Assembly: GCF_003704095.1 (NCBI RefSeq)
Contig: NW_020845872.1
Location: 1 to 64,000 of the forward strand
Origin: Pocillopora damicornis
Taxonomy: Eukaryota
Reading direction: 5' to 3'
DNA length: 64,000 nucleotides
In this document: one piece after another, positions 1 to 64,000 of the stretch
How positions within the stretch are numbered: position 1 is the first letter of the stretch
Layout of the letters: every line of letters starts with the position of its first letter
Made by a program: the position numbers and the translations under genes
The notes under the pieces: model-generated
Databases searched by the model: none
Told to the model about the DNA's origin: nothing
What the model saw: only the letters and a program-made list of their open reading frames with translations

Positions 1-224
1 GACACTGTTGTTCGCTTTGGAAATAAAGTTTGTTTTGAAAATTGAAAGTAAGCATAGTCAAGGCTTCTCTATTTGTTAACTAATACATGAGCGTAGGACG
101 AAAGCGCATTCAGCGGGAAAATGTGAAATACATTCAGTCTCGTGTTGCTTCCATGAGTTTTGTTTCATAAGCGGCATTTTTGACAATGATCATAACCTCC
201 TCATCAATTCTACTTCCTCTACAG

Positions 225-939
225 AAGGACATCGTGTTCTACGATAACTACCAAGCCATCAGTGGTGATGCCCCAAATTGGCAGGCCTACCTCATCAAAC
301 AACCCTACCTCCTTTGGCTCAGAGATCACTCGACTCACTGGAGAGCTACTTGCCGATACAACACAGATGGCACCGTATACACAGATTACCTGAGAGCCTC
401 GCTTGAGGACTTTGACATTATTTTGCCAGTCGAAGATTAACTCAGTCCACGGTTTTAAACAGCTCCTTTATTGAATCATGCTTGTAGTAGTCGCGTTCAA
501 AATCCAGTGGTGTCTCACAGTTCTTCTGACTAGCAAGTCGTAATGCAGTGAATTACGTTTATGACGTCATCACGTTATGCGATTAGTATTAATTAATTGA
601 AAATTGTGGCCTTAATTAGCTAGCGCAGTGGATAACATATTAAGCAATACAGACATCATTAGAGACGTACCCTTGAAAGGAGACACCTGTCGACCTTACG
701 AATATGTCAACATCCGGGGAAATGAGTGTGTGAATTGCACTGCATACACAGGGTATAAAAAAGGTAGTTATCCTCTGCATGTCGACTCTTATTTTAACCC
801 TCGATCCTGCGATTTCGACGCAAGCAAGACGGCCATACTTAGCAAGGACAACTTTGGAAAGTACGATTCTACAAATCCCAAATTCCGTTGTACCTCAAAC
901 TCGAGTGATACGACTCAGTTCTGGATCGGAGGCAAATAG
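225..939 (+). pseudogene. Last exon of PAN/EGF/fibrinogen-like gene, copy 1, interrupted by an insertion (5' exons lie outside the window)
   Basis: Acceptor ctacag|aaggac at 225. The translation matches 5130-5606 closely (NWQAYLIK..HWRATCRY..QFWIGGK) but is split at 419-651, giving an early stop at 438-440. Confidence 0.75.
419..651 (-). mobile_element. Solo-LTR-like insertion (233 bp) with 5-bp target-site duplication GACAT
   Basis: GACAT at 414-418 and 652-656, whereas the paralog has a single GACAT. The minus strand starts TGTATTGC, contains AATAAA and ends GCAAAATA (imperfect terminal inverted repeat). Confidence 0.65.
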
Positions 940-1294
940 TACGCTGACTAAACAACACAGTTTTGTGGATCCAATGATGATTTGTCAGTTGGTATTTGAG
1001 AATTAATGAGACTGAGCGTGAAACTAATGGACCATCTGACAAAGCTGGCGTCATTTTGCTAGTTTTTAATGTGGAACTCACGTAGGAAAGATTAGATCCG
1101 TTGNNNNNNNNNNNNNNNNNNNNNNNNNNNNNNNNNNNNNNNNNNNNNNNNNNNNNNNNNNNNNNNNNNNNNNNNNNNNNNNNNNNNNNNNNNNNNNNNN
1201 NNNCTTACAGATTTTCGTGTTTAATTTAGCTTATTATACTTCCTTGTTAATTTTCATTGTAGCGTAGCAAATAAATACACGGAAAAATTATGTA

Positions 1295-1701
1295 CAGTCG
1301 AACCTGTATTGAGCGGCACCGTATTAAGCAGTCACTCTGTATATTATGCGGGCTTTTGGCGAAATTATCTCCCCTTAAACAACGTAATGTTCCTCAGTCA
1401 CCTCTACTGAGCGGTCGTGCTTATCCTTTACTCAACGGTCCCAACGGTCTGTTTGTATTGTCTTAGACCTCTATTGAACGGTCAGTTCTGGCAGAACCAC
1501 TCGGAAAAAACTGAGAACAAGCTTTCCGAAGTATATTTAATCCATGTTTATCGCCCGAAATCAATGCTAGCAGTATTTTTGAGCTTGTTTTTGTACGTTG
1601 AGTGGTCCATTATGGCATAAATTAGCGTTTTTCTACCGTTATTTACAATACCCCTATTCTGTGGAACCTGTATTTAGCGTCAACCTGTAGTAAGCGGTCA
1701 T
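1295..1701. mobile_element. Tc1/mariner-pogo-type MITE, right end deleted
   Basis: Starts TA-CAGTCGAACCTGTATT; homologous to 6470-6903 and related to 61347-61660. Confidence 0.6.
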
Positions 1702-2044
1702 TCGAGATCGAGAATCCTGATCGATGGCAAATTACATCCATTTTTATCTGGAACCAAACGCTGTCTGCATATATCTTATGCTGAAGTTGGGGTCTGGTTC
1801 CGTTGGAGACGGTTATCACTGAACTATTTTTCGTAGAGGCAATACACGAAAGCGACCAAATGCAACCATTTTTGGTGAGAGCATTCCGGAAAAATTGTAA
1901 AAGCAATTGCTTCTCAGGTAGGGGTGACCGATATTTACGGTAAAATGCATTTGAACTAGTATTTCAGTTTCTGATCATACAAAATAATCATCACATTGTG
2001 GGTGACACTGACAGATCGTATTTTTCACGATCAGATTGCTCGAG

Positions 2045-2610
2045 ATGTCGGAAAACGATCGCTTAATTACAGAAACAAGGGGAATTCAACACACTCGAAT
2101 AGCAGTAGAAGATGTTTGTCGGGCTTTCAGAGTTCAAAATACAATATACGCTTACTCAAATCACTTCATTACGCAGAGCCGACCGTACTTTCGACGACAG
2201 CTACCGACTTACATCGACTGCGTATGCTTTCTGTGGTGGGCGATGTTTTGGGCGCCTTGGCTTGGTGCCTTGGCTCACAAAGGAGGTTATTACAAAGGTG
2301 TACCATTTTACTGTTTCTCTGATTGTGTAATTTTCATTGGAATCTTCTGCCAGCACGAGATTGTCAACAGAAAATCGCTTCGGATTGTCTTGACACAGCC
2401 TGTTCTCGACGGGCAACAGAAGTTAAACGCGCTGTACGAAGTGACAGTCACAGAATTGCAAGGAATGGCTCTACAAAATTACCGGGCTGGAATTGGGTTC
2501 GTTCATGTGTCGGAAGGAAAAGTGAAATTCCAAGCCTTTAATCGCAAAGCTGAACAGGCGATGATCTGTGCAAGAAAGACATCACGATGCATGCTAATTC
2601 TTTTCCTCGG
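2045..2610 (+). CDS. Uncharacterised multi-pass membrane protein, copy 1 (3' end lost in gap)
   Basis: ATG at 2045 after a probable 5'UTR intron (cag|gtaggg ... tcag|attg). The ORF is highly similar to 7733-8371 and runs into Ns. Confidence 0.6.
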
Positions 2611-3325
2611 NNNNNNNNNNNNNNNNNNNNNNNNNNNNNNNNNNNNNNNNNNNNNNNNNNNNNNNNNNNNNNNNNNNNNNNNNNNNNNNNNNNNNNNNNN
2701 NNNNNNNNNNATTTTTGAAACGGCTAAATTCTGCTCACAAATTAACTGACATTGAATCTGATGAGCTTGCACGGTAAAGGCTATTGTCATGATATCAATA
2801 ATTGAAAATACTTCCTGTTTTGTCCGCCAGCATTTGACTGCCAAATAGAGAAGGCGATATCTTGAATAAATAAGCAACTCAAGAAGGACACACGAGAAAC
2901 ATGTTTTGCTCGAGTTGGGTGTGGAAACGTGCCAGATCACTTCAACATGTTAGATTGAGTATAAACACTATCTGCTGCAAAAACTAGCCAAGGTTATCTC
3001 AAATGTGTTTTAAACAGCACGTTCGCAGTTTTGGAAGGAAGAAATTTGAAGTTATATCTTTATGCGTGGGAGGTGGTACTGAGCAGAACATCTGCATCTT
3101 ATTATTTGTGCGCAATAATTAAACAAATCCATTTTATCACTTGTTTTTGTCAATTTTCCGAGCCTTGAATATTCGTATTGTGAAGTTATTTTCTGTGACT
3201 CATTTTATTGGTTTCTTACACGTTGATTGACACATAGGGATGGGCGATATTTTAACTAAGTAATCTGCTCAAGAACGACATTATGAGAAACATCGTTCCC
3301 CAGGCGGGGTGTAAAAACGATAAAA

Positions 3326-5606
3326 ATGATGGTTGCAAAGTTTTTTTGTATACTTATTTCAGCTTTTCAAGTGAAAGGCTTCTGCTCCGCTAGAAAATGT
3401 AAAAAGATCTCTTTTAATGAGCAACAAGACGCCTATCATGACAAAGAGCTTGTCGGCCATGTCTTTCACAATTCTGTGAGTTCAAACTCACAGCAGTGCT
3501 ATCTGAAGTGTATCAACGACTGTCGATGTCTGTCGATAAACTACAAGGTCAAGAACGACATCAAATACTGCGAGTTGAACGAAGGCAGCCATTTTACAAA
3601 CAAGGACTCTCTGAAAAACATCCACGGAAGCGTTTACTACGTACTGCGGAGAGAATACTCCACTAAAGTACCAAACTTTATTATGTAATAAGGTTTTTTG
3701 AACGCGAATGGTTTTCAGTCCTTATCTTGGCATAAAAGTTCATTCTTTTCTTTTAATTTGATATTGAGGAAGCTTCTACCTGACGATAGATTACACAAAT
3801 CTGAATCATTTCAATTAAAGGCACTATTCTGCAGTGTAAAATGCTTCTTCATCCCGTCAAAACTTTTCTTTCTAATGGATGGTAATGTTATTCCTAAAAG
3901 TATTTAAAATAAATTATTTTCTTTTATCTTTTAAACTTAACGTAACTGCTGCCACCTGAAACTTTGGGAAATTTTAATTGATTATTACGAAAAAGCAAAA
4001 ACTGGAAATGGAACTGAAAGAAATACATATTATATATATATGTGTGTGTGCGTGTGTGTGTGTGTATATTTGTATATATATATATATATATCTGAAAGTT
4101 GGACACATCAATGAGACAACTTTTCTGTGACTCTGAGTTTCACGCTTACGCGATCATCAGACGGATTTTGAAGTTTGCAAGTTCCTTTTTTATTCGGGTA
4201 TTGAAGGTAGAGAGATTTCCTCTTTTAATGGAATCGAAGTTAAAAACTTAAAAAAAAATTATAGAATTTCAGGGACGAAAGAAAAATTCAATCACAGAAT
4301 TAATCCTGGCAGATACTTTAGCTTCTCACCTGCGTGGATCATTTTTTAACTTTGCACTCGTGTTACAAGAGAATGCCCTCGTTTTCAGCCAATCAGAAAC
4401 GCGTAGTTATTTTTTCCATATACATTTTTAGGTTCCTACCAACATTGTTCCTTGTGCTGATGACTTCACGTGTACCAATGGCTGCTGTAAGAACAATCCT
4501 TGTCTTAATAGAGGAACCTGTACTGAGATCTGTCAACCCACAAGTGTTCGGTACAATTGTTCCTGTCCTGTACCGTTTTTTGGAAAACACTGCGAGATTC
4601 AGCAGAAAAGAAGCTGTCAAGATTTCAAAGCAGCCGGGTCCACCGCCTCTGGATTGTATACAGTTAACAATGACAATAATCAAACCTTCCAGGTGTTCTG
4701 TGATTTGGATTCAGAGCCTGGGTTCGCTTGGAACCTGATTGAGTCGTTTAGCTTATCCAACAAACATCGTTTTCAGGTATTTGCTTTCTCTTTAAATCCT
4801 CTACAAATATCTAATACATGAGCGTAGGACGAAAGCGCATTCAGCGGAAAAATGTGAAATACATTCAGTCTCATGTTGCTTCCATGAGTTTTGTTTCATA
4901 AGCGACAGTTTTGACAACGATCGTACACAGTTGACGATGACAATAATCAAACCTTCCAGGTGTTCTGTGATTTTGACTCAGAGCCTGGGTTCGCTTGGAA
5001 CCTGATTGAGTCCTTTAGTTTATCCAACAGAGATGGTTTTCAGGTATTTACTTTCTCCTTAATCTTCTATAAATATCTAGAACGTGAGCGTAGGACGAAA
5101 GCGCATCACCAATTCTACTTCCTCTGCAGGGGGACATCGTGTTTTACGATGACTACCAAGCCATCAGCGGTGATGCCCCAAATTGGCAGGCTTACCTCAT
5201 CAAACGACCCTACCTCCTTTGGCTCAGAGATCACTCAACTCACTGGAGAGCTACTTGCCGATACAACACAGATGGTACCGTATACACAGATTACCTGAGA
5301 GCCTCGCTTGAAGACTTTGACATCATTAAAGACGTACACACGGTGGTAGACACCTGTCGACCTTACGAATATGTCAACATCCGGGGAAATGAGTGTGTGA
5401 ATTGCACTGCATTCACAGCGTATAAAAAAGGCATTTACTCTCTGCATGTCGACTCTTATTTTACCCATCGGTCCTGCGATTTCGACGCAAGCAAGTCGGC
5501 CATAAATGACGAGGACAACTTTGGAATGTACAGTTCTACAAATCCCAAATTCCGTTGCACCTCAAACTCGGATGATACGACTCAGTTCTGGATCGGAGGC
5601 AAATAG
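3326..5606 (+). CDS. Secreted PAN/Apple + EGF + fibrinogen-related-like domain protein (exons 3326-3667, 4432-4776, 5130-5606)
   Basis: Hydrophobic N-terminus; PAN-type CYLKCINDCRCLSINY..CELN; EGF CKNNPCLNRGTC..CSCPVPFFGKHCE; FReD-like RSCQDFK..SGLYTV..FQVFCDF..AWNLI. Phase-0 GT-AG junctions join in frame. Confidence 0.85.
4026..4091. repeat. (TA)n/(TG)n microsatellite
   Basis: Direct inspection. Confidence 0.9.
4125..4164 (-). ncRNA. Minimal type I hammerhead ribozyme motif (Penelope-associated)
   Basis: Minus strand CCGT-CTGATGA-TCGCGTAAGCGT-GAAAC-TCAGA-GTC-ACAG: intact CUGAUGA and GAAA boxes, short stem II, GUC cleavage triplet; next to a TA microsatellite. Confidence 0.65.
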
Positions 5607-6469
5607 TACGCTGACTAAAAAACACAGTTTTATAGATGGTGATAAATCTGTTGGTATTTGAGAATTAATAAGAGTGAGCGTGACACTAATGGACTATCCG
5701 ACTGGGGTCATTTTGTTAGTTTTTAATGTGGAATTCACGTAGGAAAGATTAGATCCGTTGATAAAATGTAGTAAGATAGTTACACTACCACAATTTTTCA
5801 AGGTAAACTTTCTAGCAATATAAGCAAACAAGTGAGACAAAAATTACGTAGGTGTTCCAAAATTCATCTGACAATTTATCGATCCTGGATATACCATTAT
5901 TTATCTTACGGCATTAATGTAAGAGGCCAGGCTGCAAAGACTTATATTAAGAAACCAGTTGTCATCTATCATCGAAGGGGGGAAGGGGGCGGAACATTCT
6001 CAGAGGGGATCAGTCGTTACCAACAGAGTATAAAGGGAAGATTCTAGAAAGTTTACAGCGAATTAACTACCAATGAGGAGGATGATTTCTCTTTGGTGGG
6101 ATCAGGTAAATTTTACTGCGACAACCACGTCCAATACTGTTCCAATAAATATGCTTTATTTTAAATCCATTTCAGTTTTAATGCATGGTAGTTTAAACAA
6201 GTTAACCTGATGCAGTATTTCTAATCTTTTTTAGTTTAATGGGAAAGGACGAATACGTTGGCTTACCTACCTTTATCAATTTTCAAAGGATTTGAAAAGT
6301 AAATTAACTGTTCATCGCGTGCGTTTTAAAAAAATTGTAAATTTTACAAGCCTCGTGGTTTCATTCAGGTTTCCTCGCCTTGTAGATTTTCGTGTTTAAT
6401 TTAGCTTATTATACTTCCTTGTTAATTTTCATTGTAGTGTAGCAAATAAATACACGGAAAAATTATGGA

Positions 6470-6903
6470 CAGTCGAACCTGTTTTGAGCGACACCGTATT
6501 ATGCAGTCACTCTGTATGTTATGCGGGCTCTTGGCGAAATTATCTCCCTTAAACAACGTAATGTTCATCAGTCACCTCTATTGAGTGGTCGTGCTTATCC
6601 TCTGCTGAGTCCCCACGGTCTGTTTGTATTGTCTTGGACCTCTATTGAACGGTCAGTTCTGGCGGAACCACTCAAATAAAACTAAAAACAAGCTTTCCGA
6701 AATATATTTACTCCATGTTTATCTCCCGAAATCTACGCCAGCAGAATTTTTGAGCGTTGAGTGGTATATTTTGGCATAAATCAGTGTTTTTTTACCGTTA
6801 TTTGCAATACCCCTATTCTGTGGAACCTGTATTTAGCGTCAACCTGTAGTAAGCGGTCATTCCGCCATTCTCCATGGGTGACCGCTCAATGCAGGTTTGA
6901 TTG
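6470..6903. mobile_element. Tc1/mariner-pogo-type MITE
   Basis: Terminal inverted repeats CAGTCGAACCTG ... CAGGTTTGATTG. Confidence 0.65.
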
Positions 6904-7732
6904 TGCATTCTTAGTCTTCCTCTGCAAACTAAAATCCTAAAATCACCAAAATTAGCGTGGTTCGAGATCGAGAACCCTGATAGATGGCGAATTATTTCCA
7001 TTTTTATCTGGAACCAAACGCTGTCTGCATATATCTTATGCTGAAGTTGGGGTCTGGTTCCTTTGGAGACGGTTATCACATCAACCCATTCGCTAAATTT
7101 CTACGAAAAATTCCTTTTTTTTACTGACGTTTTCGATTCTGGGCGTTGCCTGCCTGAACTATATTTCGTAAAGGCACGACGGGAAGGTGACCAAATGCAA
7201 CCATTTTTGGTAAGAGCATTCCGGAAAAATTGTAAAAACAATTGCCTCTACCAGCTCGTAAATCAGCGAAATTGAAATCTTCGTAAATGAAAATCATGTC
7301 AACTGGATTCTCCTTTATTGATTATGTGATTGGCAATGATCACCAGCTAAAAAACAAGTCGCTTTGACGATCACACTGGTACACTTTTCGAAAAGGGTCA
7401 GAAAACTGTTTATTCTGGCGTTCACTTAACAGTAATCTCCTACGTGAATAATGCTTGCGTGACAAGCCGAGAGAGCCCTGAGAACTAAATATTAGATTAA
7501 AAAAAGTACTTCCTTTCCGCGAAAACTACCAACTTTCAGGAGCCGCGAAATATTGGGTATTCTAATTCATCTTTACTCGAGGTTCCGATCTTCAGGTAGG
7601 GGTGACCGATATTTATGGTAAAATGTATTTGAACTAGTGTTTCAGTTTCGGATCATAAAATATAATCATCACATTGTGGGTGACACTGACAGATCGTATT
7701 TTTTCGTATTTTTCGCCATTAGATTGCTCGAG

Positions 7733-8371
7733 ATGTCGGAAAACGATCGCTTAATTACTGAAGCAAGGGGAATTCAACACACTCGAATAGCAGTAGAAGA
7801 TGTTGGTCGGGCTGTCCGAGTTCGAAATACAATGTATGCTTATTCAAATCACTTCATTACGCAGAGCCGACCGTACTTTCGACGACAGCTACCGACTTAC
7901 ATCGACTGTGTATGCTTTCTGTGGTTAACGTGGGCGATGTTTTGGGCGTCTTGGCTTGGTGCCTTGGCCGACAAAGGAGGTTATTACAAAGGTGCACCAT
8001 TTTACTGTTTCTTTGTTTGCGCAATTTTCATTGGAATCTTCTGCCAGCACGAGATTGTCAACAGAAAATCGCTTCGGATTGTCTTGACACAGCCTGTTCT
8101 CGACGGGCAACAGAAGTTAAACGCGCTGTACGAAGTGACAGTCACAGAATTGCAAGGAATGGCTCTACAGAATTACCAGGCGGGAATTGGGTTCGTCCAT
8201 GTATCGGAAGGAAAAGTAAAATTCCAAGCCTTTAATCGCAAAGCTGAGCAGGCGATGATCTGTGCAAGGAAGACATCACGATGCATGCTAATTCTTTTCC
8301 TCGGCTCTGCTTGTTTTAATTTTTATTTTATGATGACTTCCTCGCTGGGTCTTGCGTTTTCAAGAGAATGA
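7733..8371 (+). CDS. Uncharacterised ~212-aa protein with about 3 hydrophobic segments, copy 2
   Basis: Intact ORF conserved between the duplicates. Hydrophobic stretches CVCFLWLTWAMFWASWLGAL, FYCFFVCAIFIGIFC and MLILFLGSACFNFYFMM. Upstream UTR intron ends cattag|attg. Confidence 0.65.
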   Translation: MSENDRLITEARGIQHTRIAVEDVGRAVRVRNTMYAYSNHFITQSRPYFRRQLPTYIDCVCFLWLTWAMFWASWLGALADKGGYYKGAPFYCFFVCAIFIGIFCQHEIVNRKSLRIVLTQPVLDGQQKLNALYEVTVTELQGMALQNYQAGIGFVHVSEGKVKFQAFNRKAEQAMICARKTSRCMLILFLGSACFNFYFMMTSSLGLAFSRE

Positions 8372-9542
8372 TCAGAATACGGTAAATTGAGTACTTTCAA
8401 AATGATATTTTGGTATACAAATCACTTTGTTACCCTTGAAACGTTATACTTCGGTGAGAAAACTTTATACTTGTAGATGATGTAAAGCAGTGTTGCGTTA
8501 TATGTCACTTGGTTTGTCACGCGATGCCCGCTCTTTTTCACGCGGCTCACCTTTATGCTGTGTTACATTGAGAGGGCCAGGCTCGAATAATTTGGATGTT
8601 TTGGTTACTACTAGATAAAATACGCGTACGAAGAATTCAGAGTGGGGGGATGGTGGCATAAGGAGAGTCTACAACTCCAATTTTCTCAGTCCATGACCTT
8701 TTCCTGATCAATCGCTTTTGCAAGCATCACGTGATGTCCCGTGACAGAAATGTTTTCGCTGTGACTAAGGAGAGTTCATCGTTGACTTGTCTTTTTATTT
8801 CTCAGTACAATTTTTTAGTCCAATTGTATTTCTTTCCCTTTATTAATCATTTATTAGAAAAATGCGTTCGATTTCTAGTAAAACAGTAATTTTGATTGTA
8901 CTGATTGCCCAGAAATAGTCAGGGAAAGAGGACTTGTGATGTGCTCAGTTTCAGGCTGTGTCATGAACCTTATCGCAAGGAACCAAAAGTAAGAATAGGC
9001 AGACTTTTTATCTGATTGGTCGAGATAGTCAAGCGCCCAATCACAGAACGGGGAAAATCAATACTAAAGCAATCCAGATGAACTTTCGACAGTGAATTGA
9101 GAAACCTTTAATACACAGTTTGAAAAAAAAATTATTTGAGAGTAGACACCCATGTGAACTGTAACTTATTTACAAATATTTATATTAGAAAATCTTCAAG
9201 AGATTTTACATGCAAAGTAGACGATGCCCCAAAGATAGGTCAGCTATGGGTCACGCACACTTAAATGATTTAAAGGCGATTTCTTTCCGCGCATAAAAAT
9301 CAAAGTGTCACTTCGGGAAAAGATTTCGAACAAGTTTGCACGAATAACATGGGGGTGAAGAAAGTCGAAAAAGTATTGGAACTTCTGGAAGTCGTGCGTC
9401 GATATGAGTATGATTTACTGAGTTACTGATACAAGCCAATCAGTAGATCAGTTTGAAGAGCCTGCTGTTTAGTGACAATATGAAACTTAACGATCAGCTT
9501 CGATTCCTTACTTCTCGACGGTTTTGTTTGAACTGATAACAA

Positions 9543-10367
9543 TCAAAAACGTTTTCTCAAAACTCGAGCAAATGTCCTATCTTTTCGAGTCGCATCAGTT
9601 CCTTCGCTGATGCCATCCCTTCGTTTGGGATGCGAGTTTCTCTCTACACGTGCCTCTTGTTTCCCATGTCGACGTACTATTACCGGCCGCACAACTGAAC
9701 GCTGATCTTCGTTCAGCGTTTTTAACTGCCGGGAAAGGCTTACCGCTGCTTCTCTGGCACCTTCTTGTATTGGTGTCAACTTTGTTTGTCTGGGGGACCC
9801 TTTCGCTTCTCTCGGTGTTGGGATCATTTCTTGGTGTTGTGGTTTTTTCTGTTCCACATAAACATACTCTTTTCCAACTCGACGTCTGCCTTGCCTAAGC
9901 TCACCCGTATCAAACTGGCCCCTGGAGGAGTAACTTGTGCTGGGTACTTGACTTAACTGGCGTTTGGAATAACGCTCCGAGGTATCTGCCTGCTTCATAT
10001 GTAGATAGACTCGCGCTTGATAGTGTGAGAAGGAAACCTCCGTGTTCCTTAGCCTTTCTTGGGGCACCACGTTTCTATAAATTCTTTTTTCTTCTTTAGG
10101 TTTTGAAGTCATTTCAGGAGACGTTGGTCTGTTAAGCATTTGATCCTTGCGTGGAAAGGAAATTTGCGCCGTTCCTAGAATATTATTACGACAATGATAT
10201 CGCGAGAAACGCAGCATAGCCTTATTGTCAACCTGTGTTGGGGAATTCGTCTGCTTTAGGTCGTAGCATGGTTCTGAACGATCAGTTAAACCCCACATGG
10301 CCTCTCTACTCTTCTTGAAAGTTTGGCATAACTCAAGCATGGAAGGAAGTTCTTGACGGCCTTTCAT
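9543..10367 (-). CDS. Uncharacterised intronless, basic, likely disordered 274-aa protein
   Basis: Long ATG-initiated ORF in AT-rich DNA, R/K/Q/S-rich, no recognisable domain. Confidence 0.6.
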   Translation of the reverse strand: MKGRQELPSMLELCQTFKKSREAMWGLTDRSEPCYDLKQTNSPTQVDNKAMLRFSRYHCRNNILGTAQISFPRKDQMLNRPTSPEMTSKPKEEKRIYRNVVPQERLRNTEVSFSHYQARVYLHMKQADTSERYSKRQLSQVPSTSYSSRGQFDTGELRQGRRRVGKEYVYVEQKKPQHQEMIPTPREAKGSPRQTKLTPIQEGAREAAVSLSRQLKTLNEDQRSVVRPVIVRRHGKQEARVERNSHPKRRDGISEGTDATRKDRTFARVLRKRF

Positions 10368-13300
10368 ATTTGTGACAAACTGAGCATGGAATAGTTACAT
10401 AATAACCATATGACGATGTGGTGGGACACTCGCTTAACCGCCTAATTAACGATGTCGGCGTCAGCTTCAGACAGTTATAGGAAAAAAATATTCTTCTTTT
10501 CTTTGTCTCCTGTTATTATCATTCAATTCAGTCATTTGGCGAAATACTGAAATAGTAATAAAAAAATAAGGACCACTGAAGTAAAAAATGAGCTGAAGCA
10601 AGGATTAGAGAACATCAACTATTTGAAAAAAGGTCTCGACTAAAAAACATTTCCCTTTTATTTTGGCTTTTTTTCTCTACTTTAAGGGGCGCATCGCATT
10701 GCACAGTGCCATGAAAAACAGGAAAAGATTTGTCTAATTGCCGTTATTTTTGTTTCTAGACAAAAATGCGACAAAAACAACGTTGTCGGCCCGTTCGACG
10801 ATTTCATGTCGGTCTCCTAAACAAACTGTGACGCACCACAGGTAGCCCATTCTCTGAATACGCACTTGCGTACTGTGCTGTAATGTTTGTTCTTACCTAA
10901 CAGTTGAAATTAAGAAATTTAAAAAAAGTATGAAGAGGTAAAAGCAGACGAACTTAAGTCTCCTTCTATTGCTTGAAATCAACCCAAAAACCACACCGAA
11001 GACAATAAAACTCAATATTGGAGCGAGTCAAGGGATGTTTAAATACAATCTGGCTGATGTTCTTACTGTTATGTAATAACTTGAAGATCGGACTGTTTCT
11101 CGTATATTGAGTTTGGTTTGCCTGTGAACTTTTCGCTCTGTGTCTTGTTTTATTCCAGTTTCTAAGCAATAACGGAATAAACAATGGCAAATAAGGTTAA
11201 AAGCTGTTAGATTCGGGAACGCCTTTCTTTCATCGCATCAATTTTTTTTTCTTAATTACCATCAATTTCAGTTTCTTTTTCGCGATGAAAAACACAAAGT
11301 TATTGATTGATGGATTCCTGATCATGAACATCTCTCTCAATTTTCAACCTTAAATTTACCAGAGAGTACAAGGTCGTACCAATCAAAGTATGTTTTCAAT
11401 AGCAGTTAGCTTTTTTTGAGTTATTTTTTATTTATGTAAAAAAAAAAAAAGAAGAAATTATGTGAGCTTGTAGGCTGGTACTTTGGTCGCACCAATCAGA
11501 TCGCCGCATCAGGGTACGCATCTCGCACCAATCATATCACAGCATTTGGATATCCTGCACCAATCACAGCGTATGGGTATTGCTTTCTTTCAAATGATGT
11601 CATGAAATCAGAGGCTGTGCACAAAGGATTTTGGGCTCTTCTGATGAGCGTAACGGTTTGTGGCCTTTGCGAGAGTCTCGTCAATTAAGGTCAAGATTTA
11701 TCGGGATATGAAAGTTAAAACCTGTTCAGTTTCCACTCCCTTACTCACACAGCACACGCCAAACAACTTACATTCCACTCGTACCATGAAGTTCAATCAG
11801 AACATACCCAATCATCGCACTGCTTGAACATTAGACAATTTTCACGTGCTTGAAATTTATTTCACCAATCAAATTTCATTTTGCCAGCTAATTGTAGACG
11901 AATAATTTTGATTTTTTCTCTGTTAGTGGAATGGTAGTTGGCGTAGTGGTTTTCGCAACCGATATTTCGTCCCGTCACGCAATGCACTCTCTCTCCAACG
12001 GGAAATGGATTTTATTTTTACTAATAAGTATTTAGACAATAGAGACAATAGACCCTGAAATACCTTTGTGAGTTCAGATAAATTAGGTTTTTTTTTTCTT
12101 TCTCCTAAGATGGAGTAATGCGATAATTTCGTTCTTATAAAAGTTATGCTCTTTTCCTGCTACAAAAATGAAACAAAGTGTCCCATCTTAACCCAGCCAA
12201 AAAAGGTAACTCTTGGATGCTACGCATGCCGATGTTTTCTATTGCTAGGCGACAATTAATAGATAACTTCCTGTATAATAAGGGTCTTAATGGACCTTGG
12301 TTAACCTTAACTCTATGTGGTTAACAGTGAAAGAACATAGCGGTAAGGGATAAAAATTGGCAAATCTTAACCGTTAGTCGTGAAAAAAAGTTTATCGCAA
12401 AATTTTTTCTGTTAACGGAAAGAAATTAGCCTTTAGCCATAAACTTGCCAAATTTTTACCCGTTGGCCGTAAAAGCCACCATCCCTCTGAGAGCCTCTAT
12501 GGTACGCCATAAAATATATTTTTGATAATTTTCAGGTGGCTTTGAATCATGTTTATAGATTTTTCAAAGCGAAACAGAAAGGCGCAGGCAAACACGTTTC
12601 CCCTAAGACATTTCATGAGAAAGTACATTAACACACAGGTAAAAAACACCCATGTACACTCACTATTACTGGGATCAAGTCAGGATGGTACTGAACAAAG
12701 CAATATTTGTATACAGCCCTAGGATATAGGATTTTGGATGAAATCTTGCGAATAGAGAGAAGGAGGTGGTTCCAAATAACAAAAATAACAGTGATGGTAA
12801 AGCAAGCTAAAACGGCAGAAATCGCCAGAAACTACAACGGACAGACGAGATTTAAGCAAGTTTTATTGATTTACTTGTAAAATATTGATATTTCAAAATA
12901 TTTATCGTTGTAAATCGACCATATTTCGTTCCCCATATTATTCCTTATATATTATAACGTGTTCAAATTTTCAACCGAGTCACACATGAATTAATCGTTG
13001 ACTTTTTCTCGAAACGTGAGCTTGGGCCGCCTGTGACGTAATCGATATGATCACGCCAGGCCACGCCAGGAGTAAGGGAATATCAATTAAACTTCCTAAA
13101 AGTTTGATACTAGAAGCTTGCTCTAAAATCTGATCAGCGAGTATAAGTCATAGTTTACTTTCGGTCGATGTTGAGGGGCACTTGGACACACTTAGGTATT
13201 TGGATTCCTTCGTAGAAACTAGTCTTTACTACGTCATTACGGGGCAATTCAAGCAACTGGTGGTAGGCTTAGCTTTGAAATGTACAATCGGTTCGAGCAT

Positions 13301-14285
13301 ACAGATAGCGGGCTGTAAGATATCTTTGAAAAAAGTTCCTCCCCATCAAAATTTTTGGATAGTAATGGCTTTTGAAGGCCCCCAGCCATCAGCCTAGGCT
13401 GAAAAACTATCTGAAAGAAAGATTCCATATGAATGGTGGTCGGCGATGTAATGGCGCTTTTCAAATGATTCGATAGGCTGGTCACATCTCTCAATTTCCC
13501 AGGAGTCATTCTTGTAGCCAAAGAGTTGCATAAGAATGTGGTTACAGTTTTAAAATAATTTGCAGGGTTCTGTGGTAGCTAAAGCGCGTTGTTAAGCGTG
13601 CCTGACGTCACATCCGGTATTTATTTATTTATTAGCGATATTTGTGCAGACGGGCCAAGTTCAGCTTAAACTTGTTTGAATGGGCGCCGGTTTTGGGGAT
13701 TTCCGGTCGTGAAAGTTGTGCTGAATGAGAACACGCGACTGCGTGTCCTCATTCTGTTTTATATGCGATTAGTGACTAATTGATTACTTAATTTTACAGC
13801 ATGTTATTGTGTAAAGAGAGTGACCTGCGATTGAGGAATGAGCACATGTTCCAATATGTATCTCTTTTTACTAATCCTGAAATGAGGTTAGCACAAACAA
13901 ACGCCTACGTTTGATGACGAATGAGGAAAGGGAACTGCTGCGGTTCTCACATCGCTTACGGCAATTATAGTTTTATCCGCGTGATTAAGAAATCACGTTT
14001 TTTTTCTCTATCGTTTGTATTGCTTGTCTCACTCATGTTCTGACCAAGCGTCTGCTATGCATTTGTTCAATTGCTAAAACTGCATAACATCAGTACGAAA
14101 TGATGGAAAATTGGTCGTGAAATTATTCGTAACTGACGTTAGATGAGCAGGTCATTATAACTGCGGTTCCGAGGTCACGTATCCGTTATGCTGTACTTTG
14201 TCCTTGTACCACGTGGTTCCTGTTTTTCACGTACGCTTCACATGATTGAACGTGATCCACCTAACGTGAGCATGCGTAGAGCATT

Positions 14286-14299
14286 GTTGTTATGACAAC
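14286..14299. promoter_or_regulatory. RFX X-box-like element upstream of PPIL6
   Basis: Near-palindrome GTTGTTATGACAAC, 33 bp before the ATG. Confidence 0.5.
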
Positions 14300-14331
14300 A
14301 ACGGCCCGGGGATCTCAGAATAACAAGGATA

Positions 14332-17300
14332 ATGGCGGACATACACACGATTTCTGTGGTCGGTCTCCTTAAAGATGCCGAATTTCACATGATTAAAGGA
14401 GCTGCAGAGGTATTATTGAGATTAAATGAGAATTTTTATGAAGGTTTTCAATAATAAAAGTATAATGCTCATGTATGATGTACTTTTTCATTTTATCACA
14501 ACAGCAACTTAGCCAGAGGGAACCCGATGTTTTCACCGAGCCTTACGTCCTGGGTTTGTTGGAGTGTGATTGGGATACGTTCATTCGAGATAAGAAGAAG
14601 GTAGGATAGAAAGAAGCAATTATGAATCTATTTAAATTAATGAACTGAAGATCTAGGGAAGACACCGAGATCACTCAGAAAAAATTGATTTCTCATGTAA
14701 GCTTGTTGTTTGGCGTCAATTGAAAAGTACGCTAACCTTATAAAAATTTCCAGCGTGACCTGTCGTTTATAAATAAATCAAAATTTCGAAGCTTTCAGGT
14801 ACGCTAGTGCCTTATTTTAAACCTCTTGAGTGTTTGGAAAGTATTATGGAAGAAACCAGTCTTGCAAGATTAGTTGATTTTGTTATGCATCTCAAATAAC
14901 CATGTTAGGTACAAGAGTACATTGTTTGTTGCATTTGTGATAAGACTTAACGTGTTCCAACCAAGAACAATTCATTAAGCTTACTTAATGTAAGCATAAA
15001 CCAGCGTGTTTGGTTAATATTTTTTATTTTTGGGTCGAATGATTTTGATGAATGGTTCTCCAATTCATTTTCCAAACACATGGCATTCGTCACTCATGAG
15101 TTCCTTTGAACAAAAACGATAAAGAGAGCAATTATTTTTTTTAAAAGCGATAACCTAAGATTTTATGGTTGGTTAGCGGAGTATGATTTGAAAGAAGTTT
15201 TCATCTGGTCAAAATTCACGTGATAGAGTTGAGACAAGCAGAGGCAAAATTCCATATTTCATTCCGAAACATAAGTTTCAGATGATAGGAAATACCATCG
15301 CTTAGTTTTCCCATTTAAATTGTACCATTTCCTTTCGTTTTGATAAATATGTGTATTTTTGAATAAGAACTTGTTCCAATTAGGTGAAAACATAATGTAT
15401 CATGAGGTTTGTGCTTAGGTTACAAAGAAAGCCAAAAATCATAAATCCTGTCAATTGGAGGATTCATCTTATAAGAGATGTAAAAAGTTCAATAGGTTTT
15501 CCCAGGATTGATTGTTTTCTCCATAAATGGTAACTGATTTACTTCTTTATGGTGTTTGATATTTCAAGTATTTTTTTTGGACTCTATATGCAAGACCAGT
15601 ATTTTAGCAGGAAAAAATTTTTCAAACTGTTGATTTGGACATTTCTGTTCTGTTAGCAAAAGGGATCCCCTTTTAACTGTTCATATGGGATGCTTGGGTG
15701 TAAAGCCCTGTTCAAACAGTTGCTTTAGTTGATGATAGTTTCAACTATAATGTGCGTTTGAACATGAACTATCATCAACTATCATGTAGTTCAAATTTGA
15801 CATGATAGTTGATGATAGTTTTAGCTGTTTGATTGAGTGGATTGATGTGAATTGGTAGGTTTTTGTTCAGCAAATTTTTTCAATGATTAAAGTAGCCATC
15901 AACACTTGGCAGAATGTCTCCTAGTTCACTCTTACTATCTCCTGGTAGGCTTGAGTATCTTTAACTTGCAACTTCTTGAGTAAAATCTCAAATGCTACCA
16001 AAATTGCTGACCTCAGGGCTTGCCATATTTGCATGATTTTGTCAACTAGCATCAACTTTCATGAATCGTTTGAATGCAAACATGATAGTCAATGATAATA
16101 AATGATAGTTGAAACTATAATCAACCATTATGACCATTTAAACCCAGCTTAAGATCAACAATGTAAAGGTTTTATTCCTGCTGACCTGTTTTGATTGTTT
16201 ATAAAATTATGAGAACATTTTCAGGTTCCATGCTCTTGATTTGAAAATGAAGATCATGGTATTTGGGCTGAAGAAAATGGTGGAAGTTAGGATCTCAGAA
16301 ATAAAGCATCTTGTTTGAGGAGGCCCCTAAATCTGTCTAAAGTATTTAAATGGAAAATTTAGCTTTCTGAAACAAAAATAATACAATAATAAGAACTTTA
16401 TTTATATAGCGCTTGTATTCTCTGCTCAAGGCACTTTACAATCATACAAAATCATACATTATTGATAAAAATTTACAAATTTACAACCATATCCTACTTT
16501 ATGATACTTAAACATAGCTAAAATTCATATACTGACTAAAAAAGAAAAAGAAAACTAAAGCCAGCCATATCTTCTTACAACTCATGTGCTTTTTGCTTCC
16601 TTTTTTCTTGCTTTTACTCGATACAGGGGCACTCAAATTGAATGTAGGTCTCTTTTTCTGAATCTGCTCTGTTTCTTTCATTGCTTAATTGAAAACTACT
16701 CATTTATTTTTTTTTTTTTCATTGTGATGTAATGCTCTCCAGTCAATCTACATTCTAGCATCAGAAATTATTAATTCTACAAATGGAAGATAAATGGAAA
16801 TTGCTGTCTCTCTTGCTAGGAAATGAGAAAAGAAGTTTGGGGCTTTCAAGAAAATGTCATTGTGTTTTTCGATGAAGAGTTGATTGGAGGACCTGACGAT
16901 TTTATAAAATGGGCCTTGGATACCCATGGATATAGAGAGTTCAGGTTTGTTATTTGAAAATATGTTGGTATCCCTTGTGTTTATTCTGTCATTAATCTTC
17001 GGTTTAACTAGACCTGGGATAACATAAAAATGTATTGCTTTTCATTTAATTTTAAGGGTAACTGTATGTTCTTTTACATTTAGCCAAATTACTGCAAGAA
17101 AGAATTTTTTCAGTGTGATATTTATTTTGTCTTTTTTTTTGCTAGGCCTCTTCCTTTATGGCATGCCATGGCTAAAGAAGCATACAAGGACCATCTACTT
17201 GCCACCAAGGTAACGTTGTGCATATTTATCTAAAGCTTTGATCACTCAAAACTTCAATTACTCATAAAATTTTGCTTTGACTGTATTCTTTTAGCATCAG

Positions 17301-19987
17301 TTTGTTTACTTGGACATAGCAGTGGGCCACCAAAAGATTGGACGACTGTTGATTGAGGTATCTGCATAGATATATCATCCAGATTTCTATTTTTTTGTTT
17401 GTCTGAAGTTTTTCCTGTCCAAGAGAGTTTCACATACATGCTCAGCGAGGAGGTATACTTGCTGCTCACAGGAAGAAGATTAGTTTCTTTATAACCTGGA
17501 ACTTGTTTCACAAAAGTCCTACTAGTTACTGGTTCTGAGAAAGGAGATATTTGTTTGTAGTGTTTACATTCAAGGTTGAGATATGGATACCTCTGAAATT
17601 TAAACTATAAAGATATCAGCAAATGAAACAGAGTAAGACGTACTCTTGTATTTCTTAATTTGAGAATTTGGAAGATGTCTCCCAGCCCTTAAGCTCATAT
17701 CTATCAAAAGGAAAAAGTGGGCTATTAATTAGGATGTGCCTGTGGGAGAGAGAGAGTTGAATAAAGTACAGACACAGCTTACATAGGGACAAGCAGAACA
17801 AAGACATATTATGAGCCCTTAATTCTAATGTACAGTTCCTTTTCAACAGTTGTTCTCTGAAAGACTACCTAGGACATGCGACAATTTTCGCGAGTTGTGT
17901 GTAGGAAGTCAGACGGAATCAGTGCGGCATGATCCTCCTCTGAAGCTGTGGTACAAGAACTCAATATTACACAGAATAGTTCCTAATGGCTGGATACAAG
18001 GCGGAGGTAATTGCAATAGAGCACATTTTACACTGTATGATAGTAATAGTAGGTACTAGAATGAGATACTCTTTAGTATATCGCAATATTCCATGTAATT
18101 ATGTTTATTTTTATGAACTGTGAACTCAAAGCTTGCATAGAAATTTCTGTTGAGCAGAAGCTTTAGAGAGTGAGTGGCTGAATCAGGTGGTAACTTAAGA
18201 TCAAATACTGTGAACTTTGAGGAATTGACAGCCTTAGGAAAAGCCATCAAAATAAAGAGAAGACTTATCTTTCAGTCAAATGTTTCTTGTCTAGTTTGTG
18301 AAACTGACCAGTCAACTTGCATAGATGTTGGTTGTAAGACTTCTCTAGCTTAAACTGATTATTGAAGAAGAAAGTTTTCCAAGAAATTGCTTGTGCCTTA
18401 GTTGATTTTCCATTGCTTTCAACTTTTCCGCTGTGCATTTTAAAACTCAGGGACACCTGCGTGCACCCTATTGCATCAAATCCTTGAAACTTTCTCCAAT
18501 CTTTCTGGCTTTGGTATTCTGTTTGAAGTTCTACTACATTGTAGATTATTGCGTTAGACCAATTAGTTATTCAGCACTGGCTGAAAGTTTTAAAACGTTT
18601 GATCCAGAATGCAGCTCCCCGAAGGTTCTCTTGGCCTTTCATAATTCAACTACGGCCAGAAGTTCTATTTACGTCTGAAAGCATTCAGATTGTTTGTGCA
18701 CCTAATTGAAAATCATTTTCTGTAGGAGTGTTGAGGAAAGATAACAATATTTATTTTGTGTTCTAGATATAGAAGGAGGAAAAGGAACCGGAGGAGAGTC
18801 AATATATGGGCCTCTTTTTGAAGGTAATTGTAGGGGGGTCGTGTTAGTGACGTAGGAAACTTTTTCACAACATATTAAGACTAAAATAAAAGTTTTTAGG
18901 GGTGGAGAAACATAAAAGAATATGGAATATACCAAATAGGATCGAAGATGGGTAAGAATGAAGATGATCGAAACGGATTATCCCATTAACAACTTAGTGA
19001 GAATAATAGCCATTTTATTGATTTCTTTAAGACGAAGAAGGGGAGGAGAGTGTGTAACGCAGGCTATACGCTTACACTTAACAAAGGTTTGTCTCGTCAT
19101 GCAATGTCAATCGACCAGTTAGAATGCTGCGTTCGTGTATACACACAGGAAATTCGAAATTCAATTTCTTGTGAAGAGGCACTCCTTGAGAGGCTCTCGC
19201 TGGTTCCCAACTCACTCGTGTGAAAGGACACGCAAAATCCACACATATGAGCCTGCTCGCTTGCTGTGAAGAAGGCAGTAAGAAGTCTTATAGGCGGCGG
19301 TGGACCGCTGGTAACAGTCTTGTTGTGAAACCCCTGCCTTATAGACATTCTTGTCTGTACATAGTTCTGTTTTTTGATACCCTTCCTTTATTTGTTGTCG
19401 TTTCTAGATGAGGACTTTTCCATACCGCATGGAAAGAGAGGTATTGTGGGTATGGCCAACAGGGGCCGGCATACAAATGGATCTCAGTTCTTTATCACGT
19501 TACAGCCCGCTCCTTGGATGGACACGAAATATGTTGCTTTCGGGTAAGAATCATAGCTCTATGTATTAAAACATGGAAAATCACTGCCCTTTTGCTTTTG
19601 TTAAATATTTCTAAAAAAAAAAAAATCAGAAAAATGAAAGCGTGACCTTGCAACCGCGTTACCAGACTCTTATCTAACCACACCTATCAACGAATGAGAG
19701 AGCGCTTTATGTATTAGATATCCTATAAATTGAACTCTAGAAGTCTGCATTTACTCTGTACTTTGGATTTCTAATGATAGAAGTCAAATGAAAATGAACA
19801 GTTTAAGTTAGCTGGGTAAAACTAACTTTGGGCCGCCGCTCTTATTCGTAGACAAGTAATTGAGGGTACAAGAGTTCTTGACGAACTGGAAAAACAAGAG
19901 ACGTTCAACGAACGGCCCAAGTCCACCTGTGTAATTGTGGATTGTGGAATATTCGATGTGGAACGCCTTTGGGACACCTCTAGATAG
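14332..19987 (+). CDS. PPIL6: Peptidyl-prolyl isomerase-like 6 (exons 14332-14409, 14505-14600, 16820-16944, 17146-17209, 17295-17357, 17850-18006, 18767-18823, 19408-19543, 19852-19987)
   Basis: The spliced model gives an N-terminal extension plus a cyclophilin domain: FVYLDIAVG..IGRLLIELF..PRTCDNF, HRIVPNGWIQGGD, GGESIYGPLFEDEDF, GMANRGRHTNGSQFFITL. NGWIQGG is typical of PPIL6. Confidence 0.92.
15701..16152. mobile_element. Degenerate Harbinger-like MITE in PPIL6 intron 2
   Basis: Imperfect terminal inverted repeats (TAAAGCCCTGTTCAAAC / ATTTAAACCCAGCTTAA) and internal inverted GATGATAGTT/AACTATCATC subrepeats. Confidence 0.5.
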
Positions 19988-21547
19988 ATAATTTACTTTG
20001 AAATCAAAGCAATCCTTAATTCACTCTGAATCACTTACAGCTGCTAGAAAAAGGCAGCTGCACAGATTACTTAGCTACATTAGTTCAGAGGTTGTTAGTG
20101 CAACAAAATTTCCAACAGAGTCATTATTTTGAAAGCAAAGGAACACGTGTTATTTAATTTTCATGAAATTCGAGCCTAGCACCTTATGGAAACCTTAATG
20201 TGCAATTTGGAATGTTAATGACTTGCACTGAATCTTTTCCTATTTTTCTGTTGCGTGTTTATAGGGATTACTGTAGGCAAAATTACTCAATGAGAAGTCG
20301 ACTGAAAACAACGTAGTCAACAGGTTATTACACATCATGCGACAACAATCGATTCTAATTATTTGTGTACTTGATATACATTTTTGAAGTGAAATTGTGA
20401 GTTATTTAAAGGGAACCGCGCGTACATATAGTTTGCCAAAGGCGAGTATGAAAAAAGGAAAATGTAATTTTTTTACGAAACTGTAACTTTTATTATAATT
20501 CATCTTCCTGTACTTTTTCACGGTCATTTCAAGAGGTTTCAATTGCAGAGAGGAATGAAAGATGTCTTTCTTACTTGTATTGTATTATAGTAACCCAACT
20601 ATATGATTTTAACTGATGCAGAATTATGTTTTGAAAGATTACGAATAAAGATCACTCTTGGACAGAAATACGTGTCAGCGAGTATCTATAAAAGTGGGAG
20701 GAGAGGTAAAGCAACTATGTTTCAAGTTAATTATACCTATGGATCGTTTTTCATCTAATTGGTTACCAGCTATGCGCAAACCTTTTGGAAAAAAAAAAAA
20801 AGAGAGAATTTACATGAGGAAAAAGTGCAAATCCCACAGCATTGAGTTGACGCACCAACATGGCCGCCATTTTATTGAATGCGTATTCGAAATTTTCGCT
20901 CGCATCCCTGCGGGCTGAAGGACTTGGCTTGGTTCACAACGTGGAATCAGGGCGTGTCACGTCAGGGAAAGGTTATTGGGAAACTCACGGGCGGAACAGG
21001 AGTGAGGGAAATTAAAACTCTCTGTGTTGGAGAAACACACCGAGCAAATTGTCGCCGGTCATGAAAGACATTGAACCAGTGAATCTCGATTTGACACCTT
21101 TCAAAGAACCTCAAGGGATTCGAGATTATCATGTCTCCCGCCCGCTCGGTGACTCTTTAGACTCGCCGAACCATCCGCTTTGAGGCGATGTGAGCCCGCG
21201 CTCTTACCCTGAAAGTTGAAAATNNNNNNNNNNNNNNNNNNNNNNNNNNNNNNNNNNNNNNNNNNNNNNNNNNNNNNNNNNNNNNNNNNNNNNNNNNNNN
21301 NNNNNNNNNNNNNNNNNNNNNNNCCAATCAGCTATTTTAATTGGGTCCTGGTCTTTCGTGAAAGTTCTAACAAAGGCATAAATTTTACGGGCGATTACCT
21401 TCATTTTGCCTCGCTTAATGAATAAACTCTCTCTGAACTTATTTCTTTACCATTGAATGCGTCTTTCATCACAGCTGGAGTATATCAAGGAATCTGCGTT
21501 CAAACCAATTCAATCAACTTATTTTAACTCAGGATCATCACATCGAC

Positions 21548-23582
21548 ATGTATAACGGATCAGAAACAACACCAGGGTTTTATCTTCTTGTAAGGGTGAG
21601 TGAACTTTCGATGATCAATTAAATTACAAGAAATATGTAAGCTAGTAAAACAAATATAGAACTGAATACTTATCACGTAATGAGCACACGAATGCAACTA
21701 TTTGTTTTAAATACCTCTCAAACCTTTAACTATTAGTTTTCGACGAGCCAGAAGTAGGTCCGAAAGAGTAGATAGCAATTAAGTTATTTCAGAACTTATG
21801 AAGTAGCTTTGTACTTTCTAGTAATAAATTTGTCACATGTACGCCAAAACATGCTCGAATCAAATGGAAACAAACATTGATCGTACATTTCAAACGTGTC
21901 GATTACCAGTAAAAATCCGTTTCGAGTTTGTCTCGCTGCATAAAACCCTGAGTCCTTTCGAGTGACACAATGGATCGAAATTAACGTAATCTTTTCATTA
22001 ATTACTGTCAAAAATGCCCCATGTAAGATAGAATCACTTCAGCAAAATGGTATCAAAGTAATAGGGATACATACATGGTTGATTGCAAAAAATCCTATCG
22101 ATAAAACCAATTTCGGCAAAAAGTTTTTCAATCAGATTGAAAAATTGTCTCTTTAAATTAGTGCATTTTGACAACTGATGCGATCAGCCAGGACCTCGTG
22201 GGAAATTTATCCATCTGAGTGCGCTATATTGTTTCTGTGCACGTATAGTCCAAGATGACGTCAATATAAGCAATCTCTGGAAATAAAACATCATGCCCAC
22301 GCTAAATACGGTATTAATTAAACACAAAATAACAATCGCTATAAACACTTCACGTTAATATCGCCAGTCTTTTCTAGATAAAGCTTGAGTGATCATGAAC
22401 TAACTCGGTGTAGAAATTCTCATCGAGACTATTGAAGGAGTCATAACAACTCTTAGATTGAAAATATCCCAGAACTCGCCGCCATTGAAGATTGGCATGG
22501 ATATCTGCTTCAAACATACAGCCATGTGGGCAGATCCCTAACAGCGAAACGAAAAGGTGATAAATCAATGATAGAAATTTTCAGGACAATGATAATTATT
22601 TGTATAAGCCGCAACTGTAAGTCATCGGGGTAGTGTATTTTTGCAAAGCTAACGGAATACTCGTCACTGGCCACAATCTTATATTTTCAAATCATGGGAG
22701 GGTTTAAGAGAATAATCCCTTTTAACCATGGGCGGTGGGGTAATCATCACAAGGTTCTCACTTCTTTCCTTTTCGCAGTCAGACATACTTTGAGAGGCAA
22801 ATGTGTCCAAACATCTGCTCACTTCAAGGAGCGCTGTGCACCTCATGCATCAATGCATTTCATTTTGTAGCGCAGCAAAGATTTCACCTCAGATACCTAT
22901 TCATTTCCAGGCTGCTGCGGACGAATCTTCCGTTGCGGCTTGTCCGCTGACCCACCAGGTTCGAATGATCTGCAAGCTGAAGAACATCGAGCCATTAATC
23001 ATGCCCTTCAACATCCAAAAGAAGTCCAAGGAGTTTCTTGAAATCAATTCTACTGGGAAAGTCCCTGTTCTTGTTCATCAGCTTAATCCAGACGAGGCCT
23101 TGGTTCTTGATGATCCTCTACTCATCGCCAAGTATCTGGAAGAAAGGTTCCCGAACCCGCCTATCAGAAGTAACAACAGAGAGGCTATTGTCGCTGGTAG
23201 CAATATCTTCCAAAAATTTTGCGCCCTCATCAAAAATAATGACCCCGCAAAAGATCCCGGTCTTCAAACAGCCCTGCTGAAGAAATTGGAGGAGTTGAAT
23301 TCCTTTCTGCTGGGCAGTGATAGTTCTTTTATGGAAAGTGATTCTTTGAGATTCTCCGACTGTAGCTTGTTACCCAAGCTCCTCCTCGTTCGCGTGGCTG
23401 CTAAAGAATTGAAGGGCCTGGAGATACCAGGGAAGTTCGAAGGAGTCTGGGACTATATTCATGCTGGCGAGAAACAAGTGGTGTTCCGGGACACGTGCCC
23501 GTCAGATGAGCTAATCAAAGAGCATTGGTCCAGGAAGTTTGCAACTGTGCCTTTGTTAGAGGGCTACGAAAGAAAACTTTAG
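21548..23582 (+). CDS. CLIC/GST-omega-fold protein, paralog 1 (exons 21548-21595, 22911-23582)
   Basis: MYNGSETTPGFYLLVR|AAADESSVAACPLTHQ.. GKVPVL, FSDCSLLPKL, FRDTCPSDELI. The intron falls at the usual CLIC 'LFVK|A' position. Confidence 0.85.
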
Positions 23583-25774
23583 AGTGTTAGCGGCTAGATA
23601 ACACAAGTTAAGTGCGGAACGAACATTTTAAGATAATGCTTCAAGAAGAACAACCGAGTCGCGTCTTCTATGAGGCTTGATAGACTTGATACCAGTACAA
23701 TAAATTGGACTTACTTATCTTCATGGCATGCTCCCTCGTTTCCAAGCTTCCTCTCTATATCTTACGCGAAGAGATTCCTACGAACAAAGTCATAAAGTAT
23801 CGTGGAGCTATAATAGTGATCCTCTGTAGATTCGCTTTGATTAATTATCTTAACACACGGCTCTGCGCTGAAACACAAAGACTACCGCGATAACGGTTAT
23901 TCTATCGAAGGAAAATCATAATTGGCTTCACTGATAAGCTTAAAAATATTCCTAAATTGCTCTATTACTTCTTTTATAAAAAAATCGACATCGAGCTTTG
24001 GCAGTTCAAAACAATTGGTCCCTTTATTGAAATTTCAAAGTGTTCGTATAATCGCTCGTTGTTTATGCGCCATTAGCCTTGCGTAACAGCCGCTCTGCTA
24101 ATTACACAATCTTAACCGCTAAATAGGATAATAAGTGTGAGCTTCAAATATATGGACGTGTCTATCATCTACGCCACTCCTAAATTGCTTCGTCGATCGA
24201 GAGACCTGAAGGAGAAGATCGAAGAATGACTGTAAATAGCTCTTCAGTTGTCTAGGTACACAGTGCTGCTGCTCAAATTTGCTTGATTTACACGTAAAAA
24301 TATTTTTGGTCTTGATAACTACACTGAACGTAAAATGTGGATTTGCATTTTCGTAACACAGGTCTTAAAATAAGTCGTTTCCAAATATAGCTTGTTCTGC
24401 TGTGCATAAGGCCGGTTGTCTGCTTTTCTTTCTTAATTAGCGATCACTTAAACCAACGCATTTAAGAGGGGATTTAATGTCGTTAGCTCACTACCAGCTC
24501 ACTCAACATTAGTGCCTTCCCTGGTGCGTTGTGGTCGTTTTTGTTATCCATTCTGATGACATGGCCACAACTGCAAAGGCAACTTCATTACTGGTATTAT
24601 TTCAATGCTCTTTTACCTGTAAGAATTACTTCACTTTTGGCTTGTTCACTATGGTATATAGATGTTGTTGTTTGTTTCAGTTGTGACTAGGCCAGAAACA
24701 ACTTATCAATGAAGTGAATGATTCAGAACTTTAAATGACTTAAACTTTAGTTCCTTCGGAAACATGGAGAATTAAGACTTTTCTTCGCTGTTCGTTTAAA
24801 ATACCAAAATGGTAAGATTTACCAGACCTCCAGGGGCCATATCGGAATCAGAAAGAGCCTTAGGGTTTTCGTTCGTAGATTCCTCGTATAACATCTGGAA
24901 ACGAGTGGCTCTGGGAGCGAAAGTTAAAAAAAAATATATGGTGTCGTAGTGTTAAATGGTCAAAGTTCCAGAAAACTTCTTCCGATTTTCTTCTGTGATA
25001 ACGTTTCAAAGTTCATTTTCGTATGGGTCATCGGCTCTAAAAAGTTTCGTTGTGAGAATCGTTATTGTTTTGGAATTTTTTTCTTGGGCGTAGAAAATTT
25101 CTTTCAATTGACAATTTTTCTCTTCCTCTCCCCCCTTAGTATTCTTTTTATATTCACACGCGGCGCGCGTGATTTCACAAATTAGCCGATACGTCAAAGA
25201 ACTCTAACCTTGACATTGGGAAACTGACGTGGACATTTTTCGCGTACTTTTATTTTGTTTTTCGTTAGTTAGTTGTTTTTGAGCTTTCATTCGCGTGAAT
25301 CTGTTACTCCTTTGTTTGAAATTTTAAGAAGCTTAAGGGTTCTTTATTTGAGTCAAATATTGTGGTTCATTCAACAAGTTTAATACACATTTTCTACGGA
25401 GTTTGGACTCTAACCTCATTTTTCGTAAATGGATTTTTTTTCATTGGGGATGTGGAGCTGTTAAAATTACGATTCGACGAGCTCTACTAAGTAAAAAAAA
25501 ATAGAAATACAGAGATAAATCTCTCTGCCATGCTTACTACATATGACGTATATTATGACGTCATAATGGCTAAAGTATCACTCTTCAAGTCTGCCTCATA
25601 AATTAGAATCCCCACGTACTCCTCCCAGAAAATAAATACAGGACGGCGAGGTAGGCCTGGGTACGCGAATGGGTGCGCCATGAAATCAAATAGTTACTAT
25701 CCTCATCGGTGGAGTTGAGCAGTTGTGTTGGTTGCGAGACTTCTGTACGCTCTATTTTGCTGTTTGTTTCCGAA

Positions 25775-26576
25775 ATGGCTGATCAGGGGGATATAACGCT
25801 GTATGTGAAGGTACTGCACATCTTCTGGAGTGTATATTTTGAGTTTTTTGGTGATGGCTTGTTCACTGATCATTTCGTTTGTCGTCCAACAGGCCTCGAC
25901 CATCAATGATTCAGAGTTCGGAGCGGACGTTTTTGCTCAGAGGTTCATGATGATGTTTGTCTTGAAAGATGTGCGGGTCAACATCCGCCTCGTGGATGCG
26001 ATTAAGAGTAGAAACATGAAAAAATTACCAGCTTTGAAGCTATTTGAAAACGACCCTGTGGAGGATCCCGCGGAAATCGAGGCCTTGATCGAAAAAATCT
26101 CTCCCGATCATCCATTGCGAAGCGCGAACGACGAAGTAAACCATCTTGTGTTTAAAGGTGCTGGTAGTGGAGTTTACCACAAGTTCAATCAGCTGGCGAA
26201 GAACACAGACCCAAACACAGATGAAAGGCTTAAAGCGAATCTTATAGAGGAACTTGCAGCGCTCGATACCTTTCTTCGTTCGAAAAAGCCCCAGAGATTT
26301 CTCGGTGGCGAAAATTTATGTCTTCCCGACTGTATCTTGCTTCCCAAATTGTTGCACATCAAAGTGGTGGCCAAAGTCTTCAAAGATTTTGATATTCCCG
26401 AAGATTTCGAAGGCATTCATAAGTACTTGGATGCAGCTAGTGGCAAAGAAGGAGAAACTCCAGATATCAATGTCGAAGCGTTCACAAGAACCTCGCCATC
26501 AGATGAAGTGATAGTAGATGCCTGGTCTCGATGGATGAAGGTTCCCAATCCTCTACAGAGGCGAAAGAAGCCTTGA
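25775..26576 (+). CDS. CLIC-like protein, paralog 2, EXC-4/Drosophila-Clic-like N-terminus (exons 25775-25810, 25893-26576)
   Basis: MADQGDITLYVK|ASTINDSEFGADVFAQRF.., RFLGGENLCLPDCILLPKLLHIKVVAK, FTRTSPSDEVI. Confidence 0.88.
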
Positions 26577-29500
26577 TGATCATCGATTTTTGCAGAGACA
26601 GCGGTAATAAATGTAGTCTTAAAAGAACTGGGAATTAGGTCTGTATTAACCATAATTTGTGTGGATTTTTTCCGGTTTTTGTGAGCCAGTAGCTTTGTAA
26701 ACGGCATACAAAAGAACAGTGTGTGTACACGTGTTTTATTACGAGTTTGATATTTACATCAACGTATTAGTGATTTGAATTCTAAGCGAATGCAGATTTA
26801 GAGTCCCGAATTTTCCTCTTGCAGTCTATTCTAGATTTTTGCTCTGGGGAATGATTACATTTATTTTATTTTTTTCTATCGTAATATTCAAATCGTTGAG
26901 TTTTCAATTCCTATAAAAATGTAGCTTTCTTTCATTCGTGCGTTTGTACAAGACACATATTTGTTGTTTGTACTGCGGTGTTCCGGCGAGCCTCTCCCGC
27001 CGTAATTTTTAAGCCCTTTCGTCTCGGGCGAATTGCGATCGTCAATGAACAGGGATGGACACGCGAGCCTGTGTTTTTTTCTTCGTTGCTAAGGCAAAAT
27101 CCTTCTAGAATGAGGTTGAACGTGTACTGTAGTGTGTCATATTCGAAATACCTCGCATATTGAGGCAAGTTTACTGTTTATTTTACTAATTTACCTGTGA
27201 TTCTTGTTTCTAAATTATTGCTTCGACGCCAAAATTTTTACTATCACTCCCTCGGAAGGATTAGGCATGAACGGGATTCTTCGGGTGAGGCGTCATGGCT
27301 CCATTGTTATCATTGTTTTTTTCGATTTATCAATATGATCTGGCTCATATGGTTGGATGTTTTCATGTCACGGCAGGCGAGCAATGCCTTGCTAAATATT
27401 GTTTGCGATATTATGTCTTCGCTGTCAGATTTTCTTTGTGATTTCCCTGTAATCAAATACTGCTGCATGGGTAACAATTGTGACAGAAGAATACCGATGT
27501 GGCGGCTCACCAACAATTGTTTTCATTTTTGTTAGGGCTTGTGCTGCTATTAATATTTCTAAGCTATCTTGAGCGTAAGTTACAACAAAGATGGGTCAGC
27601 TAAACTTCAATAAATTTTTTGGGGATTTAATGAGGGCAGTTTGTTTGCTGTCTAAAGGCAATCACTAACTATTGGCTCCCAGTGAGAGACAGCTGGTATT
27701 ATTACAATCTGGTTGCCACAGTTGCATGACCTAACATATTGGAATGTTACCCTGGGTTTGTTTAAACTTGTATTTGTGTCCCTTGTCATGCTCTTATTCT
27801 GTGCACCATTTAGCACTGTTTACATAAGCACAGAAACAAAAGAACCATTATCTTCAAAACCCAGGGTGAGTGCATGATGGAGAGAATTTAATTTTCCTGT
27901 GAAAGTAAACTGCTTTGTGATGTTCTAAATCATATTATATATTTACCTTGTAAACTCACAAATTTATGATTCTAGAAGACATTAGATAGGATAGACCAGA
28001 AGACTGAGATAATTGATTTCAAATGAAATTTTGAGAATATTTTATAACTCTTGCCCAAAAACTGCAGACCAAGAATGGTTTATAATGCAATAAAATTAAA
28101 TCTTTCACTGATTGTGTAAATATTTTTGCCAAATACATGTGCACTATTGATCAAGAATGAAGTTAAGATACCAGTAGTAAGAATATTTTGTGTTTTTATG
28201 AAGTTATACTTGAATAACAGAGTTCCCAAAAATGGCAATATGCACAACCTAACTCGCAGAAAAAGTTTACTGCCATAATCTTACATAGTAATGCCTACCC
28301 TTAAAATGAGGTACTTTTTACAATTTATTTGTGGTTAGGGAAGAAGATATTGGGAGGCAATTGCATCAACCTGACCCTCAACATGAAAGCAAGGCTCTGT
28401 CCTTAAATGGCTTCTTAAACTGTCTATTATCAACCAAATCTGAGTTAAATAGTTGTACATGAGAGTACTTGCTAAGAAATTTTAAAAGCAGTCTAAAAAT
28501 GGTTATCTCGTCGTCAGGTGACTTATCACTTGACAGGAATTCTGTCTTTGATATCTTGATATTGAATGTAAACAAGATCAACAGTCAGCTTTTCACAACT
28601 GGTAATTACCAGGAGTTTCAAGAAACAGGTCCCAGTTATAGGAATGCATCCCTGGGAGAACAAGCCCATAAAAATAATTTTGAGATGCGAGCCCATCCTG
28701 TGCAAACATGGTCTAGAATTTTAGATAACAGGATGTACCAGATACCAAGAGCCGAATATAGATACATGCCTCTGTACAAATATTGTTTAACTGTAGGTTA
28801 ATATCTTTGATAGTTTAAAACAGCTTCTCATATTAAATGACTTGATGCTGAATTGTATTTCCAAGTGGGCATAATGAAGCAAATCCTGTGTCAGTTGTCA
28901 ATTCTGACTGGATACCAGAGAGAGAGAGAGAATGTGCTGTTTGTAGGTATCTCCCGACTTTTGAGAAAGCACACTTAATTTTGTTCCCTCAAAAAATACA
29001 AAGGTCAAATTTAAAAGTAGTTGTAACTGAAAGAAAAAAGCTCAAACTTAAAAGTATTAATTAGCTGAAAGAAAAGTATTGCATGGAGCAGGCTATGTTC
29101 ATTAACCCTCTAATGACAAAGCTTCCCTGACCAAGATGGATGGATATTTACCTCTTTCTTTTTATTTGTTTTGTTTGTTTCTCTAAACCTAAAAATGACA
29201 TATTTAACCCTTCTTACAAATATGGCCAGACCCAAGGCAAGCACAATCTGGCTTCACAGCTCTGTTTTCAGAGAGCCCTTTAATGCCTTAGGTCACAAAC
29301 AACTGCCCACTTCTGCTCCACTACTTTTAACCTTTCTAATGCCAAGAAGATGGGATAAACAACTAATTTTCTGGGAAATGATTTTTCACTGTTCACTGAA
29401 GGTGGATTGAGTGCCAGATTCTTCTTGGGTTTTACTGAAAGGAATAATTAGTTACAGGACAGTAGGCCACCAATTTTCTAGTTTTCATCATTAGCATATC

Positions 29501-30374
29501 TGGTATTGTCAGGGTAATTGCATTTTTTTTTTCATCTTGTGTAGTGCACATCTGTTTTATAATCATCTGTTTTTATAATCATATAAAACCGGTTGTTCTC
29601 CTTCTCAAGTTTTTGAGAAGGAGAGAAAAGTATGTGTTTCTCCAGCAACCTAGGTGGGCTATCACCGCAGTAAACCAATGCAAAGGACAGCCTAATGCAT
29701 TAAAATAGCCACAAGTTTACTAGTACAAAAACAAGATTGGTTTTTGACCAGTCAGAAGGTGGGTAAGATCTCATCAATTTCATAAAACATTCAAATCCTC
29801 AGCTAAACAACTCAGCAATCCTGGGACATAAATCCAAATCTCGAAATCTGGTCAAATCTCGACTTAGATAAGTCATACAGGTCTACTACGAAAACTAGCC
29901 TTTCGATCTAAGAAAAACCAACATTCCCACTCCTTTTGACTTACTGTGTATATTTCAATCTGAGAGTCGATGTCTTTCACGGAAGTGTTCCACGACCAGC
30001 GGTTTCAATACTTTTCGGCATACGTGGCAACACCGATTCACTCCTGACTGGGCAGGGGATGTTTAATTTTCAATAAAAATGAATACTTTTTCAGCCTTAA
30101 AATACACGATATTTCTTTAGTGTGAGAAATTAACTACTGGACATAATTAAATAAGTTCAAGTGACAATAAAACTACGAAACGACAATATTTGAGGACATT
30201 TTTGGCATTAGCGTCAGATCTTTTGTTTTCGTCATTCCCCTCCCCTCCCCCCACCCTCAACCTCTGCTTCAAATGGAAATTTAATACTATTCCGATAGCA
30301 TTAAGGGAAGGAAGAGCTAGCGTTTGTTAGTTGCGACAGTCTGGTGTGTCCTGATTTTTTTCTCTTTCCTTAAG

Positions 30375-33300
30375 ATGGCCTTGAGCAGTGTTTTACGGCG
30401 AACGAGGATGCACGTTTTGGGATATCTGGTGATTGCAGTTTATTTAATACATTTAACAGGTATGTACGTATTCTGTCAAATCGACTTGTCCTCGTCACTG
30501 CTATAGACAACGTCTACTGCGTCGGTGAACTAAATTTGATTATCAGGAAATCTGGATTAAAATATTCGGACTATCTCTTTCAAATCATCACCATTTAAAT
30601 TAGTTTTTTATGAACCATTAACATAGATTAGTCGGACCAATGGACCTCATAGTCCGAAACGAATCAATAATCGACAGCACGACCTGACTAACTACTGTAC
30701 GAATTTTATGCTCGCTTCAACAAGAGGCTGTCGACATAAACCGATATACTCCATACAGCCTCAGTGATCGGAAAGATAAGGAAAATTTATTTGTACACTC
30801 AAAGTAGGCCTAATATCTGTTAATAATAATATATATTTCAGTGTAGCTTTCTTGAAACAGAGTATATGCATCTGTATCTATGTTGGAAGTTTCATGTTAT
30901 TCAAATAACTTCTTGGAATCTACACTTGTTACTGGGGACCATTTTTTCCTCAAAGTGATGTTTAAACGAATAAAAATGATAATCTGAGCGTGAACAAAAT
31001 CCTTAACAGATCTATTGAAATGCGAAAGGAAGTAGGTGAGTTTTCAATATTTTTAATCAGCACTAAGCGTCAGCAGTTAATGAATAATTCCAAAAATATT
31101 TGCAAGTGTCATTACCACGTCATTGGTGAACCAATCTCGTTTCACACCCGTTAAAAGTGATCCAACGTGACCAATAAAAATGTGAACAAATCTTAGGCAT
31201 AATACAAATTTTCTGATTTGAATTTTTATCAATTATTATAATTTGTTTCTCAAGGATTTATAAATATATATATATATATATATGTATATTGACTGTATAT
31301 ATATATTGAGATAGGGAAAAAACAAAGAGACTATACTTTCATCTCTACAAACCTGTTTCATGGTTGCTCACTCATCAGGGGATTTTATTGTCAAGAATAT
31401 TCATAACCATCGTTTCTACACTTAACAAATTTGCATTGCATTAGGCAGTAAATTTAAATGTATCATTCAGTTGTGCAGTTAGGCGTTGTTTCTGTGGCGG
31501 CACGAGGACACAAATTCATTACTAAAGGGGTTAAGTTTCTAAAGAAAATGTGGTGCTACATCAGTGGGAGAGTATAGCAGGTATTTTAGTGTTAACAACC
31601 AAGTTGAAAATCTTATCTGGCCACTGTAAAGAGTACAAAAGCTGACGTTTCGAGCATTAGCCCCTCATCAGAGTGATTGGCAGAGGGCTAACGCTCAAAA
31701 GGTCAGCTTTTTTACTCTTTACACTGGCCAATTTATGTTTTCAACTCAGTTGTTAACACTAAATTACCTACAAGTTCATTACGTTTATTGAATGATGATA
31801 GGTAATTTTTCTTTGAGTCAGAGGTTGCATCTTTTGCTAGCGCTGTTGAAGGGTGATCTTGATGAAAGGATGCANNNNNNNNNNNNNNNNNNNNNNNNNN
31901 NNNNNNNNNNNNNNNNNNNNNNNNNNNNNNNNNNNNNNNNNNNNNNNNNNNNNNNNNNNNNNNNNNNNNNNNNNCATCATTCTGACATGCAAAACACAGA
32001 AACTCTACCAATCCTAGCAAACATATCTGGACCCTTAAGGAAAATAACAATAACCACTTAATTTCATGGCGCATCCTTTCATCAAGATCACCCTACAACA
32101 GCATAAGCAAAAGATGCAACCTCTGCCTCAAAGAAAAATTACTTATCATCTGCCTACCTGAATTATCATCACTCAATAAACATAATGAACTTGTGTCCTC
32201 ATGCTGCCACAGAAACAAAGCATTACTGCATAACAATTGAACAATGCATTCAAATTTACTACCACGCCACAAATTTGTAAAGTATATAAATGATGGCTAC
32301 AAACATTCTGGGCAATAAAATCCCCACATGAGTGAGCAGTCATGAAACAGGCTTGTTGGGAGGAAAGTATAGTCTCTTTATTTTTCCCCTATTTCAATAT
32401 ATATCGCACTCTACTTCTACGTATTGAGCACTGTACTACAGAAAAATCCAAACACAGACCTCCTATTTACCAGAATTTAGTTTGCTTAACTTCTTAAGGG
32501 ATTTTCCACAATATGTCTTAACTCTATCCAGTTCTTGTTAAATTTGTTTAATTCTGGCTTTTGCAATTTTTTCTATGATGTTCATTTAACCATAATTTTT
32601 AATGGTTGTCACAAGTTGCCTGCACTAACATGTGTTTGTGAAGTTTAATCTACTGCTGTCTTTCAAAAAAAATTTGACAAATTTATTTCAGTTGGAAGTG
32701 AATTTTGTGTGGTATTGCCCTTTCCAAAGGTTAAAAAAATGTATTTTTCTTTCTCATTGGTGGAACAGATTTCCACACCTGTTAACATAACTTGTAAAAA
32801 GCAAGATGTGATATCCCTACACATATTCACTCTGATAGGTGGCATAATAATGATTACGACTTACAAATTGGACTTGTTTGTGTAAGATGAATATGTGAAA
32901 TTTCCTTTTCTTTTTTTTTTTCAAGAGATAATTCCTGTGACGCTGTAAGGAATGAAGCAATTGAATTCAAATTATTTTGATCTCTTGAATATCACTGAGT
33001 CACGAGAAAATTTAGTGGCTAGCTGTAACTTGAAAGGCAGTCTGTACTAGACATATTTTTATTTCTAAATAAAAATAATGATCAATGCAAACTTTTTTCT
33101 TCTCAGCTATATCAGGTCAAACTACCACAGCAGAATCTATAAGCAATTCAAGTACTACTTCCACACCTAGTACAACTACAAGGATACTACCATCCACAAC
33201 AACAACGCCCATCCCAAGTTCCACTTCAACTAAACCAACCCCAACAACAACATCAGCTCCTGTCACTACTGAGCCTGGCACAAGGGAAAGCAGTAGAAAG

Positions 33301-33414
33301 TTTGATGGTGCCTCATTTGTTGGAGGAATAATTTTGGGTGCTTTTTTGACTGTGATTTTTATTTTAGTGTGCAAGTGGTGGCAGGGTAGGAATAAGAGCT
33401 ATCACAGTTTGTGA
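30375..33414 (+). CDS. CD164/porimin (TMEM123)-family sialomucin (exons 30375-30459, 33107-33414)
   Basis: Signal peptide, S/T/P-rich stalk, RKFDGASFVGGIILG transmembrane signature and C-terminal YHSL sorting motif. The phase-1 junction joins in frame. Confidence 0.88.
31340..31384 (-). ncRNA. Hammerhead ribozyme motif in the Penelope pseudo-LTR
   Basis: Minus strand ATCCC-CTGATGA-GTGAGCAACCAT-GAAAC-AGGTTT-GTA-GAGAT. A decayed inverted twin lies at about 32320-32365. Confidence 0.6.
31523..31769. mobile_element. Nested non-autonomous palindromic Penelope-derived element with 13-bp target-site duplication
   Basis: ACAA(A/G)TTCATTAC at 31510-31522 and 31770-31782; long hairpin 31579-31769. 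A related copy lies at about 56648-56840. Confidence 0.75.
31641..31673 (-). ncRNA. Minimal hammerhead ribozyme motif
   Basis: Minus strand CT-CTGATGA-GGGGCTAATGCTC-GAAAC-GTC-AGC. Confidence 0.7.
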
Positions 33415-35320
33415 GTCAAGCTGATGAGCTATGGAAGGCTCTGCTCATGCTGACAGTGAACTATGATATTTTATTGGCTGGTTTGCCATTTTGTATTTTT
33501 TGAGGAAATTTTATGGAGGAGGAAATGTGGGAGAGCATTTTATGGCTAGCTAATGGTAGAAGTGAATTATTCTGTTTCTTTTGGTTTGTATTGACTTACA
33601 TGATGGATTACTCTGGGAAAGCAGGTCTACTTGAAGTTACATTAAAGAGTAGATGAAAAAAAGCCTTAGTGACTTCTGATTGACTACATTCTCCTTCCAA
33701 ATTGTTTTGTAGTCTCTTGTGAAACAGATGGGAGAAGTAGATGTTACCTCGAAATCACTAAAGCCTTTTTTCCACACATTGTTTCAGTCAAAAATTATTT
33801 CTGTCCATCTCTGTGCCCATCAAGTGGCTTTAGATTTCATGATGCCTAAGATCTTCTTATAATTTAAATAGTTTCATTGTCATATATTCTTGACACTTTT
33901 TGTTTTTCTTTTTCCCTCAAGTTACATCAGTATGGTTCATATTATTTCCTTTATTCAAACTTTTAGATGGAGTTTTTTTTTGTTCAAAGTGTTGGCCAAA
34001 ATTTTGTTTTTTTGTGAAGAAAAACCAAATTTTTCAGAAGATTTCAAGTTTCAAAATTGCACCATGGTAAAATTAATAGTGTTTCCTAAGAGGGATCCCT
34101 TAAGAAATAACTAACCAGGAATTAATACAACTTAGAGATAAGAATAATAATAAACACTGTTTTCTAGGATTTTCTTCAACAAAGCACACTGTACATCATC
34201 AAGGAATTGTGTAAACATGTTGTTTAAGTTGAAGGCTACACTATTAAATTGCTCTATTATAATTGTAAAAGGTAATTGAAAAGTTTTCAAGTTAAAATAA
34301 ATAAACTACCATATTTTCTTGCATAGGTTGTGCTGAATTCACTTTATCTTTCTGTCAATATTGGTTGCAGATTGTTTTCCTCTCCCATGGCTCTAACAAA
34401 TTGTTTCAAATGTGAATCACATATTCGTTCCTACAAGAAATGTGTGCTGGATCAATCAATAAATTTCAACTCTAAAAAATCCTGGAACACTCTGTCTTAT
34501 AACATATGGGATAGTGATTTGTGTTGCACTGATCACTTCCCTTTTTCCCTGAAATAGTCTGCTGCAGAGTAAAAAAGAGACAAAAAAAACATTAGTATAG
34601 TGGCAATCTTGATAACCAGAGGCAAGTATGGGACTCTATTTCTTCAAAGTACTCCAAACAAAATTAAATTGTCATTTTTCATGCAAACAGGTAGTAAAAC
34701 TAACCTAGTTTTTCAACTGCCTCAACACAAATACTTGGACTCATTTCTGGTGTATATGTGCCCACCAACAGCAAAGTAGCTGTACGCACCAAGATTATTC
34801 CATTGTTTTCCTTTCAAAGAAAAAAAGCTTTTACTCATGCAATCTTTGTTCTAAATAACTTTTATTAAAAAAAAATGATTCAAATAAATTAAGTAGTACT
34901 TGTCATAAATAAGGTACAAAATATGGCATGTATGGTGATGTTATCAAGTGACTACTCTTCCAGACTTGCCAGCTTTACTTCCATATTCATAGTTATAGGT
35001 ATACAAAGCCATAATTCAACATGAATAACTTTGGGACAAGCTTGGCATTTGGAACAAACTTCAAAAACAAGTTTGGCAGGTGTCTGTTGAGAATTATGTA
35101 ACAAGGAAATTTAAATTTATAAGCATGTTTCTAAAACTGCTGCCTTCACAAGTCAAGTGGGAATATACTGACATATCAAAGCTTACATGGGGTTCTAATA
35201 ATAATAATAATAATAAAAGATTGGTATTTATGAACCTGAGATCTATTTTGCAACTAGAAATGGTTGCTACTCTACATGTACAGCTAGAGGATTTGCATAT
35301 AACTTGAAGCTTTAGGCATG

Positions 35321-35542
35321 TTAGTACCCAGTAGCCATTTGTTTTTCATTATTTTATTTTTAGATATGAACTTACATTTTTTGCATAAACAGAGAATCTA
35401 TCAGCCCTGACACATTCATAAATTGTGTCCCATTAGTACCCAGTAGCCATTTGTTTTTATTTATTTTATTTTTAGAAATGAACTCACGTGTTTTGCATAA
35501 ACAGAGAATCTATCAGCCCTGACACATTCATAAATTGTGTCC
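35321..35542. repeat. ~112-bp tandem duplication
   Basis: TTAGTACCCAGTAGCCATTTG...CATAAATTGTGTCC occurs twice in succession. Confidence 0.9.
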
Positions 35543-36692
35543 TGGAATTTAAGGCCCTCCTTTCTGGCGTGAGCACTGTTTGTAAAGGAATGAACCAATG
35601 CATGTATATTGTCCAAAGATGGCTGAAAATCAAAATATTTACACCATACACACAAATATTTAGAATCAAAACAGCAAAAGTGTAAGATACATATGTATAG
35701 CATTAGCCAAACTCCAAATCAAATGACCCAGGTTCAAATTCCATCTAAGTCGCTTGTGTTGCCCTTAGGGAAACTGACCTGAAATCCTTACAACGGATAA
35801 TAAAAAGGCAGTGCCAAACTGTTGGGGGAAATTGACAGAATTCTTACCTCCCCCTATAGAGAAATTCGCCCCCGTCAAATCGACTGCCACTTTCTTTTCA
35901 ATTTTCCTCCTTCTGAGGGCAGAAAGGTGTCTGACAATGATAATGAAGAAAAATAATATGCCAATTCCGCGTTTTGATAAAGGAATTTCAGTGTTTGCAA
36001 GAAAGAGCCTTACACTTGCACACAACAAACGCCAAAGAGTTTGACTTTCTTGCAAACAGAATATGGCGGCAATTCTTAAACATCGTTTTCCACTAATATA
36101 GGGCTATTACAGCCTTACATCGGATCTAAAAACAGTTATAATAACACATTTAAAAGTAATTTGTCTTTCTCTTAGTCTACAATCTTTGCAAAAAGTACGC
36201 TATTCTTACCGAAAAGCCGACAGTGCTGGCTCGGAGCGAAGTGTCCTTTCGTCGAATTATAGCACAATGTTGAACGTGACCCGTTGCTATCAAAGAATCA
36301 TGAAGAAGGCTTTGAAGCTGATTCATTCTGGAAATGAAGTCAGTTCTACAACATGGTGACTAAAATGACTAGAAAAGCCTGGTTCTTCTCACATCTTTAC
36401 GAGGAAAAGGCGAAGTTGGACACTGACTACCAACTGGTCGACGAGTTCCATAAATGATACTAACAGGGGTAGGGTAGAGATAACCTGCTGCTGATTCTAA
36501 ACATTCTTTCCAAAGGAAAATAAAGAAATGAAACCGAATAGATGTGGCTTTTGCGTATCGTTCTCCAAAAATTTTGAATATATGCATACTAGGATAAAGT
36601 GATTTTGCAAAAAGATTGAATTCATGAAATTAAGTATCCAAAGTCACCTACCCTCCCAAGGGAGAAGAACGTTTACAAAACACAGCTGATTC

Positions 36693-36706
36693 GTTGCCAA
36701 GGGAAC
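36693..36706. promoter_or_regulatory. RFX X-box-like element upstream of FAM228-like gene
   Basis: GTTGCCAAGGGAAC, about 150 bp before the ATG. Confidence 0.5.
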
Positions 36707-36852
36707 AGTTCATAATTTACACGTGAAGTCCTCAAGCAATTCAAGCTGTGATATTTGTGACTTTGTTGGTAACTTTTTAGTGATTGATCTCTAGTCTGCT
36801 TATGAAAGAATTGTCCTCGTGAGGCCTAAAATCCAACTGGACGAGGCAGCAA

Positions 36853-39800
36853 ATGAACAGAATGATGTCTCGACCAAAACGACCCGTTAACGGCCGTATT
36901 TCTGTTCACACTCACGATATTGTGGACGAGCTATTGGACGACAATGGCAAACATGAACTCTCCAAGGTGATGACGAAGTAATTTTTCAATATTTAAGTAC
37001 ATTATCTACGTATATCTGATAAAAGTTAAAGCAACCCTTTTTCAATCTGTTAAACCTCAATACTGTGTGACTTCTCATGGCTAACTTCATTGCAGGATAA
37101 TCACAGACGAGCTTTATCGGCGTCGTCAGTCGAGAGACTAAAACCTTTTGGAACGTACTCGGAAGTAAGAGCTTCCAGTGCCAAGTCAGCCTGTCCTTCG
37201 GACCATTCTTTCAGAATTCAGACCTGGTTGAATGAAAAATCCGTTCGAAATATTCAGGTAGTCTTATCATTGAGTCCAGCCCATGTAATCGTTATCAGTT
37301 AAGTTATAAATACACCGGAATTAAAAGTAACTTGAGTCCCTAGAACCCTCATTGAAACACTCGATCCAAAAGAAAACCTTAAGTTTAGCCCTAAAATATT
37401 GCCCCGTTTCATTTCAAATTGAAGGGCTTTTAAAAAAATAATAAAAAAAAGGGAATGGAGAAGTTTGTTCAGAGAATAATTAACTTCGAAAGAATTTCTC
37501 GTATTTGTATTATTGACTCAGACAAAAGCTCATCTCAGCATGAGTGCCGAAATACACAGAGGCCTTCAAACCGCGCAAATCAACAAAGCGGATACTAAAG
37601 GAACTCTCCAGTATTTTAAATTTTAATCTTGATGAATCGGTTATCCTCCCTCTGTAGGAAAGGACCGACTTTGAGTCACGAGCCACTAAAAATATGTACA
37701 CGACGCTCCTTGATAACGAGAATACTTTTGTAAAGGTAAGTCTGTAAGTGAGTAAGTAGCAATTTCCGTCCCGTTAGATAATCCTGGTATTAAGTTACGG
37801 CTTTAGTCGTTGTGCAGAGAGTGACAACTAAGAACGGTAATTATTTATTTTTAAGGTGTTAATTAGCATACCTTAATTAAAAGGTAGTGTTGGTTGACAT
37901 TAGGAACGTTATTATGCTCAACCAACGGTCACGGGAAGAGTGCTTTTTTTTTTTGCCGCAAAACGCTAGAGATATACCAGCATAGAATATGGATGCACAT
38001 TTAGGAAGTGTCGAGAAACTTAGTGACCTGATCAAAATAATCATATTTTTCTTGATTGCTCAAACTAAGTTCTTTATCAACAACATATTGACAAACTTAA
38101 CTACTGCAAATAGACGCTTGCCTCTACAATTTTGTTCTCTTTGAGTTGCCCTACTGAAGCAAAGAACTCACACAGGTGAAGTCTGTTTGCAAATTGTCAC
38201 AACTTAACCTATAGTGTAACCACCACCCTTAAAGAAGTAGTGAAACCATGATTGTTTTAACTCATATCTAAACAAATTACTTGATCCTGATTGGCTCATA
38301 CTCAATTATGCAAAACTTGCAAGTAATTAAAATCATCAACCACTCTGGCTGCTTTCAATCTTATCCTTTGTTCAATCCTTTTCCTCTCCCCCTGTTCCCA
38401 TTCCTACACATTGGGGTTGTGGCTGTCAACAAACAACTCTTTGGGCCATCTTAAAATTGACTCATGCATTAGCTCATTTACTTTTTGCTTTCAACAGGAT
38501 GTTGACAGTTTTATTGACCAGAAAGAAGCCCTTGACAGAAGAAAGAAACAAATGCTTTTCAAGAAATGGAGTGAGCGAGTGTACAGTCCTGTCAAGGTAA
38601 GTCAAATACATATTATTTAAAAGCTGATGCTCAAGCTTTATTATTTGCAGCCCATTGTAAATATTGCATTTGAATGGTTAAGAGAGCAAGTACAAGATGC
38701 ATTTAAGCACAAAACTAATAACTGGTGATGATAGCATAACCATGAAACAACCTGTGGAGGTGTGTATGAGGTCAAACTCAAAGCCTTGTTGAGCTGATTT
38801 ACACAGTTTGACTTTTGCCCAAGAACACTGGGTGTTAAATAGATGAGAAACCACAGAATTCTCTGGCAACTGTGCAATTTTCTGGTGATGGTGCAAGGTT
38901 CTCCAGCTACATTTTGATGGACTGAGCTACATTATTTCTAACTCAGTTGTTAAGTGAAAACAAACAGTGTAACTGCCTGGAAAACCAACATCAGATCATA
39001 ACTACAGAAAATACCATCTCACAAAAGTTGTATTGCCCCATTAAAGTTTTGATTTTGATTTTGACTGTTATGTCACAATTAAATAATCAATTAAAATATT
39101 TTGTTAGGAAAAAATAGATGAAGAAATGAATGGCCCAAACTACAGACACTTGGATAGAAGAAAAAGGAATATTTACAAGAAATATCTCGATTATAGTAAC
39201 AAAAAGGTGAGAATATACATATATATATATATGTGTGTGTGTGTCCCTATATATATATATATATATATCACTGTTTATTTTCAATGATTTTTTTTAAAGG
39301 AAAATTAGACTTTGTAGAGCTAAGAAAGAATAGCTAAAATAGTGTAAGACAGGATTGCTATCTGCAGTCTCTCCAAACTTAAGATAAATAAAACACATTA
39401 ATTCCAAAAATTGGTATCATGAAAAAAAGCTCTGACAATTATAGAAACACTCAGATCTCTATGTGTCGGTAAATTATGAAATACACTAGAATTGAGTAAA
39501 TTTCCTGAGCACACATGTAAATGTCATTACCATCACTAACAGTTTGATATTGATTCCTTTTTACTCAGGGTGTAGTATTCCTAGATGTGATGTCTCCTGA
39601 GGAATACAATCCACTAGTTCTTAATGCCAACCGGCCTGCACCACTTAAGGTGAGAACCTTTCTGACAACAGAGAAAACAATGATGCCCAATTGGCCTTTG
39701 TAGACAAGCCAAGCTCTTTCAGAGAGTCTGACCACTCACATTTGAAACATTTCCTATTGTTTGATGGTTCAAAGTGAGACACTCTACCACCCAGTACCTG

Positions 39801-41290
39801 TTCTTGCATTTCATTTTGAGCACTCATCTTTTCATACCTAAAAGGAAAAGATTCAGAAATTATAAAAAATAATGCACCTTGTTGTCTTGGGTCAAACACA
39901 CAAGTAACTGGTAACCCAGTAATTAACACAGTAGCTTTAAAATTTCATCAAAATGTTGAGAAGTATACACATTGTTTCATGAAGTGATGCAGAGTAACAC
40001 AAACAGACCTCAATTTAGACATTAATACTGCAATGTACAATTTGTATTACCTACAATAAACACAGATCTAATCAACTAACAGTTGGTACTATTTTGTAAA
40101 TCCAAATCATTTCGATAAGTTACTGTTGGCAACAGTTAAAGTATCTTAAGTGGTTAATGAAGGCTCTTATAATAACTGATATTTGATGGATGTTTTCAGG
40201 CAATAACACAGAAACTAGATGACCCTCTATTATCTCAAGGAACAACAAGATTGGAGGAAGATCGCACAATGGTGAGGTGCATCACAGGAGATACAATGAG
40301 TGACAAACAACTAGAAGAGATCCACCTCCCTTCAGCCCCACTGGTGCCTCTGGGTCGGCATGGCACTGAGTGTAACACTTGGCTAAGAATGCAATTACAT
40401 GATATCGACAGTGGTGTTAGGAGAAGAAGCGGGTCAGTCTTTACTACTGCACTAATTCACAAGATGACATGATCTCCCCAAAATTGATATACAATAAATT
40501 TTAGCCAGTTTGATAACACCATTCAGAGGGCAGAATTGAAAAAAAAGGTTCTGAAAATTTCACTTCCATATGAAAAATTGAAATAACTTGTTCCTTCACC
40601 AATGGTGTTTACATAACTATGGTGTTGTTTTAAAAGTCAAATTCAAACCATTTGTGTTTTAGTACTTTCACATCATAGCTGGTGGGTTGTGGGAGTGCAA
40701 CTATGAATTGGGAAAACTGTATGCTTCTTTCAGTTGCATTTACTGGTGGACTGTTGGTTAATAAAGAATATAAAACACTGTAACAGCAAAGCTGAGTAAA
40801 AGAGTGTCACTCTTTTTACTCAGTGTTTCCTCATACTCAAAAAATTTTTAAGTGACAAAATTTTACAAAAAAAGAGGCTTTGAATGGTCTGTTTGTTTTC
40901 ATTAAATGCATGGCCTTGGTTTAAATGTAATGTAATCTCTGAACTTAAAATTAGCATCTTGTAGATTGTTTGAAAAGCCAAATTTTTAAACCTTAAAATT
41001 GTTTCTGCTTCTCATTCTCACCTAGGCTTCGTATGAAAGGAATCTACAATGACTCAGACATTGACCATGAAGAGTGGAGTAAGCTAGAAAGGAATCCTGA
41101 AACTATTGATGTTGAATTAAGATCCCAGAAGAGACGGCTGTTTAGAGAAAAACACGCCACAACACTTCAGTTTGACTGGCCTGAGCTGCCTTCCATCAGT
41201 AAAAATACCACATACCATCCACGCATACCCAATGTCTTGCCGCTGGGCACTAGTTTTGAATATTATCCAGAGCTTAGTGCATCATATTAA
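36853..41290 (+). CDS. FAM228-like protein (exons 36853-36966, 37096-37257, 37658-37735, 38498-38596, 39108-39206, 39569-39649, 40200-40432, 41026-41290)
   Basis: All GT-AG junctions join in frame. Segments ENTFVKDVDSFI..RKKQMLFKKWSERVYSP..KYLDYSNKKGVVFLD..EEYNPL resemble FAM228A/B. Confidence 0.75.
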
Positions 41291-41965
41291 CAACACTATA
41301 GAAGCAAATTTAGTGAAAGGGGAGAGGGTCAATGTTTCTCAAAAATGTCTACGTAAAATCATAAATATTTGAAAACAAATTTTCAACTCCACAATGTTTT
41401 CATGGAAACATATTTTTTGATTTTTTAACAGTAAAAACATTTTGTAATGGAGTACAGTCAAGTCTGGTATTAAAAGATTTTTTCCATGCTATGGACACTG
41501 TAAATCACATTTCTGATTTCTGAAATATCACGCCTAAAGTATTTACAATGTAAATAAATAAATAAACATATTCTGATTGTAATCTTTTGCAGCTGCCTAC
41601 TTAATATGAAAGTTTTAGAAATAAAAACCAAAGATAGCAGATTTAATTAAGTTAACTTGTTTCGGGCTGCCCCCCCCCCCCCCCCCCCCCCAAACACCTT
41701 TTACTCTCGAGGTAATTAAATTCAACCATTTTACGCTGCGCGATATATACATTGACAAGATTTTTGACACAATCAAAAATTAACGACCCGTTAAGTTTTA
41801 CTGATACAACAATAAAAAAGGGGTATGGCAAAACAAAATAAAGAAAAACTTCACAAGTCAAGATCAACCACTGACTACACTTTACAATTTCTTCTTTGCA
41901 ATTGATCTCAAGCTTACTTGTAATATTTCTCTACAACTGGTCTCTTTGGCCACGTGAAGTTACCT

Positions 41966-42319
41966 TCACGTTTTTCCTCTCGCCTTTTTCATTCTTCTGG
42001 GGGGAGGTTTCCTCGTCCTTCCTATTTTGGCCAACTGTTCTTCGATGGCTTTCCTCATATCGATGTAATCAGGTATCTGAACATATCGAATCTGTCTTCC
42101 ATGAATAAACATAGTCGGAAAGTCCACTACATCACCACCGTTTCCTTTAGTAAACTTGACATCTGACATTCTGACATTCATAAAACCATCAACATTTTCA
42201 ATCAGTCCTTCAGCCGATGACTCGTTTCGTAATTCCACAATGGTCCTATGACCTTCCACAGCTTGTAACAAACAAACGAGGCTTCTTTCTGCCACAGCTC
42301 TCTCTCGACCACCCGCCAT
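41966..42319 (-). CDS. LSM10: U7 snRNA-associated Sm-like protein LSm10
   Basis: ERAVAERSLVCLLQAVEGHRTIVELRNES..G.IENVDGFMNVRM..FIHGRQIRYVQIP; single coding exon. Confidence 0.93.
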   Translation of the reverse strand: MAGGRERAVAERSLVCLLQAVEGHRTIVELRNESSAEGLIENVDGFMNVRMSDVKFTKGNGGDVVDFPTMFIHGRQIRYVQIPDYIDMRKAIEEQLAKIGRTRKPPPRRMKKARGKT

Positions 42320-42653
42320 TGTAAGAAGAAAGAGGGAAAAGATAACTTTTCAACCCTACTAGAATGTAAATGCAGACACTCTATTTATTTTCCTCAAGGC
42401 TCGTAAAATTTAGATCTGTTACAAGCCGAATTCGAGGAAAATTCGAAGTTCAAAAACAAGCAAGCAGAAAAGTGATTTGCTTCCCACCAATGAATCAAAT
42501 GGCGGGCTTTTTTTTTCTCGGGGAGGGGAGTGAGGGTAGGAACGAAAGGGTTTCGTATAAGTCACACAAAGGGTATCGTAGAGGTCAACAAATGACGGGA
42601 GGTTTTGGCTTGAAAGACTGAGCGTGAAAGTTTTAAATATTCGGCGAGCTATC

Positions 42654-45600
42654 ATGATCAAAGGAGAATTTGCTTTGAAAGAAGAGCTCAGAGGATTAGA
42701 GGAGAAGATGTTCGAAAAAATGGACGCTGAGCATCGGGTATTCTATGGTATTTGATATTTACGATCGGTGGCTGCATGCCATCTCCTCTTATTCATTAAT
42801 TAAGCTGCAAATTGTAACATTTGCAGCTCATTGAATGGAGGAGAGATTTCGGTTACTCCCATATTATTCTAAAACAAAGCTTTAGTCCCTAAGGAAATCT
42901 TTTGTTTTCTTTATTCAAGAACTGTATTCAAGGGGTTGTGAACAATGAAATTAAGTTGCGATTACGAAGATATATACCTTTTTACTATCAACCGACAGTC
43001 TCACCTTTGCCTATCCTCTTTGAAGACTTTCACCCCTTCCCCCTCATTTTTGTGGAGTTTCTGCACTTTTGTTATACATGCATTCAGAGTAAATGTAGAA
43101 GGGGTTTTTGCTGACATGGTGCTGATTGCTTTCATGAAATCTACTTATTATGCGTCAGAATTATTAGGAAAAATCTGATTGGTTTAGAGTATTCAATCAA
43201 TATACAATGGCATGTGAAGTTGACATTATTTAACAATTATTCCATGAACCCTCATTGGGTATGAGGCGATAGATAGTTAACAAGGCCTATAGAGCCCAGT
43301 TGGCTATAATCATCTCATATCCAACAAGTGCAAGTGGAATAATTGTTTCACTAAAAATGCCCTAAAATATAGATAAATCTTCACAACATTATTTTTTAAT
43401 AACAAATAGAATGCTACAATATACAAAATCACTTTTGGTTTAACTTGTCTAATGAAGGTGCACAGTATAATGGCTCATAACCTATGATAGTTAAGCCAAT
43501 GAAAGCTCTTGAATTGCATTATCCAATGATCCAGCTTTTAATAAAACCCAATATCTGCAGCAGATATTGCATTTATCATGTAGAGTTTAAAGTCTGCATG
43601 GTTTTCAAGTCCCTTGTCCATGTAGTGTTCTCAAACTTTTGGAAACTCAGAGAAACCTTAAATGGCTGAATGTCACGCATAATGAAACAAATATTGAGAT
43701 CTGTTTTGGCATGATATCATGACTTATCAAACAACATGTCTGTTTTACCTCAGACCTCAGTTTTGATAAGTCATGATATCATGCCCAACCTCACTCAATA
43801 ATATTACTTAATATAAACTTGAGAATAAAATATGATATTTAATGAACTTAAAACCTAATTATAAAATCAAGTTATCTTTTGATAGAGCTTAAAACAGTCA
43901 CATAGAGGTAGCCTTTCTCTCGAAGCTTCACATCACCATCTCATAGAGTATGTGGAACTTTTAAAACAAGGTAATAAAAAACACTACTGTATATGGTTTA
44001 AGCCTTAGAGTTACAGGTGATCATGTAATTTGATGTCTGTGTGTGAGTAGTCTGGAAATGGACCATTGTTGGTTGGAGTGAATGATGTTCAACAACCTTA
44101 TATCATTCATGATCAGACTCAGGTGAGGAGTTGTTTGCCAGTTGAATTAAAGTTTTGGTCGGCTTCGAAGTGATGTTATTGGCTTTAACATTCAAGTAGT
44201 GTAAGTCAGCTGAGATAAGTCAGTTTATCTGAATTCTTCTTAACTCAATTTTACCAGCAAATTTCTGGGAGATTCAACAGATGTCAAAGCCCAGAAATTA
44301 CTACTTAATATCACCTTACACAGGAAAATCCTTATTTTTGTTTACTTTCAACACACTTAACTAAAACTGGGATCTTAAAACTAGTTTCATCTATGAGAAC
44401 CTCCTCAGGTGATACCAAAAAATTGAAGCAGACCCTAACTGCTACGCATTTCCTTGTAAGTTAGTTATGAGAATTTGGTGTCAAATCATGATAACAACTT
44501 ATTCCTGATAAGTTTGAGTATTCTTATTATCTGTTAATCACTTCAGGGAGTTAGAGGATCAAGATGAGGCCTCAGCTAGATTATCACACTTGCTATGGCT
44601 TGTAAGAGTTAATGATGGAATAATCATGGTCTAAACTTTTTTGCTATGTTTTATTGTTTACCAGTGTTTTACTTTATTTCAGCAACTTTTATGAACCTTG
44701 ACATAAAGGAGTGGGTAATTGAAAATGACCTTCTTGTGAATCGCTTAAAAGTGAGTATTTCTTATTGTGGTATATATTATCATTTAACAAAATTCGCTCA
44801 GCTCACTTTGCAGGGAGGTCCCAATTTTGTAAAAAGTGCTAGAGAATTGGTCTCTTGTGTATACAACTTTCAGGAAGGTTTGTAACACTATGTAATGGTT
44901 CAAACTTTGTTGGATAAAAGCTGTGTTTAATTAAACATTTGATTGGTCAGTGTTGCTTTTCATCTCATTGAATCAAAAAGGAGGATGGCAGTAAAGCATC
45001 AGTTCAGAATGTTCTGGAGAGTTTCACCTCTCTGTTGGAAAGAGTCCAAGGTGAGTATTTTCCAACTAGTCTATGTTTGTATTAGCTAAGATATGAGAGG
45101 TTTAAATTTATCAAGATCTGATTTATTACTGCAACAAAACATCACTTTTTTATTCTGTTGAAAGGTATTCCCATTTCATAAGATTTCCCAAGTTATTTCC
45201 CAATTATGGGCTTGGTGGGTTCATTTTTCCAAACACAGATTTATTCTTCATCTGTTACTGAGTCCTGGAGGATGCAATGGTCAAATGGTGAGGTGGACTC
45301 TGGAGCCATAGTGTAGATTGAAGCCCCAATTTACCTGCCTTGTGTTGTAAAAGACATTATTTTGAAGTACTGAAAATATCAGTGTCTCTCCACCCAAGAA
45401 TGAATTGCCCTATTATTGAGCCATGGTGAACATTTTGTGACTGATTTTCCCCTTGTTGTAGTAATTTGTACTACAACTGCATTTAATTACTAAAATCTGA
45501 AAGATGTCAATGGGCTATGCAACAATTTCCTTCTTACTGTAATCAATCATTCCCCATTCCTTCATACAGAAAAAAAGGCAAACCAGTCCAAATGCTGGCT

Positions 45601-48600
45601 GTTAATCACAGACTTATCCTACAACAAGTAAAACTATTTTTACCTTTTTATAGGCCTTCCACCAGATACGGCATTCATTTGCTATGAACAAGCAGTTGTG
45701 TATAATTTGTGCCACTTGCTGTTACAAGGCCAGATGAATGTGAGCATTGGAGGTATTCACAAAAGTGCTGCCATACTCCACCAAAGCATCTGTAGAGGTA
45801 TGTACGCATACCAGAATTTACAGTGTTTTACAAACTCAAAAATATATATTTATTATTCTACACCTGCAGAATTAACACCTTGTGAGATCAATTGAATTTC
45901 TGTCTCTTTTCAGGGGTTAAACAAGTTTGAATTTTATATGCTTATAACTTCAAAGCTAATTTTTTTCTTGATCCCATCCTTCCTCCATAATCTCTTCCCT
46001 CACTTTTGGTTGTACCAACCAGATTTGGTTCATATTTGTTTCTTCAACATGTGCAGCACTTGCAGCATTCAGAATAGAACCTTGTCACCAAGGGGAAGAG
46101 GACTTTAGCAACATACATCTTTTTGGTCCAGCAAACATTGAGTGTACTATAGACTCACTTCTACCAGCATTGTTTAAGGAATTGATCAAGAGATCTATTG
46201 GGTGTGGCCCCTTTGTGTTGAGTTGCTGCCTTTTAGCATTTCAGTGGCTAATTGATGAGAAAGGTGAGTATTCTTTGATAATCAGTTGGTCCATCTGTGC
46301 TTAGCTGTGCCTGTGTTATCTGTTTGTTTGCCTCTTTAACTTTGAGACTCAGTCAGTCAGTGTCTCTAACTATATATGTATGTCTACCTGTAGGTCTTTT
46401 TGCCTAATAGTTTGTTTGTCTGTCAGTCTGAAAACCTCTGCAACCATAACTTAAAAATTTTATCATTCAATGTTTTTTTTTTAAAATAAGATTAGGAAAA
46501 TCATTGTGAAAATTTTATGATACACCAAACAAATGCAGTGACAGTTTTAAGAGAAAGCTAATGGGTAAAAGAATTTCAAACTAGCATGAATCATTTCTCT
46601 GTCAGTGAGGGAAATTCAAGGCCTATTTGATACCTTTTTCCTTTAGTGAACCAGGCTGTAAAACTTCTTTACCTGATGCAAAGTCAGTTGAAACTTGTGG
46701 ATTCAAACATGAATTTTACTGATGAGGTTTGTAACAGCATTCAATTTGGCAAACATTTTATAAAAGCTCATGTTGATCACTTAGATGTACTCTGTTATGA
46801 ACTTAAATAAATTAATCATCATTTTATGTTGTATCTAAGGTATCTGAGATTCCTCCACATTGTTTACAGAATGAAATGACCAAAAGTAATAATGCCTATA
46901 ACCTTTACTTAATATGCAGTGGAGAATTAAAACTTCCTTTTTCCATTTTCTGTCAAAAGGGGAACCAAAATTTATACATAGGTACTGTTAAAGTATATAA
47001 GCATGAAAGAGGCAAAAACATTTTGTAGCATTTTAATAAAGTTACTATATACATATTTTGTCTAACAATTTTGAATCAAATCTTGTTTTGAAGCATATCT
47101 GGCCTATCTATGAATTGAAGTTGCTAAGAAACTAAAGTTATAAAAATTGTTTTTAAGTTTATCACTTTTTTTCTGCACACTTGGGATGACAACTTCACTA
47201 TTGCCTTTCCCTTGAACACCATAATCTCCTCTAATGCCACCAAATAAACTGAGATGATTTAAATGTTACAGAAGAAAAAATTGGGTAGAACAGACACTGT
47301 CTAGTTCTTACTTATTTTAAATTTTTTATTCATTTGATTGATCATTAGGTACCTGCTGATCGGCTTCCTGTATGCCTCTTCAGTTTAGAATACAGCTCAT
47401 CAATTTCTAATAGTGTAATCACTTCCTCTACCCACTCAACCAAAGACTTGACAGGCAAGATAGCATATTCAGATTCCTATAGTTGTTATTTTAGTTACTG
47501 TTTTGGCTAGTAATAATAATAATAGTGATAATTTAGGGCTTGTATCGTACAGATTAACATGTAAGTAAGATAAAATGCGTGTTACATAATAATCCCAGTG
47601 GCCATAAACGAAAACATGTCAAAAGTTGAGGTAGTGCTTTCTGGTTGTATTCCTCAACAGATATACAGAGTCTGTTGTCGGTGGTGACAAGTCTGTTGGC
47701 ATTTGCCCTCTTTGCAAATAAGGAATACGAAAAGGCACTGGAAATACTGAGGGGCAAAGAAAATACTCATGATGTTGGTTTTCATGATCTCTATCTCAAA
47801 GGTTTGGAGTCTTGGTGTATTGATTTAAAGTCAAAATGCAATTAATTAAAAAAAAGGAAGATGTGTTTTAGGCAGTTGAAAGACTCTTTTCCTTGTCTAT
47901 AACCGTCATATGATTGGAGAGTACAGCACAGGGGCTTAAGTACTTGTGATTTTGTTGTTATGTATGGTTGCAGGATACATTCTCTATGAACAAAATCAAG
48001 TGGACAGTGCACTGACATGCTTTCAGGAGTGTTTATCCATCTCACAAGAACAGAACAGAGCTGCGACTTTGAATATGCTAGGGTGCTGCTGTGCAGTCAA
48101 GGTAGATGTTTTAAGTAAAAGATCGAATTGACATGAAATATGCGCTCTTTAGTCTGTGAGATTTTGATTCCTCTTACCCTGATGTTGTCGTTTAACAATT
48201 CATTGTTATCTTTATATCTTTCCAAGGGTAAACATCACACTGCGGTAGCGAAGTTCAAGGATGCCCTGGAACACGATTTCCAGCAGCTGGAGGCTCTTTT
48301 TAACATTTCTCTTCAATATCAAAAGATGGACAAGTTTGAAGCGCAAATAAAAGCTCTTGAACTTTTAAAAGAGGTATGTTTAAAATTTAAAAACAGTTTT
48401 ACTAGTTGTGTTTCCTTATGCCAGAGCAGACATAACTGCACTGGAGAGTGAAGTGTTAAAACAGCTAGCTTGCGAGCTGCCCTAGCTCTTAGCGCTGCAA
48501 GACGTGTGTTTCTCCGCCTTACGGAGAGATCTGTGAAAAGCCGGGGAGAACTCGCTTTGCCGGAGATCTGCAAACCTCTCGCCGCCTGGCTGGCTTTGCT

Positions 48601-51600
48601 TCTTAAGGCCTCAAACTTTTCGACGAAGAAATGCTCGTTTAAATATAAAATCTTAACGGTAGTAAAATGAGATTTTCAACTCAGTCATTGGAACCAAATT
48701 GTATCTCAGCAAATCAGATGCAAAACTAAAAATAATCGCGACTTGGTCACTGGCGTTTCCTTGTGCCTTAAGAAGTTTTCTTGTTTACGCATGGAGTTTT
48801 CAATGGCCAGTGACAAAGTTAACCTTTGTTTTGATTTGGTTTGGTTTTCGACTCTTAATTGAAAACTGCTCCATCGTGGAAGGGAAATTTATAAGCGTAT
48901 TCTCTATCTATATTTGTTTGTATTTTTAGGTCATCAAGGCTAGACGGTGTGAGCCACAGACTTGCCAACACCTTGTAGTAAGTCCTCGAGATCACAGCAG
49001 AGAACACAGTAAAGGTAACCTAGGTAAGGGCTTGAGCACTTTCACTCCAAACATCTCAATGTCTATTCTTCTTACTGTCTTCTATGAGCCAACTAACTAA
49101 GCCGACTACTCTTAGGTTCATTAAATACACAATTCTTTTGAAATTTTGTTCCTCTAGATGTGGAATTATCCGTTCCTCCAAGATTTTCCTTGGGCAGTTC
49201 GAAGTCAAGTGCTCGCATGTCAAACGAATTGGTTACTTACATACTTGCGAAAAGATATTCAGAATTAGGAAGGTTTGAGGGATTTTCTAAATAATCTGAT
49301 TTTCCAAGAAGTCTGAAATTCATTTTTCGTTTATAGACGGCATTTATCGTCACAATATATCATTATTGTTATTAGATATAATTTTCCGTAGCTGGACGTC
49401 ATTTATCGTCACTAAATATTATTTACCTTCTCTACACGTTATTTGCCTTCGCTTGACATTATTAATGGTCATTACATGTTATTTCCCGTCAGTATACGTT
49501 GTTTATCATCGTTTGCCGCCACTAGACATTATTAATCGTCGGTACCCATCATTTTTCGTTTGTAGACATCATTTGCCGTCTCTAGACATTATTTACCCAC
49601 ACTACACGTTATTTGCCTTCGCTAAACATCATTTACTGTTACTTCATGTTATTGATCGCCGGTCAACGTCATTTTCCGTCTTTACATGTTACTTACCGTC
49701 GTTATACGTCTTTACCTTTACTAAGAATCATTTATCGACAGCACACATTTTCTGTCACTTGACATAATTCACAGTCATCAGACAACTTCTCGTCACTCGG
49801 CAAAATTTACCTTTACCTCAATCTGTCGATTTTACTTGGTTAATCAACACCAACGTACCCACAGTTCTCGTATGAAAGTAACTTCCTCGTGCGTTTTTTA
49901 TGGTCAACAGTATCTAAATACATACATATCTTTTGCTAGGTTCGAGGAAGCAGCGACGAACTTTCTGGAGTTGCTGGTCAATATTGTAGAAGTGCGCACC
50001 TCCAACTTTGTAAGAATGTCATAAATTTCTCGTTCTCACTGATATTTTTGTTTGAAATGCGTCAGTTTTAAACCAGCTTATTTATTCCGGTACATTTTCA
50101 GCCGCAAGCTCATAAAAATGGTATAATCTCGGTTCTCATCTCCTTATTTCGCAAATGTTTTCAGATTTAGGCTTTTTTTCATCTCGATGTAAGGCATGCC
50201 CAGTTCTTGTTAAAAATACGATCAACAATCATTGTAACACTTCTTCATTCTTAGCGGCCGAACGTCCAAAATCTTCCCAGTCCTACCGAGTTGTATAAAA
50301 ATTGTGCATTTGCGCTGTCTAAAGCTGGGAGACATGAAGACGCGGTGACAATTTGTGATAAAGTTCTTACTTCTATCGAGCATGGAGAACCTACTGAACA
50401 AGGTATGTAATTGGTGAATTGGGCTTGTGATAGGTTTTCTCTGCAAAAGAGGTTTACTGAGACAGACAAATATGACAAGTGTTACCTTTACAATTTTCAT
50501 TTCCAACTGCACCCATGTCAGTATTTGGAGATCTTTCGCCTACATAATTTCATCTTCGTCACTGCACTTTGAAAATAGCGAACTGGTCTTCCGCCGACCA
50601 GTTGTGGCTAGAGAAAATGTTTTGTTTATTTGAAGTGACTCATATTTTCGATTTATGATAGCTAGCAGCTTTAAGCCCGAACTGTGTACTTTGTAAAAAC
50701 TTTCTTTGTCTACTCCCCTCTAATTCCAGTGTCTGCTGCTAGGAGCTATCAGAGGCACTGCCAGCCTGTACTCCACCCCAACCCCACCCCTGAATGAAAG
50801 TTTGTCTGTCACAGGTTACTCCAGGAATTGACTCTACTTTGTTTTTGCCTTCAAAGGTCACAACGATGAAATAAGAGTCAACGATAAAGCTCCTAAGAAA
50901 AGGCTGCGATCAGATGACGGGGAAGATTATTTGAGCACCTTCAATAGCGAAACGGTGTCTGACAACATACAAATGCTTATGTTGAAATCAGAGTCATTGG
51001 TTCATCTTCAAAAACCACTAGAGGCCTTGCAGTCTCTCAACAGGTATTGTGAATTCTTCTTTAAACGTATGCGACGTAATTATATTTCGTCTTGCTTCGA
51101 TGCAGCGTACTTGGAGAAAACAGTCAAGTTTTAGTGACCGTGAACTACATTAAGTAGAAGAACTGAAGGGAGACATCTACCGTGAGTGAAAGTGATCCTC
51201 GCAGTAATGTGCACTACTTGGGCAGTAGTGAAAGTAAGGCCTGAAAAAAATTCAGGCCCGTACGGGATTTGAACCCATGACCTCTGCGATACCGGTGCAG
51301 CGCTCTACCAACTGAGCTAACAAGCCAACTGGGAGCTGGTCATTATGTTGGTTCCAAATAAACCCGTGAAGTGATGAATAAACAGTTAAGAATATATGAA
51401 AGTCACTATTTTCACTACTGCCCAAGTAGTGCACATTATTGTGAGGATCACTTTCACTCACGTCTTTATCCGCAGTTTAAATATACGACTTTCATATATT
51501 CTTAACTGTTGAGACATCTACCGTTAAATCGTTGTATAGGCCTCCAGGCCCATTCTTTAGGCATTCTTGTAATCAAAACCACATACGGTATGACAGATTA

Positions 51601-54272
51601 TCATGATAATGCGCCGAAGAACGTCATGAACCAATTAGAAGAACCTTTGGTAACAAGCGTTGGATGTTTGCGAATAGTTTCTGATGTTATTAATTGCTGA
51701 TAAAACAAAAATTATCCTGACGGGTTAGACAGGGTCCACAAGCATTGTATTCTTAGGAGCAATCACAGAACTCTGCCATAGAAAGAAAAGCTTCTCATCT
51801 AACTTGTGCAATACACTTGCCAAAATTATCTTAGGGTACTGGTCGCACTGGAAGATGTCCAGTTAGTAAAAAATCAAGAAAGAATCCAAGGCCACAAGGA
51901 TAATGATGGACAACAGAGGAAAAGGAGAAAGCTCGACTGCGGTAAGTTGATAAGACTTGTTGCAAAAATACGGGACGCGGTAAGTGCCAACTGAACTGAA
52001 GTCGTTCATGTACCTCACGTTTGACGCGCAGTTGAATGTGAAGTAATCTAAGAACCTCTGTTGGTCGACAGAGTGATAGTTGTTGAGTCTGTTGAATGTA
52101 TATGGTCCTAGTTAAGTTTTCAGCGAAACCTTTTCTGTTAATCCTTTGAATTTTTTTTCTTTTATCTCTTAAAAGGAGACAATGTTTCGTGTGAGGAGCA
52201 AAGCGAAACTGACAACTCAAGAAGGCCTGCTAGAGTAAAGGTGAGTATACAATATTTGTTTAGCAAGGTGAGTCAAACTTTATTCGTAGAAGGTAACTAT
52301 TTGGCGTCATCTAGGTTAACACTGACTTTGCCTCCCTGGACAACTGCAAACGGCCAAATAATGGTTTGTTAAAGGTGCCTTTCAGAAATTCGAATACACA
52401 TTAGCACAGGCCTGCATGCTTGACACGCGCATGAAAAACTCGCGGAAAGCAAAGTTAATTAGAATGTTTGAGTTCGCTTATTGTCCGCCTATTCTAGTTT
52501 TTTCTCGTTACTTTTGATTGCTTTTTTTTGCATCATTTCTCATGAAATATATTGTACGTGTCGTGGTAATATGCCAGATCATGAAAGAATTTAAATGTTT
52601 GTGTCAGATATGTAGTGCCACTATTTGGACCGTGCGATCGACCTACTGCCTGCCTGGCTGTCTTTATGTTACTGTGTGTGTTTTCTTTCCTTTCAGGTCC
52701 AAGCGTACAATCAGAAGGCTTCTATTCTAGATGAACTGGGTCAGACCCATGATGCCTTGCATCAGTTGCATCTCAGTTTGGAGTGTTTAGCAGGTATTTT
52801 GTATAACCAGCATCAGGTGTGATGTTAAGTGTTTACTTTTGGCCTTTTCTTTAACGGTAGTGAGAATATGTGGTAAACAGAGGTATTGATGGAGTGAACA
52901 ATAATGGCTTCACAAATGGCGCCAGCTCTGACCAGAGTCTCACGAGCACCGTACTTCCCCATATCGAACCGGATAAACTTTCAGTATATTAAAAGAAAAG
53001 TTCAGTGCATATTACAGAGGTGGAGAGGGAAAGTCTGCTATACTGATGAGGCCTGGTAAAGCTAAAACGGTTCTCCGTGGCTGTTAAAATCTTGATTGAT
53101 TTTGATTTTGATCTCGTTCTTGGGCTCCTGAGTCTCGAACATGAACGCCTTATTGCGTGTTTTGTGGTCGCAGCTAGCCAACCCCAATAAGAGCGCTATT
53201 CGATTGAGTGTCGGCATGGTACAGAGAGCATAGTAACTTCCTTTCCTTTGAAAGGAAAGGAAAATTTGAACGCAGACTGAATTCGTTTAATCGACCGCGG
53301 GAAATTGCAAGAAACCAAGTCGCGACTTTTCCTTATTAGTCACAGAGCGCAGTAAAGGAAAAGCAATACAATCACGGATTTCTTTCAAAACTCAATTGGA
53401 AAATGCTCTAACTTTCCCACACTACAACTTTCCTTATTCTTTCAATTCGTTAGAACATCCTGAGACAGTTTATAAGCATACGCGGTTGCTCCTGAAGCTT
53501 GGTTCAAAGAAAGAAGCAGCACACAACTGGCTTCAATTCCGAGGTGTCCTTCTTCACTCGCACAAAGGGGACCTGGATTCCCTTTGGAAAGTACTCCAGT
53601 AAGCTTTTCACTCCTGAATCCTTTGATTATTTTATCCAGCAAGGGTACGGAATTGAAGAGTGAGTCCGTTGCGTAGTGTAGTGATTGTTTGAGAGGAAGA
53701 GATGGGACAGAGGTTTTTCCTTTAAACGAATTGTCGATAATACTGGTTTTCATGTGTTGGGCAAATCATAGACGATCGAGGATTTCACTGGTTCACGACC
53801 GTCTCAGATTTGTCCGACAAATGAAAACTCCGAAACCGTAGAGATCCCCGATTGTCTGGGATGGTCGGCGACAAATCGGGAACGTTACTATTTTTCCGAC
53901 GCGTCCCAGATTTCTGTGATGATCGGCGATCACTTCAAACTTCAATTTTTGCCGTTGGGGACGTTTTAGCTCGCAACCAGTCCTCTAGTTGCCTAGCTCT
54001 AGTACCCCCGTGTGACAAATAAAATTTAATATCCAAAGAATCTTGGACAAACATCTGACCATCTCTTGAAATATCAGCAAAATCTGGGTCGGTCGAGAAA
54101 CAGTGATAAATGAATGACAAAAAATTTTTTGTTTTTCAACAGTTCATCAACAACAAAGTTTCTGGAAAGTGACGTCAGCAACGAGCAAGTCCGAGAACTA
54201 GACGAGTTGATCTTGAATTGGTTGAGCGAGAATAAAGAGCAAAATGTCTTTTATCCACATGCCAGGGTTTAA
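42654..54272 (+). CDS. FANCG: Fanconi anemia group G-like TPR protein, about 19-20 exons (start exon tentative; alternative ATG near 44691)
   Basis: LDIKEWVIENDLLVNRLK and LERVQGLPP..YEQAVVYN resemble the FANCG N-terminus. TPR-like exons at 47974-48100, 48226-48373, 50254-50402, 50857-51042, 52697-52793 and 53454-53598. Last exon 54143-54272. Confidence 0.72.
43226..43545. mobile_element. Hairpin-type non-autonomous repeat in intron
   Basis: Inverted arms AACAATTATTCCA..TGGGTATGAG..ATAGTTAAC and GTTGGCTAT..CTCATATCCAA..TGGAATAATTGTT. Confidence 0.6.
49320..49810. repeat. Highly degenerate short-period tandem repeat (GACATCATTTACCGTC-like)
   Basis: Recurrent ACAT/ACGT-YATTT-CCGTC variants. 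This explains the low-quality ORF 49366-49767. Confidence 0.6.
51184..51510 (-). mobile_element. tRNA-containing short retro-element with 14-bp target-site duplication
   Basis: GAGACATCTACCGT at 51170-51183 and 51511-51524; internal tRNA-like unit and two pairs of inverted repeats. Confidence 0.85.
51254..51326 (-). tRNA. tRNA-like (pseudo-Thr, GGT) unit inside the repeat
   Basis: A box TAGCTCAGTTGG, B box GGTTCAAATCC, pairing acceptor stem GGCTTGT/ACGGGCC, loop CCGGTAT (C instead of U33), T7 terminator just downstream. Confidence 0.55.
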
Positions 54273-54719
54273 AACTCTATTCGAGCGAATGTTTTCATAG
54301 ATTTAAGAAACGTTCAGTTACGTCGTTAACAAAGATGCCATCTTCTAGCGTTGAAGATTATACCAAATTTGATGGATTGCTGTCAGGGCTACAGTGCATT
54401 TTGAAACAAAGATAAAGTTTAAGCCCGTTCTACAAGTCCTTCTGTAGGATTTGCACGTCTCAGTGGTTCATAAAGAATGAGAGACAGTGTTTCCGTTTAC
54501 CACGAAGAGTAGTTATGCTGTTGAGTGTTTGTTATCGTTTCTGTTGTGATAACTCAAATTATTTATTAGTACAAAGGCGATACAAGACCCAATAAAAATC
54601 ATAACTTCAAACTTGTGTTCTGCCGAGGGTTTTAACAATCATGATATAAGAAACATTATCAAAGTCTTTCTTTGTATAGGAATTTTGATTACTTGGCAAA
54701 TTTTACGTATCATAAACAG

Positions 54720-54960
54720 CCCAATCAGAATTCATGAAAGATCGCCTCTTTCTCGGAATCCTAAATTCCGAGAATGTGATTGAGTTTCCTAGAAACGTGA
54801 GTAACGCAGGAGCCCGTTACTTTGGTAATGGGCCCCTGACTGACGTCAATGTTTAATATGCCTCGATAACCAATCAGCTTGCAGATTAATCGCTTCACAG
54901 TAAGGTCATTCTGTCATGTAACTTGTTTTCCGCTCTAGAGTGAAAACTTTCTCAGAAATC
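54720..54960 (+). promoter_or_regulatory. TENT paralog A upstream region: 4 GAS (TTC-N3-GAA) sites, CRE, CCAAT boxes
   Basis: TTCTCGGAA 54750, TTCCGAGAA 54766, TTCCTAGAA 54786, TTCTCAGAA 54949; TGACGTCA 54841; CCAATCAG 54721 and 54870. Confidence 0.65.
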
Positions 54961-55096
54961 TGTCGTGTGTTTCACGCAGTTAGTAGTTAACATTTGGTTT
55001 GGTTGAAAGTCAACAACTAAAGGAATTAGGCAGGCTGCCGCATTAAGCTCTAATTTCGTCACTGCATGGTTTACGATATTAGCAGGTTGAACGTTC

Positions 55097-57587
55097 ATGG
55101 CTAGTTTCAACTTCAGCTCGAGAGGTGATCATTATCATCAACTAAGCGCACAAATTCAGCAAAAGTTTCAGGATAATCGTCAAACGAGTGAAGTATTTGA
55201 TCGGAAGAATCGATGGAGAAAGGAAATTGAAGACTTAGTGAAGACCCTTTACCCGTCATGTCGACTCGTTCTTTCCGGCTCGTCCGCAAACGGGTTTGGC
55301 AGCATTCATAGTGATATCGACCTGGTTTTGTGCTTTGAAGGGGCAGCAGTGACTGGACCTTCCATGTTGAGGAGAATAGAGTCGCTTTTTGCGAGTAACC
55401 GTCGTCGTTTTCAAACAGAGGTAGTACCACACCTTATGTGAGTTGCATAATTTTTATAAATAATACGAGCAATCAGGAAAATATCCGCTCGTATAATGCA
55501 TAAAACCATGAGATAAGGGACTTGTTATTCCCCTGCCATTTCATTTTATAATATTTTGACTTCCAGTTTTTTTAAATACATACGGTCTAATCTTGTGCAC
55601 TGTATGGATCACATAACGCGTGTGTGAAAGACGAAGGCAACACAAACGAAACCATTAAGAGTTCTTGATGACTTATAAAAGAAACTGTTGCCCCTAATAG
55701 TTCCATGCACGAAATTTCGAGCCTAAAACACGGAAACAAATAAAAGATTGAATCGTTTAGCCGGGGGCCATTTTGTTACTCCGCTTTCAGTCCGCATTTT
55801 TGCCCCGTGCCATCGCATATTTTGCGGGTTCTATGGTCCTTATTTGGTGAAATGGTGTAACTGTCGAAGAGTATGTAATAGTATTTGAGCACAGCTTGAA
55901 TGTCCGCGACTAAGACAATCAGATTCCTACGTAAGATATGCATGACAAACTAGTACGTCGTGTCTTTTCCCGCGTTTTGAAACACTTTAGATTATGATTT
56001 AATTTTTTGTTTGTGGGTTTCCTCTATAAAGCATCAAAAATGACTCAGGGGGAGATCAAAGAAAAAAACTGGTTCTTCTCTTTCGTCATATTGATCAGAA
56101 TTTTTAATTCGAAGCTTCCTCAACGTGTCTTTCACTTCGGTTTCTACCGATCCCGAGGTTAGATTGTGCTTTAATCTTTAACCTAATTGGCATACGCAAG
56201 AGAATATCAAAAGTTGATGTTCTCTCGGCAAACGATATAATTTTTATTAAAACCAATTTCAAGATGGTGTCAGCGCCGAGTGAGAGATATTTTTGATTGA
56301 AAAAAAAAAACTAGACAAGTAAACATTTGATATGCAGCAGTAAATTTTTTTAAAGTCAACTTTGAATTTTGAACAATCCCCAGGTGATTCCAAACGCACG
56401 AGTTCCTATCATCAAGCTCAAAGATAGGGAGAAATCAATTGAAACTGATATCAGTGTGGAAAATTGGACCAGTGTGAGAAACGCCTTCGTTCTAAAATGT
56501 TACTCCGAGTGTGACACAAGGGTGAGACCGCTGGTCATGGTCATCAAACTGTGGGCTCAACGTGCAGGAATCACCGATGCAAAACTCAAAAGACTTGCAG
56601 GTACGAAATCTGCCGATTGTTAAAAAAGTGGCGGATTTGAGGTTGAATAAAGGGGGTTAATTTCTAGAGAAAATTTTGGTGCTGCGTGGGGGGATCTTTC
56701 AAGACAATTTGGTGTCATCAACCGAATTGACATTATAAACTGGCCACCGTAAAGAGTTTCTTTTGCTAACGCTTGCAACGTCAGCTATATTAAACTCTTA
56801 ACGGTGGTCAATTTACATTATCAACGCAGTTGATAAAACCACATGATCTGATGAAAGGTTGACTGGTTTGACTCGTTTACAAGCTCAATAATACAAATAA
56901 AAAAAAAGTCCCTTCATTTTAGTTTAGTTATGTGTAGCTTTTCACATATCACGATGCGAGTAACATATGACTGACTCTTACAAGACAGGCAGACATGTAA
57001 AGCTTGTAACTTAGACCAAAACGCGTAAGAGAGAGAAAAATGAAAATTTACAGAAACTAAACAGGAAAAAAGTATAAACTGGTCTACCTTTGAGCTGCTA
57101 GGATCTCCTTTTATATGTCGATTCTTCTTAATATTTAGGTTTCGCCGTGGTTCTTTTGGTAATCCATTATCTTCAAGCAGGATGCTCCCCTGCTGTTGTG
57201 CCTGCCTTGCAACAAATGTTCCCTGCGGTCTTCCAAGCTTCTAACAGTGTGATCATTGACAAGCTTACCTCAGATATTCCTGCTGAAATACAAGCCTTCA
57301 GTTCCGATAACAAGCAGAGTCTTGGTGAGCTTCTGGTTGGCTTCTTTCAGTACTTCTCCACCTTTAACTGGAGTAGAACCATGTCGATTCGTTCTGGAAA
57401 TACCCGACCGACTTCGACGTACGACAAGATATGGCGGGGACCTTACATTCGCCTAGAAGATCCCTCAGATGGGGGTAACGTCACCAGATCCGTGTATGAT
57501 TCCTACGAGTTCTCACGCATAAAGAGTGCGTTCAGTAGCGCTCTCTCGAAGTTGAGAAGCAATCCGTCTTTGGAAGAAATCTTGTAG
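55097..57587 (+). CDS. Cid1/GLD-2-family terminal nucleotidyltransferase, paralog A, 329 aa (exons 55097-55420, 56384-56600, 57139-57587)
   Basis: SGSSANGFGSIHSDIDL, ARVPIIKL, third Asp in ETDISV, D.RVRPLV..IKLWAQ, PAP-associated domain SLGELLVGFFQYF..IRLEDP. Confidence 0.92.
56648..56842. mobile_element. Decayed copy of the palindromic Penelope-derived element
   Basis: Homologous to 31523-31769 (TAAAGGGGTTAA..TGGTGCT; CCACCGTAAAGAG..CTCTTAACGGTGG); hammerhead core partly deleted. Confidence 0.6.
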
Positions 57588-58137
57588 GAATCCGAAGAAG
57601 AAACTGACGTAGATCCCTACATTGTTCCAACTAATTTCAATTTTTGCCTTACACAGTAAAAACTCGCTAAAAAACCCTAATTTTGCTATTAGAAACTAAA
57701 TAAGTTCTTCACTAGAGCCATTTTCGTGTTCAGAAAACTAGAGAAAAATAAGGTTACTGAAACTGCTTAGAGTTACAATGTGAAAACTTTAGATGTCATT
57801 TACAGGAATAATATGGGAGAATGACATTGTGAATTGAATGGAAGAATGGAAAAAGAAAAGAAAAGAGAAGAAAAAACGATAGAGAAATGGTTGAAGCTGC
57901 TGGGGCTCGAACTATAGATCTTCGGAATTAACAGGAGTACGCACTCACTATCTATTGTGCTAGGTACGCAAAGCGTACATAAGTATTGTATCAAAATACA
58001 TTTGATACACATTTTATACATGGATCTTTTCTATGAATTTCCCACCCTGTCCCTAGCCCGTGAATTGACCAGTATACAAACTCTGTTCTAACCAAGTCCT
58101 CCTTTTGACAAATTTTGGCATCGACGAAAGCTGTTTC

Positions 58138-58274
58138 AATAACCTGTTCATTAACCTGTTCATTAAACTGTTCATTAACTTGTTCATTAACCTGTTCATT
58201 AACCTGTTCATTAACCTGTTCATTAACCTGTTCATTAACCTGTTCATTAACCTGTTCATTAACCTTTTCATTAA
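58138..58274. repeat. 12-bp tandem repeat (TTAACCTGTTCA) x about 11
   Basis: Direct inspection; no spacers. Confidence 0.95.
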
Positions 58275-59299
58275 ACATCTACCTCATTAAAAATGAGGTG
58301 CATGTTACACCTCATTTCTTTCTTACCGCAATACTCTACAACCATACAACAATAGGTACATGCAGTCATAGATTGCCTTTTATTTTAAAAGCAGCACTTC
58401 TACCACTTACAAGGCCTTCGAGACACTGTTTCTGAGTAAACTGAGTTAAGCTCATTCTTTTTCTTGACTTGATGTTACTGTTCTGAGTTCAAGTTCGTAA
58501 TTAACTTTATATAAAGCTAGAAGCTGTTTCGTCGTTAACAGAAGTCTGGAGACCTTCAAAATGTAAACTTTGATACCAATTTTTGCATCAACAAATAAAT
58601 TATCTTTGTTTTCATCCATACCCATATTGTTGATATCGTTAATGGATTAATAAATTTTCATCAGCGTGTGGTAATCATTCTAAGTTTGCAATCAACGTGG
58701 TCGGTTGAAATAAACAAAGCAGTTCATGTATTATGTAAACTATCACAGACAGACCCTAGCCGTTAAGCTACAGCGTATTCCCCGACGGGGAAACAGTGCT
58801 AACAAATCATGAAAAAATTTAGGTGTAATCATAAAGTTCTGGAAGAACTTAACAAAAGAAAAACCGAACTAAGTTGTTGTTTCATTTGGTCGTTCTTTTG
58901 AAAATCTCATTGATCATTCAGTTTTAATATAAAAAAGAATAAAGTAAACTCGGCATTAATGTTGGAGGAATGTGAGGACTCCATTTGAAAATTTACGTAA
59001 AGAAAATACGTAGTATTTGGTATATTGGTTTAATTAAATAAACTATCTGAATAACATTTTAAACAAAACACCCTCAAAAAAAGGTTACATAGGTCTGCAA
59101 TGCATACTTGTGTTTTATACAGCTGTCACTCCCTTGGTTAATCGCACAAAGACTTGAATTATCGGCTATTTTTTTTTTATTACGTGTATCAAAAGCTTTT
59201 ACTGGCATAAAAGTAACGTTTGATCTACTAAGTTTTGAAAGACAACTTTAAATACTTAAACCATTCATCCCCTTCACTTTAGGATGCGATCGTTTTAGC

Positions 59300-60827
59300 T
59301 TAAAAAATGTCTTGTAGAGATGCCTTCTGTTCCAGCTGAGTTGAGGCAGATTGAAAGGCATTCTTTATGCGTGTGAATTCGCTCGAGTTATACACGCCCC
59401 TTGTGACATTTCCTTCGTCTGTCGGATCTTCCAGCTTAATATAGGGCCCACTCCAAACTCTTCCATACCGTGAAGTTGGCTGAGTATTTCCCATTCGAAC
59501 AGATATGGTTTTTTTCCAATCAAAAGAGGAGTAGTACTTGAAAAACTCGATCAGCAACTCACCAACGTTTTGCGTGTTCTTGGATTTGTGTGACTTTACT
59601 TGGGGAGGAGCGCTGCCGGTGAGTTTTGATATGACATCATTTTCTGTTGATCGGAAGAGCTCTGGGAAATCTTTTTGGAGCGAGGGGAGGACAGGGGGAG
59701 AACATCCGGCTTGTAGGTAATTAATGACAAGTAGCACAACTGCAAAACCTGTGGACCAAAAAATTGAGCTATAGTGAGATATTAAACCTTTACCATGGAA
59801 TAATTAAATCAAGCACAAGTTTTAATGAAAAAATATTGCAAAATACCAGGGATTTAATAGTCTTCATCCTGACTTCCACAATAAAAGGTACATTTCCTAC
59901 CAAATTAGGATGCAGCCTCACCCTCCCCCCTGCCCTCTTCTTGGTATTAGAAGGGCACTTACGAAATTGGTAAGAAACGTAGTCGGTGAAGAAAGAAATA
60001 AACTTATTACGAGGAAAATTATAAAGCCGTCCGTGGTTTCTTAGAGGTAATTCGATAAATTTTCCAACAATGAATACAAGTTCATCTATATCGGTGTAAA
60101 AAGCATAACGAATAGAAAAATATCTTTCTCAGGCATTACCAGCAAGTCGGTGTAATCTTGCGTTGGTAATCTCAGCCTTCTGAGCCCACAGTCTGATAAT
60201 GACAACCAGAGGTTTCACTCTTGGATCGCACTCGGAGTAACATTTCAAAAGGAAAGCGTTGCGAACATTTGCCCAGTTGTTGACGGAGATGTCAGATTCA
60301 AAAGACTTTTCCTTGTCTTTGAGTTTTATGATTGGAATTCTAGCGTCGGTGATCACCTGCAAAAGTTATGTTAGCCTTCGTAAATGTTAAAACACTTCGT
60401 TACACATAGCTTCACTTTAATTAATATTTAATTAAAGTTTGCATAATTAATCTTTTTCAAAAAGGCTTTCTCAGCGAGACAGTGATATTGTCTCAATAGA
60501 TTGAAAAGACCTCACCCTTGTTTCAAAGCGTCTGGGTGTCCTGGTGAAAAGCGATTCTATTCTTCTTAACATGTAAGTTTCTGCATCTTCCCTGCTTTTA
60601 GCAGTCAAAATGAGATCGATGTCGCTATCAGTGCTTCCGAATCCGTTGGCAGAAGACCCGCACAACACAAGGCGACAGCTAGGATAAAGCTCTTGGATAA
60701 TAAGCTCCATTTCCCGCCGCCATGAGTCCTTTTGATCATAAATTTTTGGCGTTTGTTGGTTTGCTGAAAATTTCTCTTGAATCTGACAGCTCAATTGAGC
60801 GTCTCTATCAGTGTTTTCATTAGCCAT
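59300..60827 (-). CDS. Cid1/GLD-2-family terminal nucleotidyltransferase, paralog B, 325 aa (exons 60827-60516, 60356-60140, 59748-59300)
   Basis: CGSSANGFGSTDSDIDL, ARIPIIKL, ESDISV, IKLEDP. Intron positions and exon 2/3 sizes (217, 449) are identical to paralog A. Confidence 0.92.
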
Positions 60828-60914
60828 AATTATCGACCCAAATCTGAGTGAAAATGAATGAAAAATAAGCCCTCGGGTGACCACAAAGTTGTTGCTTACT
60901 AGAGAATTTGTGTT

Positions 60915-61015
60915 TACTTCGACGAAGTTTCAAACGTTTTCTAAGAAAACGCAATATCATCCGTAAACAATAAAATTCCCAGAAATGCCGCGCATTGTTA
61001 ATTGTGATTGGTCCA
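60915..61015 (-). promoter_or_regulatory. TENT paralog B upstream region: 3 GAS (TTC-N3-GAA) sites and a CCAAT box
   Basis: TTCGACGAA 60918, TTCTAAGAA 60939, TTCCCAGAA 60976; ATTGG near 61007. Confidence 0.6.
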
Positions 61016-61346
61016 TTACTATGTAAATTCTGACATCCTGTTTACAGAGTGTTCTAGAGTTTAATTCATTACTCGAACTCACCCGCTGAAAATGCTTAAT
61101 AAATTCAGGTTATTGTTCTTTACCCGCTCTGACATTAGCAAAATAATTAAAATAATTTAGGTAACGATTAGGAATATCAATTTTAAAAGTATTCAGTCAA
61201 TGAGTCTGAAACAGTACGAGGAAATATGACATCCTTTTTGGTGGTTTTAACGTGCTGTGGCTGTCACCATATCCTCAATTGCGAACAGTTTTACATGGAA
61301 GAATAACACTAGACATTCTAAACAACTCTATCCGTCATCAGAGATA

Positions 61347-61660
61347 CAGTGGAATCTGTATTAAGCGGTCGCTTGTTAAAGTCCCGAAATTTTTCCTCTC
61401 TAAATACGTCAATTTTCACTTTAATCTCTCGAGTCAAATTAGTATTCCATGTTTATCTCCCGAAATCGATGCTAGCACTGTGAATTCAAGTATCCTCAAT
61501 ACTTTGTAGGTCATCTTTCTACTATGGACTGTTAGGACAAATGTGACACACGAACATCACACAAGCTATTTGCGGATCAACTTGTATTGAGTCCGTAAAC
61601 CTGTAATAAACGGTCACCTGGCCATTCCCTTAGGGAAACCGCTTAGTACAGGTTCGACTG
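61347..61660. mobile_element. Tc1/mariner-pogo-type MITE with TA target-site duplication
   Basis: TA|CAGTGGAATCTGTATTAAGCGG ... CCGCTTAGTACAGGTTCGACTG|TA. Confidence 0.8.
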
Positions 61661-62464
61661 TAACTTTCATCGAATATTTAAATCTTACTCGGATAAAATG
61701 TTTATTACTGAGAATTAGAAAATCAGTTTCGAACTCTTCATTCTTAATTAACGCTGCGAAATTTGAAAGAACGAAAGTTGAATCAAGACCTTCACTTTGA
61801 TTATCGTTTGGTTTGCTGTCTGGTGTTTGATAAACGACTTTTTTTTTACAAACCTATTAACTATGATATTTAAGATTAACAAAAGTCAAATTGTGCGCTG
61901 CACCACAATGAATTGCCCAGACTTTATTCGTCTCCCTTATGTAATCATAGGAACTTACTCAAGTTACTTCAGTGAGGTCAGACATACCAAATACAAGTGA
62001 AGAGGCACTGGCCCGCTTCAACTAAACACGTTTACTCAGCATTTACAAAAAGATACTAAAGTAAGACGGAAAAATTAATTATAGAGATACAACGAGACAA
62101 AACTTACCAAATGATGAGGGAAATACTGGAAGGACGACACAATCGGGATTTAGAGAGAAGGAAAAAAACACAAACTGCTAGAAGGGGCGTGAAACATGAA
62201 GTATATGGGGCGGCGGGATTTACATAAGGCAAAACAGTAGTGAAAAAACGAAAAGAGTAAGCGTAAATTAATGGGTGCTAGATAAATAACATATGTGATT
62301 ATATTATATAATATATAGCAACAAGACTGTTGCTATATATTACAAAATTTCAATTGAATTAATCATAATAATATGAATAGCAATTATGTTTCGAGTCGAA
62401 ATTGATTTCGTTGTGATTGAGTAGTTTATCTCAAAGTGTACTTATTTATCTGATGAGATGTAAA

Positions 62465-64000
62465 TCAAAGAATACTTTCCAAAGACGAATTTCTATTCAA
62501 ATTGTTTGACGCAGTCTTGAAAGACTGTTTAATGCGCCTGGCTTCATACTCGTCAAACACGGCTCTGGTTACATTTCCTCCGTCCGTGGGGTCCTCGATT
62601 CTGATTTTAGGCCCCCGCCAAACCTTAGAATGCATTTTGGTGGGTTCCGTGTTTCCCGTACGAACAGAAATGGTTTCTGCCCACTGGAAAGCAGAATAAT
62701 ACCGGAAAAACGCCATTAACAATTCTCCAAGACTCTTCTCGTTTTTTGACTTGTACGTCTGGATTTGAAGTGGAATTTCATCGGTTAGTTGGTGAATTAC
62801 TTCGTTTTTTGACGTGTCTTTGATAAGTTCTGGGAAGTCTTTATGCAGTACAGGCAGGACTGGGGGAGCACAACCGGCTTGTAGGAAGTGGATGACCATG
62901 AGAACGATAGCAAAACCTAGACATGATGGAAAGTGGCAAGCAGCTAAATTTATTAAAGCATCACAGTTACATGCAGTAAGCATAACTACACATTCGAAGC
63001 GGGGGAATCCCAGAAGCGGCACAGGTTTATACGAGAGATCTTAATAGTCCACATGTCTCCTCACACATAGGCCCCCAATGCTAATAAACTTGTATCAATC
63101 AGGTTATAAGTTCCAACTGCTGTCTTTATAAAAAACAAATAACAATTAAAAAAGTCTCCAAGTTTCCGTGATAAAGGTTAATTCAAGTTCTTGTCAGGAG
63201 TCGCGGGTAGCGTTAGAGTATAGTTTGAATTACTCCAAGATACAACACAATACCCCCTTCGCTTACAGTCTTCTCATCCTTCTCTTCCGACCTTCAACAA
63301 TGTTAAATGCTTCTAGATACATTACCTGGAAGCCTCTTAAACTTGGCTCCGATAATTTGAGCCTTTTTCGCCCATAGTTTGATCACAATTGTCAACGGCT
63401 TCACTCTTAAGTCACACTCAGAGTAGCATTTTAATAGGAAGGCGTTCGTCAAGCTGCTCGAATTCTCCAAAGTGATGTCCGTTTCAAACGAGTTCTCTTT
63501 ATCCTTGAGGATAATTATGGGGTCTTTGGCATTTGAAACAACCTGAAAGTAGTTACAATTACTCTCTGTTAACTACGCCTTAGTTCTGTGGCCGTTTTAT
63601 AGATGTGCCATGTTCAATTATGTAGAATTACACTTTCTCGTTCTTTCAACGCTCTTTTACCCTTCTCTCCCCCCTCTCAAGGCAAAAATTGTAGATTGCA
63701 TTTTGTTTACTATATACAAACAGGAGCAGCTGGTTCAAACTGCTTCTTTTTTCTAATTGGATCACCAGGAGATCTACAATCTTCCGCCCAAATATCGTTC
63801 GATCCAAACAGCCACCATGAATGAGTATTTCTGGATTATACCAGAACGTGATATATAAAAAACAAACAGTGGATGCGGATATTTATGCGTGGCAATCATC
63901 TCAAGCTAAAAGAGATACCAAATTAAATTATCAATTGGTATAACAAACACTGATACCTCTGTTTCAAAGCGGCGAGGCTTGCGACTGAAAAGCGATTCGA
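62465..64000 (-). CDS. Cid1/GLD-2-family terminal nucleotidyltransferase, paralog C, 5'-partial (exons >64000-63957, 63542-63326, 62916-62465)
   Basis: ESLFSRKPRRFETE|VVSNAKDPIIILKDKENSFETDITLE..IKLWAKK..RLPG|FAIVLMVIHFLQ..IRIEDPTDGGNV; same intron positions as A and B. Confidence 0.88.

Follow-up and report, generated by a model that had tools for sequence, protein, structure and literature searches.

The window, the 64,000-nt stretch of Pocillopora damicornis DNA analyzed here, ends in a cluster of three-exon genes: A and B, which are complete, and C, whose first exon runs past the window end (Table 1). Their products are 329 (A), 325 (B), and 334 (C) amino acids (aa) long, with pairwise identities of 57 to 62%; a fourth paralog, D, is on a different contig. 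The original prediction was of at least three paralogous Cid1/GLD-2-type enzymes with identical intron positions, and both the gene models and the RNA joints agree with it. All introns are GT-AG, the first in phase 0 and the second in phase 1, at identical aligned positions, and exon 2 is 217 bp long in all three genes. Transcripts of A, B, and C were assembled from RNA runs of four studies, none with a known immune treatment. Spliced joints were seen for all six introns: those of 963, 409, and 414 bp in 4/4 runs, and those of 538, 391, and 159 bp in 3/4. A, B, and C are spliced, expressed genes of the GLD-2/TENT2 type.

Table 1. Exons and promoter elements of genes A, B, and C (positions in the window except where the contig is given)
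Feature	Position	Strand	Remarks
Gene A, three GAS sites	54750-58, 54766-74, 54786-94		Align with GAS in 5/5 other A-type promoters
Gene A, CCAAT box	54870..54874	+	Conserved among A-type promoters
Gene A, fourth GAS site	54949..54957		Close to likely transcription start
Gene A, exon 1	55097..55420	+	ATG, GS motif, first two catalytic Asp; profile match, RNA contigs
Gene A, exon 2	56384..56600	+	Third catalytic Asp; profile match, RNA contigs
Gene A, exon 3	57139..57587	+	PAP-associated domain, nucleotide recognition loop, stop; RNA contigs
Gene B, exon 3	59300..59748	-	Profile match, RNA contigs
Gene B, exon 2	60140..60356	-	Profile match, RNA contigs
Gene B, exon 1	60516..60827	-	Profile match, RNA contigs
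Gene B, two GAS sites	60939-47, 60976-84		Looser site at 60918
Gene B, CCAAT box	61007..61011	-	Conserved in B- and C-type promoters
Gene C, exon 3	62465..62916	-	Profile match, RNA contigs
Gene C, exon 2	63326..63542	-	Profile match, RNA contigs
Gene C, exon 1, 3' part	63957..64000	-	ATG at G000:C2507:64292, 292 bases past window end
Gene C, GAS sites	64447 and 64610 (contig, past window end)		Motif scan

Pfam models matched on the eight scanned exons were the palm domain (PF22600), the PAP-associated domain (PF03828), and related nucleotidyltransferase (NTase) models, and nothing else. Neither zinc knuckles nor a duplicated NTase domain was found in the gene models or Pfam scan of A-C, and A and B consist, as predicted, of the catalytic and PAP-associated domains without a long N terminus. 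An in-frame stop immediately 5' of the ATG of A, together with contiguous RNA contigs, rules out extra 5' coding exons. Two longer models in the databases, RMX42922.1 (664 aa; C fused to B) and PFX34543.1 (971 aa; the upstream TPR gene fused to A), probably result from mis-joining; no RNA joint among those listed supports either fusion. Of 309 read differences, 40 were listed, and 14 of these are coding (3 silent in A; 7 silent and 4 replacement in C).

Rapid evolution of the effector type is not supported. Pairwise dN/dS between paralogs is about 0.16 to 0.20 (LWL85; dS is near-saturated, and NG86 was saturated), and A is 83% identical between Pocillopora and Oculina versus 77% for the TENT2 core. 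By these pairwise values, purifying selection acts on the proteins, and an arms-race signal is lacking.

Relation to TENT2 and the nucleotide pocket

The canonical TENT2 of this coral is a separate gene (G000:C4228) with the SSY motif and many introns, and it groups with the TENT2 proteins of Oculina and Actinia. A-C are therefore not its orthologs, and the refutation stated with the original prediction, that they are simply the only TENT2 orthologs of the species, falls. Neither intron position of A-C is common to canonical TENT2, and they are only 32 to 35% identical to it. In quick tree runs with SH-aLRT supports, A-D-type proteins formed a clade (98 to 99) separate from the canonical cnidarian TENT2 clade (96), and a split with support 100 placed them on the TENT2 side relative to TUT4/7; the TUT4/7 rows were assigned by length and histidine loop, and TUT1, MTPAP, and TENT4, which had been proposed for the comparison, were absent. 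A sister placement of the clade to cnidarian TENT2 survives the AU test (p-AU, 0.22). For the Stylophora ortholog, the predicted structure (pLDDT, 89) has mouse GLD-2 as its top Foldseek match (TM, 0.85), and the best PDB sequence match is also GLD-2. XP_022783244.1 is the Stylophora ortholog of A. A viral origin was rejected: the best BFVD fold match had an E value of 2e-5 at 12% identity, versus 4e-26 for GLD-2.

These results assign A-D to a distinct cnidarian clade of N-terminally truncated GLD-2/TENT2 paralogs. The clade may have arisen as a TENT2 retrocopy that lost the N-terminal part and acquired a GAS promoter. The family expansion, of which A-C are the neighboring members, is small (four genes) and old, with no recent burst.

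The GS motif, the DxD, and the third Asp are retained in A, B, C, and D, and an alignment of 23 sequences shows no variation at the GS motif or at any of the three Asp. Relative to rat GLD-2, R443 is kept, K312 is kept (R in B), and D322 is kept only in A; N321 is changed to T or I, S330 to G, Y331 to F, and E434 to D, which bears out the predicted divergence of the substrate pocket. The present allele of C also carries V264 to D, and the GTLSSY-type motif of TENT2 is of the KRLAGF/HKLSGF type in the A-D clade. Rat GLD-2 requires N321, S330, and E434 to be active, which leaves both the activity of A-D and their choice of nucleotide uncertain. A-D might be catalytically weak or dead proteins that bind and cover RNA 3' ends, as the changes at 330, 321, and, in the C allele, 264, all of them positions of importance in rat GLD-2, would allow, but the invariant catalytic residues make this very improbable. 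The nucleotide recognition loop has the length of that in TENT2, and the pocket histidine is absent; the analogy first drawn with uridylation by TUT4/7 and CDE-1 is not supported. The residues point to A-rich or mixed tails, away from CDE-1-like uridylation, and ATP-preferring or mixed tailing by A-D is reasonably probable.

GAS sites upstream of the genes

We scanned the 500 bp 5' of each ATG for the strict GAS motif TTCYNRGAA. The background was 29 sites in 241 kb, or 0.06 expected per 500 bp. The predicted clusters of STAT-type sites upstream of A and B were recovered (four and two sites), and C and D have two each, giving 10 sites versus 0.24 expected in the four promoters. The joint Poisson P of 1e-13 is too strong, because the A-C promoters have common ancestry; the D promoter has no blastn match to them. 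The reversed motif occurred 0 times in the four promoters, which also lacked any ISRE or kB site, and no GAS was found within 500 bp of the canonical TENT2 ATG. RNA contigs of two studies start at 54904 and 54908, a weak hint as to the start of A transcription; another extends further 5'.

Across 26 related loci in other corals, there were 65 GAS sites in 11.8 kb of upstream sequence versus 8 in 76.8 kb of flanks. All 24 loci with at least 300 bp of upstream sequence, representing about 12 distinct promoters, were GAS positive. In A-, B-, and C-type promoters, GAS sites persist at aligned positions with the CCAAT box while the flanks diverge. By these alignments, the GAS sites are a conserved promoter footprint across corals.

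In this genome, GAS clusters also lie 5' of a ZNFX1 gene, a JAK-type kinase gene (12 sites over 6.1 kb), and the STAT gene (7 sites over 10 kb). The STAT locus was found weakly through PF02864 and an SH2 exon; the PF02865 profile found no STAT exon. Near IRF, STING, and GBP anchors, enrichment was modest (11/23 with a GAS within 3 kb; 0.30 versus 0.12 per kb), and among 18 loci with paired GAS sites, 3 were beside recognizable immune genes and 8 had no Pfam match. That STAT is what binds the GAS sites seems fairly probable.

Induction in Nematostella and possible roles

The Nematostella member of the clade, XP_001634038, is by tree the ortholog of D. In published supplements, gene 5513780 ("GLD2") responds to 2'3'-cGAMP with log2 fold changes (log2FC) of 5.6 in polyps and 4.7 in embryos, and NVE21606 ("GLD2") responds to poly(I:C) with 5.2 and 4.4 from near-zero counts; thus, two independent data sets give a rise of about 20- to 50-fold. 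Interpolation from two accession/GeneID pairs predicted 5513759 for XP_001634038 (observed, 5513780), and by this inferred link the clade member is very probably the induced "GLD2." No GLD2 match was found in nine supplementary files of PMC11251625 or in four of PMC13319465, among which the data tables seemingly were not included, and full-text searches by accession gave only chance number matches. By analogy with this ortholog, immune induction of A-C is quite likely.

Knockdown of nvSTAT reduced STAT mRNA 3.7-fold and lowered only eight genes, including SOCS2 and not 5513780; Margolis et al. reported no significant loss of induction. The power of this experiment was low, since STING knockdown, too, lowered only one gene, STING-like. 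The genes could be targets of STAT, or of another binder of TTC-N3-GAA, with a somatic role outside defense (differentiation or stress), and immune bystanders only. BCL6-type repressors bind a GAS-like site. The knockdown result fits such a role, as does the somatic expression of NvGLD2-like, which RT-PCR shows at 10 to 40 days in untreated animals and which is not maternal (PMC10284499). We consider it improbable given the size of the induction from near zero in both data sets and the GAS clusters at ZNFX1, JAK, and STAT.

The enzymes might instead be immune-induced stabilizers of host mRNAs that lengthen the poly(A) tails of immune transcripts, a role played by TENT5 in worms and mammals (PMC9668313). 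Their fold and pocket are nearest the poly(A) polymerase GLD-2, there is no arms-race signal, and Nematostella co-induces TENT5C (log2FC, 4.0) and TENT4B (2.9). Yet an induced TENT5 is already available for that role, and the loss of the N terminus and the long-kept paralogs with differing pockets suggest more than bulk polyadenylation; we rate this reading as unlikely. Co-induction of AGO2, Dicer, and RdRP raises a further alternative, that A-D belong to the induced RNA interference (RNAi) arm and tail small RNAs (viral siRNAs or miRNAs) or cleaved targets, possibly with MUT-2-like recruitment of RdRP. Mammalian GLD-2 tails miRNAs, the GLD-2 paralog NPOL-1 uses nucleotides broadly, and MUT-2 adds UG tails. 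However, secondary siRNAs were not detected in Nematostella, and the TENT searches over this contig (103 kb) showed no linkage to RNAi genes, which leaves this alternative decidedly unlikely.

The reading that we prefer, and hold tentatively, is that A-D are truncated GLD-2/TENT2 paralogs that would be switched on by STAT in an antiviral response and would tail RNA 3' ends. They are probably an immune-induced, STAT-driven variant of TENT2 whose RNA target we infer. Coral STAT, acting through the GAS promoters, is likely to switch on the genes; the tails that the proteins are predicted to place on RNA 3' ends are short and A-rich or mixed; and their most likely effect would be to flag viral RNA for decay or to spoil its replication ends. 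Whether viral RNA is the main target is close to an even call, leaning slightly against. Weighing against the preferred reading are the STAT knockdown, the modest GAS enrichment at other immune genes, the low dN/dS, the changed pocket residues, and the transcripts seen in coral and Nematostella material with no known immune stimulus. The immune-effector reading first proposed is partly supported, by the separate TENT2, the conserved GAS footprint, and the very probable induction of the Nematostella member; its uridylation analogy and rapid evolution are not supported. A bolder version, which we regard as doubtful, would have a dedicated antiviral tailing family derived from GLD-2, with paralogs differing in nucleotide, a JAK-STAT/GAS circuit that predates interferons, and STAT as the missing driver of NF-kB-independent antiviral genes in sea anemones and corals.

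In the account of Margolis et al., the driver of the Nematostella antiviral genes is open (NF-kB is dispensable, and partial knockdowns of IRF and STAT gave negative results), and functional tests of a cnidarian antiviral effector were still lacking. The A promoter, compact and with four conserved GAS sites, is amenable to reporter work in Nematostella, for which transgenics exist. Single-domain enzymes of about 330 residues would be an easy first cnidarian effector to study, with a bearing on coral disease.

Comparison with known systems

GLD-2 is an activator of germline and neuronal mRNAs. A-D share with the cytoplasmic poly(A) polymerase TENT2/GLD-2 (PAPD4) the two-domain core, the catalytic Asp residues, and the length of the histidine-free loop; TENT2 is about 500 aa long with an N-terminal extension, whereas A-C have 325 to 334 aa and none. 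They differ also in introns, in the GAS promoter, and, for the Nematostella member, in not being maternal. One earlier sighting of the clade exists, under the description "a second GLD2 homolog": in Table 1 of PMC10284499 (Rouhana et al. 2023), the primer ends match the codons for the two termini of XP_001634038.3, so NvGLD2-like is the ortholog of D. The available parts of that paper give RT-PCR timing only, with no immune role, promoter, phylogeny, or coral expansion.

The C. elegans enzymes NPOL-1 and MUT-2/RDE-3 are likewise tailing paralogs confined to one lineage and altered in the nucleotides they use, as the pocket residues suggest for A-D, and presumably arose independently; we know of no STAT-type promoter for them. 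TENT5/FAM46 enzymes are tied to innate immunity, and TENT5C is cGAMP induced in Nematostella, but they belong to another TENT family and target host mRNAs for secreted effectors. TUT4/7 and CDE-1, of the same superfamily, tail viral RNA and lead to its decay; A-C lack their zinc knuckles, second NTase domain, and pocket histidine, and a TUT4/7-type gene exists separately in this coral (at C290). If the preferred reading is true, the recruitment of a GLD-2 paralog clade to immunity would put this enzyme to a new use, parallel to antiviral uridylation and different in its chemistry.

Gene cluster, family, and phylogeny

Three three-exon genes lie at the window end, A on the plus strand and B and C on the minus, with A and B tail to tail and the start of C 292 bases beyond the window. 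Their proteins (329, 325, and 334 amino acids [aa], respectively) show 57 to 62% pairwise identity, and RNA contigs, drawn from four studies, show splice joints at all six introns. As originally predicted, there are at least three paralogs with the same intron positions, and a fourth, D, on another contig shares both introns. The enzymes are also as minimal as proposed: a Pfam scan of A to C gave the palm and PAP-associated domains and nothing else. Rodent GLD-2 was the best solved relative by sequence (E = 7e-47) and the best fold match (TM 0.85, using a pLDDT-89 model of a Stylophora ortholog, 91% identical). The named proteins that share their 90% clusters come from Pocillopora damicornis, P. 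meandrina, and P. verrucosa, which places the window in a Pocillopora coral.

Immediately 5′ of A and on its strand lies a TPR-repeat gene of several exons, which adjoins A in Stylophora too. One RNA contig jumps 96 bp of a 12-bp tandem repeat that lies in the gap where A and B converge at their 3′ ends. Other RNA contigs extend from the last exon of C to the B promoter; thus, the 3′ UTR of C is long or reads through.

Coordinates of the features discussed (window positions or contigs of the coral assembly)
Feature	Location	Remarks
TPR-repeat gene	window about 45500-54590	
Tandem 12-bp repeat	window 58138-58270	
RNA contigs, C to B promoter	window 60977-62465	
Variant codon of gene C	window 63522-63524	Asp at family Val/Ile position
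MITE-like insertion	C2507:64470-64600	short; inverted-repeat ends
Gene D	C2974:243548-246657	333 aa; same two introns and 217-bp exon 2 as A-C
Other palm-domain ORFs	C2784:124122-128091; C3056:4434-4679	long open frames, about 450-500 aa
JAK-like locus	C14:346500-368800	12 strict GAS sites in 6.1 kb around gene start
STAT-like gene	C1014:60001-80000	minus strand; weak PF02864 matches plus SH2; 7 GAS sites in 10 kb on upstream side
ZNFX1-domain gene	C2:711000-714200	five GAS sites at or before first long ORF

With PF22600, PF03828, and the Nematostella protein as queries, at least four members of this type turned up in the genome (A to D) and no fifth, these counts being lower bounds. The separate canonical TENT2 that the original prediction said to look for is present on contig C4228 (about 500 aa, many introns, matching named proteins). 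From their motifs, we take genes on C290, C901, and C1038 to be of the TUT4/7, TENT4, and TUT1/MTPAP types, respectively. Two of the other palm-domain nucleotidyltransferase ORFs face each other.

Trees were built with FastTree on 171 rows and IQ-TREE (quick trees) on 44 and 24 of those rows. Genes A to D, Nematostella XP_001634038.3, Actinia XP_031561471.1, and one unnamed protein formed one clade (SH-aLRT 98 to 99). In this comparison, which had been proposed with the prediction, the clade stood apart from both canonical cnidarian TENT2 (support 96) and, by a wide distance, TUT4/7-type proteins (support 100); its placement as sister to cnidarian TENT2 was not rejected (p-AU = 0.22). Neither of the two A-D introns is at a position found in canonical TENT2, so a retrocopy that later gained introns would be the simplest reading. 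A long-branched Sanderia jellyfish protein of 338 aa may belong to the clade. The anemone genes are orthologs of D (support 99), and A, B, and C fall inside a stony-coral clade (support 100). A tail-to-tail pair of A- and B-type genes occurs on two further coral contigs. Because A-type proteins occur in Stylophora, Oculina, and Porites, the sequences indicate that the triplication is old; the predicted tandem expansion holds as a triplicate cluster. Fast, effector-type evolution was not found, as dN/dS between the paralogs points to apparently purifying selection.

GAS sites in promoters and across the genome

Of 23 strict GAS sites (TTCYNRGAA, STAT type) in 123 kb, 10 fall within the four 500-bp stretches preceding the ATGs, where 0.24 is expected. 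Clustering upstream of A and B is thus borne out, and the C and D promoters also carry sites; because these two lay outside the DNA behind the prediction, they confirm it independently. The D promoter contains TTCCGGGAA twice as a perfect copy, 33 and 56 bp 5′ of the ATG. The 3 kb upstream of canonical TENT2 holds one GAS site, at −2004.

We compared 26 related loci from coral metagenomes. A GAS site was present in all 24 loci with ≥300 bp upstream (∼12 distinct promoters after collapse), and over the 26 loci there were 65 sites in 11.8 kb of upstream DNA versus 8 in 76.8 kb of flanks; the reversed motif occurred once. A-type promoters keep four GAS sites and a CCAAT box in order, and blastn aligned just 38 bp of the window A promoter with the others. 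B- and C-type promoters keep a GAS pair and a CCAAT box. A MITE-like insertion, missing from the other aligned B- and C-type promoters, splits the two sites of C.

Genome-wide, close GAS pairs numbered 309, versus 172 for the reversed pattern. At the first 18 pair loci listed (tandem repeat on C279 skipped, close neighbors merged, seven longest ORFs each), 10 had a Pfam match and 8 had none. Three of the 10 were of immune type: ZNFX1, a JAK-type FERM, and a GT4 glycosyltransferase of the kind found on anthozoan NLRs. Upstream of 23 IRF/STING/GBP anchors, GAS sites were 2.4-fold enriched (11 of 23 positive), a count in which one site appears twice, two GBP contigs are excluded, and the STING anchors do not mark the starts of genes.

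At the JAK-like locus, the exon order is FERM, SH2, kinase-like, long low-complexity, and tyrosine kinase; the kinase-like domain has HG instead of the catalytic HRD, and the tyrosine kinase is intact, with a YY pair. If these exons are one gene, they would make up a full JAK layout. A JAK with a pseudokinase is described, in the accessible text of one paper, as unique to bilaterians (PMC3670263). The GAS sites upstream of the STAT-like gene would make a self-amplifying loop possible.

Active site and predicted chemistry

All 23 aligned sequences retain the GS motif and each of the three Asp residues, and the A-D proteins are basic (pI 8.6 to 9.3). Their recognition loop has the GLD-2 length and, unlike that of the TUT4/7-type rows, contains no histidine. 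This histidine serves U selection. This does not support the TUT4/7 parallel drawn in the prediction: classical uridylase activity is unlikely, and ATP-preferring or mixed tailing is our best guess. Of the residues at which mutation reduces rat GLD-2 activity (PMC7470959, accessible sections), K312 and R443 are kept, Y331 is F, S330 is G, N321 is T or I, E434 is D, and G326-T327 is replaced by basic pairs (KR, HR, or HK). According to the consulted parts of a WIREs review, nucleotide specificity is hard to predict, and NPOL-1, a GLD-2 paralog, is broad in nucleotide use (PMC7988573). Gene C has Asp at the position of rat V264, near the adenine, where the near-identical protein P0004 has Val; this is either a rare allele or an assembly error.

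Probable immune induction and proposed role

In the accessible Nematostella data, 2′3′-cGAMP induced GeneID 5513780, annotated as "poly(A) RNA polymerase GLD2," with a log2FC of 5.6 in polyps and of 4.7 in embryos (Margolis et al. 2021, PMC8713801). Poly(I:C) induced NVE21606 (GLD2) from a starting level of 13 to 22 counts, with a log2FC of 5.2 after 24 h and of 4.4 after 48 h (Lewandowska et al. 2021, PMC8476169). GeneID 5513780 is probably XP_001634038, of the minimal clade: two accession/GeneID pairs in the same supplements predict 5513759, 21 off. NVE21606 would be a minimal-clade gene by shared name and behavior only. The available text of Rouhana et al. (2023, PMC10284499) separates maternal NvGLD2 from "NvGLD2-like," which is present at 10 and 40 days and whose primers (Table 1) match the ends of XP_001634038.3. 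Immune induction, predicted for the coral cluster, thus probably occurs in the Nematostella member, through this identifier link; that gene is the ortholog of D and not of A to C. Since cGAMP also induces TENT5C (log2FC 4.0) and TENT4B (2.9) in Nematostella (PMC8713801, Dataset S1A), RNA tailing as a whole goes up in this response. ZNFX1 genes of Nematostella are strongly induced by cGAMP as well.

Against STAT dependence, knockdown of nvSTAT reduced the expression of 8 genes, STAT (log2FC 1.9) and SOCS2 among them, and 5513780 is not in this set in the tables available. The fall of SOCS2 means that STAT acts as an activator in Nematostella. STING knockdown lowered one gene alone in the same work, so these knockdown tests are weak.

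These genes carry the database annotation GLD2-like, and one earlier paper gave the anemone member a name. Among the papers listed on GLD2/TENT2 in cnidarian or antiviral settings, mostly outside subscription journals, none describes the GAS promoter, the expansion in corals, or a role in immunity. The A-C feature is real, a new variant of a known family.

We propose that sensing of dsRNA or cGAMP would activate STAT; the genome carries a STAT-like and a JAK-like gene, and the DNA upstream of each is rich in GAS sites. STAT dimers at the GAS array would then raise transcription of the tailing genes. Past transcription, every step, including enzyme activity and RNA target, is conjectural: short basic enzymes without an N-terminal part might tail accessible 3′ ends. 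As targets, we would rank small RNAs third, stabilization of host mRNA second, and viral RNA first, the last because of the precedent of CDE-1 and TUT4/7 (PMC10537345, in the portion available).

Follow-up and report, generated by a model that had tools for sequence, protein, structure and literature searches.

Three GLD2-like genes and the gene A transcript

Three GLD2-like genes are clustered in the window, by which we mean the whole 64-kb stretch of coral DNA analysed. The DNA is that of a stony coral of Pocillopora type, proteins B and C clustering with named Pocillopora proteins. Each gene has three coding exons, A reading along the plus strand and the other two, B and C, along the minus strand (Table 1). 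All six splice joints of A, B and C are present in RNA contigs drawn from four studies; the depth of these contigs was not taken as a measure of expression. The gene A contigs of three studies start at 54901, 54904 and 54906, and a fourth extends to 54651 at low depth. A 5' UTR intron, suggested by splice-like motifs, was rejected as the RNA contigs run continuously from 54901 to 55418. The end of the upstream gene restricts the intergenic space to approximately 290 bp and also serves as a marker of synteny with one of the orthologous loci described below (L051). The public annotations P0013 and P0064 appear to fuse the tandem paralogues into proteins of 971 and 664 aa, in contrast to the separate spliced genes seen in the RNA contigs. 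By eye, a 12-bp tandem array was observed between genes A and B (58130-58260) and a tRNA-like repeat in an intron of the upstream gene (51180-51520).

Table 1 Features of the gene A promoter and the GLD2-like gene cluster, in window coordinates
Feature	Position	Strand	Remarks
Upstream gene, last exon and 3' UTR	54142..54611	+	AATAAA at 54591; RNA contigs end by 54611
Upstream CCAAT	54721..54725	+	not kept as CCAATC in orthologues
GAS site 1, TTCTCGGAA	54750..54758	.	counterpart TTCTAGGAA in both L051 and L071
GAS site 2, TTCCGAGAA	54766..54774	.	TTCCGGGAA in L051, TTCTGAGAA in L071
GAS site 3, TTCCTAGAA	54786..54794	.	gap to site 2 of 11/10/11 bp in the three species
CRE, TGACGTCA	54841..54848	.	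orthologues have only TGACG half-sites, at other positions
CCAATC box	54870..54875	+	between GAS sites 3 and 4; conserved in all three species
Gene A RNA contig 5' ends	54901..54906	+	three studies; weak hint of transcription start
GAS site 4, TTCTCAGAA	54949..54957	.	TTCTGAGAA in L051, TTCTTAGAA in L071
Gene A coding exon 1 (GLD2-like nucleotidyltransferase, 329 aa)	55097..55420	+	splice joint in RNA contigs
Gene A coding exon 2	56384..56600	+	RNA contigs
Gene A coding exon 3	57139..57587	+	PAP_assoc; nucleotide recognition motif without His
Gene B (GLD2-like, 325 aa)	59300..60827	-	exons 60827-60516, 60356-60140, 59748-59300
Paralogue B promoter	60918..60984	-	three GAS (two strict) after CCAAT; both strict sites kept in ortholog L074
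Gene C (GLD2-like, 334 aa)	62465..64000	-	start at contig position 64292, just outside the window; promoter with three GAS, two strict

The gene A protein consists of a Pol-beta palm with the D-x-D...D pattern and a PAP-associated domain. The top match of the family profile in the structural database is mammalian GLD2 (6lbk, E 1e-74), ahead of TUT4/7. Its recognition motif aligns to that of GLD2, the histidine insertion of TUT4/7 being absent. In uridylyltransferases, an active-site histidine confers the preference for UTP (PMC4931116). Because this histidine is absent, the gene A enzyme is predicted to add adenosines.

Four GAS sites at the gene A promoter

An earlier note on this DNA had claimed four TTC-N3-GAA (GAS) palindromes in about 210 bp upstream of gene A, the first three within 45 bp. 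All four are present (Table 1) and together span 208 bp, and the crowding of sites 1-3 into 45 bp was borne out. The sites are promoter-proximal, at -347 to -148 from the gene A ATG. Sites 1-3 probably lie approximately 105-150 bp before the probable transcription start, while site 4 is probably located within the 5' UTR, approximately 45 bp from its beginning. A stricter form of the motif, TTCYNRGAA, is matched by 4/4 of these sites and by 8/8 in the two orthologous promoters; we refer to it below as strict and to TTC-N3-GAA as loose. The note also listed a CRE and two CCAAT boxes. The CRE and the CCAAT at 54870 are indeed there, but the CCAAT at 54721 falls just outside the range given. A 10-bp inverted repeat comprises sites 1 and 2, in line with the suggestion that they are inverted copies of each other and may not be independent; this holds for the present genome, but the two sites are not inverted copies in either orthologue, where both are still found.

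Conservation in distant coral orthologues

A scan of metagenome contigs yielded 38 loci, two of which are distinct and provide an A-type exon 1 together with upstream DNA (L051 and L071; L052 duplicates L051). Exon 1 identity to the Stylophora A exon is 74% for L051 and 67% for L071. At four-fold synonymous positions of exon 1, identity to the window falls to 9/35 (26%) and 9/26 (35%), respectively, so that neutral DNA is at or near saturation over these distances. L051 is syntenic with the window, since the last exon of the gene upstream of A is found there as well.

Both orthologous promoters keep 4/4 strict sites in unchanged order, and the GAS sites thus came through the comparison of orthologous promoters that had been proposed as a means of refuting them. 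A common layout is seen in the window, L051 and L071: three GAS sites, followed by CCAATC, GGTCAY and TTTTCYG, and then the fourth GAS. The gaps between successive sites are 7/11/154 bp in the window, 25/10/104 bp in L051 and 27/11/120 bp in L071. TTC and GAA are invariant at N3 spacing in all 12 orthologous sites, with variation confined to the centres. Automatic alignment pairs some of the sites differently from this motif-anchored reading, with sites 1 and 4 and the CCAAT staying in register. Of the other elements, the second CCAAT keeps its place across the three promoters, whereas the CRE and the first CCAAT do not. Conservation of the GAS sites in L051 and L071 exceeds the neutral expectation.

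Statistical support and repeat tests

The background of TTC-N3-GAA was previously put at 3e-4 per position, which proved too low: unselected DNA (74.2 kb) contains 40 loose sites, or 5.4e-4 per base, and 11 strict sites, or 1.5e-4 per base. The 64-kb window as a whole has no excess of the loose motif (39 sites, with 31.9 +/- 5.1 expected; 13/100 shuffles reach 39). When 39 sites are placed randomly in 64 kb, the chance of three in 45 bp is 0.008 and that of four in 208 bp is 0.009. The strong excess that had been claimed is therefore only moderately unlikely by chance (p ~0.008) when the window is taken alone, with stronger support coming from outside it. A second triple is found at 60918-60984, and two triples, each within 70 bp, have p = 0.0002 under the same random placement, and 0-1 of 150 Markov simulations reach either three sites in 45 bp or four in 208 bp. 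Four strict sites were reached in 0/20,000 dinucleotide shuffles of the 450-bp promoter, and likewise in 0/20,000 for each orthologue. Among 576 spaced-palindrome patterns scanned, TTC-N3-GAA alone occurs more than twice in each of the three promoters.

A segment dispersed over many loci would have offered a trivial explanation, but a single match to 54650-55100 was found in the 234-Mb genome, and no dispersed repeat or MITE was detected there by a search that skips very common words. Other response elements were looked for with the patterns GAAA-N1/2-GAAA (ISRE), GGGRNNYYCC (kB) and alternating nGAAn (heat-shock), none of which matched in the 600 bp upstream of A, B, C, D, L051, L071 and L074. 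Among 15 promoters, an ISRE-like match was found in SOCS only.

GAS sites at paralogues B, C and D

The motif is also common to the promoters of the other paralogues, which the earlier note had overlooked, along with its presence at many immune genes. In the 600 bp next to the ATG, A has four strict sites and B, C and D have two each, where approximately 0.09 would be expected. The gene C promoter has the same three sites as that of B, split by a hairpin insertion of ~135 bp. This element, between GAS1 and GAS2 (G000:C2507:64465-64600, L002), resembles a coral MITE. Paralogue D, located on contig C2974, has TTCCGGGAA twice, 14 bp apart, immediately before the ATG. Six relatives of paralogue D with upstream sequence carry 2, 2, 2, 1, 1 and 0 loose sites, the last having only 82 bases upstream. 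A tree of 26 rows, with its Stylophora relative standing in for the D of this genome, unites A, B and C in a single coral group and places the proteins of Nematostella and Actinia with D (99/97). As a separate observation, long 3' UTR contigs of gene C cross the gene B promoter (60977-62918), one of them ending at the first GAS of B; read-through from gene C could affect B.

Conservation, the occurrence of the motif at four paralogues and the single-copy nature of the segment make a well-supported case, at the level of sequence, that these are putative GAS-type STAT sites.

GAS clusters across the genome

Clusters of the motif were counted genome-wide and compared with a reversed control. Loose triples show no excess (84 versus 87), and strict triples fall below the control (20 matches versus 45). 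The 20 strict matches occur at 16 loci, four of them tandem or low-complexity, and the 45 control matches at 14 loci, 13 of which are satellite-like and one other, as judged by eye. Strict pairs number 306, compared with 164 in the control.

Six of the 11 other non-satellite strict triples are located at a gene start, respectively that of viperin, an RdRP, a Mab-21 gene (cGLR-type), a DEDDh exonuclease, a BTB-TLDc gene and one unidentified ORF. No gene start could be recognised at the remaining five, of which one lies 3' of an ETS gene, another is intergenic and three are ambiguous. Four further loci from the loose list comprise SOCS, an NB-ARC-TPR gene and two ambiguous cases. Some of the cluster promoters are bidirectional (RdRP with HMG-CoA reductase, NB-ARC with a FAD-binding gene), and the target gene is therefore not certain. 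Of the first 50 pair loci listed, 17 were selected by eye; two of these are in coding exons, seven have no identified start nearby, one is in an IRF intron and seven precede genes (ZNFX1, JAK, a GT4 glycosyltransferase, a TMEM121-like gene, DUF4470, BEN and DNA polymerase B).

DnaJ genes were used as a control set, consisting of the 23 of 30 fetched loci that matched the domain start. These contain four strict sites in 23 kb, with a pair at 1/23 genes. In one control gene (L116:1100-1600, G000:C2022), a CCAAT box is preceded by a GAS triple that includes an 11-bp gap, and this gene may be a genuine STAT target. Among immune genes selected beforehand, a pair within the upstream 1 kb was found at 0/4 IRF genes (one has an intronic pair) and at 0/10 GBP loci, most of the GBP matches not being first exons; the IRF and GBP counts are evidence against a universal regulon. 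The OAS region has single GAS sites only.

Several of the clusters have features of their own. The region upstream of viperin (L031:4940-6100) contains a tandem-duplicated module of at least ~180 bp, each copy with a GAS pair or a decayed form thereof, and nine strict sites are found there in 1.2 kb. Upstream of ZNFX1, four strict GAS lie in 150 bp (L089:4990-5145). Duplicated BTB-TLDc genes each have GAS clusters, and a second GAS triple is located ~3 kb upstream of SOCS (L027:4890-4940 and 8436-8650; L035:6269-6325). A gene with ubiquitin-like and TerD domains lies 1.7 kb from a strict triple (L032:6721-7804).

STAT, JAK and the tetramer question

One STAT locus was found, with exons on C1014. 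The DNA-binding and linker exons are nearest to STAT5 and STAT6, an SH2 exon is present, and the protein has the STAT5/6-type histidine. The phosphotyrosine was looked for in this locus and not located. While the PF02864 profile found the STAT gene, that of the STAT N-domain (PF02865) had no match in the genome, which is probably due to the splitting of the domain by short exons. The first exon aligns weakly with the STAT1 N-domain (E 0.14), the Trp being kept and its neighbours changed. The 1 kb upstream of STAT (G000:C1014:71985-73000, L087/L088) contains seven loose GAS, four of them strict, which suggests that STAT regulates itself. A JAK gene on C14, with FERM, SH2, pseudokinase-like and kinase exons (G000:C14:344000-368300; L158, L165, L166), has eight strict GAS in the 2.5 kb upstream of the FERM exon.

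According to PMC4990345, the GAS consensus is TTCNNNGAA and the gaps of STAT5 tetramer sites peak at 11-12 bp. Closely spaced GAS pairs had been pointed out at this promoter as the substrate of cooperative STAT tetramers. This idea fared less well than the sites themselves: the gap between sites 2 and 3 (11/10/11 bp) is near the STAT5 peak, but a corresponding peak is missing from a sample of genome pairs and the N-domain match is weak. Only 1/38 non-repeat pairs has a gap of 11 bp and none a gap of 10 or 12 bp, in a small sample (the non-repeat pairs from the first 50 listed) of which about half are chance pairs. Cooperative tetramer binding at sites 2-3 is thus a possibility that we rate as less likely than not.

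Induction of homologues in Nematostella

A GLD2 of Nematostella is strongly induced by cGAMP, with log2 values of 5.6 in polyps and 4.7 in embryos (PMC8713801), and, among the rows listed for PMC8476169, has log2 values of 5.2 and 4.4 after poly(I:C). Viperin, Rdrp1, SOCS2, STAT, ZNFX1 and a Mab-21 gene are also cGAMP-induced in these tables, and an ETS gene of ELF type is induced as well. From the shared name only, we infer that the induced GLD2 is the Nematostella protein of our tree, which groups with paralogue D and not with A. The searched supplements of PMC13319465, outside its large data files, have no GLD2 row, and the available parts of PMC8713801, PMC8476169 and PMC13319465 name no promoter element.

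Knockdown results are given in PMC8713801. Those for STAT and IRF are negative there, with no significant loss of the cGAMP response upon nvSTAT knockdown. Eight genes are listed as reduced in the nvSTAT table, including STAT and SOCS2; GLD2 is absent from it, and from the NF-kB-knockdown table too. The fall of SOCS2 accords with the GAS cluster at coral SOCS. However, the knockdown lowered STAT approximately 3.7-fold, compared with an 8.9-fold induction, and knockdown of STING changed only two genes, lowering only STING itself (PMC8713801). The test therefore had little power. As they stand, these data give no support for STAT control of GLD2.

Interpretation

On the evidence of DNA sequence, we regard the segment as the conserved promoter of a GLD2-like gene, and consider it likely that this promoter would respond to STAT and be immune-inducible via putative STAT-dimer sites. 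It is likely to be one example of a GAS-cluster signature common to coral antiviral and JAK-STAT feedback genes. In the proposed mechanism, a nucleic-acid signal, acting through cGLR-STING or RLR and perhaps via a secreted factor, would lead to JAK activation. Phosphorylated STAT dimers would then bind the clustered GAS sites and switch on gene A as part of an antiviral, interferon-like response, with an NF-Y-type factor presumably on the conserved CCAAT. Induction of STAT and JAK would provide positive feedback and that of SOCS negative feedback. The GLD2-like enzyme would add adenosine to RNA, candidate targets being host immune mRNAs, small RNAs and viral RNA. More tentatively, and with slightly less than even confidence, we propose that the one coral STAT acts directly on GAS clusters, without ISRE, in a regulon that would comprise feedback genes of the pathway itself (STAT, JAK, SOCS), sensors (a cGLR-type Mab-21 gene, ZNFX1) and effectors (viperin, RdRP), with the minimal GLD2-like enzymes as a hitherto undescribed family of antiviral effectors.

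It is also conceivable, but in our view unlikely, that STAT binds these sites for basal or cell-type expression (immune, gastrodermal) or in response to another cytokine-like signal, with acute induction driven through IRF or NF-kB elsewhere. Such a role would fit the persistence of nearly all cGAMP induction after nvSTAT knockdown, the lack of clusters upstream of IRF and GBP genes, and the presence of clusters at DnaJ, TMEM121-like, BEN and DUF4470 genes, which bear no immune label. It is harder to reconcile with the absence of ISRE and kB patterns from these promoters, and in Nematostella cGAMP induces homologues of those cluster genes that are best identified. The knockdown itself was partial, and GLD2 is missing from the NF-kB-knockdown table as well.

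A somewhat lower probability still is assigned to the palindrome being read by another protein, such as a BTB zinc-finger repressor like BCL6/Ken or an ETS factor on the GGAA half. Site 3, both here and in L051, is TTCCTAGAA, which we take to be the BCL6 consensus, and the Nematostella ETS gene of ELF type mentioned above is induced. The STAT5/6-type histidine of the coral STAT points the same way, as this residue favours N4 spacing in STAT6. Against this, TTC, GAA and the N3 spacing are kept at all 12 sites while the centre varies, at 7/12 of them GGAA or TTCC is missing from one or both sides, and clusters are found at STAT, JAK and SOCS themselves. STAT5, moreover, shares the histidine and binds TTCNNNGAA (PMC4990345).

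That the cluster is a functionless product of chance, local inversion or a repeat remnant is highly improbable: the 10-bp inverted repeat of sites 1-2, the window p of ~0.008 and the satellite nature of some genome triples would allow it, but it is largely refuted by conservation, with four strict sites in each distant orthologue (0/20,000 shuffles each), a segment that is single in the genome and the motif at all paralogues.

Cnidarians induce many homologues of interferon-stimulated genes without interferon, and direct STAT control through GAS clusters would address the question of which transcription factor is responsible. If true, GAS-driven antiviral transcription would predate both the cnidarian-bilaterian split and interferon. 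The four-site promoter and the short gene list provide exact bases to mutate and named loci at which to look for STAT occupancy. GLD2-like tailing enzymes become candidate immune effectors, and GAS clusters a putative sequence marker for immune-inducible coral genes. Our literature search, which left most subscription papers outside its reach, returned no paper on GAS elements in cnidarian immune promoters or on GLD2 as a cnidarian immune gene.

Comparison with known systems

Control by STAT through GAS elements is well known in bilaterians. The vertebrate GAS promoters bound by STAT1/3/5 dimers resemble those described here in the TTC-N3-GAA motif (consensus in PMC4990345), in the start-proximal clusters and in their presence at STAT, SOCS and JAK genes. 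In contrast, the coral clusters belong to an animal without interferon (PMC8713801), in which we detected a single STAT locus whose exons are STAT5/6-like. A further difference is that the coral clusters occur without ISRE at viperin and ZNFX1, and also at RdRP. Vertebrates drive viperin and ZNFX1 mainly through ISRE/ISGF3 and are not known to have an RdRP.

In the case of STAT5 tetramer sites (PMC4990345), the likeness lies in the 11/10/11 bp gap between sites 2 and 3 and in gaps of 12 and 10 bp to a loose third site in B and C. Coral pairs differ in having no 11-12 peak (38 sampled), the N-domain exon has diverged, and cooperativity is putative here.

The coral enzymes share with GLD2/TENT2 the match to 6lbk, the same Pfam domains and a recognition motif without the histidine. 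They differ in being proteins of ~330 aa that comprise the catalytic core only and in having four paralogues in this genome, and the anthozoan set shares ~35% identity with the single bilaterian GLD2 of the tree. GLD2 is not known as an interferon-induced gene.

A further parallel is the cGAMP/poly(I:C) response of Nematostella. While PMC8713801 reports STAT knockdown to be without effect there, the response includes induced homologues of the coral cluster genes GLD2, viperin, Rdrp1, SOCS2, STAT, ZNFX1 and Mab-21 (PMC8713801, PMC8476169, PMC13319465).

What the first reader, a model, noticed from the sequence alone, without database searches (positions are those of the whole stretch)
60918..60984. 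Separate triple GAS cluster upstream of TENT paralog B
TTCGACGAA, TTCTAAGAA and TTCCCAGAA lie 91-157 bp upstream of the ATG. The flanking sequence shows no obvious similarity to the paralog A promoter by eye, so the motif class appears retained while the context diverged, which argues for selection. It predicts GAS sites upstream of paralog C, outside the window.
Basis: partly seen in the sequence, partly recalled or inferred. Interest (0 to 1): 0.7.

Follow-up and report, generated by a model that had tools for sequence, protein, structure and literature searches.

The report
Conserved coral STAT-site promoter module
Three STAT-type DNA sites in front of a stony-coral RNA-tailing enzyme gene belong to a small promoter module kept, with its spacing, across several coral lineages and all three gene copies, which suggests that corals switch these enzymes on through STAT, probably in immune defence, although they have no interferon.

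Summary
Observation confirmed. Three TTC-N3-GAA sites lie at 60918, 60939 and 60976, upstream of a minus-strand, three-exon, short GLD-2-like gene (ATG 60827). The window's only other triple sits before paralog A; two triples arose in 0 of 900 shuffles. 22 of 23 coral homologue loci with a located start codon carry 2-5 such sites within 400 bp; the exception has only 112 bp upstream. The layout CCAAT-GAS1-(34-37 bp)-GAS2-(about 20 bp)-GAS3 recurs across orthogroups A, B and C while synonymous sites are largely diverged. So the cluster is probably one inherited module rather than a separate one. All 7 C-orthologue loci keep GAS1 and GAS2; the window's own C promoter could not be read. The 60918 site is the weakest and decays in relatives. 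Best reading: a STAT-bound, immune-inducible promoter (about 0.65). A Nematostella gene named GLD2 is induced about 40-50-fold by cGAMP or poly(I:C). Against: that gene is linked by name only to a sister clade, Nematostella STAT knockdown did not blunt the cGAMP response, BCL6-type factors share the core, and no start site or binding was shown.

The parts
61007..61011 (-). CCAAT box 27 bp before GAS1
   Evidence: CCAAT lies 27-32 bp before GAS1 in 11 of 17 promoters, TCAAT in 1, absent in 5
60976..60984 (-). GAS1, read TTCTGGGAA on the gene strand; the most conserved site
   Evidence: 17 of 17 promoters read T-TTCT-[A13/G3/C1]-GGAA, followed by T in 16
60963..60969 (-). TGTTTAC between GAS1 and GAS2 (Forkhead-like; the label is recalled)
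   Evidence: TGTTTA[CT] in 10 of 17 promoters; a variant at 60965 in one DNA run
60939..60947 (-). GAS2, read TTCTTAGAA on the gene strand
   Evidence: present in 17 of 17; 34-37 bp after GAS1 in 16 of 17, 16 bp in window A
60918..60926 (-). GAS3, read TTCGTCGAA; weakest site, 12-bp spacer from GAS2
   Evidence: perfect in 10 of 17, one mismatch in 4, lost in 3; spacer 11-13 bp in 11 of the 14 that keep it
60905..60916 (.). site of an allelic 35-nt insertion with a 12-bp duplication, next to GAS3 on the gene side
   Evidence: one RNA-run contig (table 5c)
60516..60827 (-). paralog B exon 1 (ATG 60827; GSS and DxD motifs)
   Evidence: the 159-nt intron is skipped in contigs of 2 RNA runs
60140..60356 (-). 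paralog B exon 2 (third catalytic Asp)
   Evidence: the 391-nt intron is skipped in 2 RNA runs
59300..59748 (-). paralog B exon 3 (PAP-associated domain; GLD-2-like nucleotide-recognition loop); protein 325 aa
54721..54957 (+). paralog A promoter module: CCAAT 54721, GAS 54750, 54766, 54786, CCAAT 54870, fourth GAS 54949
   Evidence: 24 of 24 core bases invariant across 5 A-group promoters against 52 of 364 other positions
55097..57587 (+). paralog A (exons 55097-55420, 56384-56600, 57139-57587; 329 aa)
   Evidence: 91% identical to Stylophora GLD2-B-like
62465..64000 (-). paralog C (exons 62465-62916, 63326-63542, 63957 to beyond the window end); promoter outside the window
   Evidence: both introns skipped in 2 RNA runs

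Best explanation
The three sites are part of an inherited proximal-promoter module (CCAAT-GAS1-GAS2-GAS3) through which the coral STAT protein switches on a small family of short, catalytically intact GLD-2/TENT2-like RNA 3'-tailing enzymes, most likely during the innate (nucleic-acid-triggered) immune response. Shown: non-random clustering, conservation of sites and spacing in orthogroups A, B and C, spliced intact genes, a match to vertebrate STAT-bound sequence. Inferred: that STAT is the binder; that GAS2-GAS3 (11-12-bp spacer) binds two dimers cooperatively; that the coral genes are immune-induced; that the enzymes add adenosines. My odds: conserved functional cis-element about 0.95, STAT as main reader about 0.8, immune induction about 0.75; the last two are not independent.
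For: Two triples in the window, both before TENT paralogs; 0 of 900 shuffles give two. 52 sites in 6,772 bp of 17 promoters against 44 in 65,355 bp elsewhere in the same loci; control spacers give 0-7. Centre Y-N-R in 44 of 52 promoter sites against 7 of 32 other window sites. Core bases invariant more often than other positions in alignments not anchored on the sites: A 24/24 vs 52/364, B 14/18 vs 80/233, C 12/18 vs 87/233. Four-fold sites 21-65% identical over 14-29 sites per pair. GAS1 of C-orthologue L022 shares 16 consecutive bases with the beta-casein GAS probe used in a STAT5 EMSA (passage of PMC2193267). STAT5 tetramer sites prefer 11-13 and 16 bp spacers (passages of PMC5673064). STAT, IRF, NF-kB and ETS motifs were found in Nematostella poly(I:C)-induced promoters (passage of PMC8476169). 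Nematostella 'poly(A) RNA polymerase GLD2' (gene 5513780): log2FC 5.6 in polyps and 4.7 in embryos with 2'3'-cGAMP; STAT itself 5.6 (supplement rows of PMC8713801). NVE21606 (GLD2 annotation): log2FC 5.2 at 24 h and 4.4 at 48 h with poly(I:C) (similar values).
Against: Nematostella STAT knockdown did not significantly reduce cGAMP gene induction; the authors list incomplete knockdown as a caveat. Gene 5513780 is absent from the 13-row STAT-knockdown sheet and the 379-row NF-kB sheet. The Nematostella short GLD2 (P0127) falls in a sister clade with its own coral members and is 43% identical to B. Its link to the induced gene IDs rests on the shared name only; look-ups gave no mapping. No induction data for the coral genes were found; the Stylophora cGAMP study was not held. 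TTCCTAGAA, 19 of the 52 sites, is also the BCL6 core. RNA contigs run across the B cluster and the C-B intergenic region, so the start site is unmapped. The 17 promoters are phylogenetically related, some nearly identical, and aligners favour matching motifs, so the p-values overstate independence.
Confidence: 0.65

Rival explanations
1. The sites are real STAT elements but serve non-immune signalling (stress, growth, germline or development).
For: Nothing here measures coral expression. The enzymes are closest to GLD-2, classically a developmental and germline poly(A) polymerase (own knowledge). STAT knockdown did not blunt the cGAMP response.
Against: Corals keep a separate long GLD-2 clade. 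The Nematostella GLD2-named gene has a low basal level (TMM 1-2) and rises to 41-73 with poly(I:C).
Confidence: 0.15
2. Another factor reads the sites: a BCL6/Ken-type zinc-finger repressor on TTCCTAGAA, or an ETS factor on the GGAA half, alone or competing with STAT.
For: BCL6 binds a TTCCTAGAA core and overlaps STAT5 sites; fly Ken blocks Stat92E targets (passages of PMC11507070). GAS1 is asymmetric and nearly fixed, with T after GGAA in 16 of 17. ETS/ELF genes are cGAMP-induced in Nematostella.
Against: GAS2 keeps TTC and GAA in 17 of 17 while its centre varies at all three positions. That fits a palindromic dimer binder and is not explained by a fixed 9-mer or a GGAA half-site. No cnidarian BCL6 was looked for here.
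Confidence: 0.12
3. The sequence acts at RNA level, in a long 5' leader or a read-through transcript from paralog C.
For: RNA contigs of two studies cover the cluster (one piece spans 60514-61319). Contig L001 joins C exons to spliced B, and L035/L036 join spliced TPR exons to A exon 1.
Against: Conserved blocks are DNA palindromes with fixed spacing next to a CCAAT box; folding is unremarkable (z = -1.94, 8 of 200 shuffles); no Rfam match there. A spliced A-group contig (L002) begins 112 bp before the ATG, downstream of GAS1-3 (one contig end, a weak hint).
Confidence: 0.05
4. Chance clustering or neutral carry-over from a recent duplication.
For: The motif is short and its overall count is at background.
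Against: A and B share only 3 of 14 four-fold sites yet both keep the module.
Confidence: 0.01

Closest known systems
Vertebrate GAS elements, in particular the beta-casein STAT5 site and tandem STAT5 tetramer sites
   Same: TTC-Y-N-R-GAA palindromes; 16 bases shared between L022 GAS1 and the beta-casein probe; GAS2-GAS3 spacer of 11-13 bp in 11 of 14.
   Different: Found in a lineage without interferon (PMC8713801); the most conserved pair (GAS1-GAS2) has a 25-28-bp spacer, outside the preferred tetramer spacings; binding untested.
Nematostella cGAMP / poly(I:C)-induced gene programme (PMC8713801, PMC8476169, PMC13319465)
   Same: STAT motifs reported in induced promoters in aggregate; a GLD2-named gene is in the induced lists.
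   Different: In the passages read, no GLD2 gene is discussed and no individual GAS module is described; STAT dependence was not demonstrated; the window's genes belong to a sister clade.
GLD-2 / TENT2 cytoplasmic poly(A) polymerase
   Same: Best solved-structure match (6lbk, E 5.8e-53); GSS, DxD and third Asp intact; nucleotide-recognition loop of GLD-2 length.
   Different: Only 325-334 aa, without the long N-terminal region; a separate hexacoral clade (100/100) apart from the long coral GLD-2.
Antiviral terminal uridylyltransferases CDE-1 and TUT4/7 (10.1101/209114, abstract read)
   Same: Same enzyme superfamily; precedent for 3' tailing as antiviral defence.
   Different: The coral enzymes are single-domain and GLD-2-like, so A-adding is inferred rather than U-adding; here the control looks transcriptional through GAS sites.
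BCL6 / Ken binding sites
   Same: TTCCTAGAA core in 19 of 52 sites.
   Different: GAS2 varies freely in its centre; no cnidarian BCL6 was tested.

Membership tests
STAT-responsive GAS promoter | TTC-N3-GAA palindrome with 3-bp spacer (not N2 or N4) | tested here: met
   52 N3 sites against 7 N2 and 3 N4 in 17 promoters
STAT-responsive GAS promoter | High-affinity centre (TTC-Y-N-R-GAA) | tested here: met
   44 of 52 vs 7 of 32 other window sites; met by GAS1 and GAS2 of B, not by the 60918 site
STAT-responsive GAS promoter | Evolutionary conservation above flanks | tested here: met
STAT-responsive GAS promoter | Position upstream of the transcription start | tested here: inconclusive
   only contigs available; RNA contigs overlap the cluster; L002 begins downstream of GAS1-3
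STAT-responsive GAS promoter | STAT binding and STAT-dependent induction | not testable with these tools
   published Nematostella knockdown was negative, with caveats
STAT tetramer (tandem GAS) element | Two sites 11-13 or 16 bp apart | tested here: inconclusive
   met for GAS2-GAS3 in 11 of 14 that keep GAS3; GAS3 lost in 3 of 17; not met for GAS1-GAS2
Heat-shock element (nGAAn repeats, 2-bp spacer; definition recalled) | TTC-N2-GAA arrays | tested here: not met
   no N2 triple in the window; 7 N2 sites in 17 promoters
GLD-2/TENT2-like nucleotidyltransferase | Palm plus PAP-associated domains with three catalytic Asp | tested here: met
   PF22600 + PF03828; motifs; for C the first two Asp lie outside the window and come from relative P0004
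Canonical long GLD-2 orthologue | Groups with bilaterian and long coral GLD-2; long N-terminus | tested here: not met
   separate short clade, 100/100, midpoint-rooted tree
GLD-2/TENT2-like nucleotidyltransferase | ATP specificity and RNA substrate | not testable with these tools
   inferred from loop similarity only

The most novel reading that the evidence does not exclude
Stony corals run an interferon-free STAT regulon with vertebrate-style, cooperatively spaced GAS enhancers, and one of its conserved direct outputs is a hexacoral-specific family of minimal GLD-2-like enzymes that tail viral or immune RNAs as an inducible antiviral effector.
Probability: 0.3. Interest if true: 0.82.

Novelty: new variant of a known kind. 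Interest (0 to 1): 0.62.

Why it matters
Which transcription factor drives the interferon-like gene programme of cnidarians is open: STAT and IRF knockdowns in Nematostella were negative with caveats. This module is a compact (about 100 bp), naturally replicated element, kept in three gene copies across several coral lineages, that can serve directly as EMSA probe, reporter and mutagenesis target for that question. It also points to an inducible family of RNA-tailing enzymes that appears in supplementary tables but not in the passages read of the source papers.

Tried and rejected
No genome is held, so the paralog C promoter of this species could not be read. Two DNA contigs run 495 bp past the window end but their letters were not given. 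Scans of prokaryote genomes and viral contigs found no relatives. Of 47 metagenome loci, 23 had a located start codon, 1 began inside exon 1 (L041), and 23 lacked a usable exon-1 match or were distant relatives. 8 of the 23 were dropped before counts as duplicates or too short (L002, L014, L023, L024, L025, L033, L034, L036). No promoter of the sister clade II (Nematostella type) was obtained. Contig depth was not used to rank expression. No variant inside the three 9-mers appears among the 40 rows shown, but 88 rows were hidden, so this is not evidence; one variant touches the GAS2 flank (60948) and one the TGTTTAC (60965). The exon-1-only tree placed the C-like protein ambiguously; full-length trees resolved it. 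Mapping of Nematostella gene IDs to protein P0127 failed. JASPAR IDs were not found in the stored, cut supplement of PMC8476169. The large supplements of PMC13319465, which hold the Stylophora-Nematostella comparison, could not be read and may bear on coral induction. Whether cnidarians have JAK was not settled. Heat-shock element and RNA-structure readings were rejected. Three look-ups of earlier findings returned nothing. Literature searches for a prior description (cnidarian, STAT binding, GAS motif, antiviral, promoter; GLD2, coral, immune) listed none, within an open-access library only.

Full report
Observation. The three 9-mers are at 60918, 60939 and 60976. The gene they precede is on the minus strand with its ATG at 60827, so on the gene strand they read TTCTGGGAA (GAS1, 60984-60976), TTCTTAGAA (GAS2, 60947-60939) and TTCGTCGAA (GAS3, 60926-60918). 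The window's total of 39 TTC-N3-GAA sites is ordinary (shuffle mean 31.9). The clustering is not: only two triples exist, here and at 54750-54794 before paralog A. Markov shuffles gave one triple in 3-4 of 300 and two in 0 of 300 at each of three orders; other spacer lengths and the reversed motif gave none.

The genes. A (plus strand, 329 aa), B (minus, 325 aa) and C (minus, cut by the window end) are three-exon genes with GT-AG introns. The introns of B and C are skipped in RNA contigs of two studies. They carry PF22600 and PF03828, intact GSS, DxD and third-Asp motifs, and a nucleotide-recognition loop of GLD-2 length. The best solved-structure match is GLD-2. B exon 1 is identical over 80 residues to named Pocillopora proteins, so this is a pocilloporid coral. 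In a full-length tree the short proteins form a hexacoral clade (100/100) apart from long coral and bilaterian GLD-2. It splits into the window's group (A, B, C; 94/96) and a sister group with Nematostella, Actinia and further coral copies (100/97) (midpoint root). C pairs with an Orbicella protein at 100/100; A groups with Stylophora, Oculina, Porites and Montipora proteins at 100/100.

Conservation. One scan of metagenome contigs returned 47 loci. In 23 the start codon could be placed; 22 carry 2-5 GAS sites within 400 bp, and the other (L002, a spliced contig) has only 112 bp upstream. By orthogroup that is 8 A, 7 B and 7 C loci. After dropping 8 duplicate or short loci, 15 loci plus the two window promoters hold 52 sites in 6,772 bp, against 44 in 65,355 bp elsewhere in the same loci; control spacers give 0-7. 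The layout is shared: CCAAT 27-32 bp before GAS1 in 11 of 17; GAS1 as T-TTCT-[A/G/C]-GGAA in 17 of 17; GAS2 34-37 bp later in 16 of 17 (16 bp in window A, apparently a 20-bp deletion); GAS3 19-23 bp further in 14 of 17 (perfect in 10, one mismatch in 4, lost in 3 C-group loci). TGTTTA[CT] lies between GAS1 and GAS2 in 10 of 17. The A group adds a second CCAAT and a fourth site. In alignments of whole upstream regions, core bases are invariant at 24 of 24 (A), 14 of 18 (B) and 12 of 18 (C) positions, against 52 of 364, 80 of 233 and 87 of 233 others. Four-fold degenerate sites in exon 1 are 21-65% identical on small samples. These promoters are related and some nearly identical, so they are not 17 independent trials. 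Synteny is kept: the TPR gene precedes A in L013, L030, L035 and L036, and C precedes B in L001.

Selection on the motif is supported. But the shared layout, and weak masked similarity through intermediates (B vs L029, 4 of 200; A vs L029, 0 of 200), indicate one inherited module. The C prediction holds in orthologues (7 of 7 for GAS1+GAS2) and could not be checked in this species. The 60918 site is the least conserved part.

Who reads it. Fixed TTC and GAA halves with a variable centre, and Y-N-R centres in 44 of 52 sites against 7 of 32 elsewhere in the window, fit a STAT dimer. GAS1 of L022 shares 16 consecutive bases with the beta-casein GAS probe of a STAT5 EMSA (one passage of PMC2193267; 11 papers hold the string, listing only). 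STAT5 tetramer sites prefer 11-13 and 16-bp spacers (passages of PMC5673064); GAS2-GAS3 has 11-13 bp in 11 of 14, whereas GAS1-GAS2 does not fit. The main rival is a BCL6/Ken-type factor, whose core TTCCTAGAA (passages of PMC11507070) makes up 19 of 52 sites. It could compete at GAS1 but does not explain GAS2.

When it acts. No coral expression data were reached. In Nematostella a gene named poly(A) RNA polymerase GLD2 rises by log2FC 5.6 (polyps) and 4.7 (embryos) with 2'3'-cGAMP, and STAT by 5.6 (supplement rows). NVE21606, annotated GLD2, rises by 5.2 and 4.4 with poly(I:C) (5.2 and 4.3, independence of the two data sets not checked). STAT motifs were reported among poly(I:C)-induced promoters. 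Against: the Nematostella short GLD2 is in the sister clade (43% identical to B) and is tied to these IDs by name only. STAT knockdown did not significantly reduce cGAMP induction, and the gene is in neither the STAT- nor the NF-kB-knockdown sheet. RNA contigs overlap the B cluster and the C-B gap, as they do at A and B in relatives, so the start site is unmapped; read-through from the upstream gene is the likely cause (inference).

Mechanism proposed. A nucleic-acid or cyclic-dinucleotide signal raises and activates STAT; STAT dimers occupy GAS1 and GAS2, with GAS3 adding cooperative binding, beside a CCAAT factor; the short GLD-2-like enzymes are induced and tail RNA 3' ends, either marking viral RNA or stabilising defence mRNAs. 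Antiviral tailing has precedent in CDE-1 and TUT4/7 (abstract). Everything after the sequence conservation is inferred.

Novelty and verdict. GAS promoters are a known kind, and aggregate STAT-motif enrichment in cnidarian immune genes is in print. A specific spacing-conserved GAS module on a coral short-GLD-2 family was not found in searches (listings of an open-access library). Papers seen: passages of PMC8713801, PMC8476169, PMC13319465, PMC5673064, PMC9980059, PMC2193267, PMC6723221, PMC11507070, PMC3296744 and 10.1101/2025.11.22.689925; supplement rows of PMC8713801, PMC8476169 and PMC11251625; supplement searches without hits in PMC12530282 and PMC12768352; the abstract of 10.1101/209114. 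Real, conserved, testable: new variant of a known kind, interest 0.62.

Noticed in passing
window 44000-54270 (+): Multi-exon TPR-repeat gene ending just upstream of the paralog A promoter; synteny kept in L013, L030, L035, L036. A public Stylophora model (P0056, 971 aa) fuses it to A, probably an annotation artefact.
   Followed up: partly
window 59300-64000 (-): A public Pocillopora model (P0066, 664 aa) fuses paralogs C and B, although C has a stop codon and B its own promoter module; likely an artefact of read-through.
   Followed up: partly
window 60905-60916: One RNA-run contig carries a 35-nt insertion with a 12-bp duplication right beside GAS3, which looks like a small mobile-element insertion allele.
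   Followed up: no
proteins P0114, P0116, P0117, P0127, P0022: A second short GLD-2-like clade in corals and sea anemones, sister to the window's genes; its promoters were not obtained.
   Followed up: partly
window 63326-63542 (-): Paralog C has Asp in 'NAKDP' where close relatives have Val; P0066 shares the Asp.
   Followed up: no
window 51254-51326 (-): tRNA-like match inside a TPR-gene intron, probably the head of a tRNA-derived SINE.
   Followed up: no
window 58135-58274: 12-bp tandem repeat, 11.7 copies, between the convergent 3' ends of A and B.
   Followed up: no
window 22845-23582 and 25854-26576 (+): Two adjacent single-exon GST/CLIC-like genes; no GAS triple near them.
   Followed up: no
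window 29369-29400: A pair of TTC-N3-GAA sites 23 bp apart, not assigned to a gene.
   Followed up: no
window 600-8400: A duplicated block with two near-identical ORFs (2045-2749, 7733-8371) and EGF/PAN-like exon fragments (by eye).
   Followed up: no
window 41966-42349 (-): ORF that looks like an Sm/LSm-family protein (by eye).
   Followed up: no
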